From positions 8,131-72,130 of the forward strand of contig CAYWDM010000004.1 of NCBI GenBank assembly GCA_964457085.1: DNA of 64,000 nucleotides, written 5' to 3'. The position numbers were made by a program, and so were the translations under genes. Positions 1 to 64,000 of the stretch are shown in pieces. Origin of the DNA: an uncultured Pseudomonadales bacterium (GTDB taxonomy: Bacteria; Patescibacteriota; Microgenomatia; UBA1400; PJMF01). Numbering within the stretch: position 1 is the first letter of the stretch; each line of letters begins with the position of its first letter. The notes under the pieces were generated by a model. The model was given only the letters and a program-made list of their open reading frames with translations. It did not search any database and had not been told where the DNA came from.

Positions 1-385
1 TTTGGTCAGTGTCAGCATCTAATAAATACAGACACACCTTGTCACTAAAGGTTTTTTTCCAAACTCGAGTCCAGATAATTACTTCGGTCAAATTAACTCG
101 AATAAATAGTGGCTGTTCATCTAGGTACACATGTTCAAGTCCTTCAGAAAGTGGATCATAGGCATGATCTTTGTCTTGCTGCATACCATCAGAGTCAATC
201 TCTTGTACCGCTTTATCACCCCGATATAGCAATCCGATACCTACAAATGGCACACCTGCATCTGCGGCAGCTTTGAGAGTATCTCCTGACAACACACCCA
301 AACCCCCTGCGTACAACGGCAAGTGATAATCAAATCCAAATTCAGCACAAAAATAAGCCACTGGATGTTGGGTAGATACTTGCAT
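1..385 (-). CDS. glgP: alpha-glucan (glycogen/maltodextrin) phosphorylase, N-terminal part; gene runs off the window
   Basis: Reverse-strand translation from ATG at 385: MQVSTQHPVAYFCAEFGFDYHLPLYAGGLGVLSGDTLKAAADAGVPFVGIGLLYRGD... matches the conserved N-terminus of the GT35 alpha-glucan phosphorylase family (AYFSMEFG...GGLGVLAGD...G.GLLY). Not in the ORF track because it is truncated by the window edge. Confidence 0.6.
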   Translation of the reverse strand, partial: MQVSTQHPVAYFCAEFGFDYHLPLYAGGLGVLSGDTLKAAADAGVPFVGIGLLYRGDKAVQEIDSDGMQQDKDHAYDPLSEGLEHVYLDEQPLFIRVNLTEVIIWTRVWKKTFSDKVCLYLLDADTDQ

Positions 386-511
386 AGTTTATTTCAATTT
401 TTTGCTGCTAATTGCACTGAGTATAAAGAAATCGGTTCGTGCTCACAAGTTCAAACTAAATGAGCATAGCTTGTTTGAGCTGTGCAGTCCTGCTACAGTA
501 GAAATCAGCGT

Positions 512-1567
512 ATGCAACACAACGAAATAGTCACCCTACTTGGTCAAGAAGCTGAATCCTTGCTGGGACATGTCTGTGAAAAAGTTCCCAAAACTCTAAT
601 CCACTCACCCAGTCCCTTTCATGTTGAGAATACATTTCGTGAGTCTGATAGAAGTGAAGCAGTTATCGGTAATCTGCATCGTCTGTATGGCCATGGCAAA
701 TTAGCTGATTCTGGATACCTCTCAATTTTTCCTGTTGATCAGGGAATTGAACACACTGCTGGTTTTTCATTTGCTCAAAATCCTGCATATTTTGACCCTG
801 AAACCATTGTACGTATGGCGGTTGAGGCCGAATGCAACGCAGTGGCCTCGACGCTGGGAGTACTTGGATTGATGTCAAAGCGATATGCGGAGCACATTCC
901 CTTTATCGTCAAAATCAATCACAACGAACTACTCACCTATCCAAACAAGCACAATCAAGTGCTGTTCTCCAGCGTTCAGCGTGCATACGAGTTAGGGGCT
1001 GCCGGAATTGGGGCTACCATTTATTTTGGTTCTGAGAAATCAAACAAACAAATAATTGAGATTGCCCAAGCTTTTGAGACAGCACACCGTCGAGGTATGT
1101 TTACTGTCCTCTGGTGCTATCCTCGAAACGATGCTTTTGCGACTGAAGGGCAAGATTTCAATGAGGCTGGGGACATTACCAGTCAAGCAATTCATCTTGG
1201 AGTCACCATTGAGGCTGACATCATCAAACAAAAATTACCGGTCGGCAATGGCGGTTTTAAAGCCCTAAAGTTCGCTAAGTATAGTGACGCAATGTACAAC
1301 CTTGCAACCGACCACCCAATCGATTTGGTACGTTACCAGGTGCTCAATAGTTATGCAGGTCGAATCAGCATGATTAACAGTGGTGGTGAATCTGAAGGTG
1401 AAAGTGATCTGCGAGAAGCTATCAGAACTGCAGTCATCAACAAGCGCGGTGGTGGTGCCGGATTAATCATGGGACGGAAAGTGTTTAAAAAACCCTTTGA
1501 TGAGGGCATCTCGCTACTGCGTGCAGTCCAAAGTGTTTACCTGGACAGCGAAATTACCGTAGCCTAG
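512..1567 (+). CDS. fbaB: class I fructose-bisphosphate aldolase (DhnA/FbaB type)
   Basis: Near colinear similarity to E. coli FbaB throughout (SIFPVDQGIEH, FIVKINHNE, GATIYFGSE, PIDLVRYQ, VINKRGGGAGLIMGRKVFKK, VYLDSEITVA). The track ORF starts at GTG 482; alignment to FbaB supports ATG 512. Confidence 0.85.
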   Translation: MQHNEIVTLLGQEAESLLGHVCEKVPKTLIHSPSPFHVENTFRESDRSEAVIGNLHRLYGHGKLADSGYLSIFPVDQGIEHTAGFSFAQNPAYFDPETIVRMAVEAECNAVASTLGVLGLMSKRYAEHIPFIVKINHNELLTYPNKHNQVLFSSVQRAYELGAAGIGATIYFGSEKSNKQIIEIAQAFETAHRRGMFTVLWCYPRNDAFATEGQDFNEAGDITSQAIHLGVTIEADIIKQKLPVGNGGFKALKFAKYSDAMYNLATDHPIDLVRYQVLNSYAGRISMINSGGESEGESDLREAIRTAVINKRGGGAGLIMGRKVFKKPFDEGISLLRAVQSVYLDSEITVA

Positions 1568-2288
1568 TGAATCTCAATCTAATGGCTTCTCTAGCATAGT
1601 CTATTGCCATTTTTCCGAGTTGTGATTTGCTTTGTCCGCCGAGCCGCTCCAAATATGTAGTTGGAATTTCTTTGATTTTCAAACCCTGCTCAGCTGCAAA
1701 AAATACCAATCTTAAATGATAATCTCCATACCCATAGTAGATTCGTTCCAAACCAAGATTTTGTAGTGCTTTTTTGGAAACTGCATAATAACCGCTAAAA
1801 TTATCCCAAACTGGGAAACCAAGTAGTTTCAGTCCCAAATTGAACAACCAAGTTGCCAACCATCTCAACGGTTGATGTATGCCACCACCTCTAATAAACC
1901 GAGAAGCAACCACTAAGTCAGCATCCTGCAATACAGCAACTAATACTGGAATTTGCAGTGGGTCGTGGTTATTATCTGCGTCCATTCCGACAATAACCTG
2001 ACCATGACTTGCCTGTATCCCAGCTAAAATTGATTTGCCAAGTCCGCGATCAGTGGTGCGAACCACAAGCTTAACTTCTTTCCAGATTTTTGAAAATTCT
2101 CTGACTAGTTCTGCCGTACCATCTGGACTGTTGTCATCCACTACTATGACCTCAACTAACTCCTGAGGACTACACTTCTCAATCTCCGCCCATTCGAACA
2201 TTACGGCTTGAAGTTTTAAGAGGAATTGGATAATTCCTTCCGACTCGTTATACGTCGGTAAAATAATAGATACGATTGGTTTTAACAT
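1554..2288 (-). CDS. family 2 glycosyltransferase (dolichyl/polyprenyl-phosphate sugar synthase-like)
   Basis: IILPTYNESEGI ... VVDDNSPDGT ... GMDADNNH: GT2 DxD architecture, soluble N-terminal GT-A domain. Confidence 0.75.
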   Translation of the reverse strand: MLKPIVSIILPTYNESEGIIQFLLKLQAVMFEWAEIEKCSPQELVEVIVVDDNSPDGTAELVREFSKIWKEVKLVVRTTDRGLGKSILAGIQASHGQVIVGMDADNNHDPLQIPVLVAVLQDADLVVASRFIRGGGIHQPLRWLATWLFNLGLKLLGFPVWDNFSGYYAVSKKALQNLGLERIYYGYGDYHLRLVFFAAEQGLKIKEIPTTYLERLGGQSKSQLGKMAIDYAREAIRLRFTRLR

Positions 2289-2307
2289 AGTCTAATCTTT
2301 ACAGACT

Positions 2308-3789
2308 CTAAGCATCAAGCATTGGCATGATAAAGGCATCAACATATGCTTTTGTATGATCAACAAAAGGATGTCGTATCTGTGATGGCTCAAGCTTAAT
2401 TCTTCCAAGCAAAGGTAAAGCATTGGTTGCTGGAATCATACTGTCCAGATAATGCAGTTTTCCACTTTCCTGTAGTTCACGATATATTTTCCAACCGCGT
2501 AAATATCCCAAATCTTTTGGATTGGCAAATGCTTGAGCATTTGAGGTGTCGACATGTCCTCTGAATACTCTGTAGGTCTTTTTCCAGGCTTTGTCGATTG
2601 CCTTATCAAGCACAGCCTTCACATTAGTGGCCTCCAGATCAATACTATCGTCCTCTGGAATTCGTAATGTGATATGTAGTTGTCTATTTAGCTGATCTTT
2701 AAAAACTGCATCAAAGTCTGCTCCAGAATCAGCTAATTCAACAGCAAAAGCAAACAGTGGAGTTGGTGTGGCATCTTGCTCCCCAAAATAACGTGCTTTT
2801 TGGTCTGTCTCAATACCCATAGCCACGGCCTCTGTTAATGTTTCATCATGCACTCGCAACGCTCCACCACCAATAATCCAATCCGCACCATTTGCCTCTT
2901 GTCGTGCGTGCCCTTCAATTTCATGGTAGAGCAACGCAATTAATTTCTTAGCAGTAATCGGTACTGTAAATTCTTTTGGAACCACAATAACCTTGGGAAT
3001 CACTTTAGCTCGAACGTCTGGTGATGTGGCTGCTTCACTAATCTCAACTGTGTAGCCTTGAGGATTATCTGGAACCAGCAACCCATACTGAGCTAATACC
3101 CATTCAAAAGCGGTTTTGACTTGTTCTGAGCTAATAGGAATTTCTTTAAGTTTTTTAACTTGATCTTTATTGAAGATTGCCGTTGAATCACTGCCAGCTA
3201 CCTCAGCAATCACGTCAACACCATCGAGACACTGCTGAGCGTACATTTGGTGTGCCAAATCAATAAGATCTTGGTCAAGACCGGCAAAAATTGTTCGCTG
3301 AGCAGTTTTATTGAGTACTTCTGCAGCTGTTTTTTGTTTTTCGTCACCGGTCTGACCTGAACCCATGGCTTCTGCCATCTCAGTTGCTGCCAAATCATCT
3401 TTAATCTTATTTATGAGTGCAACCTTTATGATTCTTAGCCAAGAATCATGGTGGTCAATCTTAACATTTCTTGCTTCCTGCAATAAATCTGTTAATTGTT
3501 TTCTTACTTTTTGCCAATCGTGTTGTGGGACAGCGTTATACTCAAAGCTTGGATTATGATGACCACCATTTAGTAATGCAGCTTTGCTCAAGTTTTTTTC
3601 TCTTTTTATTGAGTTAGGTGTAGCAGTAAACCATTCAACCACATACCATCCGCTGGTCAGTTCACGTAATTTTTCGACAACTGCTAAAAACTCAGTTGGA
3701 ATACGCTCCATATCAGGTAAAACACCTCCAACTGTTTCTAGTTGGTTCTTTTGAAAAGCATCAAACTGTGCTGTCTTTCGCTCAGTCAT
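2308..3789 (-). CDS. HExxH zinc-metallopeptidase-like protein (DUF1704-like)
   Basis: 493-aa ORF with HEIEGHARQEANG (HExxH followed by a QEGLA-like segment). Family assignment from memory of the DUF1704 pattern only. Confidence 0.4.
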   Translation of the reverse strand: MTERKTAQFDAFQKNQLETVGGVLPDMERIPTEFLAVVEKLRELTSGWYVVEWFTATPNSIKREKNLSKAALLNGGHHNPSFEYNAVPQHDWQKVRKQLTDLLQEARNVKIDHHDSWLRIIKVALINKIKDDLAATEMAEAMGSGQTGDEKQKTAAEVLNKTAQRTIFAGLDQDLIDLAHQMYAQQCLDGVDVIAEVAGSDSTAIFNKDQVKKLKEIPISSEQVKTAFEWVLAQYGLLVPDNPQGYTVEISEAATSPDVRAKVIPKVIVVPKEFTVPITAKKLIALLYHEIEGHARQEANGADWIIGGGALRVHDETLTEAVAMGIETDQKARYFGEQDATPTPLFAFAVELADSGADFDAVFKDQLNRQLHITLRIPEDDSIDLEATNVKAVLDKAIDKAWKKTYRVFRGHVDTSNAQAFANPKDLGYLRGWKIYRELQESGKLHYLDSMIPATNALPLLGRIKLEPSQIRHPFVDHTKAYVDAFIMPMLDA

Positions 3790-4382
3790 AAACTTGATTG
3801 GTCAAGCCACTTTGCAAATTTTTCCAAAGCTTTTGCTCTATGACTCAGTGTATTCTTTATCTCAATACCTAATTCACCAAATGATTGTGTGTATCCGTTC
3901 GGAACAAAAATTGGATCGTACCCAAAACCTGAAACACCAGTTGGCTGCAATGCAATCTTCCCCTCAACTGCACCATCAAAAAACTGTTTTTCTTTGGTTT
4001 TTGGATCGTAAAAACATAACGTCGTCACAAAACGAGCAGATCGATCTTTAAATTCGAGTAGCCGTTTCAATAATGCTTGGTTTCGATCAGCGTCTGTACC
4101 AGTAAACCAACGATTTGAAGCTACCCCTGGTTCGTTGTTGAGTACGGTGACTTCCAATCCCGAATCATCTGCCAAAACTGGTAACTGTAGAATTTCTGCG
4201 TATTCGGTGGCTTTGAGCTCAGCGTTGCCTGCAAAGCTCGCAGCAGTCTCAGCGACATCCATTGTTTTAGTATTCTCGAAATCAGCAACGGACTTAACTA
4301 CAACTCCAAGTGGTGCGAGCCACGACTTCACTTCAACGATCTTACCCTGATTTTGACTTGCAAAAACGAGCTGTGCCGTCAC
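3786..4382 (-). CDS. rdgB: non-canonical purine NTP pyrophosphatase (RdgB/HAM1 family)
   Basis: N-terminal LVFASQNQGKIVE motif, ~198 aa, typical Ham1 length and pattern; 4-nt overlap with the upstream gene. Confidence 0.8.
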   Translation of the reverse strand: MTAQLVFASQNQGKIVEVKSWLAPLGVVVKSVADFENTKTMDVAETAASFAGNAELKATEYAEILQLPVLADDSGLEVTVLNNEPGVASNRWFTGTDADRNQALLKRLLEFKDRSARFVTTLCFYDPKTKEKQFFDGAVEGKIALQPTGVSGFGYDPIFVPNGYTQSFGELGIEIKNTLSHRAKALEKFAKWLDQSSL

Positions 4383-4384
4383 AA

Positions 4385-4663
4385 TTATTTGCCCATCATG
4401 CCAGCCAAGCCACCTGTCATTGCCTGCAACTTGCGTGCAGCTAATTCTTGAGATTGCTTAATGGCTTTATTGAGTACATCGATAGCCTCTTGACTGGTAA
4501 TGCCTTGAACTGAAAATTGCTTGATTTTTTGATCACCAGAGATAACTACCACAATATCACCTTCTTCGATTCGAATTTCCTCGGCAGCTAAGTCTTGCTG
4601 CATCTTTTTAGCTTGAGTGCGCAGTTGGTTTAAATCGCCAAGTGCTTTAAATGGATTTTGCAT
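4385..4663 (-). CDS. ybaB: nucleoid-associated protein YbaB/EbfC
   Basis: 92 aa; MQNPF...LNQLRTQAKKMQQDL...GG(L/M) tail; conserved position immediately downstream of dnaX. Confidence 0.8.
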   Translation of the reverse strand: MQNPFKALGDLNQLRTQAKKMQQDLAAEEIRIEEGDIVVVISGDQKIKQFSVQGITSQEAIDVLNKAIKQSQELAARKLQAMTGGLAGMMGK

Positions 4664-4701
4664 ACTTTTTTTCCTTTGCTTATATACTGTATCAGATTCT
4701 A

Positions 4702-6378
4702 CTATAGCAGCACTTCACTAGCCATAACCGCCAGTTCCCCACGTACTTGAGTCTGTGGTGGTGCGGCCGAGACAGCTTCCACACTAAGTGTCTCAGTCAC
4801 CAATCCGCTAGAGGGAAGTTTGGTATTACTTTCACTCAACTGGAATGTAAATGGCAATATGCCACCGGCTACTTCCCTACAACAAGCCTCAAGAATAGTT
4901 AAAAACTTCGGCTGTTGTAGTTGCTCTTGATGAAATTTGTAATACACACCGATAGTAAGTGCATTTTCAGACAAGGCACTTGGTTGACTCGATCGCAATA
5001 AAGCAGCTAAGCCAGAGTTTTTAAGTGCCACTGCGGAAACAAATTGTTGCCATCTAGCAATTAAATCTTTGGGATCAATCTGACTCTCACTTTGAGTACA
5101 AGTAATTGGCTGCACAACCAACTCCTCAGCTGCTAAGTCAATTTCTGCAACCAACACTGCATTTGCTTGAGATTCAGCAAATGCGTCATCCGGAGTCAAT
5201 TCATCTTCATCCTCATCCTGAACTTCTATCACTTTTTTTAGTTTTTCTTTTGAAACAACTTGACCCTGAGATCCTGCCTTCAATTTAGCTCGTGAAATTA
5301 AATCCAGCAATGCAATTTCTAAAGTTAACAAAGAAATTGGGCTCGTTTGAAACAAATTTGCAGCTAATAACTGTTGTAATAAAAATTGGTTTATAGCCAC
5401 TGGTCTATCAGCATCTCCAGGCACTACTTTCAGTCCAATTAGTAGATCAGCATGCAACATACCAAACAATGATCGGTATGCTTTCGACTGATCAGTATTT
5501 GATGAGCGAAGTGTTGCGATTAATTGCATCACTTGTTTTTCATCTTTTTTAATCACCGCTGCAATAATATTTTTCAGTTGTTGCTGTACAGAACCACCAG
5601 TGATGCGCTCAATCAGAGCATCGTCGAGTCGATTTTGATTGATGCTGAGTTCAAGTAGCTTGACGCCATCTCGAAAGCTGCCATCAGCAGCCTCAATAAT
5701 CGGTGCTAATTGTTCCAGCTTATATTGCACTTTTTCAGAATCAAGAATACGAACCAATGTCTTAGAAAGTTCAGACAAACTGGCTTTCTGGAACTGCACC
5801 AATGCACATCTAGAAGCAATCGTAGCCGGAATTTTATGCAACTCGGTCGTAGCTAAAATAAAAACACAATGAGCTGGGGGTTCTTCAAGTAGCTTCAGAA
5901 AAGCATTGAATGCAGCACCTGACATCATGTGTACTTCGTCAAGGATATAGACAGCCATCTTGCCCTCTTGAGGCAACAGTGAAGCCCGCTCTTTAAGTTG
6001 ACGGATGTCATCAACAAGCCCATGGCTAGCCGCATCAATTTCTTGGACCGCAAATGACTGACCAAAACAGATACGCTTGGTCATGATTGAATCTGGATCT
6101 GGTTCTACAAATGCAATTCGTTTTTCCTTGCTGGTAGGTTGTAAAAATAAACGATCTACAGCATCAGCATTTTTCTCATCATTGAGCAAAGCTGCTAAAA
6201 TTCTCGAGGCAGAAGTTTTACCTGTTCCCTTGGGACCGGCAAACAAGAGTGCTTGAGGAATATTAGCCTCCTCCATCATCGACAACAATGTCAATCTGAC
6301 AGATTCTAGCTGTAGATCTTTGACCTGCCTGGGACGATAGGTGCGATACCATGACATATTAATCGTGATGATACCCAA
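4702..6378 (-). CDS. dnaX: DNA polymerase III subunit gamma/tau
   Basis: Walker A GPKGTGKTSASRILA, DEVHM box, clamp-loader sensor motifs. Likely true start at MSWYRTYRP (coordinate 6357). Confidence 0.9.
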   Translation of the reverse strand: MGIITINMSWYRTYRPRQVKDLQLESVRLTLLSMMEEANIPQALLFAGPKGTGKTSASRILAALLNDEKNADAVDRLFLQPTSKEKRIAFVEPDPDSIMTKRICFGQSFAVQEIDAASHGLVDDIRQLKERASLLPQEGKMAVYILDEVHMMSGAAFNAFLKLLEEPPAHCVFILATTELHKIPATIASRCALVQFQKASLSELSKTLVRILDSEKVQYKLEQLAPIIEAADGSFRDGVKLLELSINQNRLDDALIERITGGSVQQQLKNIIAAVIKKDEKQVMQLIATLRSSNTDQSKAYRSLFGMLHADLLIGLKVVPGDADRPVAINQFLLQQLLAANLFQTSPISLLTLEIALLDLISRAKLKAGSQGQVVSKEKLKKVIEVQDEDEDELTPDDAFAESQANAVLVAEIDLAAEELVVQPITCTQSESQIDPKDLIARWQQFVSAVALKNSGLAALLRSSQPSALSENALTIGVYYKFHQEQLQQPKFLTILEACCREVAGGILPFTFQLSESNTKLPSSGLVTETLSVEAVSAAPPQTQVRGELAVMASEVLL

Positions 6379-6748
6379 GTAGATGCATTAATCCATGCTC
6401 TAAATAGAAACATAATTGCTGATCAACTAACTTACCATATCTCTTTGCAGAGCTCACCGCTTCAGGAAAACTAATCACAATATCACCTAAGTGTGGTGGG
6501 ATTTCCTCAGGCAGCGGAAAATCATTTAGCTGATGGCGATCATGTTGTGGAAACGAGAGCACGTCAGTAGTGCCGCTGTGTTTGAGTAACGATTCATTAA
6601 GAATTCGAATCTTGCGTTTGCCCACAATTGAGACATCAACTTGTGCATGAGAAATTTTATTCTCAGTCAACACTCGCTGCACAGTGTCGCGAAGCAACGT
6701 GCGACTCACAGGGTACCTAGATCCCACGAATAAATTCGTGATAATCAT
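6359..6748 (-). CDS. ybeY: rRNA maturation endoribonuclease YbeY
   Basis: C-terminal H..LHLLGYHHD metal-binding motif, 129 aa. Confidence 0.8.
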   Translation of the reverse strand: MIITNLFVGSRYPVSRTLLRDTVQRVLTENKISHAQVDVSIVGKRKIRILNESLLKHSGTTDVLSFPQHDRHQLNDFPLPEEIPPHLGDIVISFPEAVSSAKRYGKLVDQQLCFYLEHGLMHLLGYHHD

Positions 6749-6812
6749 TTGACTCCTTGTGAGGTGAAATACTGCTGTGACAAAAACATACAGTTTTGAG
6801 CAAAATATACCA

Positions 6813-7535
6813 TTACAAACTCATTTCCTGAGCCTGCCAACGCAGATCAATTGCTCCCAAAGAGATAGTATCATCTGGGTCATCGACAAAAAAGAGGAAA
6901 ACGTGTCCTAGAGATTTTTGGCTCCAGATCTTACCCTCTCTGACTACTTCAGGCGAACCTCCAAATTGATACTGCATCCACTGACTGGGGCCAATATCAC
7001 ATACTGCACCCACCACGGCTTTTTCTTCTGCCGGGTTTATGACTATCATTTTGCGATATTTATACCAAGTGGTTAATTCTTGTGAGTGTTTGTTCCATGT
7101 AGGCAAATAATGCAAAGGTAAAGTAAAAGAATATGCCTCACGCTCAATTCCTTTTGTGGTCAATTCTCCATTATCAGTAAACCAACCAAATGCACTACGA
7201 TACGCCCCCAATCCCGCTTCAAAGTATTTACTGTGTGCGGCCAGCACATCTGTTGGCGATCGCTTAAGATGAGGCTGGGCTGCGAGTACACCTACTGAGT
7301 GGTTGAGTCGGTGTTCTGCGAGCTCTGCAGTCACTGGAAATCTTAAGAGATCCGTTAGCTGCTGCTCTAGATACAACTCCTGCATTTTATCAAGATGGCC
7401 CGCTGGTAAATGCGACATACTTGAAAGTTTGGCCATAATCTCTTGATGTTCTTCTTTGGAAATCTCAGCAACCAAAGGATCGACCTGTTTGGCTGGTTTA
7501 GTGTGAGTTGTGATTTGAGGCAGGTGGTCGTTCAT
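6813..7535 (-). CDS. hypothetical protein (possible RlpA/expansin-like double-psi beta-barrel C-terminus)
   Basis: Long ORF in the co-directional block; C-terminal VINPAEEKAVVGAVCDIGPS...IDLRWQA weakly resembles the RlpA DPBB end (VNDRGPF..IDLS.AA). Confidence 0.45.
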   Translation of the reverse strand: MNDHLPQITTHTKPAKQVDPLVAEISKEEHQEIMAKLSSMSHLPAGHLDKMQELYLEQQLTDLLRFPVTAELAEHRLNHSVGVLAAQPHLKRSPTDVLAAHSKYFEAGLGAYRSAFGWFTDNGELTTKGIEREAYSFTLPLHYLPTWNKHSQELTTWYKYRKMIVINPAEEKAVVGAVCDIGPSQWMQYQFGGSPEVVREGKIWSQKSLGHVFLFFVDDPDDTISLGAIDLRWQAQEMSL

Positions 7536-7553
7536 ATGGGCAGTATGAAATAC

Positions 7554-9041
7554 TTACAACTCAGCCAATGCCTGGCGTAGTCGTAATAGCGATTGCTGTT
7601 TACCTAAAACGGTCATTGTTTCAAATAGAGGCGGTGTGGCACTACGACCAGTCACAGCCAAACGAAGTACCATAAAGTACTGGCTATTTTTCCATTGGTT
7701 AGTGACTGCCAAACCACGTAGTGATTCCTCAAGTGATGAGACCTTCCAATCAACGATTTTCTCAAGTGTATCAATGGTAACCTGCAGCTGTCCAGAAACT
7801 ATTTCCGAAGTGCTTTTTTTGAGTAGCAGTTCTCGATTCTGAATAACTGGGCGATAAAAGAATTCGGTCAGATCTTGAATATCTGATAATTTAACTAAGC
7901 GTTCTGAGATTAATGGCAAAATCTGGACTTCTAAATTGGTAGGAAAATCTTGAGGCAGAAAAGGCTTGAGTCGTTTACTCAACTCTGGCAATGAAAGCTT
8001 CCTAATATACATTCCATTAATCCAGTCAAGTTTTTGTAAGTCAAACACGACAGATTTGGCACTGATATCTTTTGGATCGAATTCGAGTACATACTCATCC
8101 AAACTCAGCAATTCTGTTTGATCTGCCCGAGCCCAACCCAAAATCATGAAAAAATTAAGCATCGCTTCTGGTAAATATCCAGCCTCCAGGAATGACTGAG
8201 CAGAAACAGTGCCTTTGCGTTTACTCATTTTGCCTTTGCCATCTGGATTTAGAAAAACTGGAATATGTGCAAACACTGGTGTCTCCCAACCAAATGCCTG
8301 GTACAGCAACACATGCTTTGGTGTTGAGCTAATCCACTCTTCACCACGCAAAATATGAGTTATCTCCATGGCATGATCATCAACCACAACCGCCAAATGA
8401 TAGGTTGGAAAACCATCTGATTTTAATAGCACCTGATCATCAACAACATCTGAATTTACTTCTATCTCACCACGGATTAAGTCTACAAATTTGACAGGGA
8501 CATTGTCTGGCACTTTCAGTCTAATCACACTTGATTCACCTGCTGCTAATTTTGCCTCAACTTCTGCTTGAGTCAACGAACGGCAATGACGATCATATTT
8601 TGGTGGAATCTTGGCACTACGCTGTTGCTCTCTCACTTCCTCAAGTCGATCTTTAGAACAAAAACAGTAATATGCTTTCCCTGCTACCACCAATTCTTTA
8701 GCTTTTTCTGTGTAACTAGGTAATCGCTCCGACTGCACGTATGGTGCATGTGGACCTTCTTTTGTTGGACCCTCATCCCAATCCAAGCCGTAGTCGTGGA
8801 TTACTTGCATGATACGTTCAACAGCACCGGGAACCAGCCTTTCTCTATCAGTGTCTTCAATTCTCAAGATGAATTGTCCGCCACAATGTTTGGCGTAGGC
8901 ATAGTTTTTGAGGAGAGTGGCAATATGCCCAACATGATATTCACCAGTGGGACTGGGGGCCATGCGGGTTCGGACAACTGGTGATGACATAACTATTTCC
9001 TTAGTGGTCGGTATTGTATGCTGCCTACTCAACTGAATCAA
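7554..9041 (-). CDS. gltX: glutamyl-tRNA synthetase (class I)
   Basis: RMAPSPTGEYHVGH (HIGH region) and KMSKRKG (KMSKS). Probable start at MSSPVVRTR (coordinate 8990). Confidence 0.9.
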   Translation of the reverse strand: MIQLSRQHTIPTTKEIVMSSPVVRTRMAPSPTGEYHVGHIATLLKNYAYAKHCGGQFILRIEDTDRERLVPGAVERIMQVIHDYGLDWDEGPTKEGPHAPYVQSERLPSYTEKAKELVVAGKAYYCFCSKDRLEEVREQQRSAKIPPKYDRHCRSLTQAEVEAKLAAGESSVIRLKVPDNVPVKFVDLIRGEIEVNSDVVDDQVLLKSDGFPTYHLAVVVDDHAMEITHILRGEEWISSTPKHVLLYQAFGWETPVFAHIPVFLNPDGKGKMSKRKGTVSAQSFLEAGYLPEAMLNFFMILGWARADQTELLSLDEYVLEFDPKDISAKSVVFDLQKLDWINGMYIRKLSLPELSKRLKPFLPQDFPTNLEVQILPLISERLVKLSDIQDLTEFFYRPVIQNRELLLKKSTSEIVSGQLQVTIDTLEKIVDWKVSSLEESLRGLAVTNQWKNSQYFMVLRLAVTGRSATPPLFETMTVLGKQQSLLRLRQALAEL

Positions 9042-10119
9042 CTAAAATATATCTGGGATCAACCGCACTCACATATCCAATATATCCGCCATCGCCCTCA
9101 AAGATATAAATTGGTTGCAGATATTCTTGCTCTATCCAGTTCTCGAAATATCCGATACTGACTGAACGGATAATGACATTTGCTTGAGTACTTGGTTTAG
9201 CAACATATCCTTCACCAGCAGAAAGTACTTTCCATGCCATTTGAGGTGTTCTAATTGGGTATGTTTCCACTTGGTCATAGTCAACTGGAAAATAATGATA
9301 ATTGAGCTCCACAATTCCTGAATAATTTTGAATGGCACCACTAATAATTGCGTTAACTGCACCTTTTTCTCCATCTGGAGAGTATGAGTAAAACTGCAAA
9401 TCAATTGGAGTTCGATTCAAATCAACGCGCAAGAAATCAGCATCAGAAAGCGAGACTGCATTCTTCAGCTCACCACCGATCGACTTTAAATAAGTAATTC
9501 TGCCAGAACTGGTCGACATATCGTTTGGCAAAATATCTGCAGCCTGTAGCATTGATTTTACCCGAGAAACTGCTTCATAATCCTCAGGAAGCGAATTGTT
9601 TAACAACAAATCGGGTCGAGATAAATAATTACTTCTCATCTCAAAAGTATTGTTTTGACTATCCATCTGCAAACTCATCTCTAGTGGTTGTGACTTGGTC
9701 CAGCGATAGGTGCGGGTATCAAGAATTTGCGGTTCAAAAACAAAATCGTAGCGAGCTGCTATCCGTTTGATTTTCTGATCAGCTAATAAGTTAGCTGGTT
9801 TTTTAGGCATCAAGAAGACTTTTGCTCGATCACCAAACTCCTGGAACTCACCATTTGCCAATTCAAGTGTATAGCTGGTGGGTCTATTTTCGTCTGGGAC
9901 AATCTCAAATTCAATTTTTGGTAGTTTGCCGAAACCAACTGTTGGTGGCGGTGGTGGCTCTGGGTGGGTAGCTTTCCACCATGCCACAAACGCACCAAGC
10001 AACATTCGACCAAAAATCAATACCACCAGCATGATGGCAGTAAAACGAATTGCCTCTCTCCCAGCAAAAGTGGCTGTGGTCAATGTAATTCGTCCATCAG
10101 CTTTCTTAGTAATTGGCAT
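9025..10119 (-). CDS. membrane-anchored hypothetical protein with poly-Pro linker
   Basis: N-terminal TM helix (FTAIMLVVLIFGRMLLGAFVAWW), PEPPPPPT linker, large extracytoplasmic domain without a recognised motif. Confidence 0.5.
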   Translation of the reverse strand: MPITKKADGRITLTTATFAGREAIRFTAIMLVVLIFGRMLLGAFVAWWKATHPEPPPPPTVGFGKLPKIEFEIVPDENRPTSYTLELANGEFQEFGDRAKVFLMPKKPANLLADQKIKRIAARYDFVFEPQILDTRTYRWTKSQPLEMSLQMDSQNNTFEMRSNYLSRPDLLLNNSLPEDYEAVSRVKSMLQAADILPNDMSTSSGRITYLKSIGGELKNAVSLSDADFLRVDLNRTPIDLQFYSYSPDGEKGAVNAIISGAIQNYSGIVELNYHYFPVDYDQVETYPIRTPQMAWKVLSAGEGYVAKPSTQANVIIRSVSIGYFENWIEQEYLQPIYIFEGDGGYIGYVSAVDPRYILVDSVE

Positions 10120-10142
10120 AGTCAGTAATCATTATACCCAGA

Positions 10143-11084
10143 TCAATCAACGCTCTGCCATGAGTAACTCTGATCAACCCATTCGAGTATTTTTTTTGTT
10201 TCCTCAAATCTATTATTGCTTTTCATTAATACTATATATAGTGGATGCCCCTGTCGTGTTGCGATAGTAACCAAAACCTCTCCTGCTAGTGGAGTTGTGC
10301 CAGTCTTGATTCCAGTCACCCCGATGTTTTCCTTCAATAAAAAGTTGGTACTGGCTAAGTGTAGTTTTGCTGTATTACCTGCACGCTCAACTTGGATGTC
10401 TGCATCTGCCAATGAAACAATTTTTGCTAACTCTGGTTTAGCTATTAACTCTCTTGCGATTAATAGTAAGTCACTAGATGAAAGTAATTGTTTTGAATTG
10501 TCAAAACCTGCGGGATCAAAATAGTGACTGTTTTGAAGATTGTGTTCCAAACTCCAGAAACTCATCCACTCCAGAAAATTCTCTCTACCTCCAGGTGCAT
10601 GGTTAGCAAGAATTTCTGCAGCAGCATTATCGGATTGTATTAAAAGTGCAGTCAATAAATCTCTAACACTAACGCTATCTCCAATTTGAAACCCAGAGTT
10701 GCTTCTTTCCCGCAAATCTGTTGCTGTCAGTACAACTTTTTGGGACAGGTCATAGTGCTCCATTGCAACGAGTGCAGTCACCATTTTTATGGTGGATGCC
10801 GGATATAGTGCTTTGTTAGACATGTCAGCTGCTAAAATCGCAGCGGATGAAGCGTCAACAACCAAAAAAGCCTCTGAATCTATAGTGGCAGCGATTGAGG
10901 CCTGTTTTGATCCAGCCACTAAATGAGGCAATGGTGCAATCTTAATTTGGGGAAGAATCTTAAATCGCAAGTAATCGGCTGGCACAGGATTTACCGAACC
11001 CTCAGCCAACAACAGTATCGAAATAAATGTCATTGCCAACCACTGATTAATACGGATAGTAGAAAATATCGAACTCACAGACAC
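10143..11084 (-). CDS. D-alanyl-D-alanine carboxypeptidase (peptidase S11, PBP5/6-like)
   Basis: All three active-site boxes present: ASTIK (SxxK), QSDN (SxN), KTGTT (KTG); signal/TM N-terminus. Confidence 0.8.
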   Translation of the reverse strand: MSVSSIFSTIRINQWLAMTFISILLLAEGSVNPVPADYLRFKILPQIKIAPLPHLVAGSKQASIAATIDSEAFLVVDASSAAILAADMSNKALYPASTIKMVTALVAMEHYDLSQKVVLTATDLRERSNSGFQIGDSVSVRDLLTALLIQSDNAAAEILANHAPGGRENFLEWMSFWSLEHNLQNSHYFDPAGFDNSKQLLSSSDLLLIARELIAKPELAKIVSLADADIQVERAGNTAKLHLASTNFLLKENIGVTGIKTGTTPLAGEVLVTIATRQGHPLYIVLMKSNNRFEETKKILEWVDQSYSWQSVD

Positions 11085-11158
11085 AATTGTAGCGAAAACT
11101 CAGACAGCTTGTGGAGCCAATCTTCAGTCAACTTCACAATTCCAAATAACAAAAACGA

Positions 11159-12586
11159 TTATTTTGAGTTGCCTTGAGCTTTTGGTCTAATCGCAATACC
11201 TAGTTCCTGCAATTGCTCTTCTGGTACTAGGCTAGGTGCATCCATCACCGCCGTGCGACCGGTTGAGCTCATTGGGAACGCAATGGTTTCTTTGATAGAT
11301 TGCTCACCAGTTAATACCATGATTAGGCGATCTAAACCGAGTGCGATACCGCCATGTGGAGGAGTGCCTACTTCAAAAGCTCTGAGCATATGACCCACAC
11401 CCTGCTCAATTTCCTCATCGCTGTAGCCCATGGTTTTGAAAGTAGCTTTTAAGACCTCTGGCCGATGAGCACGAATGCTACCGCCTCCAACTTCATATCC
11501 ATTACAGACTAAGTCGTATTGGTTGGTAATAATATTTTCAACGTTTTTTCCAGCCAAGTGGTCTTCGACATGCTCAGGAATGGGACTACTAAATGGATTG
11601 TGAGTGAATGTCCAACCGCTTTTACCGTCTCTCACCTCAGCCACGTCTTTTTGATCAACTTTTTTGAAAAAAGGAAAATTGGAGACCCAGGCGAAAGCTA
11701 AAACTCCAGCTTGTTTCTCTTCTTCGCTACGCAGATCAAATTTATCAGCACCATATTTGGCCATCGAGTCTTTATAGTCAATAACGGGGAAAACTTCATC
11801 TTTTAACTTACCACCGACTGCTTTCACAGCTGATTTGACAACAGTCTCGACAGTTTGCATCACTTGTTTTTGATCAACAAAACTCATTTCTAAATCAAGT
11901 TGAGTGAGTTCAAATAAACGATCTGCACGTAAATCTTCATCACGCACACAGCGGGCAACTTGAAAATATCGCTCAAATCCAGCAGTCATTAATAATTGTT
12001 TATATTGTTGTGGACTTTGTGGCAATGCATAAAATTTACCAGGCTGGAAACGAGAGGGAACTAAAAAGTCTCGAGCACCTTCTTTGGTTGATTTGGTGAG
12101 TAGTGGAGTTTCGATCTCAACAAAATCCTGTGCATATAAACCCTCACGAATGGCACGGATAAACTTACTTCGCATCCGTAAAATTCGCTGCATTCGCTCA
12201 CGGCGAAGATCAAGATAGCGATATTTTAAACGCACTTCTTCATTGACTTCACGACCATCACCCTCAACCAAAATCGGCAATTCGCCAGCTTTATTTAAAA
12301 TTTCGTATGATTGGACATCAATCTCGATGGCACCAGTTTCTAATTCTTTGTTCACCAGTTTTTCTGGTCGAGCCTTAACTAAACCGGTAATCTCCAACAC
12401 ACTTTCGGTAGTGGCGTCGGCTAGTTTCAAATAACCAACACACTGTACCAATCCAGTCCAATCACGTAGATCAATAAAAGTGATTTTGCCGTGATCACGC
12501 TTGGTATTAACCCAACCCATCAACGTTACAGTCTGGCCGACCAATGTGGCGGTGTCTTTAATGAGTGTGCGGGTGGTACCTTGCAT
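11159..12586 (-). CDS. aspS: aspartyl-tRNA synthetase (class IIb, short form without GAD insertion)
   Basis: OB-fold N-terminus (GQTVTLMGWV), QSPQQYKQLLMTAGFERYFQVARCVRDEDLRADR motif 2 region and GGGSIR motif 3; only 475 aa, so the GAD insertion domain is absent. Confidence 0.85.
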   Translation of the reverse strand: MQGTTRTLIKDTATLVGQTVTLMGWVNTKRDHGKITFIDLRDWTGLVQCVGYLKLADATTESVLEITGLVKARPEKLVNKELETGAIEIDVQSYEILNKAGELPILVEGDGREVNEEVRLKYRYLDLRRERMQRILRMRSKFIRAIREGLYAQDFVEIETPLLTKSTKEGARDFLVPSRFQPGKFYALPQSPQQYKQLLMTAGFERYFQVARCVRDEDLRADRLFELTQLDLEMSFVDQKQVMQTVETVVKSAVKAVGGKLKDEVFPVIDYKDSMAKYGADKFDLRSEEEKQAGVLAFAWVSNFPFFKKVDQKDVAEVRDGKSGWTFTHNPFSSPIPEHVEDHLAGKNVENIITNQYDLVCNGYEVGGGSIRAHRPEVLKATFKTMGYSDEEIEQGVGHMLRAFEVGTPPHGGIALGLDRLIMVLTGEQSIKETIAFPMSSTGRTAVMDAPSLVPEEQLQELGIAIRPKAQGNSK

Positions 12587-12708
12587 GGCGATTATTATAC
12601 ATGGGGGGGAAGAAAAACTAGGCAGACAGATTGAGATATGTTATTCGAGAGCAAGGGAGTAATCATTTACCGCTTGCACTGTCTCCCATCCTTTATATAA
12701 TAGTCAAC

Positions 12709-12838
12709 GTTTATGTTACAAATTGTTCGCGTTATCTGGCTTAATACCCAACTCTTTATTAAAGAGCGGGGTTGTAGTGCGTAGCGAACAGTAGTTTTTA
12801 ACTCGTCACACAACCCCGCCATAACAGGCGGGGTTTTT
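12709..12838 (+). ncRNA. candidate small RNA / orphan transcription unit (promoter TTGCAC-17-ATAATA, intrinsic terminator)
   Basis: Seen in sequence: -35 TTGCAC (12674-12679), 17-nt spacer, -10 ATAATA (12697-12702). About 110 nt downstream is a 10-bp hairpin gcggggttgt/acaaccccgc, then the ccccgcc-ataaca-ggcgggg-TTTTT terminator. No protein gene lies on this strand. Confidence 0.2.
12814..12838 (+). terminator. rho-independent terminator
   Basis: ccccgcc ataaca ggcgggg followed by ttttt. Confidence 0.45.
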
Positions 12839-13035
12839 AGTTTTGCGAGCATTATTGTTAATAAACCAAAAGAACTTTAAAAAAACAGAGAAAAAAGGAA
12901 GAGTGGCCTGCTGACCGGTAATTAGTTATTTGATTGCCAGTCACAAGGTCATACGACCCCCAGTCTGCTTGGTTTCCATCGCGGAAACCTAAACGAGCGG
13001 ACTGACATCTCATATTATTTTCCGGAGGAAACTTT

Positions 13036-13233
13036 TTGATGGACACAATCACTCAGCAACAATACGACAATTTGGACGGCATGGCGCTCAGCGAGCTGGC
13101 TGGAATCTTAAGTACCAGTCAGGCACGACTTATGACAGAGTTTGGAAGTCCAGACTCGGCAATTGCCGGTGCCGCTAATTTGATCCGCCAGTACGTTGCT
13201 GGCGGTACGATGCAAATTGCAGTGGTGGCCTAA
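13036..13233 (+). CDS. small hypothetical protein (65 aa)
   Basis: ORF relatively GC-rich for this genome, followed by a strong hairpin at 13255-13290 (atccacactc...gagtgtggat) plus a T-run; no homology recognised, so coding status is uncertain. Confidence 0.25.
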   Translation: MMDTITQQQYDNLDGMALSELAGILSTSQARLMTEFGSPDSAIAGAANLIRQYVAGGTMQIAVVA

Positions 13234-13352
13234 CAAAAGAAATACTCCGGCCACATCCACACTCTCTAGCAAAAACTAGGGAGTGTGGATAAACACTTTT
13301 TCCATACACAACAAGTAAAAACAATTTTCAAAAAAATCGCTATACTAACGAT

Positions 13353-14555
13353 ATGAAACGAACTAGTAATTTGTGGATCATTCTCTTTGTTGGTTTAGTG
13401 GTTGGCGGATTAATTACTGCACTGACAATTAACTTACTTCCCAAAGGTTCCACCGATCTCATTTCCCCATTCGTCAAACAAGAAACTGCCACGGCTGCAC
13501 CTCTAAACGAATACTCAATTCCCAACTTAGCCACCCGCCCATTCACCGCCAGTCCTCCATTAAAAATCGAACAGCTACTTAAAACTACCCCTGACATTGA
13601 ATCCTACACTTTTTCTTTTCAAACCATGGATCAACGCATGTCTGGTCTCGTTAATATTCCAACCACACCAGCCCCAAAAACAGGCTATCCAGTACTCTTG
13701 ATGGTGCGAGGATATGTGCCCCTTGAACAATATGTTCCAGGTATGGGCACTAAAAATGCAGCCGAGCATTTCACCAAAAAAGGCTATGTCACCATCGCTC
13801 CAGATTTTTTTGGCTATGGAACCAGTGCTCCAGAACTAGCCGATAGCTGGGAAGCCAGATTCATAAAACCAATTAATCTCATTGAGTTGCTAAAAACAGT
13901 TCAAGCTCACCCAGAATTGCTAATGAAATATGAAGCCATCCAAGTAGCCGAGTCTGCACTCAAGTCGACTGCACCCAGTAGTGCTTCAAGCTCTGCAGAA
14001 ACCACAGAATCAACAGAAAGTGCTGTTGTCGCTCCGGTTACAGAAAATCCATTAGTGGGCAGACCAAATGCCTCAATCTCACTTAATGCCAAAAAAATCG
14101 GTATCTGGGCACATAGCAACGGTGGTCAGATCACACTAACTGCCTTAGAGATTTTAGGTGAACCAGTTCCAGCCACGCTCTGGGCACCTGTCACTGCACC
14201 CTTCCCTTACTCATTACTTTACTTTAGTGATGAAAATGAAGATGAAGGTAAAGCTACTCGTAATTGGATAGCTGAATTTGAAAAAGAGTATGACGTCTTT
14301 GACTTTTCACTCACTCAGCACCTTGATCGCCTCCATGGCGACATTCAAATCCATCATGGAACCCTCGATGACTCTGCATTAAAAAGTTGGTCAGATGATT
14401 TCGTGGCTAAGATCAAAACCGCAAACGTAAATCGACCAAAAAGTGATCAAGTGAAAATTAACTACTTTACCTATCCTGGTGCAGACCACAACCTACAGCC
14501 AGGCTGGAATACAGCAATTCAAAGAGACAGTGATTTCTTTCAAAAGAAACTTTGA
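13353..14555 (+). CDS. secreted/membrane-anchored alpha/beta-hydrolase (esterase/peptidase S9-like)
   Basis: N-terminal TM/signal, Ser/Thr-rich linker (STAPSSASSSAETTESTES), nucleophile-elbow-like GIWAHSNGG and downstream His/Asp candidates. Confidence 0.55.
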   Translation: MKRTSNLWIILFVGLVVGGLITALTINLLPKGSTDLISPFVKQETATAAPLNEYSIPNLATRPFTASPPLKIEQLLKTTPDIESYTFSFQTMDQRMSGLVNIPTTPAPKTGYPVLLMVRGYVPLEQYVPGMGTKNAAEHFTKKGYVTIAPDFFGYGTSAPELADSWEARFIKPINLIELLKTVQAHPELLMKYEAIQVAESALKSTAPSSASSSAETTESTESAVVAPVTENPLVGRPNASISLNAKKIGIWAHSNGGQITLTALEILGEPVPATLWAPVTAPFPYSLLYFSDENEDEGKATRNWIAEFEKEYDVFDFSLTQHLDRLHGDIQIHHGTLDDSALKSWSDDFVAKIKTANVNRPKSDQVKINYFTYPGADHNLQPGWNTAIQRDSDFFQKKL

Positions 14556-15704
14556 TTACTCAACTTCGTCAGCGTCAGCAATCATTGGAGTACTTGAAAT
14601 AGCTAAACTCCCAGATCGATAGCGGTCAATTTTATCGAGCTTACGATCAAGCTGTTTGGTACGAGTGGTAGTAATTTTTTCGTATCCTAGTTTTAGAGTC
14701 TCAATACTACGACCAAATTTCGAGAATTCTTCTTTAAATGAACCCCACTCTTTGGCAAACTCATCAACATACTTGACCACTTCTTTTAATTTGTCACCCA
14801 TCATGAAGTTACGGTAACTTTCCATTACAGTCCGTGCCACAATTAGAAAAGTAAACGGCGACACAATCATCACTCGTTTTGAGAGAGCTTCATCAATCAC
14901 CTGTGGCATTTTTTGGTTAATAAATGAAAAGATCATTTCGTTTGGCACAAACATAATCGCATAGTCCAGAGTTTCCAAACCGGGATCTATATACAAAGCT
15001 ACTTTAGCAATCTTGGTGCGAATATCTGACTCGAATTGTTTTAAATGTCCTGCCTTAATGGCCTTATTATCAGTAAGCACCATTTTTTGAATTTCCTGAT
15101 AAGGAAACTTAGCATCAACTGGGACCACTCGTTTGTCTGGCAATAACAAAGTAATATCTGGTTTTAGGCTAGTGGAACCATGTAGAAATTGTTGACGTCG
15201 ATAATGCACGCCTTCAACCAAACCGTTACTTTGTAGTAAGTCTTCGATAATCCGCTCACCCCAACCACCACGCATCTGGTTATTAGAAAGCACAGTAGCC
15301 AACTGTTGTGTTGAAGTTCGTAGTTCATCTGTGAGTTTACGATGGTCAGTCAGAGCTGTTGTTAGCTCAGTAAATTGTTTTAACCGATCGCGATCCAGCG
15401 ATCGAACTTCATCCTGACGAGCCTTTAATTCTTGTCGCAGTTGCTCTACTAACTTCTCCATCATCTGCTGTTTATTGGCCAAATCAACTTTAATGTTGTC
15501 ACGTTCCCCAGCCATAATTTCTTTACCTTGCTGTGCAATCGCAACCGCACTCATCCCGAATACTTTCTGCACCACACCTTCAAGATCTGCTCCCGCCTTC
15601 TCCGACAGCAACTGTTGTTTTTTATTGAGTTGTAACAATTGCCACAACACAATGCCCAAAACCAACACAATTACCACGCAAAGTACGATAAGAAATAGCT
15701 GCAT
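14556..15704 (-). CDS. rmuC: DNA recombination protein RmuC
   Basis: N-terminal TM helix, long coiled-coil (QELKARQDEVRSLDRDRLKQ), C-terminal RmuC nuclease-like domain; typical length. Confidence 0.7.
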   Translation of the reverse strand: MQLFLIVLCVVIVLVLGIVLWQLLQLNKKQQLLSEKAGADLEGVVQKVFGMSAVAIAQQGKEIMAGERDNIKVDLANKQQMMEKLVEQLRQELKARQDEVRSLDRDRLKQFTELTTALTDHRKLTDELRTSTQQLATVLSNNQMRGGWGERIIEDLLQSNGLVEGVHYRRQQFLHGSTSLKPDITLLLPDKRVVPVDAKFPYQEIQKMVLTDNKAIKAGHLKQFESDIRTKIAKVALYIDPGLETLDYAIMFVPNEMIFSFINQKMPQVIDEALSKRVMIVSPFTFLIVARTVMESYRNFMMGDKLKEVVKYVDEFAKEWGSFKEEFSKFGRSIETLKLGYEKITTTRTKQLDRKLDKIDRYRSGSLAISSTPMIADADEVE

Positions 15705-15727
15705 TCCTACAGTATACTGGATCTGCT

Positions 15728-16213
15728 ATGGTGATGCAGCACTCCCGTTCACGACTAGCTGAAAAACCAGTAGGTACTTTTTTTACTGGTAAGGTTGCCC
15801 AGCAATTTCTCGATCATAGTCAACGATTTCAACAGCATTTTTCAACTGTAAAACCTTTTTCCCCGGTACTTAAGGAATACCTGAAACATTGGCCACAACT
15901 TGCTATCGGACTAAGTGTGTTTTTTGTGCTCTACAGATTGATCTCCAGCTACACACCATCACAACTTGCACATTTTTTAATCCCGAATAGTTACTTAAGC
16001 GTACTCAGTCTCTTTTTTATCGGTGGTTGGTACTGCTGGAGCTTTCTATTACACGGTACCAAAAAAAGCCTAATTGCTTCGCTTATCTGCACCCTTTGGT
16101 TATTCACTAGATTGCAACAGATTATTACACCGAATTGGTTTTGGATATGTCTGCTATTTGGCTGGATTGCAATCGGATTTACTCGGGATTTACTTAAACA
16201 TAAACGCGTATAA
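15728..16213 (+). CDS. hypothetical integral membrane protein
   Basis: 161 aa with 3-4 hydrophobic helices; no motif recognised. Confidence 0.4.
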   Translation: MVMQHSRSRLAEKPVGTFFTGKVAQQFLDHSQRFQQHFSTVKPFSPVLKEYLKHWPQLAIGLSVFFVLYRLISSYTPSQLAHFLIPNSYLSVLSLFFIGGWYCWSFLLHGTKKSLIASLICTLWLFTRLQQIITPNWFWICLLFGWIAIGFTRDLLKHKRV

Positions 16214-16243
16214 TAACCAGCACGATTAAACAAAAAATATTAA

Positions 16244-17674
16244 ATGCACTCAGATCACTTTTATCTCACCACCACCTTGCCTTATGTAAATGCTGAACCA
16301 CATATTGGTTTTGCATTAGAGATTGTTGCTGCAGACGTGATCTGCAGATTTCAAGAACAACAAGGCAAAAAAGTCATCTTTAATACTGGTACTGATGAAC
16401 ATGGTCAAAAAATATATCAACAGGCACTTGCAGCTAATCAAGATCCTCAGCAATATTGTGATGCCTATGCTGCCAAATTCGCAGATTTGCAAAAATTGCT
16501 CAATCTGAGCTTCAACCATTTTATTCGCACCACCGATGCTCATCACGTTGCGGCTGCACAAGTTTTTTGGCAAAAATGTTTCGATCAAGGCGATATCTAT
16601 AAAAAAACCTACCAAACTAAGTATTGCGTTGGCTGCGAGCTGGAAAAAACCGATAGTGAGCTGGTAGACAATCGCTGCCCGCTGCATGCCACTAAAGAAA
16701 TTGAATACCGAGATGAAGAAAATTATTTTTTCCGGTTCTCAGCATACGCAGAAAAATTATTAGCACATTACCAATCTCACCCAGAATTTGTAAAACCAGC
16801 TCATCGATTAAAAGAAATTCAATCGTTCGTCGCACAAGGCCTACAAGACTTCAGTATTTCCAGACTCAAAGCCAAAATGTCTTGGGGCATTCCAGTGCCC
16901 AATGATTCAGAGCACGTCATGTATGTCTGGTTTGATGCATTGATCAACTATATCTCTACGCTTGGTTGGCCAGAAATTGAAGGTGAATATACGACTTTTT
17001 GGCCTGGTGTGCAGGTGGCTGGCAAAGACAATTTACGACAACAATCTGCCATGTGGCAAGCTATGTTACTGTCGGCAGGATTGTCACCCTCAAAGCAAAT
17101 TCTAATCAATGGTTTTATTGGGGTGAACAGCCAAAAAATGAGTAAATCTTTAGGCAATGTTATCTCTCCAACTGAACTTGTGACACGCTATGGCCTTGAT
17201 GCTTCAAGATTTTTATTGATAAACCTTGGACCTTTTGGCGAAGATATGGACGTCAGTTGGACTCGATTTGATCAAGAGTATACTGCCATGCTTGCCAATG
17301 GATATGGTAATCTCACCTCACGCATCCTAAAAATGGCCGAACGAGCTGGACTCTCATTTGCAACCAATGCTACAAAATCTCCAGAGTGGTACCAACAATT
17401 CTGTAGATTCATGGAAGCTTTTGAACTGAGTAGTGCAGTGAGTCTAATTAAAGAACAGATTAACTCTGTCGATCAATATTTGAGTGATCAAAAACCTTGG
17501 AAGCTGAGCGGTGGTGAACAAACCTCGATATTACAAGTCAGCTTAGAAAAGCTCTATTGGCTGAATCAGTCATTACAGTCACTAATGCCACAAACTACTC
17601 AAACAGTTTCTGATGCACTCTTGACTACTCCAATTATTGCTCCAGCCTCATTATTTCCGCGTTTGGCACTATAA
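16244..17674 (+). CDS. metG: methionyl-tRNA synthetase (short form lacking the C-terminal tRNA-binding domain)
   Basis: TTLPYVNAEPHIGFALE (HIGH-type), KMSKSLGNVI (KMSKS), CxxC-type zinc knuckle region. Confidence 0.9.
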   Translation: MHSDHFYLTTTLPYVNAEPHIGFALEIVAADVICRFQEQQGKKVIFNTGTDEHGQKIYQQALAANQDPQQYCDAYAAKFADLQKLLNLSFNHFIRTTDAHHVAAAQVFWQKCFDQGDIYKKTYQTKYCVGCELEKTDSELVDNRCPLHATKEIEYRDEENYFFRFSAYAEKLLAHYQSHPEFVKPAHRLKEIQSFVAQGLQDFSISRLKAKMSWGIPVPNDSEHVMYVWFDALINYISTLGWPEIEGEYTTFWPGVQVAGKDNLRQQSAMWQAMLLSAGLSPSKQILINGFIGVNSQKMSKSLGNVISPTELVTRYGLDASRFLLINLGPFGEDMDVSWTRFDQEYTAMLANGYGNLTSRILKMAERAGLSFATNATKSPEWYQQFCRFMEAFELSSAVSLIKEQINSVDQYLSDQKPWKLSGGEQTSILQVSLEKLYWLNQSLQSLMPQTTQTVSDALLTTPIIAPASLFPRLAL

Positions 17675-17680
17675 ACCATC

Positions 17681-18613
17681 ATGCGATGCATCGACACTCA
17701 TTGTCACTACAACTTAGAACCACTTTTCAACGGTCAACGCAGCCATTTTCGGATCAAAGATGATGACTCAATTTTAGCCAAAAACTGGCAGATACACTGG
17801 GAAAGTGCTAAAAATGCGGGTGTCTTGGGTGGCATCGCTGTGGGTGCTGATCTAGAAAATTCTGCTATTGCCATCTCGATTCATAAACAACAACCAAAAA
17901 TACTCGCAGCAGTTGGTCTACACCCAGAACTTCCCAGCGAATTACTAACAACAATTACTACGAGTTCTCCAGAACTCTCAATTATTGAACTTAAAAATGA
18001 GGTAACCCTGCAGCTCAACCAACACTTAGAAAAACTATCTGGACTCGCCAGAAACAACGAAATAGTTGCGATTGGTGAAACAGGTTGCGATTACTACTAT
18101 TTTACTGACGATTTAGTGCTCAATGAATTTACAAGAGACTTGCAAGCACATCTATTTGCAGCACAAATTAAACTTGCTAACCAATTAAAACTGCCTGTAA
18201 TTGTGCACACTCGTGATAAAAAAACCCAAGCCTACACCGACGCTCTGTCACTAATCAAACAGCACTATGAGTTCCACAAACCATTTGTACTACACTGTGT
18301 TTCTGGTCCACTTGAGTATGTCCAAGCTGCAATTGAACTTGGTGCCTATGTCGGTTTTGATGGCAATCTGACCTATAAAAATAACCAAGATTTACTCGAG
18401 ATTCTCGCAATGGTTCCAGCCAATAGAATAGTTATTGAAACAGATTCGCCATATTTACCACCAACTCCATATCGTGGTCAGGTGTGTGAGCCTTGGATGG
18501 TAACCTCAGTCGCAACTGCAGTCTGTGACCTAAAAAAAATCACCGAAGAAACTCTGCTGCAAAATACCGTTAATTTATTTGGAAAGCCAATAGAAACACT
18601 GCTCTCAGATTAA
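17681..18613 (+). CDS. tatD: TatD-family metal-dependent hydrolase/DNase
   Basis: MRCIDTHCHYN N-terminal metal-binding signature, GETGCDYYY, VHTRD, ETDSPYL boxes. Confidence 0.8.
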   Translation: MRCIDTHCHYNLEPLFNGQRSHFRIKDDDSILAKNWQIHWESAKNAGVLGGIAVGADLENSAIAISIHKQQPKILAAVGLHPELPSELLTTITTSSPELSIIELKNEVTLQLNQHLEKLSGLARNNEIVAIGETGCDYYYFTDDLVLNEFTRDLQAHLFAAQIKLANQLKLPVIVHTRDKKTQAYTDALSLIKQHYEFHKPFVLHCVSGPLEYVQAAIELGAYVGFDGNLTYKNNQDLLEILAMVPANRIVIETDSPYLPPTPYRGQVCEPWMVTSVATAVCDLKKITEETLLQNTVNLFGKPIETLLSD

Positions 18614-18658
18614 GGGTACGTGCAGATGACTTTTTCAGATATAATATAGGTTCAAATC

Positions 18659-20155
18659 ATGCTCAAGAATTTAGTCAGACGTCATCCCATCCGCACCCAG
18701 CGTTTCCTAGAAATTTTGCCTGGTTTTGTGTCATGGTCTTTAATTTTATTTCCTTTTTGGGGTTCATTTTTAGTACCAACTTTTGTGGCTTACTATGTAA
18801 TTACTTTTGCAGTCTATTGGTTGTACCGCTCATTATCTCTGGCAGTACTCTCAGTTTTGGCTCACTTTCGAATTAAAGCCGCCTCAAGATTTGATTGGGC
18901 ACAGTTTGGCAAAAAATCGCACCCAAAGCGTTGGAATGACATTCATCATGTAATTATCATTCCCACATACATGGAACCTGTCTCTACTTTGAAGCGAACC
19001 TTAAACCGACTCAGTCTACAGACTTTCCCACTCAAAAATATACACATCATGTTGTCATTCGAAAAACGCGAAGGAGCGGCAGCATTAGAAAAATCTGCAG
19101 AACTAAGTAAACAGTACGCTCATACTTTTGGACATATTTGGACTACTCTTCACCCAGACATTAAAGGTGAAGTAAAAGGTAAGTCCTCAAACACAGCTTG
19201 GGGTGCCAAAGCAGCTAAAATTTTATTGATTGATAAACTACAGATTCCAATTGAAAACGTCACTATCACCAGCGAGGATGCGGATTCTCTTTTTCATCCA
19301 CAATATTTTTCCTATCTCACCCACGAATTTTTATCGAGCTCAAATCCCTACAACAAAGTTTGGCAAGCGAGCATTAGTTTTTACAACAACATTTGGGAAG
19401 TGCCAACACCAGTCCGAGTCATGGCAAGCATTTTCTCTGTGACTCAAATGTATATTCTGATGCGTAAAGACAGATTGGTCAATTTCTCTACGTATTCAAT
19501 CTCACTCAAACATATCCATGATATTGGCTACTGGGACACTGACGTAATTCCTGAGGATTACCGAATGTTTTTCAAATCATACTTTGCTAAAAAAGGTGAC
19601 TTTGAGGTAGAACCAATTTTCTTACCCATTTATGCTGATGCAGCTCAGGCAAATGGTTTTTGGAACACCATGCACAACCAGTATGAGCAGTTAAAGCGCT
19701 GGGCCTGGGGTGTTTCCGATGACCCTTATATTATTAGACAATACATTTTAGCTGAGGGTGTCCCTTTTTGGGACAAAACTATCCGCGTATTTAAAGTAAT
19801 TGAAGACCACTTCTTATGGCCAGTTAATTGGTTTGCGATCACTGTTTCTGCGATGTTACCCCCGCTACTTAACGATCAGTTTTCAAGAACTATACTGGGT
19901 AAAACTTTGCCACAAGTGACTTCTGCATTACTAACAATGTCGCTCATCTCCATGATCGTCATTTTCGTGATTGATGCTCGAAATCGTCCTCCCCGTCCCA
20001 GCACACATAATTTCCTATCGTATGTAATCCAGCCACTTGAATTTTTATTATTACCCGTGATTGGATTCTTCTTCTCAGCACTTCCCGGTCTAGATGCACA
20101 TACGAGATTAATGCTCGGTAAGTATATTGAATACCGTGTTACCGAAAAGGTTTGA
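18659..20155 (+). CDS. processive family-2 glycosyltransferase, cellulose/chitin-synthase-like (membrane)
   Basis: N-terminal TM pair, HVIIIPTYMEP GT-A start, SEDADS (D,D,D) and the processive QxxRW motif (EQLKRWAWG), C-terminal TM bundle. Confidence 0.65.
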   Translation: MLKNLVRRHPIRTQRFLEILPGFVSWSLILFPFWGSFLVPTFVAYYVITFAVYWLYRSLSLAVLSVLAHFRIKAASRFDWAQFGKKSHPKRWNDIHHVIIIPTYMEPVSTLKRTLNRLSLQTFPLKNIHIMLSFEKREGAAALEKSAELSKQYAHTFGHIWTTLHPDIKGEVKGKSSNTAWGAKAAKILLIDKLQIPIENVTITSEDADSLFHPQYFSYLTHEFLSSSNPYNKVWQASISFYNNIWEVPTPVRVMASIFSVTQMYILMRKDRLVNFSTYSISLKHIHDIGYWDTDVIPEDYRMFFKSYFAKKGDFEVEPIFLPIYADAAQANGFWNTMHNQYEQLKRWAWGVSDDPYIIRQYILAEGVPFWDKTIRVFKVIEDHFLWPVNWFAITVSAMLPPLLNDQFSRTILGKTLPQVTSALLTMSLISMIVIFVIDARNRPPRPSTHNFLSYVIQPLEFLLLPVIGFFFSALPGLDAHTRLMLGKYIEYRVTEKV

Positions 20156-20186
20156 CACGACCATCAGATTTAGCTCATAATGAGCA

Positions 20187-21881
20187 ATGATTTCTGCCCT
20201 AAATTATCTATGGAAACAACTCACTGATCACATTGGATTGTTTGTGATTCTTTTTGTGATGGTAATTTTACGATTACCAAACTTCTTAGAACCATATTGG
20301 TATGGCGATGAAGCAATTTACCTAACTCTCGGAAATGCTATTAACCAAGGTTCATTGTTATATACAGATATAGTTGATCATAAAACGCCACTTATTTATC
20401 AGCTTGCACGCGTTCCCGATCAGTATAGTTTCAGACTCTTGCTACTGGCATGGATGATCATTACTTTGGCACTTTTTTATTGTTTCAGTCGCAGACTACT
20501 AGGGAAAAAATATCTCGCCATCATTTCAACTGGCTTCTTAATGGTATTCACCACCTTGCCACTTTTTGAGGGCAACATTCCCAATGGAGAACTGTTTGTC
20601 ATGGGGTTTGTGATGATGGGAGCCTTTATCTTGAGACACACACGTATTTTTTCTGTTGCAACCACAATTCAACCGCACGTGACTCACGGCAACCAAATTA
20701 CCTCAACTGAGCTACTCCAGAAATTAGGGAACATCGGCAAGGGTTTCGCACAAGAATCACTGCTACTGTTGATTACAGGAGCTTTTTTTGGACTCGCCAT
20801 TCTCACAAAAGTGCCTGCTCTACTTGATGTGGCTGCCTTCATGGCAATTTTTTGGTTTATATTTGCAAATACTCTCCTAAACGTAAATAAACAAACGGTC
20901 TTCAAAATTTTGCCGATTTTAATTACACGATTGGCTATGCTGCTCGTCGGTATCGGAATTCCAATCATTGCATCAATGGTTTATTACAAGATGCTTGGCT
21001 CTGGAAATGATTATCTTAATTTCGGTTTGCTCTATAATTTCCACTATACCGGTACCTGGAAACTACAGTTTAATAACCCAACATTAACTTGGTTGTTCAC
21101 CTTTGGTGCAAAAACGTTACTGCTGTTTGCTGGGCTGGTGTTAACTACACTACTGGGCAAGAAAATACCTTTCAAACTACAGTTCGCCTTCAGCTGGTTC
21201 TTACTCGCCATTTTTGCAACATTGCTTTCCAATCGCCCATATCCTCATTATTTCATTCAAATTTTCCCAGCTCTAGGATTGCTACTGGCATTGATGGTGG
21301 AGTCAATTGAAGTAATAGCCTCATGGCTGAATAAACACTCAAAGTTAAATCGACTTGCCGTGCGACTGACACTTCCTCAAATCATTCTCTCTCTGTTTGC
21401 AGTCATGTTGAGTATCTCGATTATGTATGCGTTACATGTTGGACTCTATCCTGTTGCAAAATACTACGCAAATTCTTGGCTGTACAGTCAAAACCAAATG
21501 AGCGAGAAAGCCTATTTCTCATCTTTTGATGGCTTAGTAAATGAAAACTACGAAGTTGCTGAAGTAATCACACAAATGCAACTCAAAGATTTGTTTATTT
21601 GGGGCACCAATCCAATGATTTATGCCCAAACAAAAACAGTCCCAACTTCTCGATTCACCGTCGCTTTTCACATCAAAGATGTAAATAATTTTGAGCAAAC
21701 ATTGCAAAAAATTAAACTTGAAAAACCTAGAATGATTATTGTGATGCGTGGTGAAGAAAATAGTTTTCCAGAACTTAACCGATACCTGACTCGAAATTAT
21801 CTGGTAAACTACCAATACCGCAGCATGACAGTGTATATCAGGAGACTAGAAGCAAGCACGCTGCAAGCTGTAAAGCGTTAG
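20187..21881 (+). CDS. GT-C fold glycosyltransferase (ArnT/PMT/arabinosyltransferase-like), polytopic membrane protein
   Basis: 10+ TM helices and an N-terminal loop with YWYGDEAIY (DE motif typical of GT-C enzymes using polyprenyl-phosphate sugars). Confidence 0.55.
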   Translation: MISALNYLWKQLTDHIGLFVILFVMVILRLPNFLEPYWYGDEAIYLTLGNAINQGSLLYTDIVDHKTPLIYQLARVPDQYSFRLLLLAWMIITLALFYCFSRRLLGKKYLAIISTGFLMVFTTLPLFEGNIPNGELFVMGFVMMGAFILRHTRIFSVATTIQPHVTHGNQITSTELLQKLGNIGKGFAQESLLLLITGAFFGLAILTKVPALLDVAAFMAIFWFIFANTLLNVNKQTVFKILPILITRLAMLLVGIGIPIIASMVYYKMLGSGNDYLNFGLLYNFHYTGTWKLQFNNPTLTWLFTFGAKTLLLFAGLVLTTLLGKKIPFKLQFAFSWFLLAIFATLLSNRPYPHYFIQIFPALGLLLALMVESIEVIASWLNKHSKLNRLAVRLTLPQIILSLFAVMLSISIMYALHVGLYPVAKYYANSWLYSQNQMSEKAYFSSFDGLVNENYEVAEVITQMQLKDLFIWGTNPMIYAQTKTVPTSRFTVAFHIKDVNNFEQTLQKIKLEKPRMIIVMRGEENSFPELNRYLTRNYLVNYQYRSMTVYIRRLEASTLQAVKR

Positions 21882-21882
21882 C

Positions 21883-22254
21883 ATGTCCATCAACTCGAAA
21901 GATCCTCAATTTAGAATCGATGCACATTTACCAAAGCAAACCAGAATTCCCTATAAAATCTCGGTTGGAATTGGCTTGTGGTTAACGGTTTTGGCTGGGG
22001 TTTTTTATTTCAAGCTGCAACCTGAGATTCCCTTGTTTTATTCTTTGTCCCAACCAGCTCAGCAATTAGCTGCTAAACAGTGGATATTTTTACTTCCAAT
22101 TCTTTCAATACTCGTCACTTTCACAAATTTTTCACTAGTAAAAAAGAATGCTGATCTTGAATCAGTCTTAATTACTGTGATCTCATGGGTGACAGTCACT
22201 TGGCAAATCATCCTCAGCCTTATCTTTATAAGAATAATTTTAATTACTTGGTAA
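21883..22254 (+). CDS. small membrane protein (GtrA-like/unknown)
   Basis: 123 aa, 3-4 TM helices, sits between the GT-C gene and the WecA-like gene. Confidence 0.35.
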   Translation: MSINSKDPQFRIDAHLPKQTRIPYKISVGIGLWLTVLAGVFYFKLQPEIPLFYSLSQPAQQLAAKQWIFLLPILSILVTFTNFSLVKKNADLESVLITVISWVTVTWQIILSLIFIRIILITW

Positions 22255-22262
22255 CTGCAAAT

Positions 22263-23348
22263 ATGTGGGGTTTTATTCTAGCTTTCTGTGTCGCAACACT
22301 CATTACCCCAGTGGTGATCAAGTGGTACCTGCGAAATAATTGGATAGATGATCCAGAGGTAAAAAAACACGTCAAACAAACACACACTAAACCAGTCCCT
22401 AGAGGAGGTGGATTAGTAGTCTACTGTGCTATTGCCTGCATTTCACTGCTGTTACTGCCAATCGATAAATATTTAATCGCAATTTTGGCTGGTGGCTTTA
22501 TTTTATCGCTGGTTGGTTGGCTTGATGATGTTTATGACATCAGTCCATACATACGAATTGGCACAGGCTTGCTTGCTAGTTTAATCGTGGTTGGCAGTGG
22601 TATTGGAATCGCGTACGTGAGCAACCCATTTGGACCTGGAGTACTGAGATTTGATCAACCACAAATTGTTTTCTGGCTATTCAACTCAGACCATCATATT
22701 TGGGTGCTGTCCAGCTTGTTTGCGATCTTCTTCATCAACTGGAACATGAACATTGTTAACTGGTCAAAAGGTGTAGACGGACAACTGCCTGGTTTCGTGA
22801 GTATGGCCGCTGTTTTTATCGGTTTATTAGGCCTTAGCTTTCATGACAGCCCAACTCAATTCACGGCCACCAACCTCGCATTTATAGTTTCTGGAGCTTT
22901 TCTTGGTCTCTTAATCTGGAACTGGTATCCACAAAAAATTATGCCCGGATATGGTGCAGGATCGCTAGCTGGGTATTTGTTAAGTGTGCTTGCAATCCTC
23001 TCGGGAGCTAAAGTGGCAACCATATTGATGGTTTTAGCAATTCCTACTGCTGACGGCATCTTTACCATTACGCGAAGACTGTTGGCAAAAAAATCACCTT
23101 TTTGGGGCGATCGAGGACATTTGCATCACAAATTAATGGATGTTTTTGGATGGGGACGAAGAAGAATCGCTTTTTTCTATTGGCTGACAACAGCTTGTAT
23201 GGGAGTGCTGTCGCTCTATTTAGATACTGTTGGGAAAATAATCGCAATTACGCTCAGCATGCTATTTATTTTTTCGTTGTTAATCAGTATCAAGATATAT
23301 CAAAAATCCCACTTGCACCGACGGCTCTTTTCTTCTACAAGGAAATAA
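22263..23348 (+). CDS. polyprenyl-phosphate N-acetylhexosamine-1-phosphate transferase (MraY/WecA family, GT4)
   Basis: WLDDVYD (DD Mg-binding), NIVNWSKGVDGQLPG (N..N..DG.DGL box) and a multi-TM topology. Track ORF begins at 22185 but the family N-terminus (MWGFILAF...) supports a start at 22263. It lies outside a dcw context, so it is more likely WecA/TagO-like than MraY. Confidence 0.7.
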   Translation: MWGFILAFCVATLITPVVIKWYLRNNWIDDPEVKKHVKQTHTKPVPRGGGLVVYCAIACISLLLLPIDKYLIAILAGGFILSLVGWLDDVYDISPYIRIGTGLLASLIVVGSGIGIAYVSNPFGPGVLRFDQPQIVFWLFNSDHHIWVLSSLFAIFFINWNMNIVNWSKGVDGQLPGFVSMAAVFIGLLGLSFHDSPTQFTATNLAFIVSGAFLGLLIWNWYPQKIMPGYGAGSLAGYLLSVLAILSGAKVATILMVLAIPTADGIFTITRRLLAKKSPFWGDRGHLHHKLMDVFGWGRRRIAFFYWLTTACMGVLSLYLDTVGKIIAITLSMLFIFSLLISIKIYQKSHLHRRLFSSTRK

Positions 23349-23349
23349 C

Positions 23350-24309
23350 ATGTACTCTACTTCATTGTGGTACTTATTACTCAAAACCATTCGACCAAGA
23401 CAATGGATTAAAAACTTGGCACTATATGCTGAGCTGGTTTTCTCAGGATTCTTCTTTTACACTCCAGTTGACGCACCCTCATATTTCGTCACTGTTTCTA
23501 TTGCCTTTATAGTTTTCTGTTTTCTGGCCTCAAGTGTCTACATTATTAATGATATTGTTGATATTGAAGCTGACCAGCACCACCCTTTCAAGAAAAAACG
23601 TCCAATTGCTTCTGGTGAACTACCAGTACCAGTTGCAGTCTTTTTCGCAGTCATAGGATTGGCAATTGCCTTTCTGCTTTCATTGTCGCTTTCAGGATTT
23701 TTTAGATTACTGATGTTGGCATACTTGTTACTACAAGTGCTGTATGCCAAGAAAACAAAAAATGTTGCCATCTTAGATGTCATTTCGATCGCAACTGGTT
23801 TTCTAATTCGAGTCTACGCTGGAGCCGTCGTGGTCAATCTACACATGAATGTTTGGTTTTTACTCACTGTTGTTTCAGCTTCGCTGTTCCTTGCTGTCGG
23901 AAAACGCCAAAGTGAACGCACATTACTTGGTGAAGCAAATATCGGTGGTACTAGAAAAACATTACTCAAATATAGCCAACGACTACTTGATCAATATACG
24001 GGTATGTTCGCTAACGCTACCTGGTTAAGTTATGCAATTTTTGCATTTCAAAACAACATTGTGTACGCAATGCCAGCCAATCAACGGTTCCCAGAACTGT
24101 ACACCCTGCTTCCAAGGACTTTGCAGTCTGAAAAACTCTTAATGTTAACCCTGCCATTCGTGATTTTTGGTGTGATGCGATATTTGCAGCTGGTATATGA
24201 AGAAAATCGTGGCGAATCTCCTGAGCTGGTTCTGCTCAAAGATAAAACACTACTCACCACGGTCTTTATTTTCTGTGCATTAGTGATGATAGTTATTTAT
24301 CTCAACTAA
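23350..24309 (+). CDS. UbiA-family prenyltransferase, decaprenyl-phosphate phosphoribosyltransferase (DPPRT)-like
   Basis: YIINDIVDIEADQHHPFKKKRPIASG (NDxxDxxxD plus a phosphate-binding loop) and a second Asp-rich region, 8-9 TM helices. Confidence 0.75.
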   Translation: MYSTSLWYLLLKTIRPRQWIKNLALYAELVFSGFFFYTPVDAPSYFVTVSIAFIVFCFLASSVYIINDIVDIEADQHHPFKKKRPIASGELPVPVAVFFAVIGLAIAFLLSLSLSGFFRLLMLAYLLLQVLYAKKTKNVAILDVISIATGFLIRVYAGAVVVNLHMNVWFLLTVVSASLFLAVGKRQSERTLLGEANIGGTRKTLLKYSQRLLDQYTGMFANATWLSYAIFAFQNNIVYAMPANQRFPELYTLLPRTLQSEKLLMLTLPFVIFGVMRYLQLVYEENRGESPELVLLKDKTLLTTVFIFCALVMIVIYLN

Positions 24310-24317
24310 AACCACAA

Positions 24318-26018
24318 CTACTCAGTTACGCCAGCACACTCAACTGTTGGTGTCGACCATTTTCCGTACAAAGTTGACTCATCAGTTACTGTCGTTCGGG
24401 TAACTAAATCAATGACTCTCGATCCAGAAAGATCAAGGTCAATTGGTAATTTTGGATTTTTAACCGAAACAACTCCACTTGAAACTAACACATCGTCTAA
24501 ATACACCTCAACTTCAATGGAAACCAGAGTATTCACAGTTATTTTTTCAACTTTTGAAAACTCAAAGGTGCTGATGAATCTTTGACAAAGATTGTTGAGA
24601 TTGTATCGGATACTAGAATCATTTTTTACGGTGAGACTGATGCCCTGGGAAAATAGAGAACTAGAATCATCAATACCATACAGATCATGTGCGACTTGTT
24701 TTGTAAGATTGCCCGATCTAACTTGGTCTGGTAGCTGAGGGAAACTCACTTCTGTGTTAATAGATTTATCAACACCATGGTAAATCAGCAGCCTCGAGTC
24801 GTGTGGTGGTATCACCATTTTTGCGGAACCCAATTGAACTCGGCTCTGTGATTTTGGCCATACATCCGTAACTAAGGTAACTGGTAATAATTGCAATTGA
24901 GTCGGCGACAACTCTACAGAGTTAGTTTTTTCTCCAGTATTTACCACCAATACTGCCCTGCTACCACGACGGTGCAACGGCTTACTTATAACCAGTATCG
25001 ATCCATTCTCAAGCAGTACTGAGCCTTGCATGCCCAATTTATCCTGATTAATTGATATTGCCTCTTTGTTTGTCAGCAGCTCAACAATTTCTGGGGATTG
25101 GTTACGAATATCGGAACCAATTATTAAGGGTGATGACATCATTGCCCACAGACCAAAATGTGTTCGGTATTCCTTAAATGTCATACCACCATTTCCAACC
25201 TGCAACATATCTGCATCATTCCAACCTCCAACTCGCTGATATGGCTCATATCTTTGATTGATCTTAAAAACCCTAAGCATGTCGGTCCAATCGTCTTGAA
25301 TGTCCACTGCTGTTCTCCAAGAATCACCGACACCACTTCCCCACAGCCAACTTTGCCCATCCAAAGCACTGTTAATATTTGCCACTGCAACACTCAAAAT
25401 CATTGGGTTTCCAGATTTATCAATTAATTTTCGCCAACGTCGATAGGCTGTGGCTGTCTGAAGCCATTCGACACCGCACCAATCTAATTTAAGATAATCG
25501 GCACCCCAATTTATATATTGCTCTAGATCTTGTGCTTCATATCCATAGCTTCCCGGTTTTTTTTCGCACGTCTCTCGACCGGCACTAGTATAAATGCCAA
25601 ATTTTAGTCCCTTGCTGTGCACATACTCTGAGATGGCTTTAATCCCATTTGGGAAACGAGCCGAATCAACTTGAATAACCCCGTTCTTATCTCGACCAAT
25701 CTGCCAACAATCATCAAGCATCACATACTGATATCCTGCCTGTTGATATCCTTTAGAAACCAGTGCATCAACCATCTCCTTTATAGTACTTTCATTCAGT
25801 GTGGGACTGCATCCAAAATGATTCCAACCATTCCAGCCCATTGGTGGAGTTGCAATTCGAACAGTTTTTGCTTGCTTGGGAATTGGGTAGACTAACTGCG
25901 AATAACGCCAAAAAACTATTCCGCCAATTCCGCCAAATACTGTTACAACCAACAACACCCCAATCAAAAATGGTTTTACATAGTCACTCAAAAAAAATGC
26001 AGTTTTTGACACTACCAC
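24318..26018 (-). CDS. membrane-anchored alpha-galactosidase (GH27) with C-terminal beta-sandwich domains
   Basis: N-terminal TM, PPMGWNGWNHFGC, DYLKLDWCG, catalytic Asp regions typical of GH27 melibiase. Confidence 0.85.
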   Translation of the reverse strand: MVVSKTAFFLSDYVKPFLIGVLLVVTVFGGIGGIVFWRYSQLVYPIPKQAKTVRIATPPMGWNGWNHFGCSPTLNESTIKEMVDALVSKGYQQAGYQYVMLDDCWQIGRDKNGVIQVDSARFPNGIKAISEYVHSKGLKFGIYTSAGRETCEKKPGSYGYEAQDLEQYINWGADYLKLDWCGVEWLQTATAYRRWRKLIDKSGNPMILSVAVANINSALDGQSWLWGSGVGDSWRTAVDIQDDWTDMLRVFKINQRYEPYQRVGGWNDADMLQVGNGGMTFKEYRTHFGLWAMMSSPLIIGSDIRNQSPEIVELLTNKEAISINQDKLGMQGSVLLENGSILVISKPLHRRGSRAVLVVNTGEKTNSVELSPTQLQLLPVTLVTDVWPKSQSRVQLGSAKMVIPPHDSRLLIYHGVDKSINTEVSFPQLPDQVRSGNLTKQVAHDLYGIDDSSSLFSQGISLTVKNDSSIRYNLNNLCQRFISTFEFSKVEKITVNTLVSIEVEVYLDDVLVSSGVVSVKNPKLPIDLDLSGSRVIDLVTRTTVTDESTLYGKWSTPTVECAGVTE

Positions 26019-26686
26019 AATCCTGATTCAACTAACCAAGGAACTACTACTTCAATTGGCAAACCATGAGAAAATGCGGTCAATGAGCCATTCACACGGC
26101 TAACTAATGCTGCCCCAGCCGCATAAGCAGGTGAAAATGCAGCGGACCAGGTCAATACTGGTTGAGTGTCAACATATGCAGTGATCTCAGATAACGAAAG
26201 TGCTCTCATTTCAACTTCAACAGTTACTACTCTTGATTTCAACGGCTGATTTGGTGACCAGAAAGCAACCCCAGTAAGCACACTAATTTTGGTATCAGAA
26301 ATGAGTTGCAGCATTTCAGCTGCTTCTTGAATCGTCTCAGGCTTTTCAAGTAGTTTAGAGCCCTGATACACGATTGTATCTGCAGCTAACACAAACCGAT
26401 TTTGCAATCTAACACCAACTTCTGTGGCTTTTTTCTCTGCCAAAAAAAGTGTCCGTTCTATTTCAGGTGGTTGCACCAAATTCTTTTCATCTAGTGTTGA
26501 GGGGATTACTTCAAATGCAACACCTAGACCTTCTAGTAGTAGCTTTCTTTGATGTGAATTTGACGCTAAAACAAGCGATGATTTTGTCATAGACGGTATG
26601 AATATAAGCAGAGTACACCACTCTACTCGACAGTACAAGTCAAACAGCATACAATTCCCAGTATTATATGAAAATTCGCAAAGCAA
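26012..26686 (-). CDS. maf: Maf-family nucleoside triphosphate pyrophosphatase
   Basis: LVLASNSHQRKLLLEGLG...F.V.PS..DE motif. The family N-terminus starts at MTKSSLVLAS, so the start is probably at 26590; the longer ORF would overlap the divergent galU start. Confidence 0.75.
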   Translation of the reverse strand: MLCEFSYNTGNCMLFDLYCRVEWCTLLIFIPSMTKSSLVLASNSHQRKLLLEGLGVAFEVIPSTLDEKNLVQPPEIERTLFLAEKKATEVGVRLQNRFVLAADTIVYQGSKLLEKPETIQEAAEMLQLISDTKISVLTGVAFWSPNQPLKSRVVTVEVEMRALSLSEITAYVDTQPVLTWSAAFSPAYAAGAALVSRVNGSLTAFSHGLPIEVVVPWLVESGLW

Positions 26687-27555
26687 TTATCACTACCGCA
26701 GGTTTTGGCACTCGATTTTTACCAATCAGTAAAACCATCCAAAAAGAAATGCTGCCGATTCTTAATCGACCGTTAGTTGATTACGTTGTTTCAGATTGTG
26801 TAGCAGCTGGAATCGAAGAAATAATTTTTATCATCAACGAACATAACGATCAAATTTTACACTTCTACCGTGAGAATCGCCGTTTATACGAATACCTCAA
26901 ACGAATGAATAAGTTGTCAACCTATGACCAAGTTGAACACTTACACAGTCAAGCAAAGTTTACATTTGTCAGACAACTAGACAATGATCCATATGGAACA
27001 GCAACCCCATTAAAGTTGGCAAAAGACCATGTGATTGCTGAAGAAGCATTTTTAGTCCTTATGGGCGACGATTTTATTTACAATCCAGATGGCAACTCAC
27101 CAATCACTGACATGATCGAGACATTTAATCAATCTCCAGTCGATGGACTCATAACGTGTATCGAAAAGCCCTTGGATATGTTGCATAAGTATGGCGTGGC
27201 AGAACTACAACAAACAGCCACGGGGAAAAAGTTAGTCAACCTAATTGAAAAGCCAGCTCCTGGAACTGCCCCTTCAAACCTGGCAAATATCAGTAAATAT
27301 ATTTTTACACCTAAAATTTTTGAGATCCTAGAAACACAGCAGCCACATCCAGTACTGGGAGAGCTATTAATCACAGACTCTGTTTTATCACTCGCAAAAA
27401 TGGCATCGGTAGTCGTCCATCTTCCCAAAGGTGAATATCTTGATGGGGGATATGTCGGAGGTTGGCTGCGAGCAAATCTCACAGTTGCACTGAAGCATCC
27501 AGAACTACTCGCTGAAATTAAAGATTTTGTGGCCACCAAACTAACAAATAGCTAA
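26668..27555 (+). CDS. galU: UTP-glucose-1-phosphate uridylyltransferase-like sugar nucleotidyltransferase
   Basis: KAIITTAGFGTRFLPISKTIQKEMLPI (G.G.R.LP..K..PKEM) N-terminal signature. Confidence 0.7.
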   Translation: MKIRKAIITTAGFGTRFLPISKTIQKEMLPILNRPLVDYVVSDCVAAGIEEIIFIINEHNDQILHFYRENRRLYEYLKRMNKLSTYDQVEHLHSQAKFTFVRQLDNDPYGTATPLKLAKDHVIAEEAFLVLMGDDFIYNPDGNSPITDMIETFNQSPVDGLITCIEKPLDMLHKYGVAELQQTATGKKLVNLIEKPAPGTAPSNLANISKYIFTPKIFEILETQQPHPVLGELLITDSVLSLAKMASVVVHLPKGEYLDGGYVGGWLRANLTVALKHPELLAEIKDFVATKLTNS

Positions 27556-28769
27556 ACACCCAGATTTCGCTTCACAGTTGTCCCTGGCTCTACCAAAGTG
27601 TGGTCTGAAATTATCACGTTTGGAGTAGTTCCAACTTGAATTCCAATTTTACAATCCTCACCGATTAAGACACCCAAATACGTTCGACCGGTTTTTATTT
27701 TTTTACCTTGCTGATGTGAAATAATCTCACCTCGATCAAATCGACGATTGGCAGTTACAAACCCTGCTCCAATGGTGGTTCTCTGGCCAATAATGCTGTC
27801 ACCAATAAATCCACTATGAACATGTGCATTTGCCATAATAATGCTATTTGCCACATCAGCATGTCGTTGCACCTGTACCCCTGCCTCGAGCACGCTGCCC
27901 TTACGAACCACACAGTACTGTCCCACTACTGCATTAGCACCAATGTAAGCAGGTCCATCGATAATTGCAAAGTCGCCTATGACCGCTCCTGGACCGATAA
28001 AAACTTCACCACGAATGATTGCTGTTGGTGCAATAATCGCACTTGGATGAATCTCAAACGACAGTTTCTGCCAAAGGTACTCTTTATAATCAAGCAGTTG
28101 CCAGGCATATTTGATCGTTGGTGGCTCTTCAGTGATCACCATCGTTTTCACTCTCCCCTGTTTTGCCCAATTTGTGAGTTGATTTTCTAAAAGCGTATCA
28201 CCTTGCTCAGACTGAGATAATTGCTCAGCAAATTCTCTGGTGAGACGATAAGCTCCAACCAATCGATGTCCATACTCAACCGAGTCATCTGGTTTTTCTG
28301 CAATTGAAAGGACTTGACCAGTTTGTGCGTCAAAAGTTACCAAACCATACAGCCAAGGCAACTCAGTTGGAATACACAACAAACCAATCTCACTTTCAAT
28401 TTTTTGCAGTTCTGGAAGCAATTGCTCAGCGATACAGTTCGTTGCATTTACTACAAAAAAACTTGACTGTAGTTCTGGTAGTGCAGCCACTATGGCACCA
28501 GCTTGCCCGTTACTTTCTTTTTGTTGAATAATCTGTATTCTTTCAAACTTGCCAAACCATTGTTGCCAATACTGCTCCTCAAACTTCATGCGGGGATTAA
28601 TTACCACCACTAACTCTGAAATGCCTGCCAAGTAGAGTGATTCAATTGTCCAAGACAATATGGGTTTCCCCATCAACTCCAACTGTTGTTTACCCTGCAA
28701 CTTATTAAACGGAGCCATGCGCCGAGAAATGCCTGCAGCCAACACGACCGCTTGAGTAGGAGTTGTCAT
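27552..28769 (-). CDS. bifunctional sugar-1-phosphate nucleotidyltransferase / left-handed beta-helix acyltransferase (GlmU-like)
   Basis: N-terminal AVVLAAGISRRM nucleotidyltransferase fold; C-terminal hexapeptide repeats (IGPGAVIGDFAII, IGANAVVGQY...). Confidence 0.6.
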   Translation of the reverse strand: MTTPTQAVVLAAGISRRMAPFNKLQGKQQLELMGKPILSWTIESLYLAGISELVVVINPRMKFEEQYWQQWFGKFERIQIIQQKESNGQAGAIVAALPELQSSFFVVNATNCIAEQLLPELQKIESEIGLLCIPTELPWLYGLVTFDAQTGQVLSIAEKPDDSVEYGHRLVGAYRLTREFAEQLSQSEQGDTLLENQLTNWAKQGRVKTMVITEEPPTIKYAWQLLDYKEYLWQKLSFEIHPSAIIAPTAIIRGEVFIGPGAVIGDFAIIDGPAYIGANAVVGQYCVVRKGSVLEAGVQVQRHADVANSIIMANAHVHSGFIGDSIIGQRTTIGAGFVTANRRFDRGEIISHQQGKKIKTGRTYLGVLIGEDCKIGIQVGTTPNVIISDHTLVEPGTTVKRNLGV

Positions 28770-28792
28770 AAATCAAGTATAGCAGTGATAGC

Positions 28793-30127
28793 TCAAAATC
28801 CACCACGAAGCAGCATTGCGTCAACAACTCGCTTGACTGCTGACAAATAGGTTGCAGTCCTGCCATCAACTTTGTGAGTAGTCATTTGTAGCCACATGGC
28901 ATCAAATGATTGCTCCATTAATGGTTTTAGTTTTGCAATTACTTCTGCTTTTGGCCAATAGTAGCCCTGCAGATTTTGCACCCACTCAAAATATGAGGTT
29001 GTAACCCCACCTGCATTAGCCAAAATGTCTGGCACCAATAGTGTTCCTTGTTTTGCCAAGATTCCGTCAGCTTCTGGAGTTACGGGACCATTTGCCATTT
29101 CTAAAATCGCTTTGGCTTTAATTTTGCCTGCATTTACCGAAGTGATCACATTTTCTAAAGCAGCAGGTACTAAGATATCGACCGGTAATTCGAGTAGTTC
29201 AGCATTCGTAATTGCCTTGCCGTGTTTAACTGAACAGGATTCTTTAATACAGCTACAGTCACTAATCGAACCACCAGACTTTTTACAATTGAGTGTTTGC
29301 ACCGGATCCAAACCATCAGCAACATACACTCCACCCTTTGAGTCTGAGACAGCAACCACTTTATACCCGAGTTTGTCTGCATGGTAAGCAAACCAATACC
29401 CCACATTTCCAAAACCTTGGATTGCAATAGTGACCTCTTGCTTACGAGCAAAGCCCATTTTTTCAACCAATTTTTCTAGTACAAATACTCCAGCCAAACC
29501 TGTCGCTTCCTCTCGACCCTGTGAGCCACCTAGTTCCAGTGGTTTGCCGGTAAAGGTGGCTAATGGATTCTCCTGTGTCGCGCTGCGAGCCGCTGCATTT
29601 TTTTCGAGTTGTACTTTCTGGTACTCATCAACCATCCAAGCCATGATTTGACCAGTGGTGTTAACATCAGGTGCTGGAATATCAACCCAAGGGCCAATGT
29701 TGTCAGCAGCAAATCGAGCATAACTACGACTCAAACGCTCTAGTTCCGCATGACTCAATTTTCGAGGGTCAACGACCACACCACCTTTTGCACCACCATA
29801 CGGGATACCGGTAACACTACACTTCCAAGTCATCCAAGTGGAAAGAGCCATCACTTCTGATTTAGTTACATCCTGGTGGAAACGAATGCCACCTTTGTAG
29901 GGTCCCCTGGCATTATTATGCTGGGATCTAAAGGCATGAAATATTTGTTTTTTACCACCATCCATCACGATTGACAAATCTGTTTCCAAAACTCGATCGG
30001 GAGTCATCAGTTTTTCAATCGCTAAATCAAAAGTTTTTGGATTTTGATACTCAGTTCGCAAAATCTGGGCAACGGTTTTAAGTTGTTGCTGGGCATTTTT
30101 ATGTGGATCGTTTGTTGCTAATGACAT
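28793..30127 (-). CDS. gdhA: glutamate dehydrogenase
   Basis: KGGIRFH, GGAKGG, GFGNVG Rossmann motif. Confidence 0.9.
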   Translation of the reverse strand: MSLATNDPHKNAQQQLKTVAQILRTEYQNPKTFDLAIEKLMTPDRVLETDLSIVMDGGKKQIFHAFRSQHNNARGPYKGGIRFHQDVTKSEVMALSTWMTWKCSVTGIPYGGAKGGVVVDPRKLSHAELERLSRSYARFAADNIGPWVDIPAPDVNTTGQIMAWMVDEYQKVQLEKNAAARSATQENPLATFTGKPLELGGSQGREEATGLAGVFVLEKLVEKMGFARKQEVTIAIQGFGNVGYWFAYHADKLGYKVVAVSDSKGGVYVADGLDPVQTLNCKKSGGSISDCSCIKESCSVKHGKAITNAELLELPVDILVPAALENVITSVNAGKIKAKAILEMANGPVTPEADGILAKQGTLLVPDILANAGGVTTSYFEWVQNLQGYYWPKAEVIAKLKPLMEQSFDAMWLQMTTHKVDGRTATYLSAVKRVVDAMLLRGGF

Positions 30128-30226
30128 ATTTTTAACTCCTACGACAGACAGTCGCCTCTGTCACTATTTTGACTAAAAATAATTTCGATAGTAATCGTTA
30201 ATTCGTGTGAGCTGATACACCGCTGA

Positions 30227-31306
30227 TTAATCAGATTGATCAGCCAGCCAATGTTCAACATCCAAAGCCGCCTGACATCCCATCGCTGCTGCCGTCACAG
30301 CCTGCTTATAGCGAACGTCAACCACATCTCCAGCTGCGAATACCCCTTGGATATTGGTCATGGTTGGAAATGAGACTAACTTCTTTTCATCCAATGCTTT
30401 TTGTGCCGCTTCAATACCCGGTTGAGACAAACTTAATCTGGTGACAATATATCCATGAGCATCAAGTTGTAATTGTCCTCCAAATAGAGCGGTGACGGGA
30501 CTATGACCTACCGCCAGAAACAGACCATCTGCGTCTAATTCTGAAACTTTGGCCACGCCATCATTAGTTGTGGTCACTGTAATCTTCTCCAATCGATCTT
30601 TGCCGACAATGCCGGTTACTTGGCTGTTCCACAACACCTTAATTCGAGGATTCTTTAGCACACGATCCTGCATAATTTTACTTGCTTTAAAGCTTTCACG
30701 GCGATGAATCATAGTCACTTGGTCAGTAAATTTAGCTAGTGCCATAGCATCTTCCATAGCACTATCGCCACCGCCCACCACGTAGACTTTTTTGTTTCTG
30801 AAAAAAGCTGCATCACAAACTGCACAGGTGCTCAGACCTTTGCCCAAAAGCTGCATCTCCTCTGGCAAACCCAGCATTATTGATGATGCACCAGTGGTCA
30901 CTATCACACTCTCAGCTAAAACATCTGGCTCTGATTTTTTAGCAGTCTGCGCGATTACTGCTAATTCCGCTGCGTTTGCTCGTTTGAATTGATCGGGAGT
31001 AACTCCTGCGGGCAACTTAGTCCACAATTTGAATGGCCGAACTGATAAATCGAGTGCGACTACGCTCTCATCTTGAATTAAAGCCCCAAACCGACTTGCC
31101 TGTGCTCTCATCCCAAACATAAATTTAGGACCGATAACACCTTCTGGAAATCCGGGAAAATTCTCCAATTCAGTGGTGTACATTAACTGGCCACCACTTT
31201 CCATACCAGTGATTACAACTGGTGCCAACTCAGCTCTCGCCGCGTAGATGGCTGCAGTGTATCCAGCTGGTCCGGATCCAACAATTACGAGTCGTGTTTT
31301 TTGCAT
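30227..31306 (-). CDS. trxB: thioredoxin-disulfide reductase (with an internal ~40-aa insertion)
   Basis: VIVGSGPAGYTAAIYAARA (FAD), redox-active CAVCDAAFF, GGGDSAMEDA (NADPH), FAAGDVVD. Confidence 0.85.
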   Translation of the reverse strand: MQKTRLVIVGSGPAGYTAAIYAARAELAPVVITGMESGGQLMYTTELENFPGFPEGVIGPKFMFGMRAQASRFGALIQDESVVALDLSVRPFKLWTKLPAGVTPDQFKRANAAELAVIAQTAKKSEPDVLAESVIVTTGASSIMLGLPEEMQLLGKGLSTCAVCDAAFFRNKKVYVVGGGDSAMEDAMALAKFTDQVTMIHRRESFKASKIMQDRVLKNPRIKVLWNSQVTGIVGKDRLEKITVTTTNDGVAKVSELDADGLFLAVGHSPVTALFGGQLQLDAHGYIVTRLSLSQPGIEAAQKALDEKKLVSFPTMTNIQGVFAAGDVVDVRYKQAVTAAAMGCQAALDVEHWLADQSD

Positions 31307-31339
31307 TAAAACCTTCTTCTATTATTTATTTTTTTGCTG

Positions 31340-31699
31340 TTATTTTTTTGGTTCAAGTGCACCAGCGATCATTGAGCGATAGCCCTCTTCACCTGGAAAA
31401 CCAACTTGACGAGCAATTACTTCAACCTCATCATCTCCAGTTTTGCGGACAATAATCACAGTGGGAATACTCATCACCCCAAATTGTTGGGCCGATTCTT
31501 GATTTTCATCAACGTCAACTTTGGCAATCATGATTTTTCCGGTGAATTCATCTGCTAGTTTATCGATGATGGGAGCTGCCATTTGGCAGGGTCCACACCA
31601 CTGTGCAAAAAAATCAATCATGATTGGTTGATCACTCTTCTTCAAGGTACTGGTGAGCGTAGCATCGGTTAAATGGGTGGCTCCTTTATGGTCTGACAT
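31340..31699 (-). CDS. trxA: thioredoxin
   Basis: WCGPCQM active site, 119 aa. Confidence 0.9.
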   Translation of the reverse strand: MSDHKGATHLTDATLTSTLKKSDQPIMIDFFAQWCGPCQMAAPIIDKLADEFTGKIMIAKVDVDENQESAQQFGVMSIPTVIIVRKTGDDEVEVIARQVGFPGEEGYRSMIAGALEPKK

Positions 31700-31738
31700 A
31701 CAATCCTTTCCTGAATTGTGTTTATAACAATTTTTGTA

Positions 31739-32005
31739 CTATGTTTTTAATAATTCTTTTAATAATAAGTCGAGATCTTCAAATCTTCGCTGCTTACTAC
31801 ATCGAGTCGCCTCACTAGTGAGTAAATCTCTGGCAACTCTACCCAGCGAATTACGAGCTGCAATTACTTGACGAAAAATATCAATACACGCTCTTTCATC
31901 ATCATACATCTTAATCAAACCATCCAACTGACCCCTAATTCTTTTCAGCTGAATTATCACTTTATCAGGTTTTTGCACAGAGGCTTCATTCATGAATACT
32001 AGCAT
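31739..32005 (-). CDS. CsoR/RcnR/FrmR-family (DUF156) metal- or thiol-sensing transcriptional repressor
   Basis: LKRIRGQLDGL...CID...Q..A....L antiparallel four-helix signature; two Cys (CIDIF and TRCSK) but no His in the fingerprint position. Confidence 0.7.
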   Translation of the reverse strand: MLVFMNEASVQKPDKVIIQLKRIRGQLDGLIKMYDDERACIDIFRQVIAARNSLGRVARDLLTSEATRCSKQRRFEDLDLLLKELLKT

Positions 32006-32058
32006 ACCCCCTGGGGGTATGTCGTGTCAAGCTATAAAAACACAAAAATAGAACACCA

Positions 32059-33876
32059 TCAAATTTTAGATTTGGTCTGCAACAGCACTATTTTCTGCAG
32101 TAACTGAGTCATCTCCAATTCCTCTTCGTCTGTTTTTTGGGCCTTTGAATCCAACTGTTTGATTCTTTGATTCAACACACCCAATTCTCCCTGTGTGACC
32201 ACTTTTTTCAATTCTCCAAACAGTAGCTGCCATTGATTCTCGTTCATTACATCCATCTGACTATTTGGATCAAGTATCCAGTCAAAGACCAATGAAACTA
32301 AATCACTTGGCCAAGATTTGGTGATGATTTTTAAATCCAAATCTGATGACACAGTTGCCAACCGCTTTAGAATTTCTTGTGCCCCAACTGTTTCCAAAAC
32401 GACGGATCGCAGTTGTACCACTCTATTTTGACGAAATTCACTATTTGCCAGACATGCAGCCACCAACGCACGTTCCAACTGAGAACGATGTGATTCTCGG
32501 TTTACATCTGTCTTCTGAGGTTGGGTGTTTTGGGTAGTTCCGGATGGAATTGCGGGAGCGGCATTTTTTTGTTTATTGCCGGATCCATATCTAAATTTCT
32601 CGATGTCTTTTTTGACCAAATCTAATCGTACGTTTAATGCACTTGATAATTTTTGCAGATAAAAATCTTGTTCGACTGCGTGTGCGATTCCACCAAAAAC
32701 AGGTGACAAAAAATCAATAATTTGACGCTTACCCTCTGGCGTTGTTGGATCATATTTACGTAACGCCGCTTGCAACAAAAATTCATATACTGAAACAGTT
32801 TTTGATGACAGCTCACGCCATAGTTTTGGAGTTTCTCGAGCAATCTCATCCGGATCTTTTTGACCAGTCCGTTCTTTAGCTGCAAAATCAATGACTCGAA
32901 GTTCTAAGTTATGTTTAGCGACAACTCCGATTGCTTTCAAAGTAGCATTAATACCTGCCTCATCGGCATCCAAAGCTAAAACAACCTGTTCTGCATATCG
33001 CTCTAACAGTTTTGCCTGTTGCTCGGTTAAAGCCGAACCTTTAATTGCGACTACAGCGTTCACATGAGCCTGAGCAGATGATATGACATCAAACTCACCT
33101 TCAACAACCAAAACCCGCTTCTCTTGTTTGATCGCCTGGAATAGCTCGCTCAAACCAAAAAGCATTTCTGATTTGTGATACAGCATTGTCTCTGGGGAAT
33201 TAATATATTTTGCTTCTTTTTCATCTGGACTCAGAGTACGTCCAGAAAATCCTAGTACCTGCCCACGATGGTTTTTGAGTGGAAACATGACTCGATCTCT
33301 AAAACGATCGTAATATCTGCCACCCTTACCTTGAATTGCTAAACCCGCTTTTTCAATATCCACCAAAGAGTATTTTTTCTTGCCATGCAGATATTTCACT
33401 AATCCATCCCAGCCAGGCATCGCATAACCCACTTGAAAAATCTTGACTGATTGCCCAGAAACATGTCTTTGTTTGAGGTATGCTCGAGCCTTTTCTCCTG
33501 CACTGTGCTCAGTCAATAAATAGTGAAAGTATTCCTTAGATAAATTTAAAATCTCCAGTAATCGATCTCTTTCATCATCTGCACTGCTGCGTTGAAAATC
33601 TTGGAGTGTTATCCCAACTCGCTCTGCAAGATACTTGAGTGCTTCAGCAAAGGTCATCCGGTCATACTCTTCCAAAAAACCGATCACATCGCCACTAGCA
33701 CCGCAACCAAAGCAACGATATCGCTGTAGTTGTTCACTCACAAAAAACGAGGGACTTTTTTCACTATGAAACGGGCAATTTGCCCTAAAGTTAACACCAG
33801 ACCGAGTGAGTGGCACTCGTTCTGTAATAATCTCGATGATATTGGTGGCCTCTTTGACCTGTTGAATCTGAGACAT
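32059..33876 (-). CDS. dnaG: DNA primase
   Basis: CPFHSEKSPSF zinc ribbon, TOPRIM region (VVEGEFD, LALDADEAG), C-terminal helicase-interaction domain. Confidence 0.9.
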   Translation of the reverse strand: MSQIQQVKEATNIIEIITERVPLTRSGVNFRANCPFHSEKSPSFFVSEQLQRYRCFGCGASGDVIGFLEEYDRMTFAEALKYLAERVGITLQDFQRSSADDERDRLLEILNLSKEYFHYLLTEHSAGEKARAYLKQRHVSGQSVKIFQVGYAMPGWDGLVKYLHGKKKYSLVDIEKAGLAIQGKGGRYYDRFRDRVMFPLKNHRGQVLGFSGRTLSPDEKEAKYINSPETMLYHKSEMLFGLSELFQAIKQEKRVLVVEGEFDVISSAQAHVNAVVAIKGSALTEQQAKLLERYAEQVVLALDADEAGINATLKAIGVVAKHNLELRVIDFAAKERTGQKDPDEIARETPKLWRELSSKTVSVYEFLLQAALRKYDPTTPEGKRQIIDFLSPVFGGIAHAVEQDFYLQKLSSALNVRLDLVKKDIEKFRYGSGNKQKNAAPAIPSGTTQNTQPQKTDVNRESHRSQLERALVAACLANSEFRQNRVVQLRSVVLETVGAQEILKRLATVSSDLDLKIITKSWPSDLVSLVFDWILDPNSQMDVMNENQWQLLFGELKKVVTQGELGVLNQRIKQLDSKAQKTDEEELEMTQLLQKIVLLQTKSKI

Positions 33877-34030
33877 GAAAGCTTAAAAATAACTTGTTGC
33901 TACATGAGGCAGAAAAATGGTTCTATAAGTTGTGCCCACTTTGCGACAAGACTGATTCTCATCTTGTTTCTACCATACACTAACGTTTAAAAAATGCAAA
34001 CATTCCCCAAAGTTTTGAGTTGTAGTTCGC

Positions 34031-35128
34031 CTAGAAAGTCTTTGAAACAATACGGACATTGTTCCCAGAGTTCGTTTCTGGAATTGCCTTGTCGCTGTTG
34101 ACCTCGATTTTGAATTCAGTTGTGCCTGCTGCCAAAGTCATTTGATAGCCATCGGCAGTCACTTTACTTTCGCCAACACCCACCCAAGTCTTTGAGACGC
34201 TCTTTTTTACCTCAGTACCACCAATGTACCATTTCACTTCGTAATCCACCTGTTTATCTTGACCCAAATTTTTAATTACAGGTTTTACGACCACTTTCTG
34301 TCCAGCAAGGGGTAAAGCAATTTTTTCACCGGTTTCTTGACTATAAAACTCGATGTCCGCTGCTTCTAGATCTGAACGAGTTCCTAAAACCGTTGTATTT
34401 TTTGTTTTTGAATTATCAGCACTGTTTGACTCGCCCAAGACATTGTCTGGGTCAGCAAAATAACCAACTGCAAAATCTCCCTCCTTGAGTACCACACCAC
34501 TATAAACCAGACTATTTACATCGTCATATACAGCTTCGGCAGCTGCTTTGAGCGAACCGCGTTCATTCTTTCCAGCCAAACTACCTTGAATTTTCCAGTA
34601 ACTCACAAAGTTTTTTGCATCGGCAGTGCCGGTATTTTTTAACCGAGCTCGAAGTGAGATATGTTGACCAGCGTATGCGGTTGAGTCAATTTTAGATCCA
34701 TTTTGAGGATCTTCAAAGAAAATCTCTTCTACATTCAGGTTTGACAGCCCAGTCGCTTTAGGTGTGGGAGAAATAGCTGCGGTAGGAGTAGGTCCAAAAG
34801 TTGGACTAGGCACTCTGGTTGGTGAAGGAAATGGAGTGCTGGTAGCCACGGGCTTTGTGGTCGGTTCTTTTAGTAAGGTGCGAGTAGGTTCAGCAACTGC
34901 TATTTTCGGGTCTGTTTTTGGTGAATCTGAAGCATCGCGAGTCATCAAAAATAATCCCAGAGGTATTGCAAGCATCACCACAACAACACCTATCATCATC
35001 CATGGCGGAGTTTGAGTTGATTTCGGTCGTGACATAATAACTGCTTTTTCCAATAGCTCATCACCTGAAATGTCAGGAAGTTGACGTGGTAATTGTGTAG
35101 GTAACTGATTTGGGAATTGGTCTGACAT
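34031..35128 (-). CDS. surface/secreted protein with Pro-rich linker and CARDB-like beta-sandwich repeats
   Basis: TM anchor, PT-rich spacer (PFPSPTRVPSPTFGPTPT), two repeats resembling CARDB (ARLKNTGTADAKNF.. / IKNLGQDKQVDYEV..). Confidence 0.4.
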   Translation of the reverse strand: MSDQFPNQLPTQLPRQLPDISGDELLEKAVIMSRPKSTQTPPWMMIGVVVVMLAIPLGLFLMTRDASDSPKTDPKIAVAEPTRTLLKEPTTKPVATSTPFPSPTRVPSPTFGPTPTAAISPTPKATGLSNLNVEEIFFEDPQNGSKIDSTAYAGQHISLRARLKNTGTADAKNFVSYWKIQGSLAGKNERGSLKAAAEAVYDDVNSLVYSGVVLKEGDFAVGYFADPDNVLGESNSADNSKTKNTTVLGTRSDLEAADIEFYSQETGEKIALPLAGQKVVVKPVIKNLGQDKQVDYEVKWYIGGTEVKKSVSKTWVGVGESKVTADGYQMTLAAGTTEFKIEVNSDKAIPETNSGNNVRIVSKTF

Positions 35129-35180
35129 ACTATACCAATAGTATCACACCAAATCGATTGATCACATCTGGATATGTCAG

Positions 35181-35507
35181 TTATTGTTCTAAACTAATTG
35201 GTTGACTCAAATCCAACTCAAGTGTCTCTAAATCTGACTGCATTACCAACATTTCTTTATTCAGGTTGTTCTCTGAAATACGAGTAGGCACATAATACCC
35301 ACCTCCCAGTACTAGAAAAAATAAGATAACTGAAAAGATCGCTGTTCTAATCGGAGTTCCAAAAAACCATGTCAAATCTCGTAAAAAAATCTCTAAAATA
35401 TTCGGTCGTGCTGCCTCAGCCACTGATTCCCAAACCCGACGCTTGGCTACAGCCATGTGTGGAGGCTCTATCTGACTGATAATCCAATTTTGCAAAATCA
35501 TATTCAT
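35181..35507 (-). CDS. putative anti-sigma factor (single-pass membrane protein)
   Basis: Immediately downstream of the ECF sigma gene on the same strand; one TM helix (AIFSVILFFLVLGGGYY). Assigned from position only. Confidence 0.3.
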   Translation of the reverse strand: MNMILQNWIISQIEPPHMAVAKRRVWESVAEAARPNILEIFLRDLTWFFGTPIRTAIFSVILFFLVLGGGYYVPTRISENNLNKEMLVMQSDLETLELDLSQPISLEQ

Positions 35508-35543
35508 GTATATAGTAGCAACCTAGTTACAAGTAACACTAAA

Positions 35544-36101
35544 TTATTTTTTAAAATATTTTGAGAGTACTTTGAGTGATCGATGACAGATTACTTTTAC
35601 ATTGCTAATGGTAATTCGAAGTTTTTTTGCGACCTCAACTTGAGAGTACCCATGCAGATAGTGCAAAGCAACCACCTGTCTGTCACGATCGGAAAGTACT
35701 TGAAGCATTTTCCCAATGCTCTGACGTTTCAGTTCCTGATTATCCTCTGACAACCATTCATCGCTATCGCCTATACCTTGGATAAACTCATCATAAGCAA
35801 CCACCGGTAGTCGATATTTAACCCTCAGCCAAGCAATGATTCTTCGTTTGGCAAGTACATACAGCCAATTCCGGAAACTTGATTTACCCGTAAAGGTATG
35901 TAGGGATCCCATCATGGCCACTAGTATGTCTTGAGTCAGATCCTCAGCATCTAGTGAGCGGTTGGTTTGCCAATAACAAAAACGATAGATGGGTTCGAAA
36001 TACTTTTCGTACAAGACTGCGAGTGCTTGTTGATTACCTTTTTTAACTAACTCAACCAACTCAATGTCGTTGTCAATTTGTTGAGATTCTATTTTCTTCA
36101 T
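35544..36101 (-). CDS. ECF-subfamily RNA polymerase sigma-70 factor
   Basis: Region 2 (YEKYFEPIYRFCYW...DLTQDILVAMM) and region 4 HTH (LSDRDRQVVALHYLHGYSQVEVAKKL). Confidence 0.8.
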   Translation of the reverse strand: MKKIESQQIDNDIELVELVKKGNQQALAVLYEKYFEPIYRFCYWQTNRSLDAEDLTQDILVAMMGSLHTFTGKSSFRNWLYVLAKRRIIAWLRVKYRLPVVAYDEFIQGIGDSDEWLSEDNQELKRQSIGKMLQVLSDRDRQVVALHYLHGYSQVEVAKKLRITISNVKVICHRSLKVLSKYFKK

Positions 36102-36109
36102 TAAGTGTG

Positions 36110-37648
36110 TTAAGGCGACCGTAATTCTTGCTGTATTTGACTATAAAGATACTCTGCAATTAGTCGATGGCCGAAACTAGTGGGATGAACAAAATCCCAC
36201 CATAAGATGCCCTGATCATACTGGGTGGCAAGATGACTGTGCATGTCAATTACTTTTAAATTGTGTTTTTTAGCAATTTCCTTCATCACTTGGTGGTTCT
36301 CGACGACGCTGCGATACTCAATCGAGTTTGCTTCAAGAACCAGTATGACTTCTACTCCATCTTTTTCGGTTATGGTCAGCAATCTTTCTAGTTGGACTGC
36401 TAATCCAGCCGAACTAAAATCGTTTGTTGAGTAATTTACTAAGAGCAATTTTGGCTTAAACAGTCGCCACTCAGACTCATACAAACTCACCAACTCAACC
36501 GAGTCAATTCCTGATACTGCAGCAGGAATAAATTCAAATTTTCGAAATCTGTTGCCTAACTTCTTGTTTGCAATTAGTTCAAGTTGCGTCACGAAGGCAT
36601 CCTCGGGATGCAGTACTCCAGCACCCCAAGCTTGTGAGGATCCCAGACACATCACTCTAAATATGTTTGCTTTTGGTTTTAAAGTATATTTGCCGCGAAG
36701 TTGGTCAACAATTTTCATACTCTCACTCTCAACAAAAACTTGTTCCTTTTTTCCCCAGTTTGAAAACCAGCTATACACATCCGGATATCTGGGTGTTAAG
36801 TAGTGATCAACAACCGCAACTGAAAGTCCACATATAAAAATCATAAAAAACAGCAAGAACATTTTCTTTGCGATTTGCTGCGGATCTAACTGTAAAAATC
36901 CTGTCCCAAAGCTCAACACCAACAATGTAATTGCTACAGTAATCAGCACAGTCTTCGTGAACAATTGTTTCCAAGTTTTTTGATTGTCAAATGTCTCAAG
37001 GAGAATTGTTTCTCCACTCCAATCTTTAGCTCGAATCTCATCAATTTTTACGGGCAACCAGCCATTTCTAAATCCAATTATTCTTGGTTCAGATTGCACC
37101 TCAATATCGAGGTGATAGAGATACACCTCATTCAATTGCACCAATAGCTCATTACGATCTGAAGAAAGTGCCAATGTCAGATGATTGTTTTTTTGCTTGA
37201 GCACTGTAACAGGCACTGTTTGCTGGCTTATGAACTCACCCTCCGGCGAAATCCGCACCAGTGAGCTCCTTAAATGAGAGCTGTTACTTAACCGCAGAGC
37301 ATCACAATAGTGATCTTGGCAACTGAACAAAAAATAAATATATCCGCCCTGGTCAATATCAAATGTGATCTGCAGTGAGTTGTAGTCGATTGGAATCGTA
37401 TATCTAACCTGCTGGAAACCATGCCAAGCACCAAGATTGAGTTTTCCACCAGCGAGTGCTTGACGCTGCACATAAAAGTCTTGGCTTCCCATGACACTCA
37501 AGCCCAGATTCTGCTTTGATACTTCCCAGACACCATTTTGAGTCGAAAGAGTATTGTGTCGATCTAACCAAAACCAAACACCAGCTGCCACCACAAGCAC
37601 CTGCATTGCAGTCACAACCAACCACCACATACATAATCGCCACTTCAT
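36110..37648 (-). CDS. membrane protein with C-terminal SGNH/GDSL hydrolase domain
   Basis: Three TM segments; block I VMCLGSSQAWGAG (GDS(L)-type Ser), later D..HP block. Confidence 0.5.
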   Translation of the reverse strand: MKWRLCMWWLVVTAMQVLVVAAGVWFWLDRHNTLSTQNGVWEVSKQNLGLSVMGSQDFYVQRQALAGGKLNLGAWHGFQQVRYTIPIDYNSLQITFDIDQGGYIYFLFSCQDHYCDALRLSNSSHLRSSLVRISPEGEFISQQTVPVTVLKQKNNHLTLALSSDRNELLVQLNEVYLYHLDIEVQSEPRIIGFRNGWLPVKIDEIRAKDWSGETILLETFDNQKTWKQLFTKTVLITVAITLLVLSFGTGFLQLDPQQIAKKMFLLFFMIFICGLSVAVVDHYLTPRYPDVYSWFSNWGKKEQVFVESESMKIVDQLRGKYTLKPKANIFRVMCLGSSQAWGAGVLHPEDAFVTQLELIANKKLGNRFRKFEFIPAAVSGIDSVELVSLYESEWRLFKPKLLLVNYSTNDFSSAGLAVQLERLLTITEKDGVEVILVLEANSIEYRSVVENHQVMKEIAKKHNLKVIDMHSHLATQYDQGILWWDFVHPTSFGHRLIAEYLYSQIQQELRSP

Positions 37649-37698
37649 TACTCTGAAACTACACTAACTCTACCCGACTGCACAAGCATCGAACTGTA

Positions 37699-39522
37699 TC
37701 ATCTGACCGTAACTGATTTTGCAAGATTACGTGGTTTGTCTGAGTCAATACCTTTTAGTATTGAAACTTCATACGCTAATAACTGTCCAAACACTGCAGA
37801 TAGAATTACATTTCCTACGCCAAAATCTGGATGATTAAAGTATTGGCTCGGCCATGTATTTGTATCTGTTACTAGGCCAACACTATTGCCTTGGCGTGCG
37901 GATATTTCCATCGCATTTGTTAAATCAAGTGCAAAAGTCTGTTGATTTGTAGCCAAACACAAACACTCTGTTCCATTTTCTACTAATGCCAAAACACCAT
38001 GTTTCAACTCTCCAGCAGAAAAACCCTCCGCATGTACATATGCTGCCTCTTTTAGCTTCAATGCTGTTTCCAGTGCAATTGGATACAGAGTCTCTCTACC
38101 CAATACAAAAAAATGATCCTTTTTTGAAATACGTAGACACCAGGCTTTGAATTCCACAGACTTCGGTAACTCAACTACTAGTTTTTGAATATATTTTGCC
38201 GTCGCCGTTAGGTGACCGTTTGTAGCAGCGGCACTTTTTTTATTTGCCATTTTGCCTGCTAGTAGTTGCAGACAACACAGTTGTGCCACAAAACTCTTGC
38301 TAGCGACTACAGCTTGTTCAACTCCTGCCATGATTGAAACTGAGATTTTAGCAAACTCCGACAAACTAGAGTTAGGTTTATTTACCAAACAATAATAACT
38401 AATACCGTTGTTTTTAAGCCACTCTGTATGTATCAAAATATCTGCTGTTTCACCACTTTGAGAAATAAAAATCACACTCCCCTCAGCTGGTATGTGATTT
38501 CTCCATGTCAAAAACTCGTTAGCTGAAAAAGCATATGTTTGACGACCGTTAGCAGTCATAACTTGAGCACCATACAACGCAGCATGGTATGCAGAGCCAC
38601 AACCAACGAGATAAACAACAGGGCCAAGTGATCTTGCAAGTTTCTCCAGATTGTTTTTTGTATTGGAACCATACGCGTGTATTAAAGCAAGCAATACAGC
38701 CGACGAATCAGCAATTTCTTTTTGAAAAAAATGTGAATATGTGCCAATATCCGTATCTGTTTTCACTAAACTCAGTGTGTGCCATTCAAGATCAATAGGT
38801 GTTAAATCAGTGACGTTATATGTCAGCTGGGTTTTTTTTGTAAAAAATAGCAGCGTATTCTCAGGAATAGTCGCATATTTTTTAACTTTACCAATTAATG
38901 CCATCAGATCACTGACTACAAATTTTTGTTGTGCTGACTGTGCAAAAAGTAACGGTGAACCGTGACGAACAGCTAGGCAACTTTTGGACTCTGCATCAAT
39001 GATTACCACCGCGTTGCTGCCAGATAATTTCAGAAAAACGGTCTGGAGTGTTTCAATCAAAAGTTGATCAGTGTTGACTGGTAATCTCAGCTTAGATTGA
39101 TTGACTACATTTTTCCTAAACTCCAACTCAAATAATCCTAAAATAACTTCTGTATCTGTCTGTGACTTAAACAGATATTTTTTATCAAGAAGTTGCTTTT
39201 TAAGCTCAAGAAAATTCTCGACTACACCGTTGTGAACTAAGGCAAATCTGCCATCACTTGATATATGAGGATGAGCATTTTCGGCAGTTACACCGCCATG
39301 TGTTGCCCAACGAGTGTGTCCCAACGCAATTGAGCTGGTGGTGTTCTTGTCGAGTTTTGCAGCACCAATTTTACCAACCTGTTTTTTAACCTGACATTTT
39401 TCCTCGCTAGCCCAAGCCACACCCCAACTGTCGTATCCCCGGTATTCCATTTCTTTGAGTGCTGTTAATGCTTGAGTTGGAGCATTAATATTTTCTTCGA
39501 TTAATCCGATGACACCGCACAT
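37699..39522 (-). CDS. glmS: glutamine--fructose-6-phosphate aminotransferase (isomerising)
   Basis: MCGVIG N-terminal nucleophile Cys, GATase-2 domain, two SIS domains, C-terminal ...VTVR. Confidence 0.9.
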   Translation of the reverse strand: MCGVIGLIEENINAPTQALTALKEMEYRGYDSWGVAWASEEKCQVKKQVGKIGAAKLDKNTTSSIALGHTRWATHGGVTAENAHPHISSDGRFALVHNGVVENFLELKKQLLDKKYLFKSQTDTEVILGLFELEFRKNVVNQSKLRLPVNTDQLLIETLQTVFLKLSGSNAVVIIDAESKSCLAVRHGSPLLFAQSAQQKFVVSDLMALIGKVKKYATIPENTLLFFTKKTQLTYNVTDLTPIDLEWHTLSLVKTDTDIGTYSHFFQKEIADSSAVLLALIHAYGSNTKNNLEKLARSLGPVVYLVGCGSAYHAALYGAQVMTANGRQTYAFSANEFLTWRNHIPAEGSVIFISQSGETADILIHTEWLKNNGISYYCLVNKPNSSLSEFAKISVSIMAGVEQAVVASKSFVAQLCCLQLLAGKMANKKSAAATNGHLTATAKYIQKLVVELPKSVEFKAWCLRISKKDHFFVLGRETLYPIALETALKLKEAAYVHAEGFSAGELKHGVLALVENGTECLCLATNQQTFALDLTNAMEISARQGNSVGLVTDTNTWPSQYFNHPDFGVGNVILSAVFGQLLAYEVSILKGIDSDKPRNLAKSVTVR

Positions 39523-39589
39523 ACTGATCCTTTCAGATACTACAATCTACCCCCTCAAAGGTAGGAGGTAAAAAAATAAATAAGAAAAG

Positions 39590-39782
39590 ATGAAAATGCT
39601 GCGAGTCAAATAATAATTGCTTTAGACTCAACCTCACGGTTGGATTTAACAATTACTTCACGATGTTGATCACACCGACAGGTTTCCGCAGATACTCTTT
39701 GCTTGGCAAAGGTCCGATTTCCTAATGTCTTCATTAGGACCTGTTCCTCGTTTTCCAGTTTTCACTGGATCACACGCTCTAA
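39590..39782 (-). ncRNA. candidate glmS ribozyme/riboswitch in the glmS 5' leader
   Basis: Minus-strand leader reads AGAGCG..CCAGUGAAAACUGG-AAAACGAGGA-ACAGGUCC-UAAUGAAGACAUUAGG-AAAUCGGACCU.... The consensus glmS ribozyme is A^GCGCCAGAACUGGC...GACGAGGA-UGGAGG-UUAUCGAAUUUUCGG-CGGAUGCCUCC. The GACGAGG-type core, a P1-like CCAG..CUGG hairpin and a P2/P2.1-like arrangement are all present but divergent. Placement is by eye only, with no covariance search. Confidence 0.3.
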
Positions 39783-39877
39783 CTGTTATTTCGCAGTAAG
39801 CACATCTCTGTGAGAGATTGTACTGTAATTGTTATCGCCAAACAAATGGTCCTTAAAATCACTTGAATTTCCTTATG

Positions 39878-39902
39878 TTTCTACTACAATATGTAGTAGA
39901 AA
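39878..39902 (+). promoter_or_regulatory. BlaI/MecI/CopY-type operator (TACA/TGTA dyad) overlapping the start of the repressor gene
   Basis: Perfect inverted repeat TTTCTACTACA-ATA-TGTAGTAGAAA ending 3 nt before the ATG at 39906. It matches the known TACTACA-N-TGTAGTA / TACAnnTGTA operator class of this repressor family. Confidence 0.55.
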
Positions 39903-39905
39903 CTT

Positions 39906-40262
39906 ATGAAAGAAATTAGTGACCTAGAACTGAGAGCAATGCAGGTGCTTTGGCATCATCAAACCTGCTGCGTGCACATGGTCCACGAAGCACTCTCCGT
40001 AACCAGACCTACTGCCTATACAACAGCTCAAACAATACTGGAACGACTTCATAAAAAAGACTATGTAATAAAACAACATATGGGTAAAAAATCCATATAT
40101 CAACCAAAAATATCCAAGCAACTCTACGCTACTTTTTTAATCAAAAAACTGTTCAGCCAACTGGCAACTGACTTTGATGATGTGTTATTCAAGTCGTTGG
40201 CAAAAGGACTGGAGGCTTTCACCCCTACACAAAAACAAAAGCTAGCTAAATTAATTAAATAA
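39906..40262 (+). CDS. BlaI/MecI/CopY-family winged-helix transcriptional repressor
   Basis: LELRAMQVLW...TAYTTAQTILERLHKKDYV N-terminal wHTH typical of Penicillinase_R proteins; 118 aa. Confidence 0.75.
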   Translation: MKEISDLELRAMQVLWHHQTCCVHMVHEALSVTRPTAYTTAQTILERLHKKDYVIKQHMGKKSIYQPKISKQLYATFLIKKLFSQLATDFDDVLFKSLAKGLEAFTPTQKQKLAKLIK

Positions 40263-40314
40263 TCTCAGCTCTAATAGTTGATAGCTCCTACAAAACGTAG
40301 TATATTTTTGTACT

Positions 40315-40815
40315 ATGGAAGCACAAACTCAACCACCCACACAAACAAATACACAGGGTAACTCATCAAAAACCCTGGCTGTTGGAGCCGCAATCGCAGT
40401 TGTTGCAGTCGGAGCAATCGGTTACAAACTCTTGAGTGAGAAAAATGAGACATCTGAGGAATCATCAGATAAAAATAGAGCATCAACCGAACCAGTAGTC
40501 TCCACTGCACCAGTCAACTACAAAGATGGTGAATACAATGTTGTTGGTAATTACACTTCACCAGCTGGCCCAGAAGAAATTGGTGTCAAAGTAACCCTAA
40601 CAAACAACATTGTCTCTGATGTAGCGGTCACTCCCAAAGCCACACACCCCTTTTCAGTAAAATGGCAAAAAACTTTTTCTGAAAACTACAAATCCATGGT
40701 GGTTGGCAAAGATATCAACTCACTCAAAATACTCGAGGCTGTAGCTGGCTCCTCACTGACCCCAAAGGGATTCAATGATGCAATTGAGAAAATCAAAGCC
40801 TCAGCCAACAATTGA
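40315..40815 (+). CDS. membrane-anchored FMN-binding domain protein (FMN_bind, predicted ApbE substrate)
   Basis: N-terminal TM (LAVGAAIAVVAVGAIGY), then YKDGEY..GPEEIGVKVTLTNNIVSDVAV..AVAGSSLTPKGFNDAIEKI. This is the pattern of RnfG/NqrC/PplA-type FMN-binding domains, including the flavinylation motif position (SGAT-like GSSLT). Confidence 0.55.
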   Translation: MEAQTQPPTQTNTQGNSSKTLAVGAAIAVVAVGAIGYKLLSEKNETSEESSDKNRASTEPVVSTAPVNYKDGEYNVVGNYTSPAGPEEIGVKVTLTNNIVSDVAVTPKATHPFSVKWQKTFSENYKSMVVGKDINSLKILEAVAGSSLTPKGFNDAIEKIKASANN

Positions 40816-41695
40816 TCAATTTGAATCTCAAATCAATCAAATTGAGTTTCAGGCTACTGGAACCCGCTGGAGAATTACGGTGAAAGCAGATATTGCTGAC
40901 TCAAGACTTCTTGAAGTAAAAAATAATATTGTGGCTCTAACAAATGATTTTGAAGAACAGTATTCGAGATTTCGCCCAACATCACTGGTTAGCAAACTAC
41001 AAAACAGCACAGGCAACTTTCTTTTTCCAGACAACTTTACCAAGTTGTGGAAGTTGTACCAAAAACTTTCAGAGCTAAGTGGTGGCCTATTTACTCCATT
41101 TATTGGCTCACTCCTAGTTGAGGCAGGGTATGACCCCAGTTATTCTTTAGAAACCAAACAGCTCAACACTCCACCTGGATGGGATGCTGTTACCTATCAG
41201 CATCCCTATTTGCAAACAAACACCCCAGTAACCCTCGACTTTGGAGCTGCGGGCAAAGGATACCTCGTAGACATCGTTGCTCAGTCGCTGAGTACCATGG
41301 GTCTTACCGATTTTCTAATTGATGCTGGCGGAGATATTAAACAGGTCACCGCAACTGCCAAGCCAGCTGAAATTGGCCTAGAACACCCACTTAACTCCAA
41401 TCAGGTAATTGGGGTGGCACACATTAGCAACCAAAGTCTGTGTGGCTCCTCTGGAAATCGCCGACACTGGAATCAATTTCATCACATTATTAATCCACAC
41501 ACTAAAACCTCCCCAATGAACATACTTGCCACATGGGTGGTCGCTGAAACTGCACTAGAGGCAGATGCATTGGCTACCTGTTTATTTTTTGCACCACCAA
41601 CAACATTTAGCAAAACATTTAATTTTAGTTATGCACTAGTAAATGCGGATCAAAGTCTGAGCTATTCATCAAATTTTCCGGCTACTTTCTTTTAA
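40775..41695 (+). CDS. apbE: FAD:protein FMN transferase (ApbE family)
   Basis: FQATGTRW.ITV start of ApbE fold, DFGAAGKGYLVD (D.G.I.KGY..D), DAGGDI, catalytic His region (NRRHW..HHIINPHT). It overlaps the upstream gene end by ~40 nt, so the true start may be later. Confidence 0.8.
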   Translation: MMQLRKSKPQPTIDQFESQINQIEFQATGTRWRITVKADIADSRLLEVKNNIVALTNDFEEQYSRFRPTSLVSKLQNSTGNFLFPDNFTKLWKLYQKLSELSGGLFTPFIGSLLVEAGYDPSYSLETKQLNTPPGWDAVTYQHPYLQTNTPVTLDFGAAGKGYLVDIVAQSLSTMGLTDFLIDAGGDIKQVTATAKPAEIGLEHPLNSNQVIGVAHISNQSLCGSSGNRRHWNQFHHIINPHTKTSPMNILATWVVAETALEADALATCLFFAPPTTFSKTFNFSYALVNADQSLSYSSNFPATFF

Positions 41696-41817
41696 ATGTG
41701 CTCAGGTCTCTAATAACTGAGCAATCTGGAGTAATCATCTGCCTACTTTTGTCTTTTTGAAAAAAAACCGATTCAGTGATAGAGTGAGGAGTTGTTAGCA
41801 AACAAGAAAAGGACATT

Positions 41818-42549
41818 ATGAAAGGTATTATTTTAGCTGGCGGGCTCGGAACTCGGCTCTATCCCCTCACCCACGTAACCAACAAGCATTTATTACCCGT
41901 GTACAACAAGCCAATGATTTTCTATCCAATAGAAACATTGGTTAACGCTGGAGTTACAGAAATTCTGATCGTCACTAGTGGTCCTCATGTCGGTGACTTC
42001 CTAGGTGTACTCAAAAACGGTAAACAGCTGGGTGTTACTCATCTTGAATATGCCTATCAGGAGAAACCCGATGGAGGCATTGCAGACGCCTTATCACTGG
42101 CCGAAGATTTTGCCGACAGTGAATCAATCGCAGTTATTCTTGGTGACAACACTACTGACGCAGATATTAAGCCTGCAGTTCAAAACTTTACCAGTGGTGC
42201 CACAATTTTCTTAAAAGAAGTTCCTGATCCAAATCGTTTCGGCGTTGCAGCATTTGATCCAGAAAACCCCAAGCAGATCATCAGAATCGATGAAAAACCC
42301 AAAGTGCCTCCTTCAAACTATGCAGTAACCGGTCTGTATTTGTATGATCACACTGTTTTTGATTTTATTCGTCGCTGTGATACTAACTATATTGGTCGAG
42401 GTGAATTGGAAATTACCCAGGTCAACAACTTTTACATCCAAGAGAAAAAATTAGGTTGGGATGAACTTAAAGGTTTCTGGAGTGATGCCGGAACTTTTGA
42501 ATCACTTTTTGTTGCCACGGAATATTGGGCAAAGAAAAATAAAGCCTAA
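41818..42549 (+). CDS. short-form glucose-1-phosphate nucleotidyltransferase (RmlA-like)
   Basis: MKGIILAGGLGTRLYPLT..NKHLLPVYNKPMIFYPIETL signature of G1P thymidylyl/uridylyltransferases. Confidence 0.75.
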   Translation: MKGIILAGGLGTRLYPLTHVTNKHLLPVYNKPMIFYPIETLVNAGVTEILIVTSGPHVGDFLGVLKNGKQLGVTHLEYAYQEKPDGGIADALSLAEDFADSESIAVILGDNTTDADIKPAVQNFTSGATIFLKEVPDPNRFGVAAFDPENPKQIIRIDEKPKVPPSNYAVTGLYLYDHTVFDFIRRCDTNYIGRGELEITQVNNFYIQEKKLGWDELKGFWSDAGTFESLFVATEYWAKKNKA

Positions 42550-42578
42550 TCGCAATTTTTTTGCATCTGTGAAAATAA

Positions 42579-42603
42579 CCCTCGATTAAAATCGGGGGTT
42601 TTT
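42579..42603 (+). terminator. rho-independent terminator after the rmlA-like gene
   Basis: ccctcgat taaa atcggggg ttttt. Confidence 0.5.
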
Positions 42604-42743
42604 GTTTCTGGTAATAATTCCCACAAAATCAAACTAGCTTCATTTTCAAACTATTTTCCGATATACTCCAAGCCATGATATCCACATCCAGTTGTTGTTG
42701 CTTGTTAGATTGCTAAACACTCTTGGAATGAAATAGTAGTTAC

Positions 42744-42766
42744 CCCGTCCAAGAGACGGGTTTTTT
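42744..42766 (+). terminator. second rho-independent terminator (possible attenuator) upstream of the LmbE-like gene
   Basis: cccgtc caaga gacggg tttttt. Confidence 0.5.
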
Positions 42767-42779
42767 GTATGAGGATTCT

Positions 42780-43485
42780 ATGTCAATCGAACCATTACGA
42801 TTATCAAAGTCAATTGATCACGCCACTTTTGTACTAGCTCATCCAGATGATGAGGCCATATTTTTTGCCGCATTGGAGTATCTTTGTCGAAAGTAACGTT
42901 TCGGTTCATGCAATTTATCTGACGCTTGGCGAACTAGGAATCCCTGCAAATTCAATCATTTCCCCATCCGAAATGGGCAAGATACGCACTCAAGAAATTG
43001 AATCTGCTGCTGTGGCCATGAACATTACGCTCTCACTATTGCGATTTCCAGACATGCATCTGCCATTTATTCCTATGCCAGATTTAATTACTGCCACGTT
43101 ACCCATCATTCGAGAACTCAACACTCGAGCCGTATTTTCCTTTCATCCACAGGAGATAACCTCAGAGTTTGATCACCCTGATCACACGGTTGCTGGCCAA
43201 GTTGCCAGACATGTGGGTGCTGCAGCTGATGTAAAGCATTTTTATCCTAATACACCAGCAATGACTTCCCGCCCCGAACTCTATCTCTGGACGACACAAC
43301 AAAAATGTGCAAATAGTACTTTGCCAATCACACCTCAAATTGCATCTCGTAGAGCAAATTATTTGGAGCAACACCATCGATCGCAATTTTCAAATCAAGA
43401 TCGACCTAATTGGGAAAAAATATTTGATTCAATTGCAACACAACCAGACAAAACAAAACAGGAACTATATCAACGCGTCAGGTAG
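42780..43485 (+). pseudogene. PIG-L/LmbE-family N-acetylglucosaminyl deacetylase, disrupted by a frameshift
   Basis: ATG 42780 encodes MSIEPLRLSKSIDHATFVLAHPDDEAIFFAALEYLCRK then stop (42894). The family continues in the +1 frame from ~42847 (SVHAIYLTLGELG...HPDHTVAG). Together these give the full HPDDE...LT.GE.G...HPDH signature. Confidence 0.6.
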
Positions 43486-43490
43486 TTATA

Positions 43491-44399
43491 ATGAGAAGTT
43501 ATCCAACCACCATAATGCAACTTAGCTATTCCTACAGTCCTCGACAGGCAGTTTGGCTCAATCTTGACCCCAAACAATCATTTTTAGAGTTGCTTGACTT
43601 ACCAATCACCCACCTCAGACTATGCACCTATTGGCCAGATATACAGCAAAGTGCTACTGAATTTAATTTTGATGAGTTAACTTGGTATTTACAGCAATGT
43701 GAACGGAAAAATAAAAAAGTGAGTCTGGCTATAGGCTTGAAAACTCCACGATGGCCTGAGTTTCAGTATCCAAATTGGACTGCAAGCTCAATTGTGTCGA
43801 TTGAAGAACCGTTGCTAGTGTACTTAAAAAAACTTGTCAATTCGGTGCGTGATTTTTCTTGCATTGAGAGTTGGCAAATTGAAAATGAACCATTTGACCC
43901 CAGCGGACCACAAAACTCGCTCCTGCCTCAATCGTTATACGATCGTGAAATCCAATTGGTGAGGAGTTTGGACTCCAGAAAGATAATTGGCACCGTTTGG
44001 GGTAATGATTTGCTTCTGAGAGGAGCACTCAAGCAAATTGAACCATTGATAGATGAGATTGGACTTGATTTCTATCCAATGCAATCAACTGCACTACCAA
44101 AACCACTTCCTCAATATCGAGGAATAATCGGTGGCATAGCTCTAATTAAAAGTCACCTATCCAAACTATCTAAGCCATTTTTTATCAGTGAGCTCCAAGC
44201 TGAGCCGTGGGAATCTGATGCAGAAAAATTTCTAGACAAAAATCCCAAAAGTTTTAACCAAAAGACGTTGAAAAAAAATCTTGAGTGGGCAACTCAAATC
44301 ACTGACAATTTAATCAGTCTTTGGGGAATCGAATATTGGCTCTTTGCCAGAAAAAAATATGCTGTTGATTATTTTAAACTTGTGACTGATTTACAGTAG
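43491..44399 (+). CDS. clan GH-A (TIM-barrel) glycoside hydrolase-like protein
   Basis: ESWQIENEPFDP (NEP acid/base motif) and a later ELQAEPWE (candidate nucleophile Glu); 302 aa. Subfamily unknown. Confidence 0.45.
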   Translation: MRSYPTTIMQLSYSYSPRQAVWLNLDPKQSFLELLDLPITHLRLCTYWPDIQQSATEFNFDELTWYLQQCERKNKKVSLAIGLKTPRWPEFQYPNWTASSIVSIEEPLLVYLKKLVNSVRDFSCIESWQIENEPFDPSGPQNSLLPQSLYDREIQLVRSLDSRKIIGTVWGNDLLLRGALKQIEPLIDEIGLDFYPMQSTALPKPLPQYRGIIGGIALIKSHLSKLSKPFFISELQAEPWESDAEKFLDKNPKSFNQKTLKKNLEWATQITDNLISLWGIEYWLFARKKYAVDYFKLVTDLQ

Positions 44400-45233
44400 T
44401 TGCCCATAATCGCCTATAATCACCGCATGGACATCATCAAACAATTTAAAAAAATTGACTCATCTCAACTGCTAGTGGTAAGCGATTTTGATCGCACCTT
44501 AACGCACGCATTCGTAGACGGTAAAGTTACCGCTCTTATTTCAGTGATGGTGCGTGAACATATGTTCGATGCTGACTATGCCAATAAAGCTAAAGCAGCC
44601 TATGAAAAATACCGACCAATTGAAATAGACGAAAGTTTATCGCTTGAATACAGAACTCAGAAAATGCAAGAGTGGTGGGAATACTCGTGTGAAGTACTCA
44701 TCGATAAGGGTTTATCAAAAGATAAGTTACGTACTGCAATTGCTAAAACAAAACACTACTTAAGAAATGGTGCGACAGAGTTTTTAACGAAGCTCTATCA
44801 AAAGAATATTCCCCTAGTCATTCTTTCAGCCGGTGGTCTAGGCAAAGAATCAATTCAGCTATTTCTGGAAACCAATAAGATTTACTTTCCAAATATTGAG
44901 ATTTTTTGCAATGAGTTTGTTTGGAATACAGATGGTGTTGCCACTGATTACATTCGACCATTAATACATGTTTTTAATAAAGATTTTCAACTGATTAAAA
45001 ACTCAAAGTATTATAAGTCAATAGAACACCGTAAAAATATTATTGCCATTGGTGACAACATAAGTGACTTAGACATGGTTAAAAACTGCGAATACAAACA
45101 GTTATTAAAAATTGGTTTTCTCAATGAGAACATAGACAAATTACGCCCAAACTACCAGAAAGCCTTTGATGTGGTAATTGAGAACGATGGTCCGATGAAT
45201 TATCTCTCAGATTTAATCGATCAAATTTCGTAA
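44400..45233 (+). CDS. HAD-superfamily pyrimidine 5'-nucleotidase (cytosolic 5'-nucleotidase III / UMPH-1-like)
   Basis: HAD motif I VVSDFDRTLT, motif III/IV IGDNISD. Strong resemblance to eukaryotic NT5C3 (LIHVFNK identical; KIGFLNEN vs KIGYLNDR; LSAGGLG vs FSAGIGD). Confidence 0.7.
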   Translation: MPIIAYNHRMDIIKQFKKIDSSQLLVVSDFDRTLTHAFVDGKVTALISVMVREHMFDADYANKAKAAYEKYRPIEIDESLSLEYRTQKMQEWWEYSCEVLIDKGLSKDKLRTAIAKTKHYLRNGATEFLTKLYQKNIPLVILSAGGLGKESIQLFLETNKIYFPNIEIFCNEFVWNTDGVATDYIRPLIHVFNKDFQLIKNSKYYKSIEHRKNIIAIGDNISDLDMVKNCEYKQLLKIGFLNENIDKLRPNYQKAFDVVIENDGPMNYLSDLIDQIS

Positions 45234-45239
45234 AGTTTT

Positions 45240-46451
45240 TTAAAACATTTTTTCTGTCAGCGGAAATTCTTGCTGCAATTCGCCAGAATAATAAAACTCA
45301 AATGCTAATCGACCAAAGCTATAGGTAGTGTCGCCAATTGTGACACTCGAACCACCTACTTTTGGATGTGAGTTTGGCTCAGATTGAGCAAATCCAACAT
45401 TAAATAGAGTGCTCACTATTTCAGGCCGATTAGATAAATCATATCCAGCCTTATTCCACTGTGTGAGTAACTGCTTAATGTACAAAGCTCCATACAGATA
45501 GTTCCAACTATGGTCATCATTACTCAAACGATTAAAGCGTTCTTTTTCGACATCAGTGTTAGCTGGGTAATCTAAAACGTGTTCATACTCTTTTCCCAAA
45601 TAATATGGCGACTGTTGATCTTTAAGATGTAATTCAATTTGCTTGCCAGTTTCAGCTTTAATCGACATTACACCCAGTGAAATGTGATACGCATTGGCTA
45701 ATATTTTTAATGGTTCAAAATATTTTTTATATAGTTCACGCTGCGAGAAATATAATCTCAGCTGCTCAACCATCAAACTAGAGACAATGATGCGTGGCGA
45801 GATTTTGGCAACCCTAGCTGCTTTTACGATTTTTTCTTGATCTTTAAGAATCGAGGTTTTTGCGTTTTGCCATTCATTGGTATTTGCCCAGTTAAAAGCA
45901 TCTGGCAAACTGCTGGCTGCACTCGAAGTTGCAATTGCATTTTCAGTAAGTTGTAGCAAGTCATAGTCTTTTTGACAGACAGCTATTTCTGAATCCATAG
46001 ATTCTAGATCTGTAAGTCTTGTTCGGAGTGCAAATAGCATCTGATTCGTCAGTCGCAATGACCCTGACATTTTTTTGGTGTTGATGATTTTTAGAATATT
46101 TTTTGGTGCACGTTTTGAATTTACGGATAACTGGCAAAGTTGGGCAATTTTTTGATTCTTCTTCAAATTAAGTTCTTCAATTTGAGCGGCAATCGATACT
46201 AAATCTCCAGACGGTGAAGCGGAATTAATCACTATGCTTTCCTGTGCAGAGATTGTGGCTGTTAAATCAAGATTACTATTAGACGTCAGATTTTCTGCCT
46301 GCTGAGAAAATACGTCGTTCTCGCTATCAACAGTTCCAGAAACATCTGTTAGCTTGAGATTGACCGCAATAAAAACGCTTGCAAACACAAAACCGATCAC
46401 TGCTAATCCGTGAATTACTATTTGATAACAAATGAACAACAGGCGTTTCAT
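45240..46451 (-). CDS. membrane-anchored hypothetical protein (possible partner of the upstream acyltransferase)
   Basis: N-terminal TM, 403 aa, no recognised catalytic motif; translationally adjacent to the acyltransferase-3 gene. Confidence 0.4.
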   Translation of the reverse strand: MKRLLFICYQIVIHGLAVIGFVFASVFIAVNLKLTDVSGTVDSENDVFSQQAENLTSNSNLDLTATISAQESIVINSASPSGDLVSIAAQIEELNLKKNQKIAQLCQLSVNSKRAPKNILKIINTKKMSGSLRLTNQMLFALRTRLTDLESMDSEIAVCQKDYDLLQLTENAIATSSAASSLPDAFNWANTNEWQNAKTSILKDQEKIVKAARVAKISPRIIVSSLMVEQLRLYFSQRELYKKYFEPLKILANAYHISLGVMSIKAETGKQIELHLKDQQSPYYLGKEYEHVLDYPANTDVEKERFNRLSNDDHSWNYLYGALYIKQLLTQWNKAGYDLSNRPEIVSTLFNVGFAQSEPNSHPKVGGSSVTIGDTTYSFGRLAFEFYYSGELQQEFPLTEKMF

Positions 46452-46460
46452 AATTCAATT

Positions 46461-47561
46461 TCACTCAACTATTTTTTTAGAGACACAAGATATGAGTGTT
46501 TTTTTGAAATATCTCCAACTAAGCAACAACACATAGCATAATACAAATGTCACTACTGCAATGATTAATTCATGAGTTAAGTTTTTTCCCAGATAATACT
46601 GTACCAGTCGTAAAATAATTAGATGCATAAAATAAACATCAAATGAAACTTCACTCATATCAAAAACAAGTTTTGATTGAGTATTTTTGGCAGCTGTAAA
46701 TACTAAACAAAATAATAACACTGTACCTAAGATAACTAATGGATTTGTGTAATCAAGAGTTGCTGTTATGCCGTGTACTGTGAAACCTTTTTCACTTATT
46801 TCTCGATATAAAAGTCGAACTAATATAATTAGAAGCGTTAAGAATGCTGACAGTAACATCCACCAATATTTCACAACAGAAGCTGTCCAGATATTTAGAT
46901 ACATATGTAACCACTCACCAAGTAAAAAATATCCAAAAAAAGATGCATAGTACAAAATAGTACTTTGAGAAACAGCCCAATAATATGTTGACCCTGAAAT
47001 AAAAAGCAGTAATAAGAATGGTCTGGACAACCGATGTCCTCGCAGCATAAGTAGTAACACTGGGGCTGCTAAATAGAGTATATACAACACCTTAATAAAG
47101 TAAAAAATGAAGTCAGGTCCTGCCGTAACCTGATCCAGGTTAAATAGTCCCAAAAAAACCTCGGGTGATTGTTTATACCAAATAATATAGACAATCGACC
47201 AAAATATGGTGGGTAATACTATTTTTTTAATACGGTTAAAAATAAAATCAAAAAAACCATTCCAGCTTGCTGGAATTTTTGAATCTGAAAGCAACAAGAA
47301 GCCACTCAACATCACAAACAGTGGAACCCCAAATGTCGAGACAACTCTAAAGTAGACTAGAAATCCCCAGTCAACATTTGAAGGTGATAAAAATCTACCA
47401 AAGGAAGTTGCATGTAGCAAAATGACTAAAAATGAGGCAACTACACGCAACAAATCGAGTTGGGAAAACCTAGAGTGGTCTCCTTGCTTGTTTTCCGAAC
47501 TATTTATTAGTTGCATGTTATGGTGTACTGTTTGCATGAATCCAAACTGGATTTTTGGCAA
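46461..47561 (-). CDS. acyltransferase family 3 (OatA/WecH-like membrane O-acyltransferase)
   Basis: LDLLRVVASFLVILLHA opening, 10-11 TM helices, conserved R/H positions of the AT3 family. Confidence 0.75.
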   Translation of the reverse strand: MPKIQFGFMQTVHHNMQLINSSENKQGDHSRFSQLDLLRVVASFLVILLHATSFGRFLSPSNVDWGFLVYFRVVSTFGVPLFVMLSGFLLLSDSKIPASWNGFFDFIFNRIKKIVLPTIFWSIVYIIWYKQSPEVFLGLFNLDQVTAGPDFIFYFIKVLYILYLAAPVLLLMLRGHRLSRPFLLLLFISGSTYYWAVSQSTILYYASFFGYFLLGEWLHMYLNIWTASVVKYWWMLLSAFLTLLIILVRLLYREISEKGFTVHGITATLDYTNPLVILGTVLLFCLVFTAAKNTQSKLVFDMSEVSFDVYFMHLIILRLVQYYLGKNLTHELIIAVVTFVLCYVLLLSWRYFKKTLISCVSKKIVE

Positions 47562-48117
47562 TTACCTTGGAATATATTGGGCATTTTGGTTCATGAGCAC
47601 CTGACAGATATCCAGTGCTCATTAAAAACTCGCCTACAATTTCTCCCCCGGTAAATCTAAACTGTTTTTTGAAAAGTATCACCCAATCTTTTTTTGATAA
47701 TTGCTGATGCAAATCAAGCCAATTTTTATAAGATCCAAACTCAGATTGCAACTGCAAAATAACTTGAGCGTTATGTATTGCGGCGGCAATTTTTAAGCGA
47801 TTGCGAATGATTCCTGGATCTCCCAGTAACCTTGCGATATCTTCTGTACCATACCCTGCTACTGTTTTCACATCAAAATTAGAATATGCAGTCCTAAAAT
47901 GGCTTTTCTTCTTTAAAATTGTAGTCCAACTTAAGCCAGCTTGGTTGATTTCTAAAATCAAACGCTCAAATAAGTCATTGTCATCTGCTATTGGAAAACC
48001 ATATTCACAATCATGGTACTGACGATGTACATCAGTCTGTTGTAGCTTCAAAACTGCACTGCAATATGTGTCCGACATAAAATGTAGGTAAATATGATGA
48101 CAGCAGCATATCATCAA
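47518..48117 (-). CDS. tag: DNA-3-methyladenine glycosylase I
   Basis: YHDCEYGFPIADDNDLFERLILEINQAGLSWTTILKKKSHFR matches the Tag HhH-GPD signature. Confidence 0.8.
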   Translation of the reverse strand: MMICCCHHIYLHFMSDTYCSAVLKLQQTDVHRQYHDCEYGFPIADDNDLFERLILEINQAGLSWTTILKKKSHFRTAYSNFDVKTVAGYGTEDIARLLGDPGIIRNRLKIAAAIHNAQVILQLQSEFGSYKNWLDLHQQLSKKDWVILFKKQFRFTGGEIVGEFLMSTGYLSGAHEPKCPIYSKVIAKNPVWIHANSTP

Positions 48118-48160
48118 TTATTTGACAGAATAAACCTACTAATTAACCCATTTAAAACAA

Positions 48161-48197
48161 GAAAGGCCTGGTTCTCACGAACTAGGCCTTTCTCTTT
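48161..48197. terminator. bidirectional hairpin terminator
   Basis: gaaaggcc...ggcctttc stem (8 bp), flanked by a T-run on the plus strand (tctttt) and on the minus strand (cttgtttt); lies 23 nt after the stop of the 48220-48603 minus ORF. Confidence 0.45.
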
Positions 48198-48219
48198 TAC
48201 TCGAAATACAGATTTACTA

Positions 48220-48603
48220 TTACGCGCCCAGGTTCTCCTTGACCCGAGTGGTTTGACTGTCAGGGTGCCCCGTCACCAGGAACTCGAACGCATCGTAAAA
48301 AATGCGTTCCTGGATGGAGACTTTGACGTCATCTCCATCAAGCCTCATGTTAAAGGTGAAGCCGCCGAATTCGCTGCTGGAAGCTTCCAACATTGCAGGA
48401 GTCAAATGCCCATAATTAAACAGGCTCGCGGCGAAATGCCGTTCGATCATGACTGCTTGAATCGTAATCCCAGCCTTTTCAGAGACCTGTCGCTTAATAC
48501 GGCGGTATGCCGCTTCAAGCTCGCCCAGTCTGTCGGAGGTATTCTGGGGCGAAAAATCTTGCCCGTTGAACCTAATCTTGCCATTATCAATCGTGATGTC
48601 CAT
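48220..48603 (-). CDS. hypothetical protein in a GC-rich patch (candidate horizontally acquired gene)
   Basis: 127-aa ORF (MDITIDNGKIRFNGQDF...). The opposite-strand 188-aa ORF is Arg-rich and probably a shadow of the high-GC stretch. A terminator follows this ORF on the minus strand. Confidence 0.4.
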   Translation of the reverse strand: MDITIDNGKIRFNGQDFSPQNTSDRLGELEAAYRRIKRQVSEKAGITIQAVMIERHFAASLFNYGHLTPAMLEASSSEFGGFTFNMRLDGDDVKVSIQERIFYDAFEFLVTGHPDSQTTRVKENLGA

Positions 48604-48844
48604 GCCTTACTTACTCCTCTGAAAAAGAATATGGCCTGCCTGTCATCTGATGACATTTGAGCAGGGTGGTAGATAGACAACGTCTCGCTACTACCCTACT
48701 CAAAAAAATAGTAATAACTGTGAAAGAGCAAAAGAGTTACTTCTTCTTGCCGTTTAAAATAGGTGATACCTAAATCAACAACCCAGAAGAAGGGCTATTA
48801 TAGCAAATGGAAAAATGGCCGGTTTGTAGTCACAATTTCAAGTA

Positions 48845-49564
48845 TTATTGCAGTTTTCTGCCACGCAGCAGTGTGACCGTCGCAAATAATCTTACCAAGG
48901 TGTGCTTGATTGGAGATTGCTTCACTCGTCGAAATGATGAAAAAACCACAAATTTCCAGTCATACAGAGCTTTGACCTTTTCAGCTCGTAAACGCATCGC
49001 CAGATCCACGTCATCCGGCAACACATACTCCTGATTACAAATAGATTCATCAAACCCACCCACAGTAGTGAATGGTTTCTTTTTGATTGCAAAATTTCCT
49101 CCAGGAAACTGGTCAACGCCTGTGAATAGCTTAAAAAGCCAGTGATGCACTAAAAAATACCTCAGTTTATTAGTGACAAACTCAGGCCAAAAACCATCTT
49201 GATCGTAGATATATGGACCTGCTATTAGATCAATTGTGCGATCGTTTTGAAATGCATTACAAATTTTTTGTAGCTGCTTGGCTGGCAATCGACAATCAGC
49301 ATCTACAAAATATAAAATGTTAGATTTTGCTGCCCTAGCTCCAGTATTTCGTGCAACTGTGGCACCAGGTTTTTTTTCAGTAATCAATTGCACCGGCCAT
49401 TTCGCAGCAATTTTGGCTGTCACATCACTAGAATTGTTATCCACCACAATAACTTGATACTGAAAATCTGTGACCTGGGCAAATATTGATGCCAGACAAG
49501 CATTAATATATTTAGCTTCGTTGTAAGCGGGAATAATAATTGAAATTTGTGGAGTGGTTCGCAT
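48845..49564 (-). CDS. family 2 glycosyltransferase
   Basis: ISIIIPAYNEAKYI, VVDNNSSD, FVDADC (DxD) boxes. Confidence 0.8.
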   Translation of the reverse strand: MRTTPQISIIIPAYNEAKYINACLASIFAQVTDFQYQVIVVDNNSSDVTAKIAAKWPVQLITEKKPGATVARNTGARAAKSNILYFVDADCRLPAKQLQKICNAFQNDRTIDLIAGPYIYDQDGFWPEFVTNKLRYFLVHHWLFKLFTGVDQFPGGNFAIKKKPFTTVGGFDESICNQEYVLPDDVDLAMRLRAEKVKALYDWKFVVFSSFRRVKQSPIKHTLVRLFATVTLLRGRKLQ

Positions 49565-50242
49565 TCAGACCCCAAGCAATAAGTTCATCCAATACCCAAC
49601 TTTTTGAAAATCCATCACCCAATCGTCGCCAATTTTATTGCAACAGGGAGTTTTAATACCATAATATGGCCCATTCAAATTGCCATCGACATTGAACCTA
49701 AATAGCAGCCCCTGATAATTTAAATTGGTTTTTAAAATCTCCGGTCTTGCCAGCAGTTTTGATTTAACCGCTTCAGTACTATATTGCTCACCCTTTTTCC
49801 ATAACTCTTCTGGTCCAACTGACAGCCAGTAATTAAAAACACTACTGTTTACGGATTCTACGGGAGTATTTAAGAGATATTCGCTGCCAATTACCTGAGA
49901 ATCAATCGTCTCGATACAGCTTTTGAAGCTGTGATATCCGTAAAATAAATCAAGGGTAATTTTGATGAATTGTTCTGGGTCCTGCAATCTGCAGCTTTTA
50001 TCCAAGAAAAGTGTCAATACAAATCGTTTGTCATCATCCGTGGAGTTCCAGATATATTCAACAATTAGTATCTCGAAGGCTTCTTTATTTAAATACTCAG
50101 CAATCTCATCCACGGTTGGTCGTGCGGATGCTACTGAAATAATCCAGGCGTCTTCGTATTTTCTATCTTTAGCAAACTGGATTACATCTGGTTTGGCAGT
50201 TATTACCTCGCTAAGTAGAGATTTGAGATTTTGCATTACCAT
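49565..50242 (-). CDS. hypothetical protein (operon partner of GT2)
   Basis: 225 aa, abuts the GT2 gene (stop/start adjacent); no motif recognised. Confidence 0.45.
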   Translation of the reverse strand: MVMQNLKSLLSEVITAKPDVIQFAKDRKYEDAWIISVASARPTVDEIAEYLNKEAFEILIVEYIWNSTDDDKRFVLTLFLDKSCRLQDPEQFIKITLDLFYGYHSFKSCIETIDSQVIGSEYLLNTPVESVNSSVFNYWLSVGPEELWKKGEQYSTEAVKSKLLARPEILKTNLNYQGLLFRFNVDGNLNGPYYGIKTPCCNKIGDDWVMDFQKVGYWMNLLLGV

Positions 50243-50244
50243 GC

Positions 50245-50736
50245 TTAAGCTAAAACCGTACTGTATCTCTCGATTTCATAGCCAACAGATGCATAGCTAT
50301 CATCATCTCTCTTAACATCACAAGTAAGGTTGAGTTTGACACGATCGAGTGTCTGAAATTCACCAGAAAAACCTTTGTACAACATACTGTTGTAACTCAT
50401 GCCGTTAGAAACTCGTACTCGGTATAAATTAAAGACCTCTCTGAGTCCTGCCACATGCTGAGTATCATGGGTAATGGTCACTTCACAACCTTCTTCCAAC
50501 GATGATCGACGGACATTAACTGTGCATGCTAAGCCACCACCAGATCGCATAATACTGACTCTCAATTCTCTTCTATCAGCACTTTCACTAATGTTTGATA
50601 AGTCATAGCTATGTGAAGCGTATGCACCTTGTTTGGTATAGACAACACGCATACCGCTGCTTGAAACCTTTACCGGAGTGGAAGTACTCCACATAAATCC
50701 TACTAGTGCGACTGCGCACATTGAGTGTGGTTGCAT
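50245..50736 (-). CDS. hypothetical secreted protein
   Basis: 163 aa with signal-peptide-like N-terminus (MCAVALVGFMWSTS), 4-nt overlap (ATGA) with the downstream gene. Confidence 0.45.
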   Translation of the reverse strand: MQPHSMCAVALVGFMWSTSTPVKVSSSGMRVVYTKQGAYASHSYDLSNISESADRRELRVSIMRSGGGLACTVNVRRSSLEEGCEVTITHDTQHVAGLREVFNLYRVRVSNGMSYNSMLYKGFSGEFQTLDRVKLNLTCDVKRDDDSYASVGYEIERYSTVLA

Positions 50737-50970
50737 GATTTACCTTAATTCTTTAGTTATTCTTTTAATATACAGACAAGTGAATTATAGCCTATTCCAC
50801 CCAAGGTGTGCTAAATTAATGCTAACTATTGCAAAAAACAGCAGTACCAGAAAAGCACGAGGCAAATCTTCTCGTGTCTACCTAGTTGCTGAAGGTCAGT
50901 GGCAAGCAAGCTAAGTTATTTCAGATAATCCACTTACTCTTACAACTAAGACAGAGTTTTTAAATACCAA

Positions 50971-52785
50971 TTATTGAATAATTCTTACTCCGCCCAAATC
51001 CTCAAAACTAAAACTATGTTTTTCGTGAACTGTCCCAATAAATACATTATTTCTGGGCACATGATATCTAATTGCGTAAGCCTTAACTACCTCTGGTCCG
51101 AAAGGTAAGTCCGTCTCGATATCTAAGTTAATTTCTAGATTCTTAAATACTCTGGCAGATTTGAAAAATGCCACATATTGCTCGAAAGTTTCAGTCCACT
51201 TTTGGGCCACAGCCACATCTGGTTGACAAAATACCACCGTAATTCTTCTGCTGGTTTCATTCCGCCGGATGTATTCCAAGGAATCATAAAGCTTGGTAGG
51301 AGAATGGGCGAACAAAATAATTCTGGGACCAATGACATGATTGAGCCAAGTCCCAATCCGCTGGTTTAACCAAGGCCAAGTTTTTGAATATTTGAGTAAC
51401 GCCTCCAGGACATAATCGCGATAAATCATGGCCTGAACTAAAACAACTGCTGGGACAAAATAAACCGCGAAGTATAAGACATTTTTAGGATCAATCATGA
51501 TGTTGCCCACAATGCCAGCAATGGTAGCTCCAGCCGCCAAAAAAACATACAAGATAGGCCCTTGATAGGTCCGCTTCAAATCAGATCGGTTTTCCCGCAA
51601 AATTAAATTCCCGATGGCAAAAAAGGTCATCACGCCTAAAAAGCTAATGGTGTAAACCCCAGCCAATGACAATAACTCTCCACCAGTCATGACCAAAATA
51701 GAAAGACACAGCAAACCAAAAGCCACTATGATTCTAGTAGAATTTTGGTTTCGAGCTTTTAATTTTGGCAGCAAGATGGAACTCGGCAAACAGTGATCTA
51801 AAGTCATCCGGTAAAGCAAACCCGTGGCCCCCACAAAACTGGCTAGCACCGCTCCTGACAAGACCAAAAAAGCGTCAATTACCACCAAATATTGCAAGCC
51901 CTTACCGCCCAGGATATTTGCAGCTTCTGCCAAGACAAAATCTTTTGATCCGGCTATCTCTGGCAAACTCAAGCTAGCTAAGACAACAAAAGTGATTAAT
52001 GGATTAAAAAACCAGACTCCCATCAACATATTTCGGAGGGTATTTCTAAAGACACCGGGCTTTTGCTCTTCCACAAAGTTGGCACTGCTTTCAAAGCCAG
52101 ACACACCTAGAAGTGAAGCGGCAAAAGCCAAAAACAACAACTTAGCAGCTCCCTGCTCTGCAAATAAAATATGGGTGGCCTCTAGATTAGCTGGAATCAG
52201 CCCCCAACCTTGGTTGATCACTGTGATAATGCCATAGCTAATCACCAAAAACATGGTTAAGAGATGTATCCCAAAAATCCCCTGGGCCACTTTAGCACTG
52301 TCTTTCACGCCCATGATGGTTAGGCCGGCAAAAAAGATAATAATCACCGCTGTCAGTGGTAAAACTGGCACACCAGTTAAAACTGTTTGCAGATAGGCAC
52401 TAGCAGTTTTAGCAGAAATCACACTAGTGGCCACATAGGACAAAACAGTCATCACTCCAGCGATGGCAGCTGGTGATTTACTAGTGGCATTCAACAAACA
52501 ATTGTAAGCTCCGCCATTGAGGGGCAAAGCCTCAACCACTTCAGTGTAAACGTGTTTGTAAAAAAACAGCACTCCAACAATGGCAAAAAACACAAATGGG
52601 GCATAGGCGCCCGCAAACAAAATGGCGATACCAGACACATACAAACAGGACGACAAAATATCGTTACCCGCGATAGCTGTTGAGGCTAATTCAGATAGCT
52701 TGAGATGCTCAGCTGGTTTAACTGAGCTGGACGATGGCTGGGCAGACATAGGGTCCAGTATGACGAAGAACTTTTCAAGTGACAA
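50971..52785 (-). CDS. APC-superfamily amino-acid/polyamine permease with C-terminal cytoplasmic domain
   Basis: 12 predicted TM helices with APC-type glycine-rich TM1/TM6 regions, ~150-aa soluble tail. Confidence 0.7.
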   Translation of the reverse strand: MSLEKFFVILDPMSAQPSSSSVKPAEHLKLSELASTAIAGNDILSSCLYVSGIAILFAGAYAPFVFFAIVGVLFFYKHVYTEVVEALPLNGGAYNCLLNATSKSPAAIAGVMTVLSYVATSVISAKTASAYLQTVLTGVPVLPLTAVIIIFFAGLTIMGVKDSAKVAQGIFGIHLLTMFLVISYGIITVINQGWGLIPANLEATHILFAEQGAAKLLFLAFAASLLGVSGFESSANFVEEQKPGVFRNTLRNMLMGVWFFNPLITFVVLASLSLPEIAGSKDFVLAEAANILGGKGLQYLVVIDAFLVLSGAVLASFVGATGLLYRMTLDHCLPSSILLPKLKARNQNSTRIIVAFGLLCLSILVMTGGELLSLAGVYTISFLGVMTFFAIGNLILRENRSDLKRTYQGPILYVFLAAGATIAGIVGNIMIDPKNVLYFAVYFVPAVVLVQAMIYRDYVLEALLKYSKTWPWLNQRIGTWLNHVIGPRIILFAHSPTKLYDSLEYIRRNETSRRITVVFCQPDVAVAQKWTETFEQYVAFFKSARVFKNLEINLDIETDLPFGPEVVKAYAIRYHVPRNNVFIGTVHEKHSFSFEDLGGVRIIQ

Positions 52786-52835
52786 GCGGATTTAAATGTG
52801 AAGACCATACTGCATTCAGATATCAATCGAGAAAT

Positions 52836-53891
52836 TTACTGAGTAAAACACTCCATGTGTTCCTTTTTTAGGTTTTGAAAAATTTCCTGAGCAATAGTAG
52901 CATGACCTTGAACGCTTGGATGTCCATCAGCTACGATTTCATTCCTTTCAATAATATTGGGAACTGTAGCAGCGAAAGTAACGTTGTGATACCTTTTTTT
53001 TAGTTTAGGCCAGGCAAAAAATGTTTCATTTTGAATAAAAGTGAATACCTTCACTTGGTCATGCGGTATCCAAGAGAAGAAATCATCATAATACGTTGTC
53101 AACACACTCGTGTAAAACACGTCATGTGAGTATAATTGGTTTACTCGCATATGAGCATCATCCGAACACTGTCTAGCCGCCACTGCTTTTGAGTCATCGT
53201 CTGGGATCGACTCCACCTTTTCTTTTAGACATTGGTCAATAATGGGAGTCATGACTTCGTTATATCGAAAAAATCCAGTTGAACTTTCAAACCAAATCAC
53301 TAAATCTGGGTTATATTTCCTACCGGTTCTTTTGAATCGTTCAACGATATAAGGCACGTCATACCCAGCTACTCCTAGGTTCAAAACTTCAAAACGCTGC
53401 CACTTGCAGTCAGAGGTCATTTCCTTATTTAATGTGGCTTCCAACTGCTTGGGCCAACTATCAGAAGTGTTAACGTACAGTCCGTACGTAAAAGAGTCAC
53501 CGAGCGTTATGATCCTAAAAACATTAGGGCTTTTCTCGACGTTATGATTATTTTCATCATTTAAACCATCATCATTTATAGTATACCGAGCGGAATATGG
53601 TAACCAACTTGGGTGGTCTTCATATTGATTCCCAGGAGCTGGTTCGTAGTATTGCGAGAATGCCGTGTCAGTCGGAAAAATAAGATTATGCTTTCTGATA
53701 ACAACTGGAGTCACCGCTTCATCCCCCAGTACTCGTCCGTACTTCAGTTTAGTATGGTAGAACCACAGGAGAAAAATACTGCCAACAACAATTTCGATTG
53801 TAACCAAAGTGAACAAAAAGAGGTGCTTTTTGGAGAGGAACTGCTCAGAAGTTGAGTTTGGTGCGAGATGGGACAGAAAATTATCCGGCAT
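52836..53891 (-). CDS. membrane-anchored SGNH/GDSL hydrolase
   Basis: N-terminal TM; block I ITLGDSFTYG, later blocks with DGHP. Confidence 0.6.
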   Translation of the reverse strand: MPDNFLSHLAPNSTSEQFLSKKHLFLFTLVTIEIVVGSIFLLWFYHTKLKYGRVLGDEAVTPVVIRKHNLIFPTDTAFSQYYEPAPGNQYEDHPSWLPYSARYTINDDGLNDENNHNVEKSPNVFRIITLGDSFTYGLYVNTSDSWPKQLEATLNKEMTSDCKWQRFEVLNLGVAGYDVPYIVERFKRTGRKYNPDLVIWFESSTGFFRYNEVMTPIIDQCLKEKVESIPDDDSKAVAARQCSDDAHMRVNQLYSHDVFYTSVLTTYYDDFFSWIPHDQVKVFTFIQNETFFAWPKLKKRYHNVTFAATVPNIIERNEIVADGHPSVQGHATIAQEIFQNLKKEHMECFTQ

Positions 53892-54098
53892 TTTAATAGT
53901 AAGAGCTGTATGTGTCCCATTACTATATATCTACAAGCGAAATATGTAAGGATTGCTTTGCGAAGAGGGCGGAAGGAGAGGTCGCTGAATGCGACATTAG
54001 GCATGCACTCCGTGCTTGCCGGCAGGACCATCTTTCGATAGTCACTCACCACATCCATCAACGCTCGCCAATTCTAGCTTCGCTAGACTGGCGACCGT

Positions 54099-54191
54099 TG
54101 CGGAGCATGTGGGTCTGGAACCCTGTGTCACTATAACACCATGCTTAGTCTAGAGGTGATTATACGAGAAATGAGACAAATGAGACAGTAC
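54099..54191 (+). repeat. copy A of a ~93-nt dispersed direct repeat (tgcggagcatgtgggtctggaaccctgtgtcactataacaccatgctt...gagacaaatgagacagtac)
   Basis: Seen in sequence; about 90 percent identical by eye to copies at 56268 and 60864 (approximate percentage, not computed). Contains an 8-bp hairpin GGAGCAUG...CAUGCUUC enclosing gggt-ctgga-accc. Confidence 0.85.
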
Positions 54192-54291
54192 AGTAAGATC
54201 AAATTTTGATCTCAAACTACGAAATTAACTGGCATCAAGGTATTTTAGGTAACTATAGCCAAATTGTGTCAAAGCATGCCCCGCTCCAGAA

Positions 54292-54630
54292 GTGCTATTG
54301 TATGTGGGTACACCGGTTCGATATACCATTATTCCTAAGTTAGTTAATTCTGGCATTGGGTTGAGTAGTTCAATTATTGGCTTCATAACCAGTGCTGTTG
54401 GACTCTCCGCGCTACAAGTCTGTGGGTTTGGAACACCTATGTGTGGCGCAAGTATTGGACTTAGTCTAATCTCAGCTGTTTTGCCAAACTTTGCTCTACA
54501 GTTTCTCATTAGTCACGGCTTAAGCATTGTGTTGGTGACAATGATTATCCAGCTCATTGGTCTGTACAGCATGAAATGTTTCAAAATCAATCACTTGCAA
54601 GCTTGTGATAATAAGAGTGGAATTGATTGA
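54292..54630 (+). CDS. small hydrophobic membrane protein (uncertain)
   Basis: 112-aa ORF with 3 hydrophobic helices about 100 nt downstream of repeat copy A; a competing 94-aa minus-strand ORF overlaps it. Confidence 0.25.
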   Translation: MLLYVGTPVRYTIIPKLVNSGIGLSSSIIGFITSAVGLSALQVCGFGTPMCGASIGLSLISAVLPNFALQFLISHGLSIVLVTMIIQLIGLYSMKCFKINHLQACDNKSGID

Positions 54631-54634
54631 TTTT

Positions 54635-55318
54635 CTATCTAGCACAGCGCTCAAAAGCAGGTAAGTGCATTTCTTTAGATGCTTTGGCTAGAGAAATGAA
54701 AACAGTTTTAATGTCTTCATACTGAAGTTCTGGAATCATCCTTTGATACAATGCATCGTTATCAATTTCTGCTGTTACTCCAACTTGGCAAACTTCTTGC
54801 AGAGTAGCTGGCAGTGCACCTACTTGAGTTGTGTCTTTAGGAATCTCAACTCCATATTTATCAAACAAAGCTAAGAGCATTGAAATGTGTTGTTCTTCTG
54901 CTCGTGCAATATTGATGAATGGTTTAACTGAGCCAAATTTTGCCATGGTAGCTTGATAAGTCGCTAATGCTTTACGTTCGTCAGCTAAGGCTAGGTTAAG
55001 ATATTCAACAGTTTTCTCGTCTAGCTTGGAAACTGGATAATCAGCATCTTCAGCTAACAAACAGCCATCCATAAGACAATTTTCTTTGTTTACTTCTTGT
55101 GCTGATTGGCTACCGTTCATTCTGCCTTTTCCACCCCCTTGACCACGACCATAACCAAGAGGACCATAATTTTCTGCTACTTGAGTCTCCTGTGATTTTT
55201 GTTTTTGACTTTGGTTTAGCCACTGAAAGGCTACAACTCCCAACAAAAGAATTACAAAAAGCGACAAAATGGGGACAATTGGCAACGAGGACGCTGAGAT
55301 CTGGACAGATTTTTTCAT
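54635..55318 (-). CDS. ferritin-like DUF2202 domain protein, membrane-anchored
   Basis: N-terminal TM; duplicated four-helix ferritin-like half motifs (YLNLALADERKALATYQ and INIARAEEQHISML). Confidence 0.55.
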   Translation of the reverse strand: MKKSVQISASSLPIVPILSLFVILLLGVVAFQWLNQSQKQKSQETQVAENYGPLGYGRGQGGGKGRMNGSQSAQEVNKENCLMDGCLLAEDADYPVSKLDEKTVEYLNLALADERKALATYQATMAKFGSVKPFINIARAEEQHISMLLALFDKYGVEIPKDTTQVGALPATLQEVCQVGVTAEIDNDALYQRMIPELQYEDIKTVFISLAKASKEMHLPAFERCAR

Positions 55319-55333
55319 AAATTCTTTCTCTTT

Positions 55334-56068
55334 TTATTTTGTAAAATATTTATACAACCAACCGAACATACTTTTGGTTTGACTTTCGTTTACAACAGTG
55401 TCCTGTAATTGAGTATTTTGTTCTGTCAAATCCTGAATAGTTTCCTCAAGCATGGCGATATCGCTCTGGTTTGCTAATTGAGTTTTTAATTCAGTAAGTT
55501 GCTCGATACGCAATTGATTTTCTTCAATTTGTTTTTCAACATCCTTCAAAGCTTTATAGTCTGGTCCTATTAGGGACTTTAAAAGACCTTTACGATTTCC
55601 TACTTGATCTAGTTGAGCCTTGACTTGTTCTTGAGCTTGTTTTTGTTGTGTGGCGATTTGCTTAACTTGTTCACCAATACCACCTTTCATGGTTTTATTG
55701 GTTAATAACTCTTCAACCTGATTGGCCACATCACTCATCTTTTCTTCTGCCATGTCGTTGCGAGGAGATTCGTTTTTTGCAATTCCACTACCTACGACAG
55801 TGCTTGTTTCTTCTTTTGTTTCCACTTTAAGTTGTGAATCTTCACCCTGGTTTTTAGTTTCGATTTGATTCTTCACTTGCATTGTTGGTTGAGAAGGAGC
55901 AGTAGTGGTTTTTTGTGTACCAGCGCTAGTGCCTTGACCTGCAGATCCTTGACCGACGGTGTTTCCAGCTCCCCCATCGCTATCGCTGTTTTTTGCAGCT
56001 TGAACAAATGTTACAAGAGATAAAAAAATCACAGTAGCTAAAAAGATTGATAAGTATCTGTTTTTCAT
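55334..56068 (-). CDS. secreted coiled-coil protein
   Basis: Signal peptide (ATVIFLSLVTFVQAA), low-complexity Gly/Thr/Gln region, extended heptad-like Q/E/K-rich C-terminus. Confidence 0.5.
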   Translation of the reverse strand: MKNRYLSIFLATVIFLSLVTFVQAAKNSDSDGGAGNTVGQGSAGQGTSAGTQKTTTAPSQPTMQVKNQIETKNQGEDSQLKVETKEETSTVVGSGIAKNESPRNDMAEEKMSDVANQVEELLTNKTMKGGIGEQVKQIATQQKQAQEQVKAQLDQVGNRKGLLKSLIGPDYKALKDVEKQIEENQLRIEQLTELKTQLANQSDIAMLEETIQDLTEQNTQLQDTVVNESQTKSMFGWLYKYFTK

Positions 56069-56267
56069 AATTTTGCTCCATATTTAATGTTAGTCTTTAT
56101 TTATCTCTTGTGCAAAAGATATTCGCTCAGTTTGTGAGAGTTGCAAACAAAAAAACAACCTGTTACACGGCTGTAGAACCGCAAAATGTTCAAATCAAGG
56201 AAATTTAGCAAGCCCCATCAACCCATTCAGCGGTAATAGAAGGGTCTATCAGGACATTTTCGAAACT

Positions 56268-56360
56268 TGCGGAGCATGTGGGTCTGGAACCCTGTGTCAC
56301 TATAACACCATGCTTCGACTAGAGGTCATTATACGAGAAACGAGACAAATGAGACAGTAC
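56268..56360 (+). repeat. copy B of the ~93-nt direct repeat
   Basis: Seen in sequence; ~150 nt upstream of the 1090-aa gene. Confidence 0.85.
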
Positions 56361-56508
56361 GACAACTATCGATTTTACGATAGTCCCATCAAGTTTTCAA
56401 TTTAATCTCATCATCATCCTCAGTCTCTTGTTTTTAATTCATACATTTTTGGCATACCAACTTTTTAAGTGCAACTAATGAATTAAACTGCGAAAAAATT
56501 CCTGTATC

Positions 56509-59500
56509 TTGATTGCTGACACTACCCATGATGTACTACTTGATATGGCATTGTCCGAGCAAATTTTGCACTCAAAACAGCAAGTTAAACAATATGCTGT
56601 TGGAGGTATTAGCCAGTTAAGTCAAATTATCGATGCAGGGGGCCATCTAGACACAACAAGGCCAGATAAACTATCGCAAATTGCTGCTGAAACCAAGCAA
56701 TTCATCTCAGAATACCTTGAAAATGAATCACTCCCAGTGTCGATGAGAAGTGAGGTGTTGTGTGTGCTTAAAACACTGTTGACTATTCCAGCACCCGCTG
56801 ATCAGGTTGCCTACTTACAGAGAATTAGACCGCTACTTGAGGAAGCAGCTGGCAATGAAGTATTGTCAAACAGAAAAAAAGAAGCTGAGAATATCAAGGT
56901 ACATGAGGCAATCACTGGTCTTGAGAATTCAGGACAAAACAGTGAGTATTGCATGATACCACTGATGAATTTCTTAAGTGACACAAAGCGACAAAAACAA
57001 ATTGAACCGTTTGTGACTGACAGTCTGGATACCTGCCTGGAAAAAGAACATGCGACGGCTGCTGCCATTTTTCTAGCTATTCCAGAAAATCAAGTAGGCA
57101 GAGACAAAGAAGTGGCACAATTGCTCGAGACAATCAAAAAAAACAAAAAACGTGCTGAAGACCTTCGCCTATCACCATGGTGGACATACGCAGCCCTGGT
57201 TTTTTTCGCAGATGAAAGAAACAGAAACTTGGATAGTGCACTATTTTCAGACACTGTGGACAGCATTGACGAAACGTGTGAGCGAAAACAACTTGATGAG
57301 AAACTCTCTGAACATATCTGTGCATTTTTGGTACAGAACACCAATATGGAACAATTTTCCCGGTGGTTTGATGCAGTTATTCAAACAAGCTCTGCTTACT
57401 GGGTTGTTCCCAACAATTTTTTTAACCATCCCGATGCCTGGAATGGAAACGAACAGATAGCGATTGAGTTGAGAAAAAAAGCTATTGCAGGTAATCAATG
57501 GGGTGTGTTGATTCAACAATGCACCAATCCGAAAGTTCCAAAGCCGGGAACAGTTGCAGGTGAAGAACAATACGAAAGCAATATCATGGACGAGATTGTT
57601 CGTGATGAGATACGAGGAAGACACGGTAACGTAAATGACGCAGTCATACTGAGATACATGGCACATCCCGAACACCATGTGGATATCTATGATCAGGATA
57701 CTGTCAATCAAACAATAGCTGCAAATCTAGAGGGTGGCACAGATACTGACTATATGGCAGTTGTAGATTTTTTTAATGAATCAAATGTCCAAAACTTTTC
57801 ATCAGCCACAACTGATATGGCAAATAAGGTGGTCAATCGAATCTCTGACCATATGCTCCGTGCCAAATCGCTCGGTTTGCTCAGAACGTATCTAACTGAT
57901 GAAACCTTACCAACTACACTACTAGAAAGTGTGCCCGCAGATTTAGTCATTACGGTCGTGGCATTTAAGCTACTCGGAGTTGACGAAAATGTAGTCAGAT
58001 CTTGGCAACTTGATGAGGAAAACATTACTTCACTTTTACCCAGCCTAATTCACTTAGCCGAGATGCCTGCAAATAGAAACATGTTTGCCGACATTGCTCT
58101 TCCATTCGTGCCTAGAACCAGAGAAAGTGGCAGAAAAGTATTGGTCGAAAAAATAACTCAATGGCTCAATAAATTAGATTTTTTGAATAAAGTTCCCAAG
58201 GAACTTGGTGGTAAAGAACTGGTTGAGGATCACTTAGAGAACATTAAGACATTGCAAAAAGAGCACGCTATCTCTGACGCAACTAACACCATTGATCTCA
58301 CGGTTTTAAGAAAGTTTCAAACAGAGTTGCAGAGCATGGGGGGTCAGTTAGTTGAGAAACTCACTCAACTCATCAGACTTAAAGAAGGCATCTCATACGC
58401 ACAGGTTGAGCAGTTCATTAAGGACTGGAATGGCGATATTTCCTGCGTCATCATCCTCTCCGCCCATTACAGCACCAGCTATGACGATGGTTTGACGTAC
58501 TTAGGACAAAAAATCACCGAAATAATTGAGGGTCAGGCAGAGTCGAATAGATATGATCTCTCCAATCAACTCACCAAACAACAACTGCAACCATTACTGC
58601 GAAACCCAGAAGTAATTGAGCAGGAAAAAGCCATAGCAGTCTGGAAAGATCCAGCGTATAGTTTGAAAATTGAATCAAGCCAAGTAAAAAAAGCTGCTGT
58701 ATCAGACTATGATCTGACACAAAAAGTGTCCGCAGAACTCCGACAAAGAGTTACCACCCAAGGACATTTTCACGCAGAAAAACTGCAAGAATTAATCGTC
58801 GGAAGTACCAGTGTAGAACAAGCCCAAAAGATTACCCAATTGATTACGGCATGTGTCCAAATAAATACTGAACAACCAAAAAACCTCATTGGACAAGTAG
58901 TGCAAGAACTCAAGCAATCATCACTAAGTAAAGAGCGCCAAACACTAATAATGGGTTTGGCACAATTACTACGCGAGATATCCCTTGGAAGAGAGAGCGC
59001 TTCAAATCTAGCCAACACTGCACAAAAACTTGTTGCCAAAATAACGAATGAATGGCCGGAACTAGCAGAAATTGACCTGATTAATCAAGACCTCAAAGTC
59101 TACGTCACCAACGAGTTTGATGCTGCTGATAAAGAATCTGCGCAAGTATCTCGCGCAGAACTATTTGTGTGCTACACCACGGATAATCCCAAGACTCTTC
59201 TGGAAATTGGCCGTTATCCAAACTCCGGTTCATGTCAAAATTATGAGTCGACTGGAAGCTACAACACGGGTTTGCCAGGCTATGTGTTCGATGCGCACAT
59301 CCAAGCAGCATGCATCTCAAGCGTGACACTCCCCGATGTTCTACAAAATAATCCTGAAGCATTAACCAACGCTTCCCTGTCTGACGTAGATCTTAACCTC
59401 GGCACAGCGCAGCTGCGACTCGAAAGTGGTAAAACATTCGCTGTGAAGATATCCAAGCCAATCGCCCGCAAGATGATACTTTTAGCATCCTCAACAAATA

Positions 59501-59781
59501 ACGAGCGTGCAGACATGCCAACTCTACTGGCAGAACCAACATATGCCGACCCAGGAGTAGCAGATGCAACTATTGAGCAGACATTGGAAGATACTATAAC
59601 TGCAAAAAGGAGCGCCCTCTCCAAACAACTTGGACTACCAGTTCTAGGAAATACTGATGCCAAATCAGGTGGCTATATGACAACAATCGCCGGCAGTCAC
59701 AACCCAAATGGTCACTATAATGACCTTGCATTTGGCTTACGTGGTGACAATGGTGAGAAATACGAAATTTCGCTTAAATAA
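56509..59781 (+). CDS. large orphan protein (1090 aa), no recognisable domain
   Basis: Single uninterrupted ORF with protein-like composition, no TM or signal peptide and no motif I can assign; bounded by repeat copies B and C. Confidence 0.6.
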   Translation: MIADTTHDVLLDMALSEQILHSKQQVKQYAVGGISQLSQIIDAGGHLDTTRPDKLSQIAAETKQFISEYLENESLPVSMRSEVLCVLKTLLTIPAPADQVAYLQRIRPLLEEAAGNEVLSNRKKEAENIKVHEAITGLENSGQNSEYCMIPLMNFLSDTKRQKQIEPFVTDSLDTCLEKEHATAAAIFLAIPENQVGRDKEVAQLLETIKKNKKRAEDLRLSPWWTYAALVFFADERNRNLDSALFSDTVDSIDETCERKQLDEKLSEHICAFLVQNTNMEQFSRWFDAVIQTSSAYWVVPNNFFNHPDAWNGNEQIAIELRKKAIAGNQWGVLIQQCTNPKVPKPGTVAGEEQYESNIMDEIVRDEIRGRHGNVNDAVILRYMAHPEHHVDIYDQDTVNQTIAANLEGGTDTDYMAVVDFFNESNVQNFSSATTDMANKVVNRISDHMLRAKSLGLLRTYLTDETLPTTLLESVPADLVITVVAFKLLGVDENVVRSWQLDEENITSLLPSLIHLAEMPANRNMFADIALPFVPRTRESGRKVLVEKITQWLNKLDFLNKVPKELGGKELVEDHLENIKTLQKEHAISDATNTIDLTVLRKFQTELQSMGGQLVEKLTQLIRLKEGISYAQVEQFIKDWNGDISCVIILSAHYSTSYDDGLTYLGQKITEIIEGQAESNRYDLSNQLTKQQLQPLLRNPEVIEQEKAIAVWKDPAYSLKIESSQVKKAAVSDYDLTQKVSAELRQRVTTQGHFHAEKLQELIVGSTSVEQAQKITQLITACVQINTEQPKNLIGQVVQELKQSSLSKERQTLIMGLAQLLREISLGRESASNLANTAQKLVAKITNEWPELAEIDLINQDLKVYVTNEFDAADKESAQVSRAELFVCYTTDNPKTLLEIGRYPNSGSCQNYESTGSYNTGLPGYVFDAHIQAACISSVTLPDVLQNNPEALTNASLSDVDLNLGTAQLRLESGKTFAVKISKPIARKMILLASSTNNERADMPTLLAEPTYADPGVADATIEQTLEDTITAKRSALSKQLGLPVLGNTDAKSGGYMTTIAGSHNPNGHYNDLAFGLRGDNGEKYEISLK

Positions 59782-59842
59782 GAATCCACGGCTACTCTTA
59801 CCTCCATACAAGGCACAGTTGTGTTTCATCTGCTATTCCCTA

Positions 59843-60292
59843 CTATGTCTGTGGAGCAGGTGCCAATATTGCCTTAAAATGAATTGTCAGCACCTCAATT
59901 AACTCATCTACCGTAGACACTTTATCCTCAGCAACCAACAACGTCAAATCAGATGATATTTCTTCGGTGAAAACATAGCCATTATTAAGCAAAAAAGTGC
60001 CCATCAGAATGACTGACATTCTTTTGTTACCATTAAAGAAAGCCTGTCCTTGAGCAATTAGTACGTAATAACAAACTGCAGTCTGGATGCAATCATATGA
60101 CAGCATCTCTGATCTATTGCGAACAGATCCAAGAATAGATTCAAGCGTGCCTTGATACCGAGAAGTAAATGGAGGGAGGGGCTCAACTTCTGAAGTTTGA
60201 AGCTGCAGAAACTTTCTGAATCTCTCGTAGATACTCTCGCACTCTTGGATATTTAACCATGTCCACTGACTTTTGAATTTCACCTCTGTCAT
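59843..60292 (-). CDS. Doc/Fic-family (death-on-curing-like) protein with non-canonical Fic motif (Q instead of H)
   Basis: VLIAQGQAFFNGNKRMSVILMGTFLLNNG aligns with the Doc core IAKNHPFVDGNKRTALAAALVFLYLNG, but the catalytic His of HxFx(D/N)GNKR is replaced by Gln. Confidence 0.65.
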   Translation of the reverse strand: MTEVKFKSQWTWLNIQECESIYERFRKFLQLQTSEVEPLPPFTSRYQGTLESILGSVRNRSEMLSYDCIQTAVCYYVLIAQGQAFFNGNKRMSVILMGTFLLNNGYVFTEEISSDLTLLVAEDKVSTVDELIEVLTIHFKAILAPAPQT

Positions 60293-60431
60293 ATGAGTCT
60301 AATTCCAGCAATGTTTTGGCGTGTTTAGTCATCACAGCATCGGCATTACATTCGATATTACTTCGCTTGTGGACTGTGAATAGATTTCGAAGAATAGTTA
60401 GTAATTTTTTCATTATTTTCAATAGTTCCAA
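60183..60431 (-). CDS. small ORF upstream of / overlapping the Doc-like gene (possible antitoxin)
   Basis: 82-aa ORF whose last ~36 codons overlap the Doc-like start in another frame; basic alpha-helical N-terminus. Assigned by position only. Confidence 0.25.
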   Translation of the reverse strand: MELLKIMKKLLTILRNLFTVHKRSNIECNADAVMTKHAKTLLELDSYDRGEIQKSVDMVKYPRVREYLREIQKVSAASNFRS

Positions 60432-60863
60432 AGTGTGGTTGGAACTTTATTTTTTAGTATAGCTGTTTAACCAACATCTATACAACTCATATTGAGTTTG
60501 TTGGTGAATATGTGCTGTTTATTATATCAAAAGCAATCATTTTAATTAAAAATACAATAAATTTCATGGAAGGAAAGAGAGGCGCCTGCGGTGCATTAGG
60601 CAGGTGTTTTGTAGTTCCACACCCAACCAATAAAATAAATTCACTCGCCGGCAGGACTCTTCAATGGCTTCACCTCAACCTCGCCATCAGTTCTGCCCTC
60701 CTGCTCCGCTACGCGAAGCGAGCGGTTAGAGCGGAAGGAGAGGGACTTACCTTTCCAGGCTCAAATTTTAAATATTAGATTGGTATTCGCTTGGTGAGGT
60801 ACCATGCTTTCTCGTCCATTTCATACTGTTTTCCAACACCTGCTCCGCAGGATTGAAAAACAG

Positions 60864-60956
60864 TGCGGAGCATGTGGGTCTGGAACCCTGTGTCACTATA
60901 ACACCATGCTTCGACTAGGGGTAATTGTACACAAAGTGAGACAAATGAGACAGCAC
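60864..60956 (+). repeat. copy C of the ~93-nt direct repeat
   Basis: Seen in sequence; 40 nt beyond the stop of the P-type ATPase gene. Preceded by an inverted copy of its own first 13 nt (cacctgctccgca ... tgcggagcatgtg). Confidence 0.85.
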
Positions 60957-60996
60957 ATTGAGCTGTTTCTGTAAATAGTTTTAGTGATATCCTGTT

Positions 60997-63705
60997 TTAG
61001 GATCGACGAATACGGGCAAGTGCTAACTTAACCAGCTCTGCCGTGACAAAAATCAAACTAGAAATAAGCAGCAATGAAGTAAACTCAGACATGCTTAAAG
61101 AACCAAACTTCAGTGAAGATTGCAGGGGAGGAAACCACAACGCAGACAACAATAATCCAAATGAAACTACAAATGCCGCAACTACTGGTTTGTTACTAAA
61201 GAAACCTAAAGTGATAACTGATTTTTTCAAGGACCGTAGACTTAGCATATTTAACAACTGACTGCATGAAAGTATCACAAATAAGGCTGCTTGTGCCTTT
61301 CCTACCCCAACCGGCAAGAAGTAATGGAATACACTCAATCCTAAAACAGTTGTCACCAAAGTGACTATTCCAATCAGTGGTAAAACTTTAAAATTTAAGA
61401 TGTTTTCTGCTGGCGAACGAGGAGGATGCTTCATCGACTCATCTCGAGAAGGTTCTAAAGATAATGCGAAGTCGGTTATTCCACCTGTGATCACGTTCAA
61501 CCACAAGATTTGTAGTGGTAATAAAGGCAATGGGTAACCCAACAACAATGCCATTAATAAAGTCACGCTTTCAGACACATTGGTCATAATTAAGAAAAAA
61601 CTGGTACGACGCAAATTATTAAATTGAGTGCGTCCTTCTTTAACCGCCGCTACAATTGATGCAAAATTATCATCTGCTAAAACGATTTTGCTCGCCTCAC
61701 GCGCTACCTCAGTACCACTGATGCCCATCGAGATTCCGACATCTGCTTTTTTAAGTGCTGGCGCATCATTCACCCCGTCTCCCGTCATTGCCACTACTGC
61801 CCCACCAGCTTGAAAAACTCCAGCTACTTTCATTTTCATTTCGGGAGTTAGCCGTGCCAATATTTGAGCCTGAGACAATACTAACGTCAGCTCTTGATCG
61901 CTTTTATTTTCAAGATCGCTCTGTGTTGCTACCAATCCAGCATCGTAGTCGGCTGTTACTAAACCAATCTCTTTTGCGATTGCCAAAGCGGTTTGAGGGT
62001 GATCTCCGGTTGCCATCACAATTCTAATCCCTGCTTGTTTAGCTTCTTGTAAAGCATCACTTACTTCCGGTCGAGGAGGATCATATAAACCTACCAAACC
62101 CACGAACACGCCGTTCTCAGTGGGCACGGTGTCTGAGGACAATGACACAGCAGTTTTCACTGGAAAACTTGCCAGGGCAACCACGCGAAGTCCAGATTTG
62201 GACAATGTAGTTATCTGTGCCTCAAACATGGCTTTTTCTGAGGCATCTATTTCTCGCTGAGTAGTGCCAAACTGTGCTTGTGAACAACGATCTAACACAC
62301 CTTCAGGAGCACCTAGTATAAATATCTCCTTATACTGAGATGTTTGAACCAATGATGCTCTCAATCGCAGCTGTTGCTGGAAAGGCAGATTATCAAGCAC
62401 TGTTGGCTGATGTATTGGCTCTAAAGCGTGAAATCCAGCCTTATGAGCTAATAGAAACAGAGCTTTTTCAGTCGGATCACCATAGATGGTAGAGAAAGCA
62501 ATTTTCTCCTGATCTGAAACTCTTATTTGGTGACAAACACCAGCGATAGCTATCAACTTATTCAGGTGAAAATTATCATGCAGAAGCAAAGGCTCTGTTT
62601 GCTGATTAAAAGCCGCTTCCTCACTAGAGTTGAGCGAACTAACATCAATTAATGGCTGTCCCGGCAGGTAAATTGTGCGTGCTGACATTATGTTTTGCGT
62701 CAGTGTGCCTGTTTTATCGGTTACAATTATCGACACAACACCCAATGTTTCAGTCGCAGATAATTTACGCACAATGGCATTTTTTCTAGCCATACGCTGC
62801 GCCCCCACCGTCAGCACAATAACTAGAATAATTGGCAACCCTTCTGGAAGAGCTGACACTAATGTTGCAATTGTGTAAATACTAATCTCAGCAAATGAAA
62901 AATTTCTTAGGAAAAACCCCACAAAAAAGGTGATTATGGCACTCACAATCGCAATTGTGCCCATCTGTCGTGACAGCATAGTAATTTTTTGAGAAAAATG
63001 TTCTTGGCCTATTTCAACCGTTTCCAAACTCACTGCAATTCTTCCAAATTGGGTCTCAGCACCGATTGAAGTAATAACCGCTTCAACTGTTCCTTGTGTC
63101 AGCGTCGTTCCCATCCACAGCCTATTAAAGCGCTCAGACAAAACGGCCTGTTCATCTACCAAACCCATTTTCTTTTCTACAGGCTCAGATTCACCAGTCA
63201 GCGTTGCTTCATTGATATAACAATTCCTAGCAGTCATCACATATGCATCAGCAGGAACTTTATCGCCTGCCTGCAGGAGAATGACATCCCCAATAGTTAC
63301 TTGCTCTTGAGTGATTTCAATCGTTTGACTGTTTCGCCGCACCAAAACCCTACTAACCAGCAATTGCTTGAGCGCAGCTACTGATTGCTCAGCTCGGTAT
63401 TCTTGTAGAAACCCCATAATGCCGTTAATAAGTACCATGCCGGCAATCAAAATAGTGTCCAACAAGTGTCCAAATAAAAATGACAAAAGTGCTGCAATAC
63501 TCATTAACACCACCATGGCATTAGCAAATTGTGATAAAAACAACCTCACTACTCGCAATTTCTTACTTTCTGGTAATCGATTGAGACCATGTGCGGCTTG
63601 ACGTTTTTCAACCTCAGCTGTCGTCAAACCGTCCTCAGATGTTTCTAAAAAATCGCAAACCTCAGAATTGGAAAGGTGATGTGCTATTAAAAGTGATTTC
63701 ACCAT
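60997..63705 (-). CDS. P-type cation-transporting ATPase (type II, Ca2+/Mg2+-like)
   Basis: DKTGTLT phosphorylation site, TGDGVNDAPALKKADVG hinge, TGES actuator box, 10 TM helices, 902 aa. Confidence 0.9.
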   Translation of the reverse strand: MVKSLLIAHHLSNSEVCDFLETSEDGLTTAEVEKRQAAHGLNRLPESKKLRVVRLFLSQFANAMVVLMSIAALLSFLFGHLLDTILIAGMVLINGIMGFLQEYRAEQSVAALKQLLVSRVLVRRNSQTIEITQEQVTIGDVILLQAGDKVPADAYVMTARNCYINEATLTGESEPVEKKMGLVDEQAVLSERFNRLWMGTTLTQGTVEAVITSIGAETQFGRIAVSLETVEIGQEHFSQKITMLSRQMGTIAIVSAIITFFVGFFLRNFSFAEISIYTIATLVSALPEGLPIILVIVLTVGAQRMARKNAIVRKLSATETLGVVSIIVTDKTGTLTQNIMSARTIYLPGQPLIDVSSLNSSEEAAFNQQTEPLLLHDNFHLNKLIAIAGVCHQIRVSDQEKIAFSTIYGDPTEKALFLLAHKAGFHALEPIHQPTVLDNLPFQQQLRLRASLVQTSQYKEIFILGAPEGVLDRCSQAQFGTTQREIDASEKAMFEAQITTLSKSGLRVVALASFPVKTAVSLSSDTVPTENGVFVGLVGLYDPPRPEVSDALQEAKQAGIRIVMATGDHPQTALAIAKEIGLVTADYDAGLVATQSDLENKSDQELTLVLSQAQILARLTPEMKMKVAGVFQAGGAVVAMTGDGVNDAPALKKADVGISMGISGTEVAREASKIVLADDNFASIVAAVKEGRTQFNNLRRTSFFLIMTNVSESVTLLMALLLGYPLPLLPLQILWLNVITGGITDFALSLEPSRDESMKHPPRSPAENILNFKVLPLIGIVTLVTTVLGLSVFHYFLPVGVGKAQAALFVILSCSQLLNMLSLRSLKKSVITLGFFSNKPVVAAFVVSFGLLLSALWFPPLQSSLKFGSLSMSEFTSLLLISSLIFVTAELVKLALARIRRS

Positions 63706-63821
63706 AAAAAATGTGTCTCTGTCAGGAAATTGAATTTATCAAATAAAATACATTTTAGAGGTTGGAATACAGTTTGAGGAGTACAAGTCTAAACTGTGCC
63801 AAAAATAAGGTATCATGAGAT

Positions 63822-64000
63822 ATGCTCACTTTATTTCTAATTTTAGCGAGCCTATTTGGACTGGTAAAATCTGCAGATATTTTTGTTGAACAGGCATCTG
63901 CACTTGCGAAACGATTTAAAATCAGTGATTTCATCATAGGTTTTACTATTGTTGCATTTGGAACTTCTTTACCCGAGCTAATCTCCACCATTTTTTCGGC
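63822..64000 (+). CDS. Ca2+/Na+ antiporter (CaCA family), N-terminal fragment; runs off the window
   Basis: MLTLFLILASLFGLVKSADIF...GFTIVAFGTSLPELISTIFS contains the alpha-1 repeat GTSLPEL of CaCA exchangers. Confidence 0.7.
   Translation, partial: MLTLFLILASLFGLVKSADIFVEQASALAKRFKISDFIIGFTIVAFGTSLPELISTIFS

Follow-up and report, generated by a model that had tools for sequence, protein, structure and literature searches.

The leader of the glmS gene in the window, by which we mean the whole 64-kb stretch of DNA analysed here, contains an RNA (39602-39789, minus strand) that is very probably a genuine glmS ribozyme (RF00234), acting in the glmS 5' UTR by self-cleavage with GlcN6P as cofactor. 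In a focused Rfam scan of 39400-40000 with relaxed filters, RF00234 was matched at these positions with 43.9 bits and E = 5.6e-9, the E-value referring to the 601 nt scanned, and the alignment covers all model positions from 1 to 167. The score lies only 7 bits over the gathering score of 37, and a default Rfam scan of the whole 64-kb window at gathering thresholds returned 0 matches because the speed filters discarded an above-threshold match; taken as a refutation of a ribozyme, that blank is overturned by the focused scan. A divergent ribozyme of this kind was what the preliminary description had suspected in the glmS leader, and the RF00234 search of the minus strand, with a full-length match above the gathering score and the core residues in place, confirms the suspicion. 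The element is a new addition to a well-known class, and the Rfam model recognizes it.

The ribozyme ends 79 nt upstream of the start codon (ATG 39522) of the gene that it is predicted to regulate, an ORF of 607 aa on the same strand (37699-39522, minus strand) with a Shine-Dalgarno sequence, AAAGGA, at 39533-39528 (minus strand). The Pfam domains of this ORF (SIS, GATase_6, and GATase_7) identify it as GlmS, and the intergenic leader, which lies between it and the gene of a BlaI-type repressor (39906-40262, plus strand), measures 383 nt (39523-39905), in agreement with the earlier estimate of about 380 nt. The minimum free energy (MFE) fold of 39598-39782 has -54.3 kcal/mol (z = -3.88; none of 200 shuffled sequences folds as well), and thermodynamic folding by itself recovers P1, P2, P3, and P4 together with two extra hairpins, H1 and H2.

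The core is numbered, and its essential residues are listed, after PMC7125110. All parts of the ribozyme are given here on the minus strand. The predicted cleavage site, aligned to the A/GCG of RF00234, lies between A(-1) at 39778 and G1 at 39777 (39777-39778). It opens the 5' segment G1 C2 G3 U4 G5 U6 G7 (39777-39771), of which C2 G3 U4 G5 U6 G7 (39771-39776) form the 5' strand of P2.2; this strand pairs with 39691-39687 through C2-G, G3-C, U4-G, G5-U, and G7-C, leaving U6 bulged instead of the usual A. P1 is the hairpin UCCAGU-GAAA-ACUGGA (39754-39769), present in both the RF00234 alignment and the MFE fold. The active-site strand AACGAGG (39746-39752), aligned to the consensus GACGAGG, supplies A27 and C28 and includes the 5' strand of P2.1 (C39750 G39749 A39748); its G39746 we take to be the counterpart of the general-base guanine (Tte G40, Ban G33). 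P2 is formed by ACAGG (39740-39744) and CCUGU (39678-39682), as indicated by the RF00234 alignment, the MFE fold, and covariation in the family.

Within the P2 loop, H1 (UCCUAAUG-AAGA-CAUUAGGA, 8 bp, 39720-39739) stands between P2 and the 3' strand of P2.1. It is followed by AUCGGAC (39712-39718), whose U39717 C39716 G39715 form that strand and are complementary to CGA at 39750-39748, by H2 (CUUUGC-CAA-GCAAAG, 6 bp, 39697-39711) between the 3' strands of P2.1 and P2.2, and by AGUAU between H2 and CUGCG. RF00234, whose model has 10 nt at this place, handles the region of H1 and H2 as a 46-nt insertion. The P2.2 3' strand CUGCG (39691-39687), G57 (39686), and AAA (39685-39683) together occupy 39683-39691, opposite the consensus gCGGaUG. 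Beyond P2, the P3 hairpin CGGUGU-GAUCA-ACAUCG (39661-39677) and the P4/P4a domain with its GUGA tetraloop (39612-39657) appear in both the RF00234 alignment, with few non-canonical pairs, and the MFE fold. By inspection, UUGA(C)UC in the 3' tail (39602-39611) is complementary to GAUCAA of the P3 loop and could form P3.1 with it; this pseudoknot is weak in the window (UCAA/UUGA plus GA/UC, 4 + 2 bp, with one bulged C).

The sequence elements listed in the preliminary description are all found on the minus strand: AGCG at 39778-39775, the hairpin that is P1 at 39769-39754, AAAACGAGGA at 39754-39745, ACAGGUCC at 39744-39737, GGACCU at 39715-39710, and, enclosed by the latter two, AAAUCGG and the small hairpin at 39739-39720. 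The helix layout built from them holds only in part. The elements exist, but ACAGGUCC and GGACCU do not form P2, which is ACAGG/CCUGU, and AAAUCGG, which had been mistaken for the CGGAUGCC element, contributes its UCG as the 3' strand of P2.1; the counterpart of CGGAUGCC lies further downstream, in GCGGAAACC at 39689-39681. As a conserved helix, the ACAGGUCC/GGACCU stem (AGGUCC/GGACCU) was rejected, although it is complementary in the window; in 67 distinct relatives, 73.6% of its cells are paired, against 73.8% for shuffles, 360 of 500 of which pair at least as well. Within this stem, UCC belongs to H1 and GGAC to the conserved AUCGGAC. The ribozyme is also a little longer than had been stated: its span, 39602-39789, takes in the P3/P4 peripheral domain and the 3' tail and so continues for about 90 nt on the 3' side of the core described earlier.

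Cleavage is abolished by single mutations at G1, C2, G3, A27, C28, G56, and G57, and residues 43-45 form part of the cofactor pocket (PMC7125110). The window RNA has all seven of these essential residues, the ACGAGG strand, and an A at position -1 (A39778). It departs from the Rfam consensus at C4 C5 A6, which are replaced by U G U, at G26, which is A, and at U59 G60, both of which are A. Single changes at C5 or G53 cost the 66-nt Bacillus-type core about 1000-fold, and A6 is at least 97% conserved (PMC7125110). Given this cost and the changed conserved positions of the core, activity cannot simply be assumed. Migration of the bulge in P2.2, however, rescues activity in deep-mutational data on the Bacillus-type core (PMC7125110).

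The same RNA recurs upstream of related glmS genes. At the two closest GlmS loci, RF00234 gives 41.2 bits (L028) and 54.0 bits (L029); L028 is syntenic with the window (repressor, leader, glmS, GDSL lipase, and ECF sigma in the same order), and the three RNAs share GCGUGUG, AACGAGG, GCGGAAACC, and a P2-loop insertion of 39-51 nt. A search of metagenome contigs with the pattern ACGAGG-N10-40-ATCGGAC-N5-35-TCNGCGGAAACC found 105 stretches; with the window, L028, and L029 included, the 108 pattern matches comprise 93 distinct sequences. Of the 105 metagenome stretches, about 95 are followed at a distance of 90-320 nt by ATGTGYGG, the start of GlmS, and 47 distinct full-length GlmS ORFs were recovered from the metagenome loci. 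R1, our covariance model of the core, rests on six sequences checked by hand, one of them the window. Besides the window, L028, and L029, it matches 103 of the 105 pattern loci, and 98 of these 103 further loci were outside its seed alignment and so give independent support; the 106.5 bits that it gives the window are expected by construction, the window being a seed member. The other two pattern matches, L055 and L120, are GC-rich and were rejected as false positives. R1 found no match in 26 glmS loci from other phyla, and the GlmS relatives returned by a scan of GTDB genomes are distant only (at most 36% identity, other phyla), none of them with this RNA.

The marks of this two-hairpin form are H1, H2, and GCGG(A/G)AACC in place of GCGGAUGCC, all of which the window has; its letters differ from the standard ones by GAAA for GAUG, usually GCGUGUG for GCGCCAG, and A, U, or G for G26. 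As a check on ascertainment, four additional GlmS relatives were chosen by protein similarity alone (L144-L147), and the two-hairpin form is present in 4/4 of them. RF00234 gives L145-L147 41.5-49.2 bits, and L144 only 29.6 bits, below the gathering score, with 42.5 bits from R1. These relatives show slight departures from the search pattern (AUCGAAC, AUCGGGC, and GCGGGAACC), so that the 103 subtype examples are a lower bound. In total, the two-hairpin RNA occurs in 7/7 of the closest GlmS relatives sampled. With default settings, Rfam recognizes 13 of 20 subtype loci tested, at 40-66 bits, and misses seven (L040, L046, L058, L063, L065, L072, and L082). In L144 (573-763), the cleavage-site GCGNNNG is replaced by GUUG, possibly through inactivation of this copy or an error in the assembly.

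Covariation across the family supports the fold. In an alignment of 67 distinct rows fitted to R1, in which the search pattern had predetermined P2.1 and most of P2.2, standard pairs occupy 95.9% of cells vs. 68.1% in shuffles (0/500 shuffles reach the observed value), and the covariation score is 0.685 vs. 0.178 for shuffles and at most 0.12 for slid partners. Changes on both sides occur in 7/7 pairs of P1 (94.6% of cells paired), 8/8 of H1 (95.5%), 6/6 of H2 (95.9%), and 3/5 of P2 (99.7%). The P2.2 helix is 91.9% paired. P2.1 is 100% paired in the 67 sequences, where it is invariant since the search pattern demanded it, and it is retained in L144-L147; AUCGGAC, likewise invariant in the pattern-selected set, shows small deviations in independently sampled relatives. 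H1 and H2 are each a single hairpin in 86/87 distinct sequences, with medians of 8 bp and 7 bp. Their loops have no conserved sequence in these 87, which suggests that the two hairpins are structural struts rather than specific receptors.

The remaining contacts were followed in the distinct sequences as well. In 81/81 sequences, position 53 has a possible partner at position 5 or 6: where position 53 is A, position 6 is U (22/22), and where it is U, position 5 is G or A (59/59), so one of positions 5 and 6 always pairs and the other bulges. Among the same number of distinct sequences, position -1 carries A 65 times and G 16 times, and position 26 is U in 50, G in 20, and A in 11. For the P3.1 pseudoknot, the best duplex that the P3 loop of a sequence makes with the 16-nt tail of the same sequence averages 4.85 vs. 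3.41 +/- 0.11 with permuted tails (maximum 3.79 in 200 permutations); this structure-parsed permuted-tail test was used instead of a simpler one, which gave 32% vs. 36% in shuffles. A perfect 5-bp P3.1 is present in L028 and L029.

We put forward only tentatively, as a possibility rather than an expectation, that the two-hairpin glmS ribozymes of the Microgenomates group form a distinct, hitherto undescribed structural subclass. In the full texts searched, no paper connected glmS ribozymes with the CPR, the Patescibacteria, or the Microgenomates, a 2011 survey of glmS variants being outside this comparison. Such a subclass would be defined by helices grafted into J2/2.1 and J2.1/2.2, a rewired P2.2, a relaxed position-26 triple, and GAAA, and it would imply that the most conserved part of the glmS ribozyme tolerates large insertions. 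It would also be common, with at least 103 metagenomic examples and all seven sampled GlmS relatives, and its folding or kinetics might differ in a way that suits amino-sugar scavengers.

A separate observation concerns the inserted hairpins of some relatives. P1 and an inserted hairpin are nearly identical in L031, L037, L060, and L127 (also L034 and L053); the stretch shared by P1 and H1 is 18 nt in L127 and 15 nt in L031. The window RNA does not show this likeness. Sharing of at least 9 nt between P1 and H1 was seen in five sequences vs. 0.7 expected from permuted pairs. This likeness suggests duplication or homogenization of hairpins inside one RNA.

Host markers point to a member of the Patescibacteria, Microgenomates group. 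The nearest named relatives of the AspRS encoded in the window (11159-12586), at 73-76% identity, come from Candidatus Pacebacteria, Woesebacteria, and 'Patescibacteria group' MAGs, which bears out the earlier impression of a reduced-genome lineage. The GlmS proteins encoded downstream of subtype RNAs include one from Candidatus Roizmanbacteria (L031) and one that clusters with Candidatus Blackburnbacteria (L102), both of which are Microgenomates-group CPR lineages, and the two-hairpin form is common in, and typical of, tiny-genome Patescibacteria of this group. AspRS relatives overall reach 90-91% identity, whereas the window GlmS, compared with 5.8 billion proteins, has a nearest non-self match of only 49% identity, followed by one of 39%; genomes near this one thus seem to be without this glmS, which looks patchily distributed or fast-evolving in the lineage. 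Neither Rfam nor R1 found a glmS ribozyme in L136-L142 (Gottesmanbacteria, Peribacteria, Gracilibacteria, and 'Patescibacteria group'), and therefore the two-hairpin RNA is not universal in CPR. The glmS leaders at L136 1303-1500 (Gottesmanbacteria, 198 nt) and L139 1275-1500 (Peribacteria, 226 nt), with no RF00234 or R1 match, could hold a different regulatory element.

By analogy with the canonical system, the window RNA would fold into the usual double-pseudoknot core (P1, P2, P2.1, and P2.2), buttressed by P3, P3.1, and P4. GlcN6P, the product of GlmS, would bind a preformed pocket consisting of G1, the C2-G pair, G57, and the UCG strand of P2.1, and would serve there as catalytic cofactor. 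Self-cleavage between A39778 and G39777 is predicted to leave a 5'-OH on the glmS message, and degradation of this message would lower GlmS synthesis when GlcN6P is plentiful. The analysis itself establishes the family membership of the RNA, its architecture and covariation, its genomic link with glmS, and the lineage, whereas it is from the canonical ribozymes that we infer the dependence on GlcN6P, the exact chemistry of cleavage, and the decay of the 5'-OH product. In Bacillus, RNase J removes this product; none of the 33 ORFs in the 64-kb window that are 250 aa or longer encodes RNase J.

The divergence of the core raises the question of whether the RNA is still a working ribozyme. It could be a decayed relic, homologous but catalytically dead and retained only as a structured leader: the core departs from the consensus at positions 4-6, 26, and 59-60, the score clears the gathering score by so little, and L144, having lost its cleavage-site GCG and scoring 29.6 bits, shows that decay does occur in the group. 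What decay does not account for is that more than 100 independent sequences have these same deviations and yet keep all essential residues, with compensatory changes in every helix, a combination that indicates purifying selection on the fold. The changes in P2.2 moreover keep its pairing through wobbles and a migrating bulge, and a rearrangement of this kind is active in the published data (PMC7125110). We therefore consider a dead relic very improbable. An active glmS ribozyme also remains far the better reading than a chance resemblance in which the leader would be an unrelated structured or unstructured UTR. The blank gathering scan of the whole window could be cited for such a resemblance, but the E-value of the focused scan, the homologous RNAs in syntenic and non-syntenic glmS leaders, and the strong covariation speak against it; the Rfam match, the homologous leaders, and the covariation already refute this explanation, and its probability is close to nil.

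A functional glmS fold might nevertheless behave differently from the standard ribozyme, responding to another amino-sugar, differing markedly in kinetics or Mg2+ dependence, or using its hairpins to bind a protein or to form an alternative fold. Several features would fit such a change: two helices are inserted into the junctions flanking the cofactor-binding strand, GAAA replaces GAUG beside G57, the base-triple position 26 is variable, and the 5' side of H1 has in many cases an alternative partner in AUCGGAC. Yet the pocket residues G1, C2-G56, G57, and the P2.1 UCG are unchanged, nearly all examples lie upstream of glmS as feedback by GlcN6P predicts, the absence of a conserved hairpin-loop sequence argues against a specific protein or tertiary receptor, and the alternative stem of H1 with AUCGGAC shows no covariation. 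Altered behaviour accordingly seems to us a slim prospect, much like the relic, and a GlcN6P-dependent, self-cleaving glmS ribozyme remains the preferred reading.

The leader and its flanks show other features. A scan of the leader for consensus signals detected neither a promoter on the minus strand nor a terminator. A possible glmS promoter is visible by eye at 39817-39845 (minus strand), about 35 nt upstream of the cleavage site; it consists of TTGTTT, a 17-nt spacer, and TACAAT, is below the threshold of the consensus scan, and has a -35 hexamer with 3/6 matches. A perfect palindrome, TTTCTACTACA-ATA-TGTAGTAGAAA (39878-39902, plus strand), stops 3 nt short of the ATG of the divergently oriented repressor ORF (39906-40262, plus strand; Penicillinase_R/BlaI family) and overlaps a promoter-like TTGAAT-16-TACAAT at 39863-39890. 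A similar palindrome, TACTACA-AAT-TGTAGTA, adjoins the orthologous repressor gene in L028 (4604-4625). The palindrome in the window probably serves the repressor itself as operator, the transcript being nearly leaderless, and as this site is about 100 nt upstream of the ribozyme, transcription of glmS might also be affected. Between the ribozyme and the Shine-Dalgarno sequence, about 25 nt upstream of the ATG, there is a 7-bp hairpin, UACCUCC-UACCUUUGA-GGGGGUA (39548-39570, minus strand), in which an anti-SD-like CCUCC pairs with an SD-like GAGGGGG; this hairpin is not conserved in L028.

The findings place a predicted metabolite-sensing ribozyme over the first committed step of cell-wall amino-sugar synthesis in uncultivated, reduced-genome Patescibacteria, in which, to our knowledge, RNA regulation has barely been studied. 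Because default Rfam misses the window and seven of the 20 relatives tested, glmS ribozymes are probably under-annotated in CPR/Patescibacteria genomes, and a subtype-specific covariance model mends this under-calling. The subtype also amounts to a natural experiment, in which both linkers flanking the cofactor-binding strand prove replaceable by helices and the A6 bulge can change its identity or move, in agreement with the deep-mutational data on the Bacillus-type core. The understanding of how the glmS ribozyme class works is unchanged by these results.

Compared with canonical RF00234 ribozymes (Bacillus subtilis/anthracis and Thermoanaerobacter tengcongensis), the window RNA has in common its position in the glmS 5' UTR, the A/GCG site, the ACGAGG strand, P2.1 (CGA/UCG), P2.2, G56, G57, P1, P2, P3, and P4/P4a with a GNRA loop, together with a putative P3.1. 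It differs in its short P1 (6 bp with a GAAA loop) and in position 26, which is A in the window and mostly U in the subtype but G in the canonical form. Where the subtype has H1 and H2, standard ribozymes have about 4 nt and about 6 nt, respectively, and the P2.2 of the subtype contains U-G and G-U wobbles and a bulge that is U or migrates, in contrast to the canonical A6 bulge. A standard ribozyme of the same RNA family is illustrated by L143, from a Thermomicrobiales (Chloroflexota) MAG whose GlmS, 37% identical to that of the window, is among its nearer relatives: the core of the L143 ribozyme is canonical (AGCGCC, GACGAGG, and AUCGA-ACAC-UCGGCGGAUG) with no inserted hairpins, and it scores 71.1 bits with Rfam and 18.9 bits with R1. 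In Enterobacteria, a comparable task falls to the GlmY/GlmZ-RapZ system, in which trans-acting sRNAs and a protein adaptor activate glmS translation when GlcN6P is low. No components resembling this system were seen in the 64-kb window. The logic of the two is the same, namely feedback by GlcN6P on GlmS synthesis at the level of the mRNA, but the enterobacterial system has no cis ribozyme and is unrelated in sequence and structure to the element described here.

Follow-up and report, generated by a model that had tools for sequence, protein, structure and literature searches.

What do the three near-identical copies of a 93-nt repeat in this DNA represent? A sequence-only reading of the window (the whole stretch analysed, 64,000 nt) had proposed a small structured RNA family, a MITE-like element, or recombination (att) sites left by successive island insertion, and had recognised no described repeat class.

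Copies and extent of the repeat

Alignment placed the three 93-base copies at 54099-54191 (A), 56268-56360 (B) and 60864-60956 (C), all on the plus strand, with 48 consecutive columns (TGCGGAGCATG...CCATGCTT) invariant among them and, as described earlier, the differences located in the 3' part. A 40-nt core pattern with up to three mismatches matched exactly these three sites in the window and none in 100 shuffles. Neither a repeat scan of the 64 kb nor a covariance model run over it with filters off (119 bits for A, 121.7 for B and 121.6 for C) found anything comparable beyond them, in agreement with the earlier statement that the repeat is confined to this segment. There are only three copies in the 64 kb, all within 7 kb, and GC content is even throughout the segment that they bound. 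The copies are intergenic. ORFs overlapping the element have negative codon-usage scores and so rate as non-coding, and six-frame translations of the element used as search queries found no protein. Copy C does abut the 3' end of a P-type ATPase gene, ending 40 nt from its stop codon. The 1090-aa protein encoded between the repeats, previously called an orphan, is not one. In independent Logan assemblies of the same organism the breaks fall within the identical core: one (L013) stops at window position 54127, another (L020) covers 54117-56281, and two (L001 and L002) terminate inside copy C.

These 93 nt make up just the 3' module of a larger mosaic element (~130-420 nt), whose other parts are a 5' domain with two hairpins, a long hairpin of variable sequence and a short module, M1. 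Conserved sequence lies 5' of the 93 nt in all three copies (53957-54098 in A, 56232-56267 in B, and 60567-60863, with insertions, in C). The parts are as follows; L003 is a MAG with homologous copies, described below.

53943-53948, plus strand: -10-like TATGTA, ~7 nt 5' of the conserved boundary of copy A, with TTACTA 17 nt upstream; a candidate plus-strand promoter for copy A
53957-54037, plus strand: 5' domain of copy A (Block 1), which contains long invariant blocks and has 84% overall identity to L003; first half, purine strand GGCGGAAGGAGAGG, hairpin 1 GUCGC-UGAAU-GCGAC (53981-53995) and AUUAGGCA; second half, hairpin 2 (54000-54020), GCCGGCAGGAC and pyrimidine strand CAUCUUUC
54059-54100, plus strand: long hairpin of copy A, adjoining P1; its sequence varies among copies and its pairing is kept
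54099-54191, plus strand: copy A core three-way junction, linker with ATTATA, and GAGACAAATGAGACAG tail (alignment, pattern, covariance model); helices P1 CGGAGCAUG/CAUGCUUAG, P2 GGGU-CUGGA-ACCC and P3 GUGU-CACUAUA-ACAC
54196-54212, plus strand: small hairpin AGAUCAAAUUUUGAUCU, 4 nt past the copy A tail
56145-56174, minus strand: intrinsic-terminator-like ACAGCC..GGUUGU followed by UUUUUUUGUUU, between copy B and the start of the coiled-coil gene, with no minus-strand protein gene upstream
56232-56267, plus strand: 5' module M1 of copy B (GGTAATAGAAGGGTCTATCAGGACATTTTCGAAACT), standing in place of Block 1 and the long hairpin; also at two L003 sites
56268-56360, plus strand: copy B core, linker and tail (alignment, pattern, covariance model)
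56366-56383, plus strand: small hairpin past the copy B tail, CUAUCG-AUUUUA-CGAUAG, its loop overlapping a promoter-like minus-strand TTGAAA-17-TAAAAT at 56400-56372
60567-60666, plus strand: diverged Block 1 of copy C, with TACAAT (60553-60558) 8 nt upstream; GGAAGGAAAGAGAGG, compensated hairpin 1 GCGCC-UGC-GGUGC, AUUAGGCA, enlarged hairpin 2 and GCCGGCAGGAC
60731-60811, plus strand: within region C, fragments of one further unit, GCGGAAGGAGAGG...CCUUUCC (60731-60756) and ACCAUGCUUUC (60801-60811)
60825-60864, plus strand: 18-bp long hairpin of copy C; CACCUGCUCCGCA, in its 5' arm, is antisense to UGCGGAGCAUGUG, the 5' strand of P1
60864-60956, plus strand: copy C core, linker and tail (alignment, pattern, covariance model)
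60950-60966, plus strand: hairpin from the end of the copy C tail, ACAGC-ACAUUGA-GCUGU, then UUUCUGU

The sequence-only reading missed a second enclosed hairpin as well as the conserved sequence upstream of the 93 nt.

Homologues and covariation of the fold

The search for further copies that the earlier reading called for yielded homologues from L003, a Paceibacterota MAG, and more divergent ones on two IMG/VR contigs, L042 (phage-like) and L047. A looser core pattern run against JGI metagenomes gave two matches only, both by chance. One homologue contig is phage-like and one defence-island-like. An exact 21-mer had a match in only one of the other 185,579 GTDB species genomes. The core, linker and tail of copy C are 96.8% identical to the L003 copy, compared with ~90% to A and B. 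The L042 and L047 copies are single and occupy ordinary intergenic positions, and the tail motif was also found alone, at L003 5886-5910 and in L040. One L003 copy adjoins a truncated IS1595 transposase gene (PF12762, E 4.5e-11); this remnant lacks its 5' part, covers profile positions 81-153 only and begins where M1 ends.

The core stem GGAGCAUG/CAUGCUUC and the GGGU-CUGGA-ACCC hairpin noted earlier are both present; the stem, given then as 8 bp, reaches 9 bp in B and C when the flanking C:G pair is counted and is shorter in A, where an A takes the place of that C. The core also encloses a second hairpin, GUGU-CACUAUA-ACAC (P3), which makes it a three-way junction. Covariation analysis on the homologues, also proposed earlier, found compensatory changes in hairpin 1, the long hairpin, the tail boxes and P2. 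Three of the five pairs of hairpin 1 are changed on both sides, with 100% of cells paired, as are 6 of the 19 pairs of the long hairpin, with 88-91% of cells paired as against ~30% in slid controls. In L047 both tail boxes change from GAGACA to GGGACA in step with the internal box, which changes from UGUCUCA to UGUCCCA. The diverged L003 core preserves P2 as GGCU-UGGA-GGCC. L042 and L047 do not retain P3 or the inner pairs of P1. Across four helices or pairings, such compensation shows that a single-stranded fold has been under selection; the covariation statistics are thin, as only six family members are known and four of them are nearly identical. The long hairpin and core together have a stability z-score of -4 to -6, and the apex of the long hairpin is complementary to the 5' strand of P1. 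Conservation is very uneven: 48 nt are invariant in four copies from two organisms, and the linkers and long hairpin have strongly diverged. Recent spread would give uniform similarity, and this unevenness was therefore counted in favour of a constrained RNA family.

Putative RNA family and its transcribed strand

Our preferred reading, to which we commit ourselves only tentatively, is that the 93-nt repeat may be the most constrained module of a paralogous family of modular, structured non-coding RNAs of ~130-420 nt. The family occurs in a few Paceibacterota-type candidate-phyla-radiation (CPR) bacteria and on phage-like contigs. At its 5' end a unit may have M1 or, instead, Block 1, in which a purine:pyrimidine helix would clamp two hairpins; next would come an optional long hairpin, its apex complementary to the segment that follows it. 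The invariant three-way junction, carrying the CUGGA loop on P2, would form the centre, from which a probably single-stranded A/G-rich linker would lead to two GAGACA boxes and a terminal stem-loop. The internal UGUCNCA box, in or beside P3, is predicted to pair with either GAGACA box, and the second of these could alternatively pair with a downstream GUGUCUU to give the terminal hairpin; such mutually exclusive folds may provide the logic of an attenuator or switch. The copies in the window would have arisen by duplication and recombination between units, which would explain their mosaic pattern. They would not be integration scars, and the earlier description of repeats delimiting two cargo blocks is true of their position only, the flanking of those genes being probably incidental. 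Of the three explanations first put forward, a small structured RNA family fits best, given the compensatory helix changes, the block conservation with variable linkers and the absence of any Rfam match.

Transcription from the plus strand is slightly favoured by the pattern of wobble pairs. A G.U pair valid on this strand only is invariant in P1 of the four close copies, and such pairs occur also in P1 of L047, in hairpin 1 of copy C, in the terminal hairpin of L042 and L047 and in the purine:pyrimidine helix. In A, C and L042 a TAnnnT hexamer, a candidate plus-strand signal, precedes the conserved 5' boundary by ~7 nt. UUUU follows the terminal hairpin of L047; the terminal hairpins of copies A and B and of L042 lack a plus-strand U-tract. 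Against this orientation, the long hairpin has G.U pairs valid on the minus strand only and, together with the core, is 4-8 kcal/mol more stable there. The solitary tail motif (L003 5886-5910 and L040) would fit a DNA-level site equally well.

These minus-strand features belong to the main rival explanation, which we regard as rather unlikely: that the element is a minus-strand intergenic cassette of terminator, promoter and leader. The small hairpin and U-rich TGTCTCATT-TGTCTCATT tract would end the upstream gene, the same tract may hold direct-repeat regulator sites overlapping the -35 region, TATAAT/TACAAT would serve as the -10 box, and the junction and downstream hairpins would form a 5' leader or small RNA before a minus-strand gene. 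TAYAAT is kept on the minus strand in 6/6 homologues within an otherwise variable linker, but the corresponding -35 match is poor (CTGTCT). The tail begins 25-45 nt past a minus-strand stop codon in C (ATPase), L3a, L047 (DUF2130) and the L003 tail-only site, and beyond copy B, in a region without an upstream minus-strand gene, the minus strand has a good intrinsic terminator (56174-56145); the hairpins upstream of the tail, however, are weak terminators with poor U-tracts. A co-oriented minus-strand gene follows the element in A, B, C, L3a and L042, that is, in all copies whose downstream flank is known, and in L042 the NUDIX start codon lies 30 nt beyond the core. This orientation argument is statistically weak, as three of the regions are divergent (p ~0.25), and the GDSL and coiled-coil genes have promoter-like sites of their own near their start codons. 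The greater stability of the long hairpin and core favours the minus strand. In L047 the hairpin upstream of the tail has only 4-5 bp on that strand but 8 bp, G.U pairs included, on the plus strand, and minus-strand A.C mismatches would arise in P1 of L047 and in the copy C hairpin 1. At L003 5886-5920 a tail without a core is followed by a -10-like box, TGTCTCATT arrays are common among IMG/VR contigs, and the joint change of all three boxes in L047 would fit a regulator co-evolving with its operators. Yet a transcript starting after the -10 box would leave the covarying tail boxes outside the RNA, and a protein-DNA explanation would be needed for the way they covary with the internal box.

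If the element is an RNA, its likenesses to characterized classes are partial. Like transcription attenuators and riboswitch expression platforms, with their alternative 1:2, 2:3 and 3:4 hairpins, it has a conserved folded domain followed by boxes capable of mutually exclusive pairing (UGUCNCA, two GAGACA and GUGUCUU), complementarity between the long-hairpin apex and the P1 5' strand, and a terminal hairpin sometimes with U residues; the alternative pairings are present and covary. It differs from these systems in that the joints of its three-way junction are only 0-1 nt and leave no obvious ligand pocket, in mostly lacking U-tracts and in having neither a conserved leader peptide nor an Rfam match. 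A canonical terminator follows copy B only, on the minus strand, and a co-oriented downstream gene is found on the plus strand at only half of the loci. Small-RNA families that exist in several copies, as tandem or clustered paralogues, include LhrC1-5, Qrr and the NsiR1 arrays. The present element resembles them in its paralogues within a few kb, in one orientation and intergenic, with a conserved core, variable flanks, and a candidate promoter and 3' hairpin per copy, but its units are far larger, are built of modules of which some are optional, and are spaced by kilobases with genes between. No seed-target relation emerged: comparison of the variable segments with the window gave chance 11-13-mers only. 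As to CsrB/RsmZ-type RNAs, GGA density in the element is 24 per kb on the plus strand against 10.5 on the minus strand (9-12 in the window), with one GGA in the conserved P2 loop CUGGA and only ~5 sites per unit; the 64 kb showed no CsrA gene.

Mobility, integration and the standing of the family

An origin as mobile or recombinogenic DNA is quite improbable. It would make the element non-autonomous, with asymmetric ends (5' GGCTAAAAGGAC ... GAGACAGTAC 3') and hairpins that serve, in single-stranded DNA, as recognition sites for a transposase or recombinase whose gene lies elsewhere, inserting beside gene-end hairpins and then decaying to truncated copies. Mosaic, nested and truncated copies do occur (B without Block 1, L3b without a core, L3c consisting of the tail and TTTAGCC only), all copies within a region share one orientation, and in most of them a variable hairpin lies a few nt from the conserved 3' end. 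Copy C is nearer to a copy in another organism than to A or B, with unrelated flanking genes, the L003 element boundary adjoins the IS1595 remnant, and homologues sit on phage-like and defence-island-like contigs. Nevertheless, the two ends are not mutually inverted, no inverted-repeat pair surrounds any copy, the flanks of A, B, C, L3a, L3b, L042 and L047 have no common direct duplication, and no target motif is conserved at either end; the MITE-like proposal is weakly supported, by the mosaic and truncated copies, the IS1595 remnant and the phage-like contigs. Pfam scans of all sizeable ORFs in the 64 kb found no integrase, transposase (TnpA and DEDD types included), recombinase, reverse transcriptase, TnpB or Cas protein. 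Copy number is low, matches elsewhere are very few, and the very uneven divergence with compensatory changes points to long-term selection rather than recent copying. The best GDSL homologue is 44% identical, and the loci of ATPase relatives (65-75% identity) are not syntenic.

Modular intergenic repeats include pneumococcal BOX (boxA-boxB-boxC) and enterobacterial ERIC/REP. The element shares with these its mosaic optional modules, strong predicted structure, intergenic location and lack of an internal transposase, but differs in its very low copy number, its 48 invariant nt, its conservation across organisms and phage-like contigs, the absence of terminal inverted repeats, and compensatory substitutions that point to selection on the fold. 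It also resembles non-autonomous IS200/IS605-type elements (PATEs) and TnpB omega-RNA scaffolds: its ends are asymmetric with hairpins near them, variable sequence begins abruptly past the 3' boundary, all copies point the same way, and a structured RNA would measure 100-300 nt. Unlike these, it has no TnpA or TnpB nearby (no Y1_Tnp/OrfB match) and no conserved tetra- or pentanucleotide target 5' of its left end (the 5' flanks AAAGT, GAATA and TCAGC differ), and the sequence past its 3' end forms hairpins, is not guide-like and has no matches elsewhere in the window; both assignments were rejected. An IS110 bridge RNA or IS1111 seekRNA was discarded for want of a DEDD transposase and because near-identical RNA copies have unrelated flanks. 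An IS1595-family element would have an intact DDE transposase bounded by inverted repeats and an 8-bp duplication, but only the 5'-truncated remnant occurs in L003 and the window has no transposase; a diversity-generating retroelement TR/VR pair is contradicted by the lack of a reverse transcriptase and by substitutions of mixed types between copies.

Integration scars, that is, attL/attR hybrids left when two islands integrated site-specifically, one after the other, at an RNA gene's 3' end, are highly improbable. The repeats are direct, in one orientation, share an identical 48-nt stretch with differences clustered distally, have their best-conserved 5' domain in the leftmost copy and enclose accessory-looking genes (Doc toxin, DUF2202, a large protein of unknown function), but the window has no integrase or recombinase (Pfam scans), ARAGORN detected neither a tRNA nor a tmRNA gene in it, GC is uniform across the segment, copies C (own diverged 5' domain and long hairpin) and B (a different 5' module) are not bare 3' fragments, and the L042 and L047 copies are single, in ordinary intergenic positions. 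Integron attC sites were also rejected, as the element is not bounded by a GTTRRRY/RYYYAAC pair (ATTAGGC comes nearest), IntI is absent, and the 'cassettes' would measure 2.2 and 4.6 kb with genes on both strands.

Rfam 15 gave zero matches across the whole window at gathering thresholds, in keeping with the earlier failure to recognise a described class, and in 53800-61300 with E up to 10 only chance matches, for example to eukaryotic miRNA and snoRNA families (E 0.45-9.8). The elements form a new structured family with a very narrow known distribution: CPR bacteria, namely the window organism and L003, and two phage-like contigs.

The three copies and their core

Copies A, B and C of the repeat align without gaps, 48 positions in a row are invariant, and every difference falls in the 3' part, which confirms three near-identical plus-strand copies that vary in their 3' third.

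54099-54191 (+), copy A, 93-nt repeat
56268-56360 (+), copy B, 93-nt repeat
60864-60956 (+), copy C, 93-nt repeat

Allowing up to three mismatches, a 40-nt pattern from the core matched three sites in the window and none in 100 shuffles. Neither a repeat finder nor a 93-nt covariance model run with its filters off located a further copy in the 64 kb, so the statement that nothing comparable occurs elsewhere in it holds. A possible fourth, diverged junction at 54416-54462 was seen in a loose structural scan only, is possibly coding and was missed by the covariance model; we treated it as chance. Overlapping ORFs of 94 aa (-) and 112 aa (+, hydrophobic) occupy 54225-54630; both have weakly positive codon-usage scores, at 0.09 and 0.125 bits per codon, respectively, and the gene caller used for Logan picked the minus-strand ORF.

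The sequence-only reading described a stem enclosing one mini-hairpin. The stem and the GGGU-CUGGA-ACCC hairpin are both present, but the single enclosed hairpin was wrong, as the core is a three-way junction.

P1, CGGAGCAUG/CAUGCUUCG, 9 bp with one G.U pair, weakened in copy A; encloses P2 and P3
P2, GGGU-CUGGA-ACCC, within P1
P3, GUGU-CACUAUA-ACAC, within P1

Contigs of three Logan assemblies of the same organism end within the identical core, and these breaks are independent evidence that the repeat is real. Codon-usage scores are negative for the ORFs that overlap the element. We conclude that the repeat is genuine and does not code for protein; it breaks short-read assemblies, and its mosaic make-up leads automated annotation to spurious ORF calls.

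An ORF of 12 codons, (M/V)R(Q/R)MRQ..., follows an SD-like AGAGGUGAU on the plus strand of the element in A, C and L3a, a copy in the Paceibacterota MAG L003.

Copy A, 54173-54212, 12-codon ORF, peptide MRQMRQYSKIKF
Copy C, 60935-60975, 12-codon ORF, peptide VRQMRQHIELFL
L003, ~580-625 (-), 12-codon ORF, peptide VRRMRQYMGTVS

The three are of equal length despite unrelated downstream sequence. We rejected small-peptide coding: copy B carries ACG in place of the start codon, a later AUG giving a longer ORF, the sequences are unrelated beyond the first residues, and the codon scores come out negative.

Modular extension, mosaic copies and distant homologues

An exact core 21-mer occurs in one other genome among 185,579 GTDB species genomes, the Candidatus Paceibacterota MAG L003, and the element is the sole sequence that L003 shares with the window. 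Similarity between copy A and L003 continues upstream for another ~140 nt (84% across 227 nt) and thereby defines a 5' domain, Block 1, which in copy A comprises, in order, a purine strand GGCGGAAGGAGAGG, hairpin 1, AUUAGGCA, hairpin 2, GCCGGCAGGAC and a pyrimidine strand. Between Block 1 and P1 lies a long hairpin (LH), which abuts P1. In copy C, Block 1 has diverged and contains an insertion; this copy also has an LH of its own, plus fragments of one more unit. Block 1 and LH are both missing from copy B, which carries a 36-nt module, M1, that is present twice in L003. L003 also contains a diverged junction retaining P2 as GGCU-UGGA-GGCC and a tail-only site at 5886-5910. Similarities between the copies are mosaic: in core and tail A pairs with B (95.7%) and C with L003 (96.8%), while in Block 1 A pairs with L003. 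Given truncated and nested copies, and one copy nearer to that of the other organism than to its own neighbors, recombination and horizontal exchange have clearly occurred.

A scan of IMG/VR for the tail motif, followed by the covariance model, yielded two diverged homologues of the 93-nt unit, on contigs L042 and L047. L042 is a phage-like contig that carries genes for a terminase, a ParB-methylase, a ribonucleotide reductase and a NUDIX protein. Its two element copies lie in an exact 9,117-bp direct repeat of the contig (1-14480) and therefore count as one locus; this repeat indicates a concatemer or long terminal redundancy. The neighbors on L047 encode a type I restriction R subunit, LexA, SMODS/AGS_C (CBASS-like), DUF2130 and DUF2779 proteins, the last two also being neighbors in a CPR locus (L006/L007); L047 may come from a chromosomal defence island and not from a virus, despite its viral label. 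All members keep the blocks TGCGGAGCA, GGTCTGGAACC, AATTRTAY and AATGRGACAAATGRGACA, and AGTGTCTT follows the tail in L3a, L042 and L047. The 8-9-nt words CACTCACCA, ATCCATCA and CGCTCGCC occur upstream of the core in copy A (54038-54069) and at L047 10360-10400 (-), on the same strand in both and in reversed order.

Rfam searches at gathering and E-value thresholds gave no match, in keeping with the earlier remark that it was not recognized as any described repeat class. Four further IMG/VR scans (core, relaxed-junction, Block 1 and one tail pattern) returned no matches; a final scan found L042 and L047 again, and its new covariance-model matches (L051, L052, L066 and L070) were rejected as coding sequence. 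A relaxed junction pattern had just two matches in JGI metagenomes, both chance matches in GC-rich coding DNA, and blastn against phage and plasmid collections had none. Loci of relatives of the ATPase (65-75% identity) and of the GDSL protein (41-42%) lack both element and synteny, and a chimera of the element's six-frame translations, aimed at spurious ORFs over other copies, had 0 matches in the protein database. The repeat is outside every described family, and its own family is rare in the data searched.

A 19-nt pattern had 26 matches in IMG/VR. The 9-nt unit TGTCTCATT forms tandem arrays or clusters, sometimes in both orientations, in many unrelated IMG/VR contigs, including giant-virus MAGs; these look like iterons or operator arrays.

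TGTCTCATT arrays in IMG/VR: L022, L023, L028, L029, L030, L032, L035, L036, L046

Evidence for selection on the fold, and the strand of the element

Covariation analysis on the homologues identified compensatory changes in hairpin 1 and in LH. Hairpin 1 has two-sided changes in three of its five pairs, with every cell paired; LH has them in 6 of 19, and its cells are paired in 88% of cases on the plus strand and 91% on the minus strand, versus ~30% in slid controls. LH plus core is far more stable than shuffled sequence (z -4 to -6). The tail holds two boxes, which are GAGACA in the window copies (internal box UGUGUCA) and in L042 (UGUCUCA) and GGGACA in L047 (UGUCCCA); judged from these members, the tail boxes covary with the internal box. 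In the minimum-energy fold of L047 the internal box pairs with box 1, while box 2 pairs with a downstream AGUGUCUU through G.U pairs, followed by UUUU. The 5' arm of LH in copy C is antisense to the 5' strand of P1 over 12 of 13 nt, and the LH apices of A and L003 are also partly antisense to it. The box pairings and this antisense match imply several mutually exclusive pairings within the element, and the very uneven conservation with compensatory changes speaks for long-term selection on the fold over recent transposition. With compensated helices and no Rfam match, a small structured RNA family, one of the options first raised, is the best reading, and we tentatively favor a family of structured RNAs that are built from modules and have pairings resembling those of a switch.

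Its closest rival, which we consider somewhat unlikely, is a minus-strand terminator-promoter-leader cassette whose TGTCNCA boxes would be protein-binding sites. LH plus core folds more stably on the minus strand, LH contains wobble pairs valid only there, and the linker between core and tail reads TATAAT or TACAAT in 6/6 members. At four or five loci the tail starts 25-45 nt past the stop codon of an upstream gene, and a co-oriented gene follows wherever the minus-strand downstream flank is known, starting 30 nt away in L042. After copy B, a canonical minus-strand intrinsic terminator (56174-56145; 6-bp GC-containing stem, then T7GTTT) lies in a divergent intergenic region with no minus-strand protein gene upstream, which implies a short minus-strand transcript from in or near copy B. 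Pointing to the plus strand are wobble pairs valid only there in P1 (all copies and L047), in hairpin 1 of C, in the terminal hairpin of L042 and L047 and in the purine:pyrimidine helix, together with A/G-rich unpaired segments and, in A, C and L042, TAnnnT hexamers ~7 nt ahead of the conserved 5' boundary.

A terminator-like hairpin, AGTTCCAA..TTGGAACT then TTATTTTTT, lies at 60424-60456 (+), just upstream of region C; it overlaps the start of the 82-aa ORF upstream of doc, and no plus-strand gene ends nearby. Among other identities, an ECF-sigma promoter (GGAAC/GAAAC boxes) was rejected for wrong spacing and boxes that are not conserved; a Xer/dif site, SRP Alu domain, RNase P, 6S, tRNA-like fold and group I/II intron did not fit, by eye and Rfam. 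For a guide-like role, the variable segments had only chance 11-13-mers elsewhere in the window.

Mobility, neighboring genes and significance

That the element is mobile DNA we consider improbable. Its copies are truncated and nested, and in L003 a 5'-truncated IS1595/ISXO2-type DDE transposase gene (798-1202, +; PF12762 profile positions 81-153, E 4.5e-11), the element's only mobility-related neighbor, starts exactly at the end of M1. These features weakly support the MITE-like option, but the element has no terminal inverted repeats, target duplications or conserved target motif, and its pattern of conservation speaks against recent transposition. Pfam searches of essentially all window ORFs revealed no integrase, transposase, reverse transcriptase, TnpB or Cas, and an ordinary CPR chromosomal region (aminoacyl-tRNA synthetases, DnaG, GlmS, glycosyltransferases, an ECF sigma factor); the window also contains no remnant of the IS1595-type transposase. 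A candidate IS1595 inverted repeat, GGGGCTTGC..., common to region B and L003, was at chance level. Detection of tRNA and tmRNA genes found none. With no integrase and GC content even throughout the window, recombination (att) sites are a very improbable reading.

The 1090-aa protein (56509-59781, +) had been called an orphan. An exhaustive HMMER search contradicts this with 95 related cluster representatives, including 28 with E below 1e-30, mostly of 1000-1200 aa; similarity over its last ~200 residues extends to the C-termini of far larger proteins (up to 3000 aa), and it matches no Pfam or NCBIfam family. Since the identical database entry has 1078 aa, translation probably begins at Met13 (about 56545). 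The Doc-like ORF (149 aa, within 59843-60431, -) matches TIGR01550 (E 5e-9), and together with the overlapping upstream 82-aa ORF it matches consecutive parts of one PADLOC model, PDC-S23; the two may belong to a single frameshifted gene and not form a toxin-antitoxin pair. Genes for an ECF-type sigma factor and, after it, a CARDB-domain protein lie at 34031-36101 (-); they are a possible sigma/anti-sigma pair, and no link between this locus and the repeat was found.

A further-reaching proposal, for which we see only a slim chance, is that the structured RNA represents a new class of switch-type regulatory RNA common to CPR (Paceibacterota) bacteria and their phages. Such an RNA would couple a three-way-junction sensor to the duplicated GAGACA boxes, which would toggle between two folds; phages or recombination would carry the element between genomes, and host accessory genes and phage genes would come under one common signal.

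The CPR (Patescibacteria) have small, poorly understood genomes, from which descriptions of non-coding RNAs are, to our knowledge, very scarce. The element keeps 48 nucleotides unchanged in two organisms, has supported helices and also occurs in a version on a phage-like contig. This makes it a concrete candidate for lineage-specific regulation, either as an RNA or as a regulatory cassette, and it could mark exchange between CPR hosts and their phages.

What the first reader, a model, noticed from the sequence alone, without database searches (positions are those of the whole stretch)
59843..60431. Doc/Fic-like toxin with Gln replacing the catalytic His, plus overlapping upstream small ORF
The Fic motif is conserved except for the first residue (QAFFNGNKR instead of H.F.[DN]GNKR). 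The His is the catalytic base in Fic/Doc enzymes. A Gln variant may be inactive, use altered chemistry, or serve as a decoy. An 82-aa ORF overlaps its start by ~110 nt in another frame, an unusual arrangement for a Phd-Doc pair.
Basis: partly seen in the sequence, partly recalled or inferred. Interest (0 to 1): 0.55.

Follow-up and report, generated by a model that had tools for sequence, protein, structure and literature searches.

The report
Split Doc gene pair, Gln active site
This is a real two-gene cassette: a small helical protein and a Doc-type enzyme domain whose catalytic histidine is a conserved glutamine. The two genes share 110 bases read in different frames, and comparison with relatives shows both readings are under selection, which is rarely this well supported in bacteria.

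Summary
ORF 59843-60292(-) folds as a Doc domain. Gln83 sits exactly where phage P1 Doc has its catalytic His66, and the rest of the motif (NGNKR) is intact. The sequence is identical in independent assemblies.

Gln is invariant in a monophyletic clade of about 23 sequence clusters, and both Gln codons are used. A His-to-Gln Doc clade ("D2") was already described in silico in 2015. The window belongs to a second, independent Gln lineage.

The upstream ORF is a real gene (best start ATG 60413, 76 aa). In all 14 related loci examined, Gln- and His-type alike, it overlaps the Doc start by 77-119 nt out of frame. Both frames stay open, the overlap has no wobble-like codon position, and no conserved RNA structure explains this.

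Read in series, the two ORFs are collinear with the C-terminal ~200 residues of single-chain RhuM/Fic/DOC proteins (PADLOC candidate defence family PDC-S23). The locus is therefore an N-terminally truncated, split relative of that family, with a dual-coding junction.

The biochemical role of the Gln is unknown. Retention of the partner and of the phosphate-binding residues argues for function rather than decay.

The parts
59843..60292 (-). Doc-fold protein, 149 aa (stop codon included in the coordinates). Its start ATG (60290-60292) lies inside the codons Tyr41-Asp42 (TATGAC) of the upstream gene.
   Evidence: Full-length relatives start at the same MT(E/K)xK. The AF2 model has pLDDT 91.7, and its best Foldseek hits are P1 Doc 3dd7/3k33 with target-normalised TM-score (TMt) ~0.8. 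Four relatives have no alternative in-frame start in codons 2-50.
60020..60046 (-). Active-site motif QAFFNGNKR (aa 83-91). Gln83 (CAG, 60044-60046) replaces the catalytic His.
   Evidence: The alignment to P1 Doc puts Gln83 at His66. Q83, N89, K90 and R91 are invariant in the clade. Both CAA and CAG are used across loci.
60183..60413 (-). Partner gene, 76 aa from ATG 60413 (82 aa if the TTG at 60431 is used). It is helical and carries the conserved motif (H/Y)xxTLxxL(E/D)xYD(K/R)GE.
   Evidence: It is conserved along its whole length in 14 loci, including the part before the overlap. A profile search finds 15 short unannotated homologs. 18 of 23 partners match PDC-S23 profiles just N-terminal of the Doc part. 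hhalign to a Legionella RhuM/Doc protein, residues 158-184, gives E 7.8e-4.
60183..60292 (-). A 110-nt dual-coding overlap. The partner frame is the Doc frame shifted by -1 nt.
   Evidence: The overlap is 77-119 nt in 14 of 14 loci. Given the Doc amino-acid sequence, the chance that the partner frame stays open is 0.003-0.10 per locus. Nucleotide identity at Doc codon positions 1/2/3 is 0.69/0.65/0.51 in the overlap, against wobble values of 0.32-0.35 elsewhere (bootstrap P<=0.0004). Doc Tyr22 is TAC in 14 of 14 loci, and partner Tyr41 is TAT in 14 of 14. RNAalifold finds no conserved RNA structure.
60424..60446 (.). Perfect inverted repeat AGTTCCAA-N7-TTGGAACT immediately upstream of the partner ATG. 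It is a possible operator or hairpin, and its membership in the module is uncertain.
   Evidence: Found. It is not conserved in related loci.

Best explanation
**What it is.** The locus is a small, horizontally mobile two-gene cassette. It descends from, or shares an ancestor with, single-chain RhuM/Fic/DOC proteins (PADLOC candidate defence family PDC-S23). It lacks the N-terminal RhuM domain, and what remains is split into two proteins.

- ORF1 (76 aa) corresponds to the helical segment that precedes the Doc core in the single-chain proteins.
- ORF2 (149 aa) is the Doc core.

**How the two genes overlap.** Doc translation starts at an ATG buried in ORF1. ORF1 then runs on for a further 110 nt (77-119 nt in relatives) in the -1 frame. 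Both readings are kept by selection.

- Shown: the 'YDxGE' stretch is ancestral in the ORF1 frame.
- Shown: the Doc alpha-1 helix is ancestral in the Doc frame.
- Inferred: the first ~10 Doc residues and the ORF1 tail arose by overprinting.

**How it probably works (inferred).** The two proteins associate as their counterparts do within one chain. ORF1 would act as the partner or regulator of the Doc domain, in an antitoxin-like role. The internal start site would tie Doc synthesis to ORF1 translation.

**The Gln variant.** In this clade the general-base His is fixed as Gln, while the D/N-G-N-K-R phosphate-binding residues are unchanged.

- Inferred: the protein still binds a nucleotide or phosphoryl donor and is functional.
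- Inferred: it works either by chemistry that needs no His base (substrate-assisted transfer or hydrolysis) or by stoichiometric binding of its target.
For: **Doc fold and motif register.**

**Gln is a fixed clade feature.**
- 28 Gln against 66 His among 94 motif-bearing relatives; the closest relatives are all Gln.
- The Gln clade is monophyletic in a neighbour-joining (NJ) tree, next to a His clade.
- Only three positions differ between the two clades: the His/Gln itself, the residue before it and the residue after it.
- Both Gln codons are used.

**The partner is real.**
- It is conserved outside the overlap and present in 14 of 14 loci, including the His-type sisters L145 and L146.
- An orphan copy in L144 keeps its tail even though the Doc frame is broken.

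**Dual coding.**

**Collinearity with RhuM/Fic/DOC (PDC-S23).**
- Doc matches profile positions 179-303 and the partner matches 121-184 of the same model.
- 18 of 23 partners and 17 of 22 Docs hit PDC-S23.
- Virtual fusions match as one stretch, and score 12-14 bits higher when the partner frame is read first.
- A single tblastn piece spans both parts in Legionella and Vibrio RhuM/Fic/DOC genes. Those genes are PDC-S23 at about 1e-130 and have a RhuM+Fic architecture.
- The MAFFT alignment has one 3-residue gap.

**Cassette-like behaviour.** Flanking genes vary between loci.

**Other Gln-Docs keep partners.** Canonical-size Gln-Docs elsewhere retain upstream partner genes, which argues that Gln-Docs still need a partner.
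Against: - There is no expression, interaction or toxicity data.
- The partner has no recognisable antitoxin or DNA-binding domain. The first weak similarity to the Fic antitoxin BiaA did not hold with a larger profile.
- The window's own neighbours (a P-type ATPase and a 1090-aa protein of unknown function) are not defence genes.
- The loci are phylogenetically related, so the per-locus probabilities are not fully independent.
- A Gln cannot act as a general base, so loss of catalysis remains possible.
Confidence: 0.6

Rival explanations
1. The Gln-Doc is a catalytically dead pseudoenzyme. It keeps the fold and the ligand- or target-binding surface and acts only by binding, for example as a decoy, a sequestering factor or a scaffold with its partner. 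The gene architecture is as in the best explanation.
For: Gln cannot abstract a proton, and in P1 Doc the H66Y mutant is the inactive form used for crystallography (3dd7). No new candidate base appears among the clade-specific residues.
Against: Q, N, K and R are all invariant. If only the fold mattered, the former catalytic position should drift. Gln was fixed independently in at least two Doc lineages (PMC4454073). The partner gene is retained.
Confidence: 0.25
2. The two ORFs are joined by programmed +1 ribosomal frameshifting within the first ~10 overlap codons. This would give one ~190-aa protein equivalent to the C-terminal two thirds of RhuM/Fic/DOC, possibly alongside the separate products.
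For: Virtual fusions are collinear with PDC-S23 with almost no gap. Shift-prone CCC-N codons lie near the junction in 9 of 14 loci (sequences).
Against: - The window itself has no CCC or other slippery site there.
- The ATG is conserved in 14 of 14 loci, with a Doc-frame stop 2-5 codons upstream in 11 of 14.
- The ORF1 frame stays open and conserved for 15-27 codons beyond the putative shift site, and Doc Trp12/Cys18/Tyr22 and the ORF1 residues are constrained together. A fusion does not need either feature.
Confidence: 0.1
3. The upstream ORF is a chance open frame or an annotation artefact, and only the Doc gene is real.
For: It has no family hit in Pfam, NCBIfam or PHROGs. Long same-strand overlaps in annotations are often errors.
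Against: - Protein-level conservation includes the non-overlapping part.
- The frame is open in 14 of 14 loci, although the chance is 0.003-0.10 per locus.
- The overlap has no wobble-like position.
- The partner is homologous to the pre-Doc segment of RhuM/Fic/DOC proteins.
Confidence: 0.03
4. The Gln codon is a sequencing error, or the gene is a decaying pseudogene.
For: Profile scores fall just under the curated thresholds. The public annotation calls only an 87-aa fragment.
Against: The sequence is identical in independent assemblies. Gln is invariant in ~23 clusters that share less than 50% identity, and both Gln codons are used. The ORF is intact and gives a high-confidence fold. The 87-aa call is a gene-caller response to the overlap.
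Confidence: 0.01

Closest known systems
RhuM/Fic/DOC family proteins, which are PADLOC 'phage defence candidate' PDC-S23. Examples: Legionella adelaidensis WP_058462840, L. pneumophila WP_070322510, Vibrio nigripulchritudo WP_225911901. RhuM-DOC fusions were noted by Anantharaman et al. 2013 (PMC3710099), and BifA of S. zooepidemicus is a RhuM+Fic protein (PMC6529018).
   Same: The partner followed by Doc is collinear with the C-terminal ~200 residues of these proteins. Shared motifs are YxxT(F/L)xxLxxYDxG..P, the alpha-1 helix, the LF/ILG segment and xxFxDGNKR.
   Different: The known proteins are one ~330-aa chain with an N-terminal HTH/RhuM domain and a His in the motif. Here the N-terminal domain is absent, the rest is split into two ORFs with an out-of-frame 110-nt overlap, and the His is Gln. 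Whether PDC-S23 itself protects against phage is not documented in the papers I could read. Protection was shown for a member of the RhuM-only family PDC-S05 (PMC12881386).
Doc clade D2 of Khater & Mohanty 2015 (Sci Rep 5:10804, PMC4454073): Doc proteins with Qx[F/Y]x[D/E][G/V]NKR.
   Same: The catalytic His is replaced by Gln in a conserved clade of single-domain Doc proteins, and the function is unknown. The authors also argued that such proteins are probably not dead.
   Different: The window's motif has Asn at position 5. Its clade groups apart from the canonical-size 'ESQAFLDGNKR' Gln-Docs and next to a His clade. It has a different N-terminus and a different, overlapping partner, whereas D2-type genes have ordinary upstream partners with 4-nt ATGA overlaps. 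The two are therefore independent His-to-Gln events.
Phd-Doc type II toxin-antitoxin module of phage P1 (Doc is an EF-Tu Thr382 kinase; review PMC4177925).
   Same: Both have the six-helix Doc fold, the xxFx(D/N)(A/G)NKR motif, a small gene immediately upstream on the same strand, and cassette-like variable genomic neighbourhoods.
   Different: The His is missing. The partner is not Phd/YefM-like. The gene overlap is 110 nt out of frame rather than a few bases. Profile scores fall just below the family cut-offs.
Established long overlapping (overprinted) gene pairs in bacteria (e.g. PMC4683798, PMC8850804).
   Same: Two proteins are read from one DNA stretch, and selection is visible on both frames.
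   Different: Most described bacterial cases are antisense, young and restricted to one species. This one is same-strand, sits at the junction of two functionally linked genes, and is conserved across relatives with less than 40% protein identity, including a Paceibacterota genome.

Membership tests
Doc / Fic-DOC (PF02661, TIGR01550) | Doc-type helical fold | tested here: met
   The AF2 model has pLDDT 91.7. The top Foldseek hits are P1 Doc 3dd7/3k33 (prob 1.00, TMt 0.73-0.81).
Doc / Fic-DOC (PF02661, TIGR01550) | Motif HxFx(D/N)(A/G)NKR with catalytic His | tested here: not met
   The sequence is QAFFNGNKR. Gln83 aligns with His66, and the other motif positions are met.
Doc / Fic-DOC (PF02661, TIGR01550) | Score at or above the curated profile cut-off | tested here: not met
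   Pfam 23.3 against 24 bits, and TIGR01550 36.3 against 38.65 bits. Both are narrow misses.
Doc / Fic-DOC (PF02661, TIGR01550) | Kinase activity on EF-Tu, or toxicity | not testable with these tools
   Needs biochemistry or expression assays.
Phd-Doc toxin-antitoxin module | Upstream Phd/YefM-type antitoxin | tested here: not met
   None of the 15-23 partner homologs has a Phd/YefM or any other Pfam hit.
Type II toxin-antitoxin cassette (generic) | Two small co-oriented adjacent genes that move together between unrelated neighbourhoods | tested here: met
   14 of 14 loci have the pair, and the flanking genes differ in every locus.
Type II toxin-antitoxin cassette (generic) | Toxicity of one product neutralised by binding of the other | not testable with these tools
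Doc clade D2 (Khater & Mohanty 2015) | Motif Qx[F/Y]x[D/E][G/V]NKR and membership of that clade | tested here: not met
   Position 5 is Asn. The NJ tree places the window's clade apart from the ESQAFLDGNKR group. The partner type also differs. The tree was not bootstrapped.
RhuM/Fic/DOC (PADLOC PDC-S23) | Significant match to the PDC-S23 profiles | tested here: met
   Doc scores 7.7e-5 and the partner 5.5e-3. Virtual fusions score down to 4.7e-10 for the window and 8e-15 for L146. 18 of 23 partners and 17 of 22 Docs match.
RhuM/Fic/DOC (PADLOC PDC-S23) | Single ~330-aa polypeptide with an N-terminal Virulence_RhuM domain | tested here: not met
   There are two ORFs and no RhuM domain. Bona fide members have RhuM+Fic in one chain.
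RhuM/Fic/DOC (PADLOC PDC-S23) | Location inside defence or R-M loci | tested here: not met
   The window's neighbours are a P-type ATPase and an unknown 1090-aa protein, with only one faint PADLOC hit nearby (DUF626_VIII, E 6e-4, on the 1090-aa protein). Only the immediate neighbours were examined.
Class I Fic antitoxins (VbhA/BiaA/FicA) | Inhibitory motif [S/T]xxxE[G/N] | tested here: not met
   The motif is absent from all 23 partner sequences.
Class I Fic antitoxins (VbhA/BiaA/FicA) | Sequence or profile similarity | tested here: inconclusive
   BiaA was the top hit at E 0.019 with a 15-sequence profile, but fell to E 0.22 with 23 sequences.

The most novel reading that the evidence does not exclude
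The module would be a conserved, genuinely dual-coding gene pair. The toxin-like Doc domain is initiated from inside its partner's gene, which fixes their relative synthesis. The His-to-Gln switch, fixed independently in at least two Doc lineages, would mark a new Fic/Doc chemistry that does not need a general base. Candidates are substrate-assisted phosphoryl transfer, or NTP or phospho-protein hydrolysis with Gln positioning the nucleophile.
Probability: 0.2. Interest if true: 0.75.

Novelty: new variant of a known kind. Interest (0 to 1): 0.55.

Why it matters
- **Overlapping genes.** It gives a comparatively well-supported bacterial example of a long same-strand overlap in which both frames are under selection. 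It also shows how the overlap arose, at the junction of a split gene whose unsplit relatives still exist. Such cases are usually dismissed or destroyed by gene callers. Here every pipeline truncated one of the two genes.
- **The catalytic His in Fic/Doc enzymes.** The Gln clade and its His sister clade share the same partner and nearly all other conserved residues. That makes them a natural matched pair for asking what the catalytic His does, and what a Gln can do instead.
- **Link to candidate defence genes.** It connects a set of unannotated small proteins, found among others in candidate-phyla-radiation bacteria, to the RhuM/Fic/DOC candidate defence family.

Tried and rejected
- **Word-index protein search with the Doc ORF.** It returned only the organism's own truncated 87-aa call. 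The exhaustive search was needed.
- **Similarity of the partner to the Fic antitoxin BiaA.** It looked promising. It weakened with a larger profile, was matched by an equally good ribosomal protein bS20 hit, had no support from hhalign against VbhA, and the defining motif is absent. Rejected as evidence.
- **Structure prediction of the partner-Doc complex as a linker fusion.** The partner alone gives only a low-confidence helical model (pLDDT 72, pTM 0.36).
- **A conserved RNA structure as an alternative cause of nucleotide conservation in the overlap.** None was found.
- **A conserved operator upstream of the partner gene.** The window's 8-bp inverted repeat is not shared by relatives.
- **Phage or plasmid origin.** There were 2 weak viral hits and no plasmid copy of this subfamily.
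- **Taxon of the window.** Not determined. The genome is absent from the representative-genome collection, the cluster look-up gave no names, and there were no Rfam hits.
- **Primary Doc kinase papers.** PMC3836179 and PMC3953291 are not held.
- **PDC-S23 in the literature.** No paper describing it specifically was found.

Full report
**1. The observation.**

ORF 59843..60292(-) encodes 149 aa. ORF 60183..60431(-) encodes 82 aa from a TTG start. They overlap by 110 nt in different frames. The motif QAFFNGNKR lies at aa 83-91.

A sequence search of solved structures aligns AQGQAFFNGNKR with ARGHIFNDANKR of phage P1 Doc. Gln83 therefore stands at the position of His66. Profile matches are clear but narrowly sub-threshold: Pfam Fic scores 23.3 against 24 bits, TIGR01550 scores 36.3 against 38.65, and PHROG 577 'Doc-like toxin' matches at 9.5e-13.

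An AlphaFold2 model built on 22 relatives is confident (pLDDT 91.7, pTM 0.86). Its best structural matches are P1 Doc entries. The DNA is identical in an independent Logan assembly, and an identical 149-aa protein was called on another contig.

The public annotation calls only an 87-aa C-terminal fragment plus the 82-aa upstream ORF. This is how gene callers handle the overlap. In related contigs they either do the same or keep the full Doc and drop the upstream gene.

**2. The Gln is a clade character.**

An exhaustive phmmer search found 101 representatives. The closest ~25 are full-length (~150 aa) and all carry Gln. More distant relatives carry His, for a total of 28 Gln and 66 His. In the Gln clade E51, Q83, N89, K90 and R91 are invariant.

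A neighbour-joining tree makes the window's Gln group monophyletic. It sits beside a His group with the same N-terminal signature, MTxEKxPxPKxWL..C..IY. The two groups share nearly all conserved positions. They differ only at the His/Gln itself and its two neighbours, typically G-H-P against S-Q-A. CAA and CAG both encode the Gln across loci.

This phenomenon is already in the literature. Khater & Mohanty 2015 (PMC4454073) described Doc clade D2, 45 sequences with Qx[F/Y]x[D/E][G/V]NKR, and argued it is probably not dead. My scans recovered more than 100 such canonical-size 'ESQAFLDGNKR' Docs, mostly from Verrucomicrobiota, Planctomycetota, Acidobacteriota and Gaiellales. They have ordinary small upstream partner genes with ATGA 4-nt overlaps.

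The window's clade differs from these in three ways:
- its motif has Asn at position 5;
- its N-terminus is different;
- its partner is different, and it groups with a His clade that shares that partner.

So His-to-Gln has happened at least twice. The tree was not bootstrapped, and the partner argument is the stronger one.

**3. The upstream ORF is a real gene, and the overlap is dual-coding.**

I examined 14 distinct loci. Twelve are Gln-type, including two reached independently through the partner protein. Two are His-type sisters. In every one, the frame shifted by -1 nt is open from 64-87 codons upstream to 77-119 nt into Doc.

The encoded proteins align over their whole length. This includes the part before the overlap, with consensus (H/Y)xxTLxxL(E/D)xYD(K/R)GE(I/V)..P...A....R.Y(L/I)Q.L. 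The alignment indicates ATG 60413 as the start in the window.

The Doc ATG always lies within the Tyr-Asp codons TATGAC. A Doc-frame stop lies 2-5 codons upstream in 11 of 14 loci. Four loci have no other in-frame start before the conserved LES motif.

Statistical tests:
- When synonymous codons are resampled with the Doc protein held fixed, the partner frame stays open over the first 25 codons in only 0.3-10% of trials per locus.
- The converse test gives 11-67%.
- Mean pairwise nucleotide identity at Doc codon positions 1/2/3 is 0.69/0.65/0.51 in the overlap. In single-coding parts it is 0.49/0.65/0.35 and 0.40/0.53/0.32. Neither frame therefore has a free wobble position in the overlap (bootstrap P<=0.0004).
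- Doc Tyr22 is TAC in 14 of 14 loci (background 36% TAC). The C is the first base of the partner's Arg/Gln codon.
- The partner's Tyr41 is TAT in 14 of 14 loci, which is needed for the Doc ATG.
- RNAalifold finds no conserved structure in the region.

An orphan partner homolog (L144) keeps its tail although the Doc frame is broken and Doc is gone. The loci are related, so the per-locus probabilities cannot simply be multiplied. The signals are nevertheless consistent and come from sequences with less than 40-50% protein identity.

**4. What the pair is.**

The partner has no hit in Pfam, NCBIfam or PHROGs. A first weak match to the Fic antitoxin BiaA did not hold up.

The informative result came from PADLOC. 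The Doc ORF matches the 'phage defence candidate' PDC-S23 at profile positions 179-303 of 312. The partner matches the same models just upstream, at 121-184 of 312 and 137-208 of 327. Eighteen of 23 partners (best 1.3e-5) and 17 of 22 Gln-Docs (best 1.5e-7) do so.

Virtual in-frame fusions of partner and Doc match PDC-S23 as one continuous stretch. In three of three loci they score 12-14 bits higher when the partner frame is read through the first 14 or more overlap codons than when the Doc frame is read from its ATG. For the second half of the overlap the two frames score alike.

A tblastn search with such a fusion hits plasmid genes of Legionella and Vibrio in a single piece spanning both parts. 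These genes are annotated 'RhuM family protein' or 'virulence protein RhuM/Fic/DOC family protein'. They are PDC-S23 at about 1e-130 and have Virulence_RhuM (N-terminal) plus Fic domains.

The partner motif corresponds to 'NYTNTFILLNQYDTGNFPEGG' of the Legionella adelaidensis protein (hhalign E 7.8e-4). The Doc part aligns at hhalign probability 96%. A multiple alignment of fusions with the C-terminal ~200 residues of PDC-S23 needs only one 3-residue gap.

The cassette is therefore an N-terminally truncated, split relative of RhuM/Fic/DOC proteins. The 'YDxGE' segment is ancestral in the partner frame and the alpha-1 helix (from Trp12) is ancestral in the Doc frame. The first ~10 Doc residues and the partner's last ~15-27 residues look like overprinted additions that are now conserved.

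From the literature:
- RhuM-like domains are often fused to DOC and sit with restriction-modification and PrrC genes, and were proposed to be toxins in multilayer defence (PMC3710099).
- BifA of Streptococcus zooepidemicus is a RhuM+Fic protein whose His247 is needed for its effects (PMC6529018).
- A member of the RhuM-only family PDC-S05 protected E. coli against T4, T5 and T7 (PMC12881386).
- I found no experimental paper on PDC-S23 itself and no solved structure.

**5. Mechanism.**

Shown: two conserved proteins are encoded. The Doc start lies inside the partner gene. The Doc fold has an intact phosphate-binding half of the motif and a fixed Gln. The pair is homologous to one chain in other bacteria. 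The flanking genes vary between loci.

Inferred:
- The two proteins associate as their counterparts do within one chain, and the partner acts as regulator or antitoxin-like subunit.
- The internal start couples or limits Doc synthesis relative to the partner.
- The Gln-Doc is functional, because Gln, Asn, Lys and Arg are invariant, the partner is retained, and Gln was fixed independently in another Doc lineage that also keeps its partners.
- What the Gln does cannot be decided here. Options are chemistry without a general base, or binding without turnover.

A programmed +1 frameshift that fuses the two ORFs is conceivable, since CCC-N codons lie near the junction in 9 of 14 loci. It is disfavoured for two reasons: the window lacks such a site, and the conserved ATG and the conserved partner tail would then be unexplained.

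**6. Novelty and verdict.**

Two elements are already known: Doc clades with Gln for His (in silico, 2015) and RhuM-DOC fusions/PDC-S23. Three elements are, as far as I could find, new:
- this second Gln lineage;
- its split architecture;
- the conserved 77-119-nt dual-coding junction with a previously unannotated partner family.

I rate it a new variant of a known kind, of moderate to fairly high interest. The main reasons are the well-supported overlapping-gene case and the natural His/Gln matched pair. Function remains untested.

Noticed in passing
window 60424-60446: There is a perfect 8-bp inverted repeat, AGTTCCAA-N7-TTGGAACT, immediately upstream of the partner ATG (60413). It covers the TTG at 60431 and is followed on the + strand by a T-run. 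It could be an operator or a hairpin. It is not conserved in related loci.
   Followed up: partly
L064, L066, L069, L143, L145 (30 nt upstream of the partner start): TATAAT-like boxes lie only 5-10 nt upstream of the partner gene's ATG in several relatives. This suggests leaderless or very short-leader transcripts.
   Followed up: no
P0073 (1546 aa), P0074 (1393 aa), P0089 (2801 aa); Giant proteins with 4-7 separate Doc-like stretches appear among the distant hits. They were not examined.
   Followed up: no
window 56509-59781 (+): A 1090-aa ORF with a TTG start converges on the Doc gene, leaving a 61-nt spacer. It has no credible hit in Pfam, NCBIfam or PADLOC.
   Followed up: partly
L144 4001-4228: A partner homolog stands alone. 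It has 'LD' instead of 'YD', so there is no Doc ATG, the Doc frame contains stops, and no Doc domain lies downstream. Its C-terminal tail is still conserved.
   Followed up: partly
L006 2219-2676: In this MAG the Gln-Doc is interrupted by frameshift(s). This is either a pseudogene or an assembly error. The overlapping partner is intact.
   Followed up: no
L007-L061, L070-L141: More than 100 canonical-size Doc proteins with ESQAFLDGNKR (Gln for His) were found, mostly in Verrucomicrobiota. Most have a ~60-70-aa upstream partner ending in ..LF(R/H)(R/K)LAQ with a 4-nt ATGA overlap. A minority have AbrB/SpoVT-type partners.
   Followed up: partly
window 59843-60431 and related contigs: Automatic gene callers resolve the overlap by truncating one gene. 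Here they call an 82-aa partner plus an 87-aa Doc fragment. Elsewhere they call the full Doc and no partner. Both families are therefore systematically mis-annotated in public data.
   Followed up: yes
window 1-64000: The window is chromosomal, since glmS (37699-39522) and dnaG (32059-33876) are present. Many ORFs have no family hit, nothing reaches an Rfam gathering threshold, and GC content is about 40%. The organism could not be named with the tools.
   Followed up: partly
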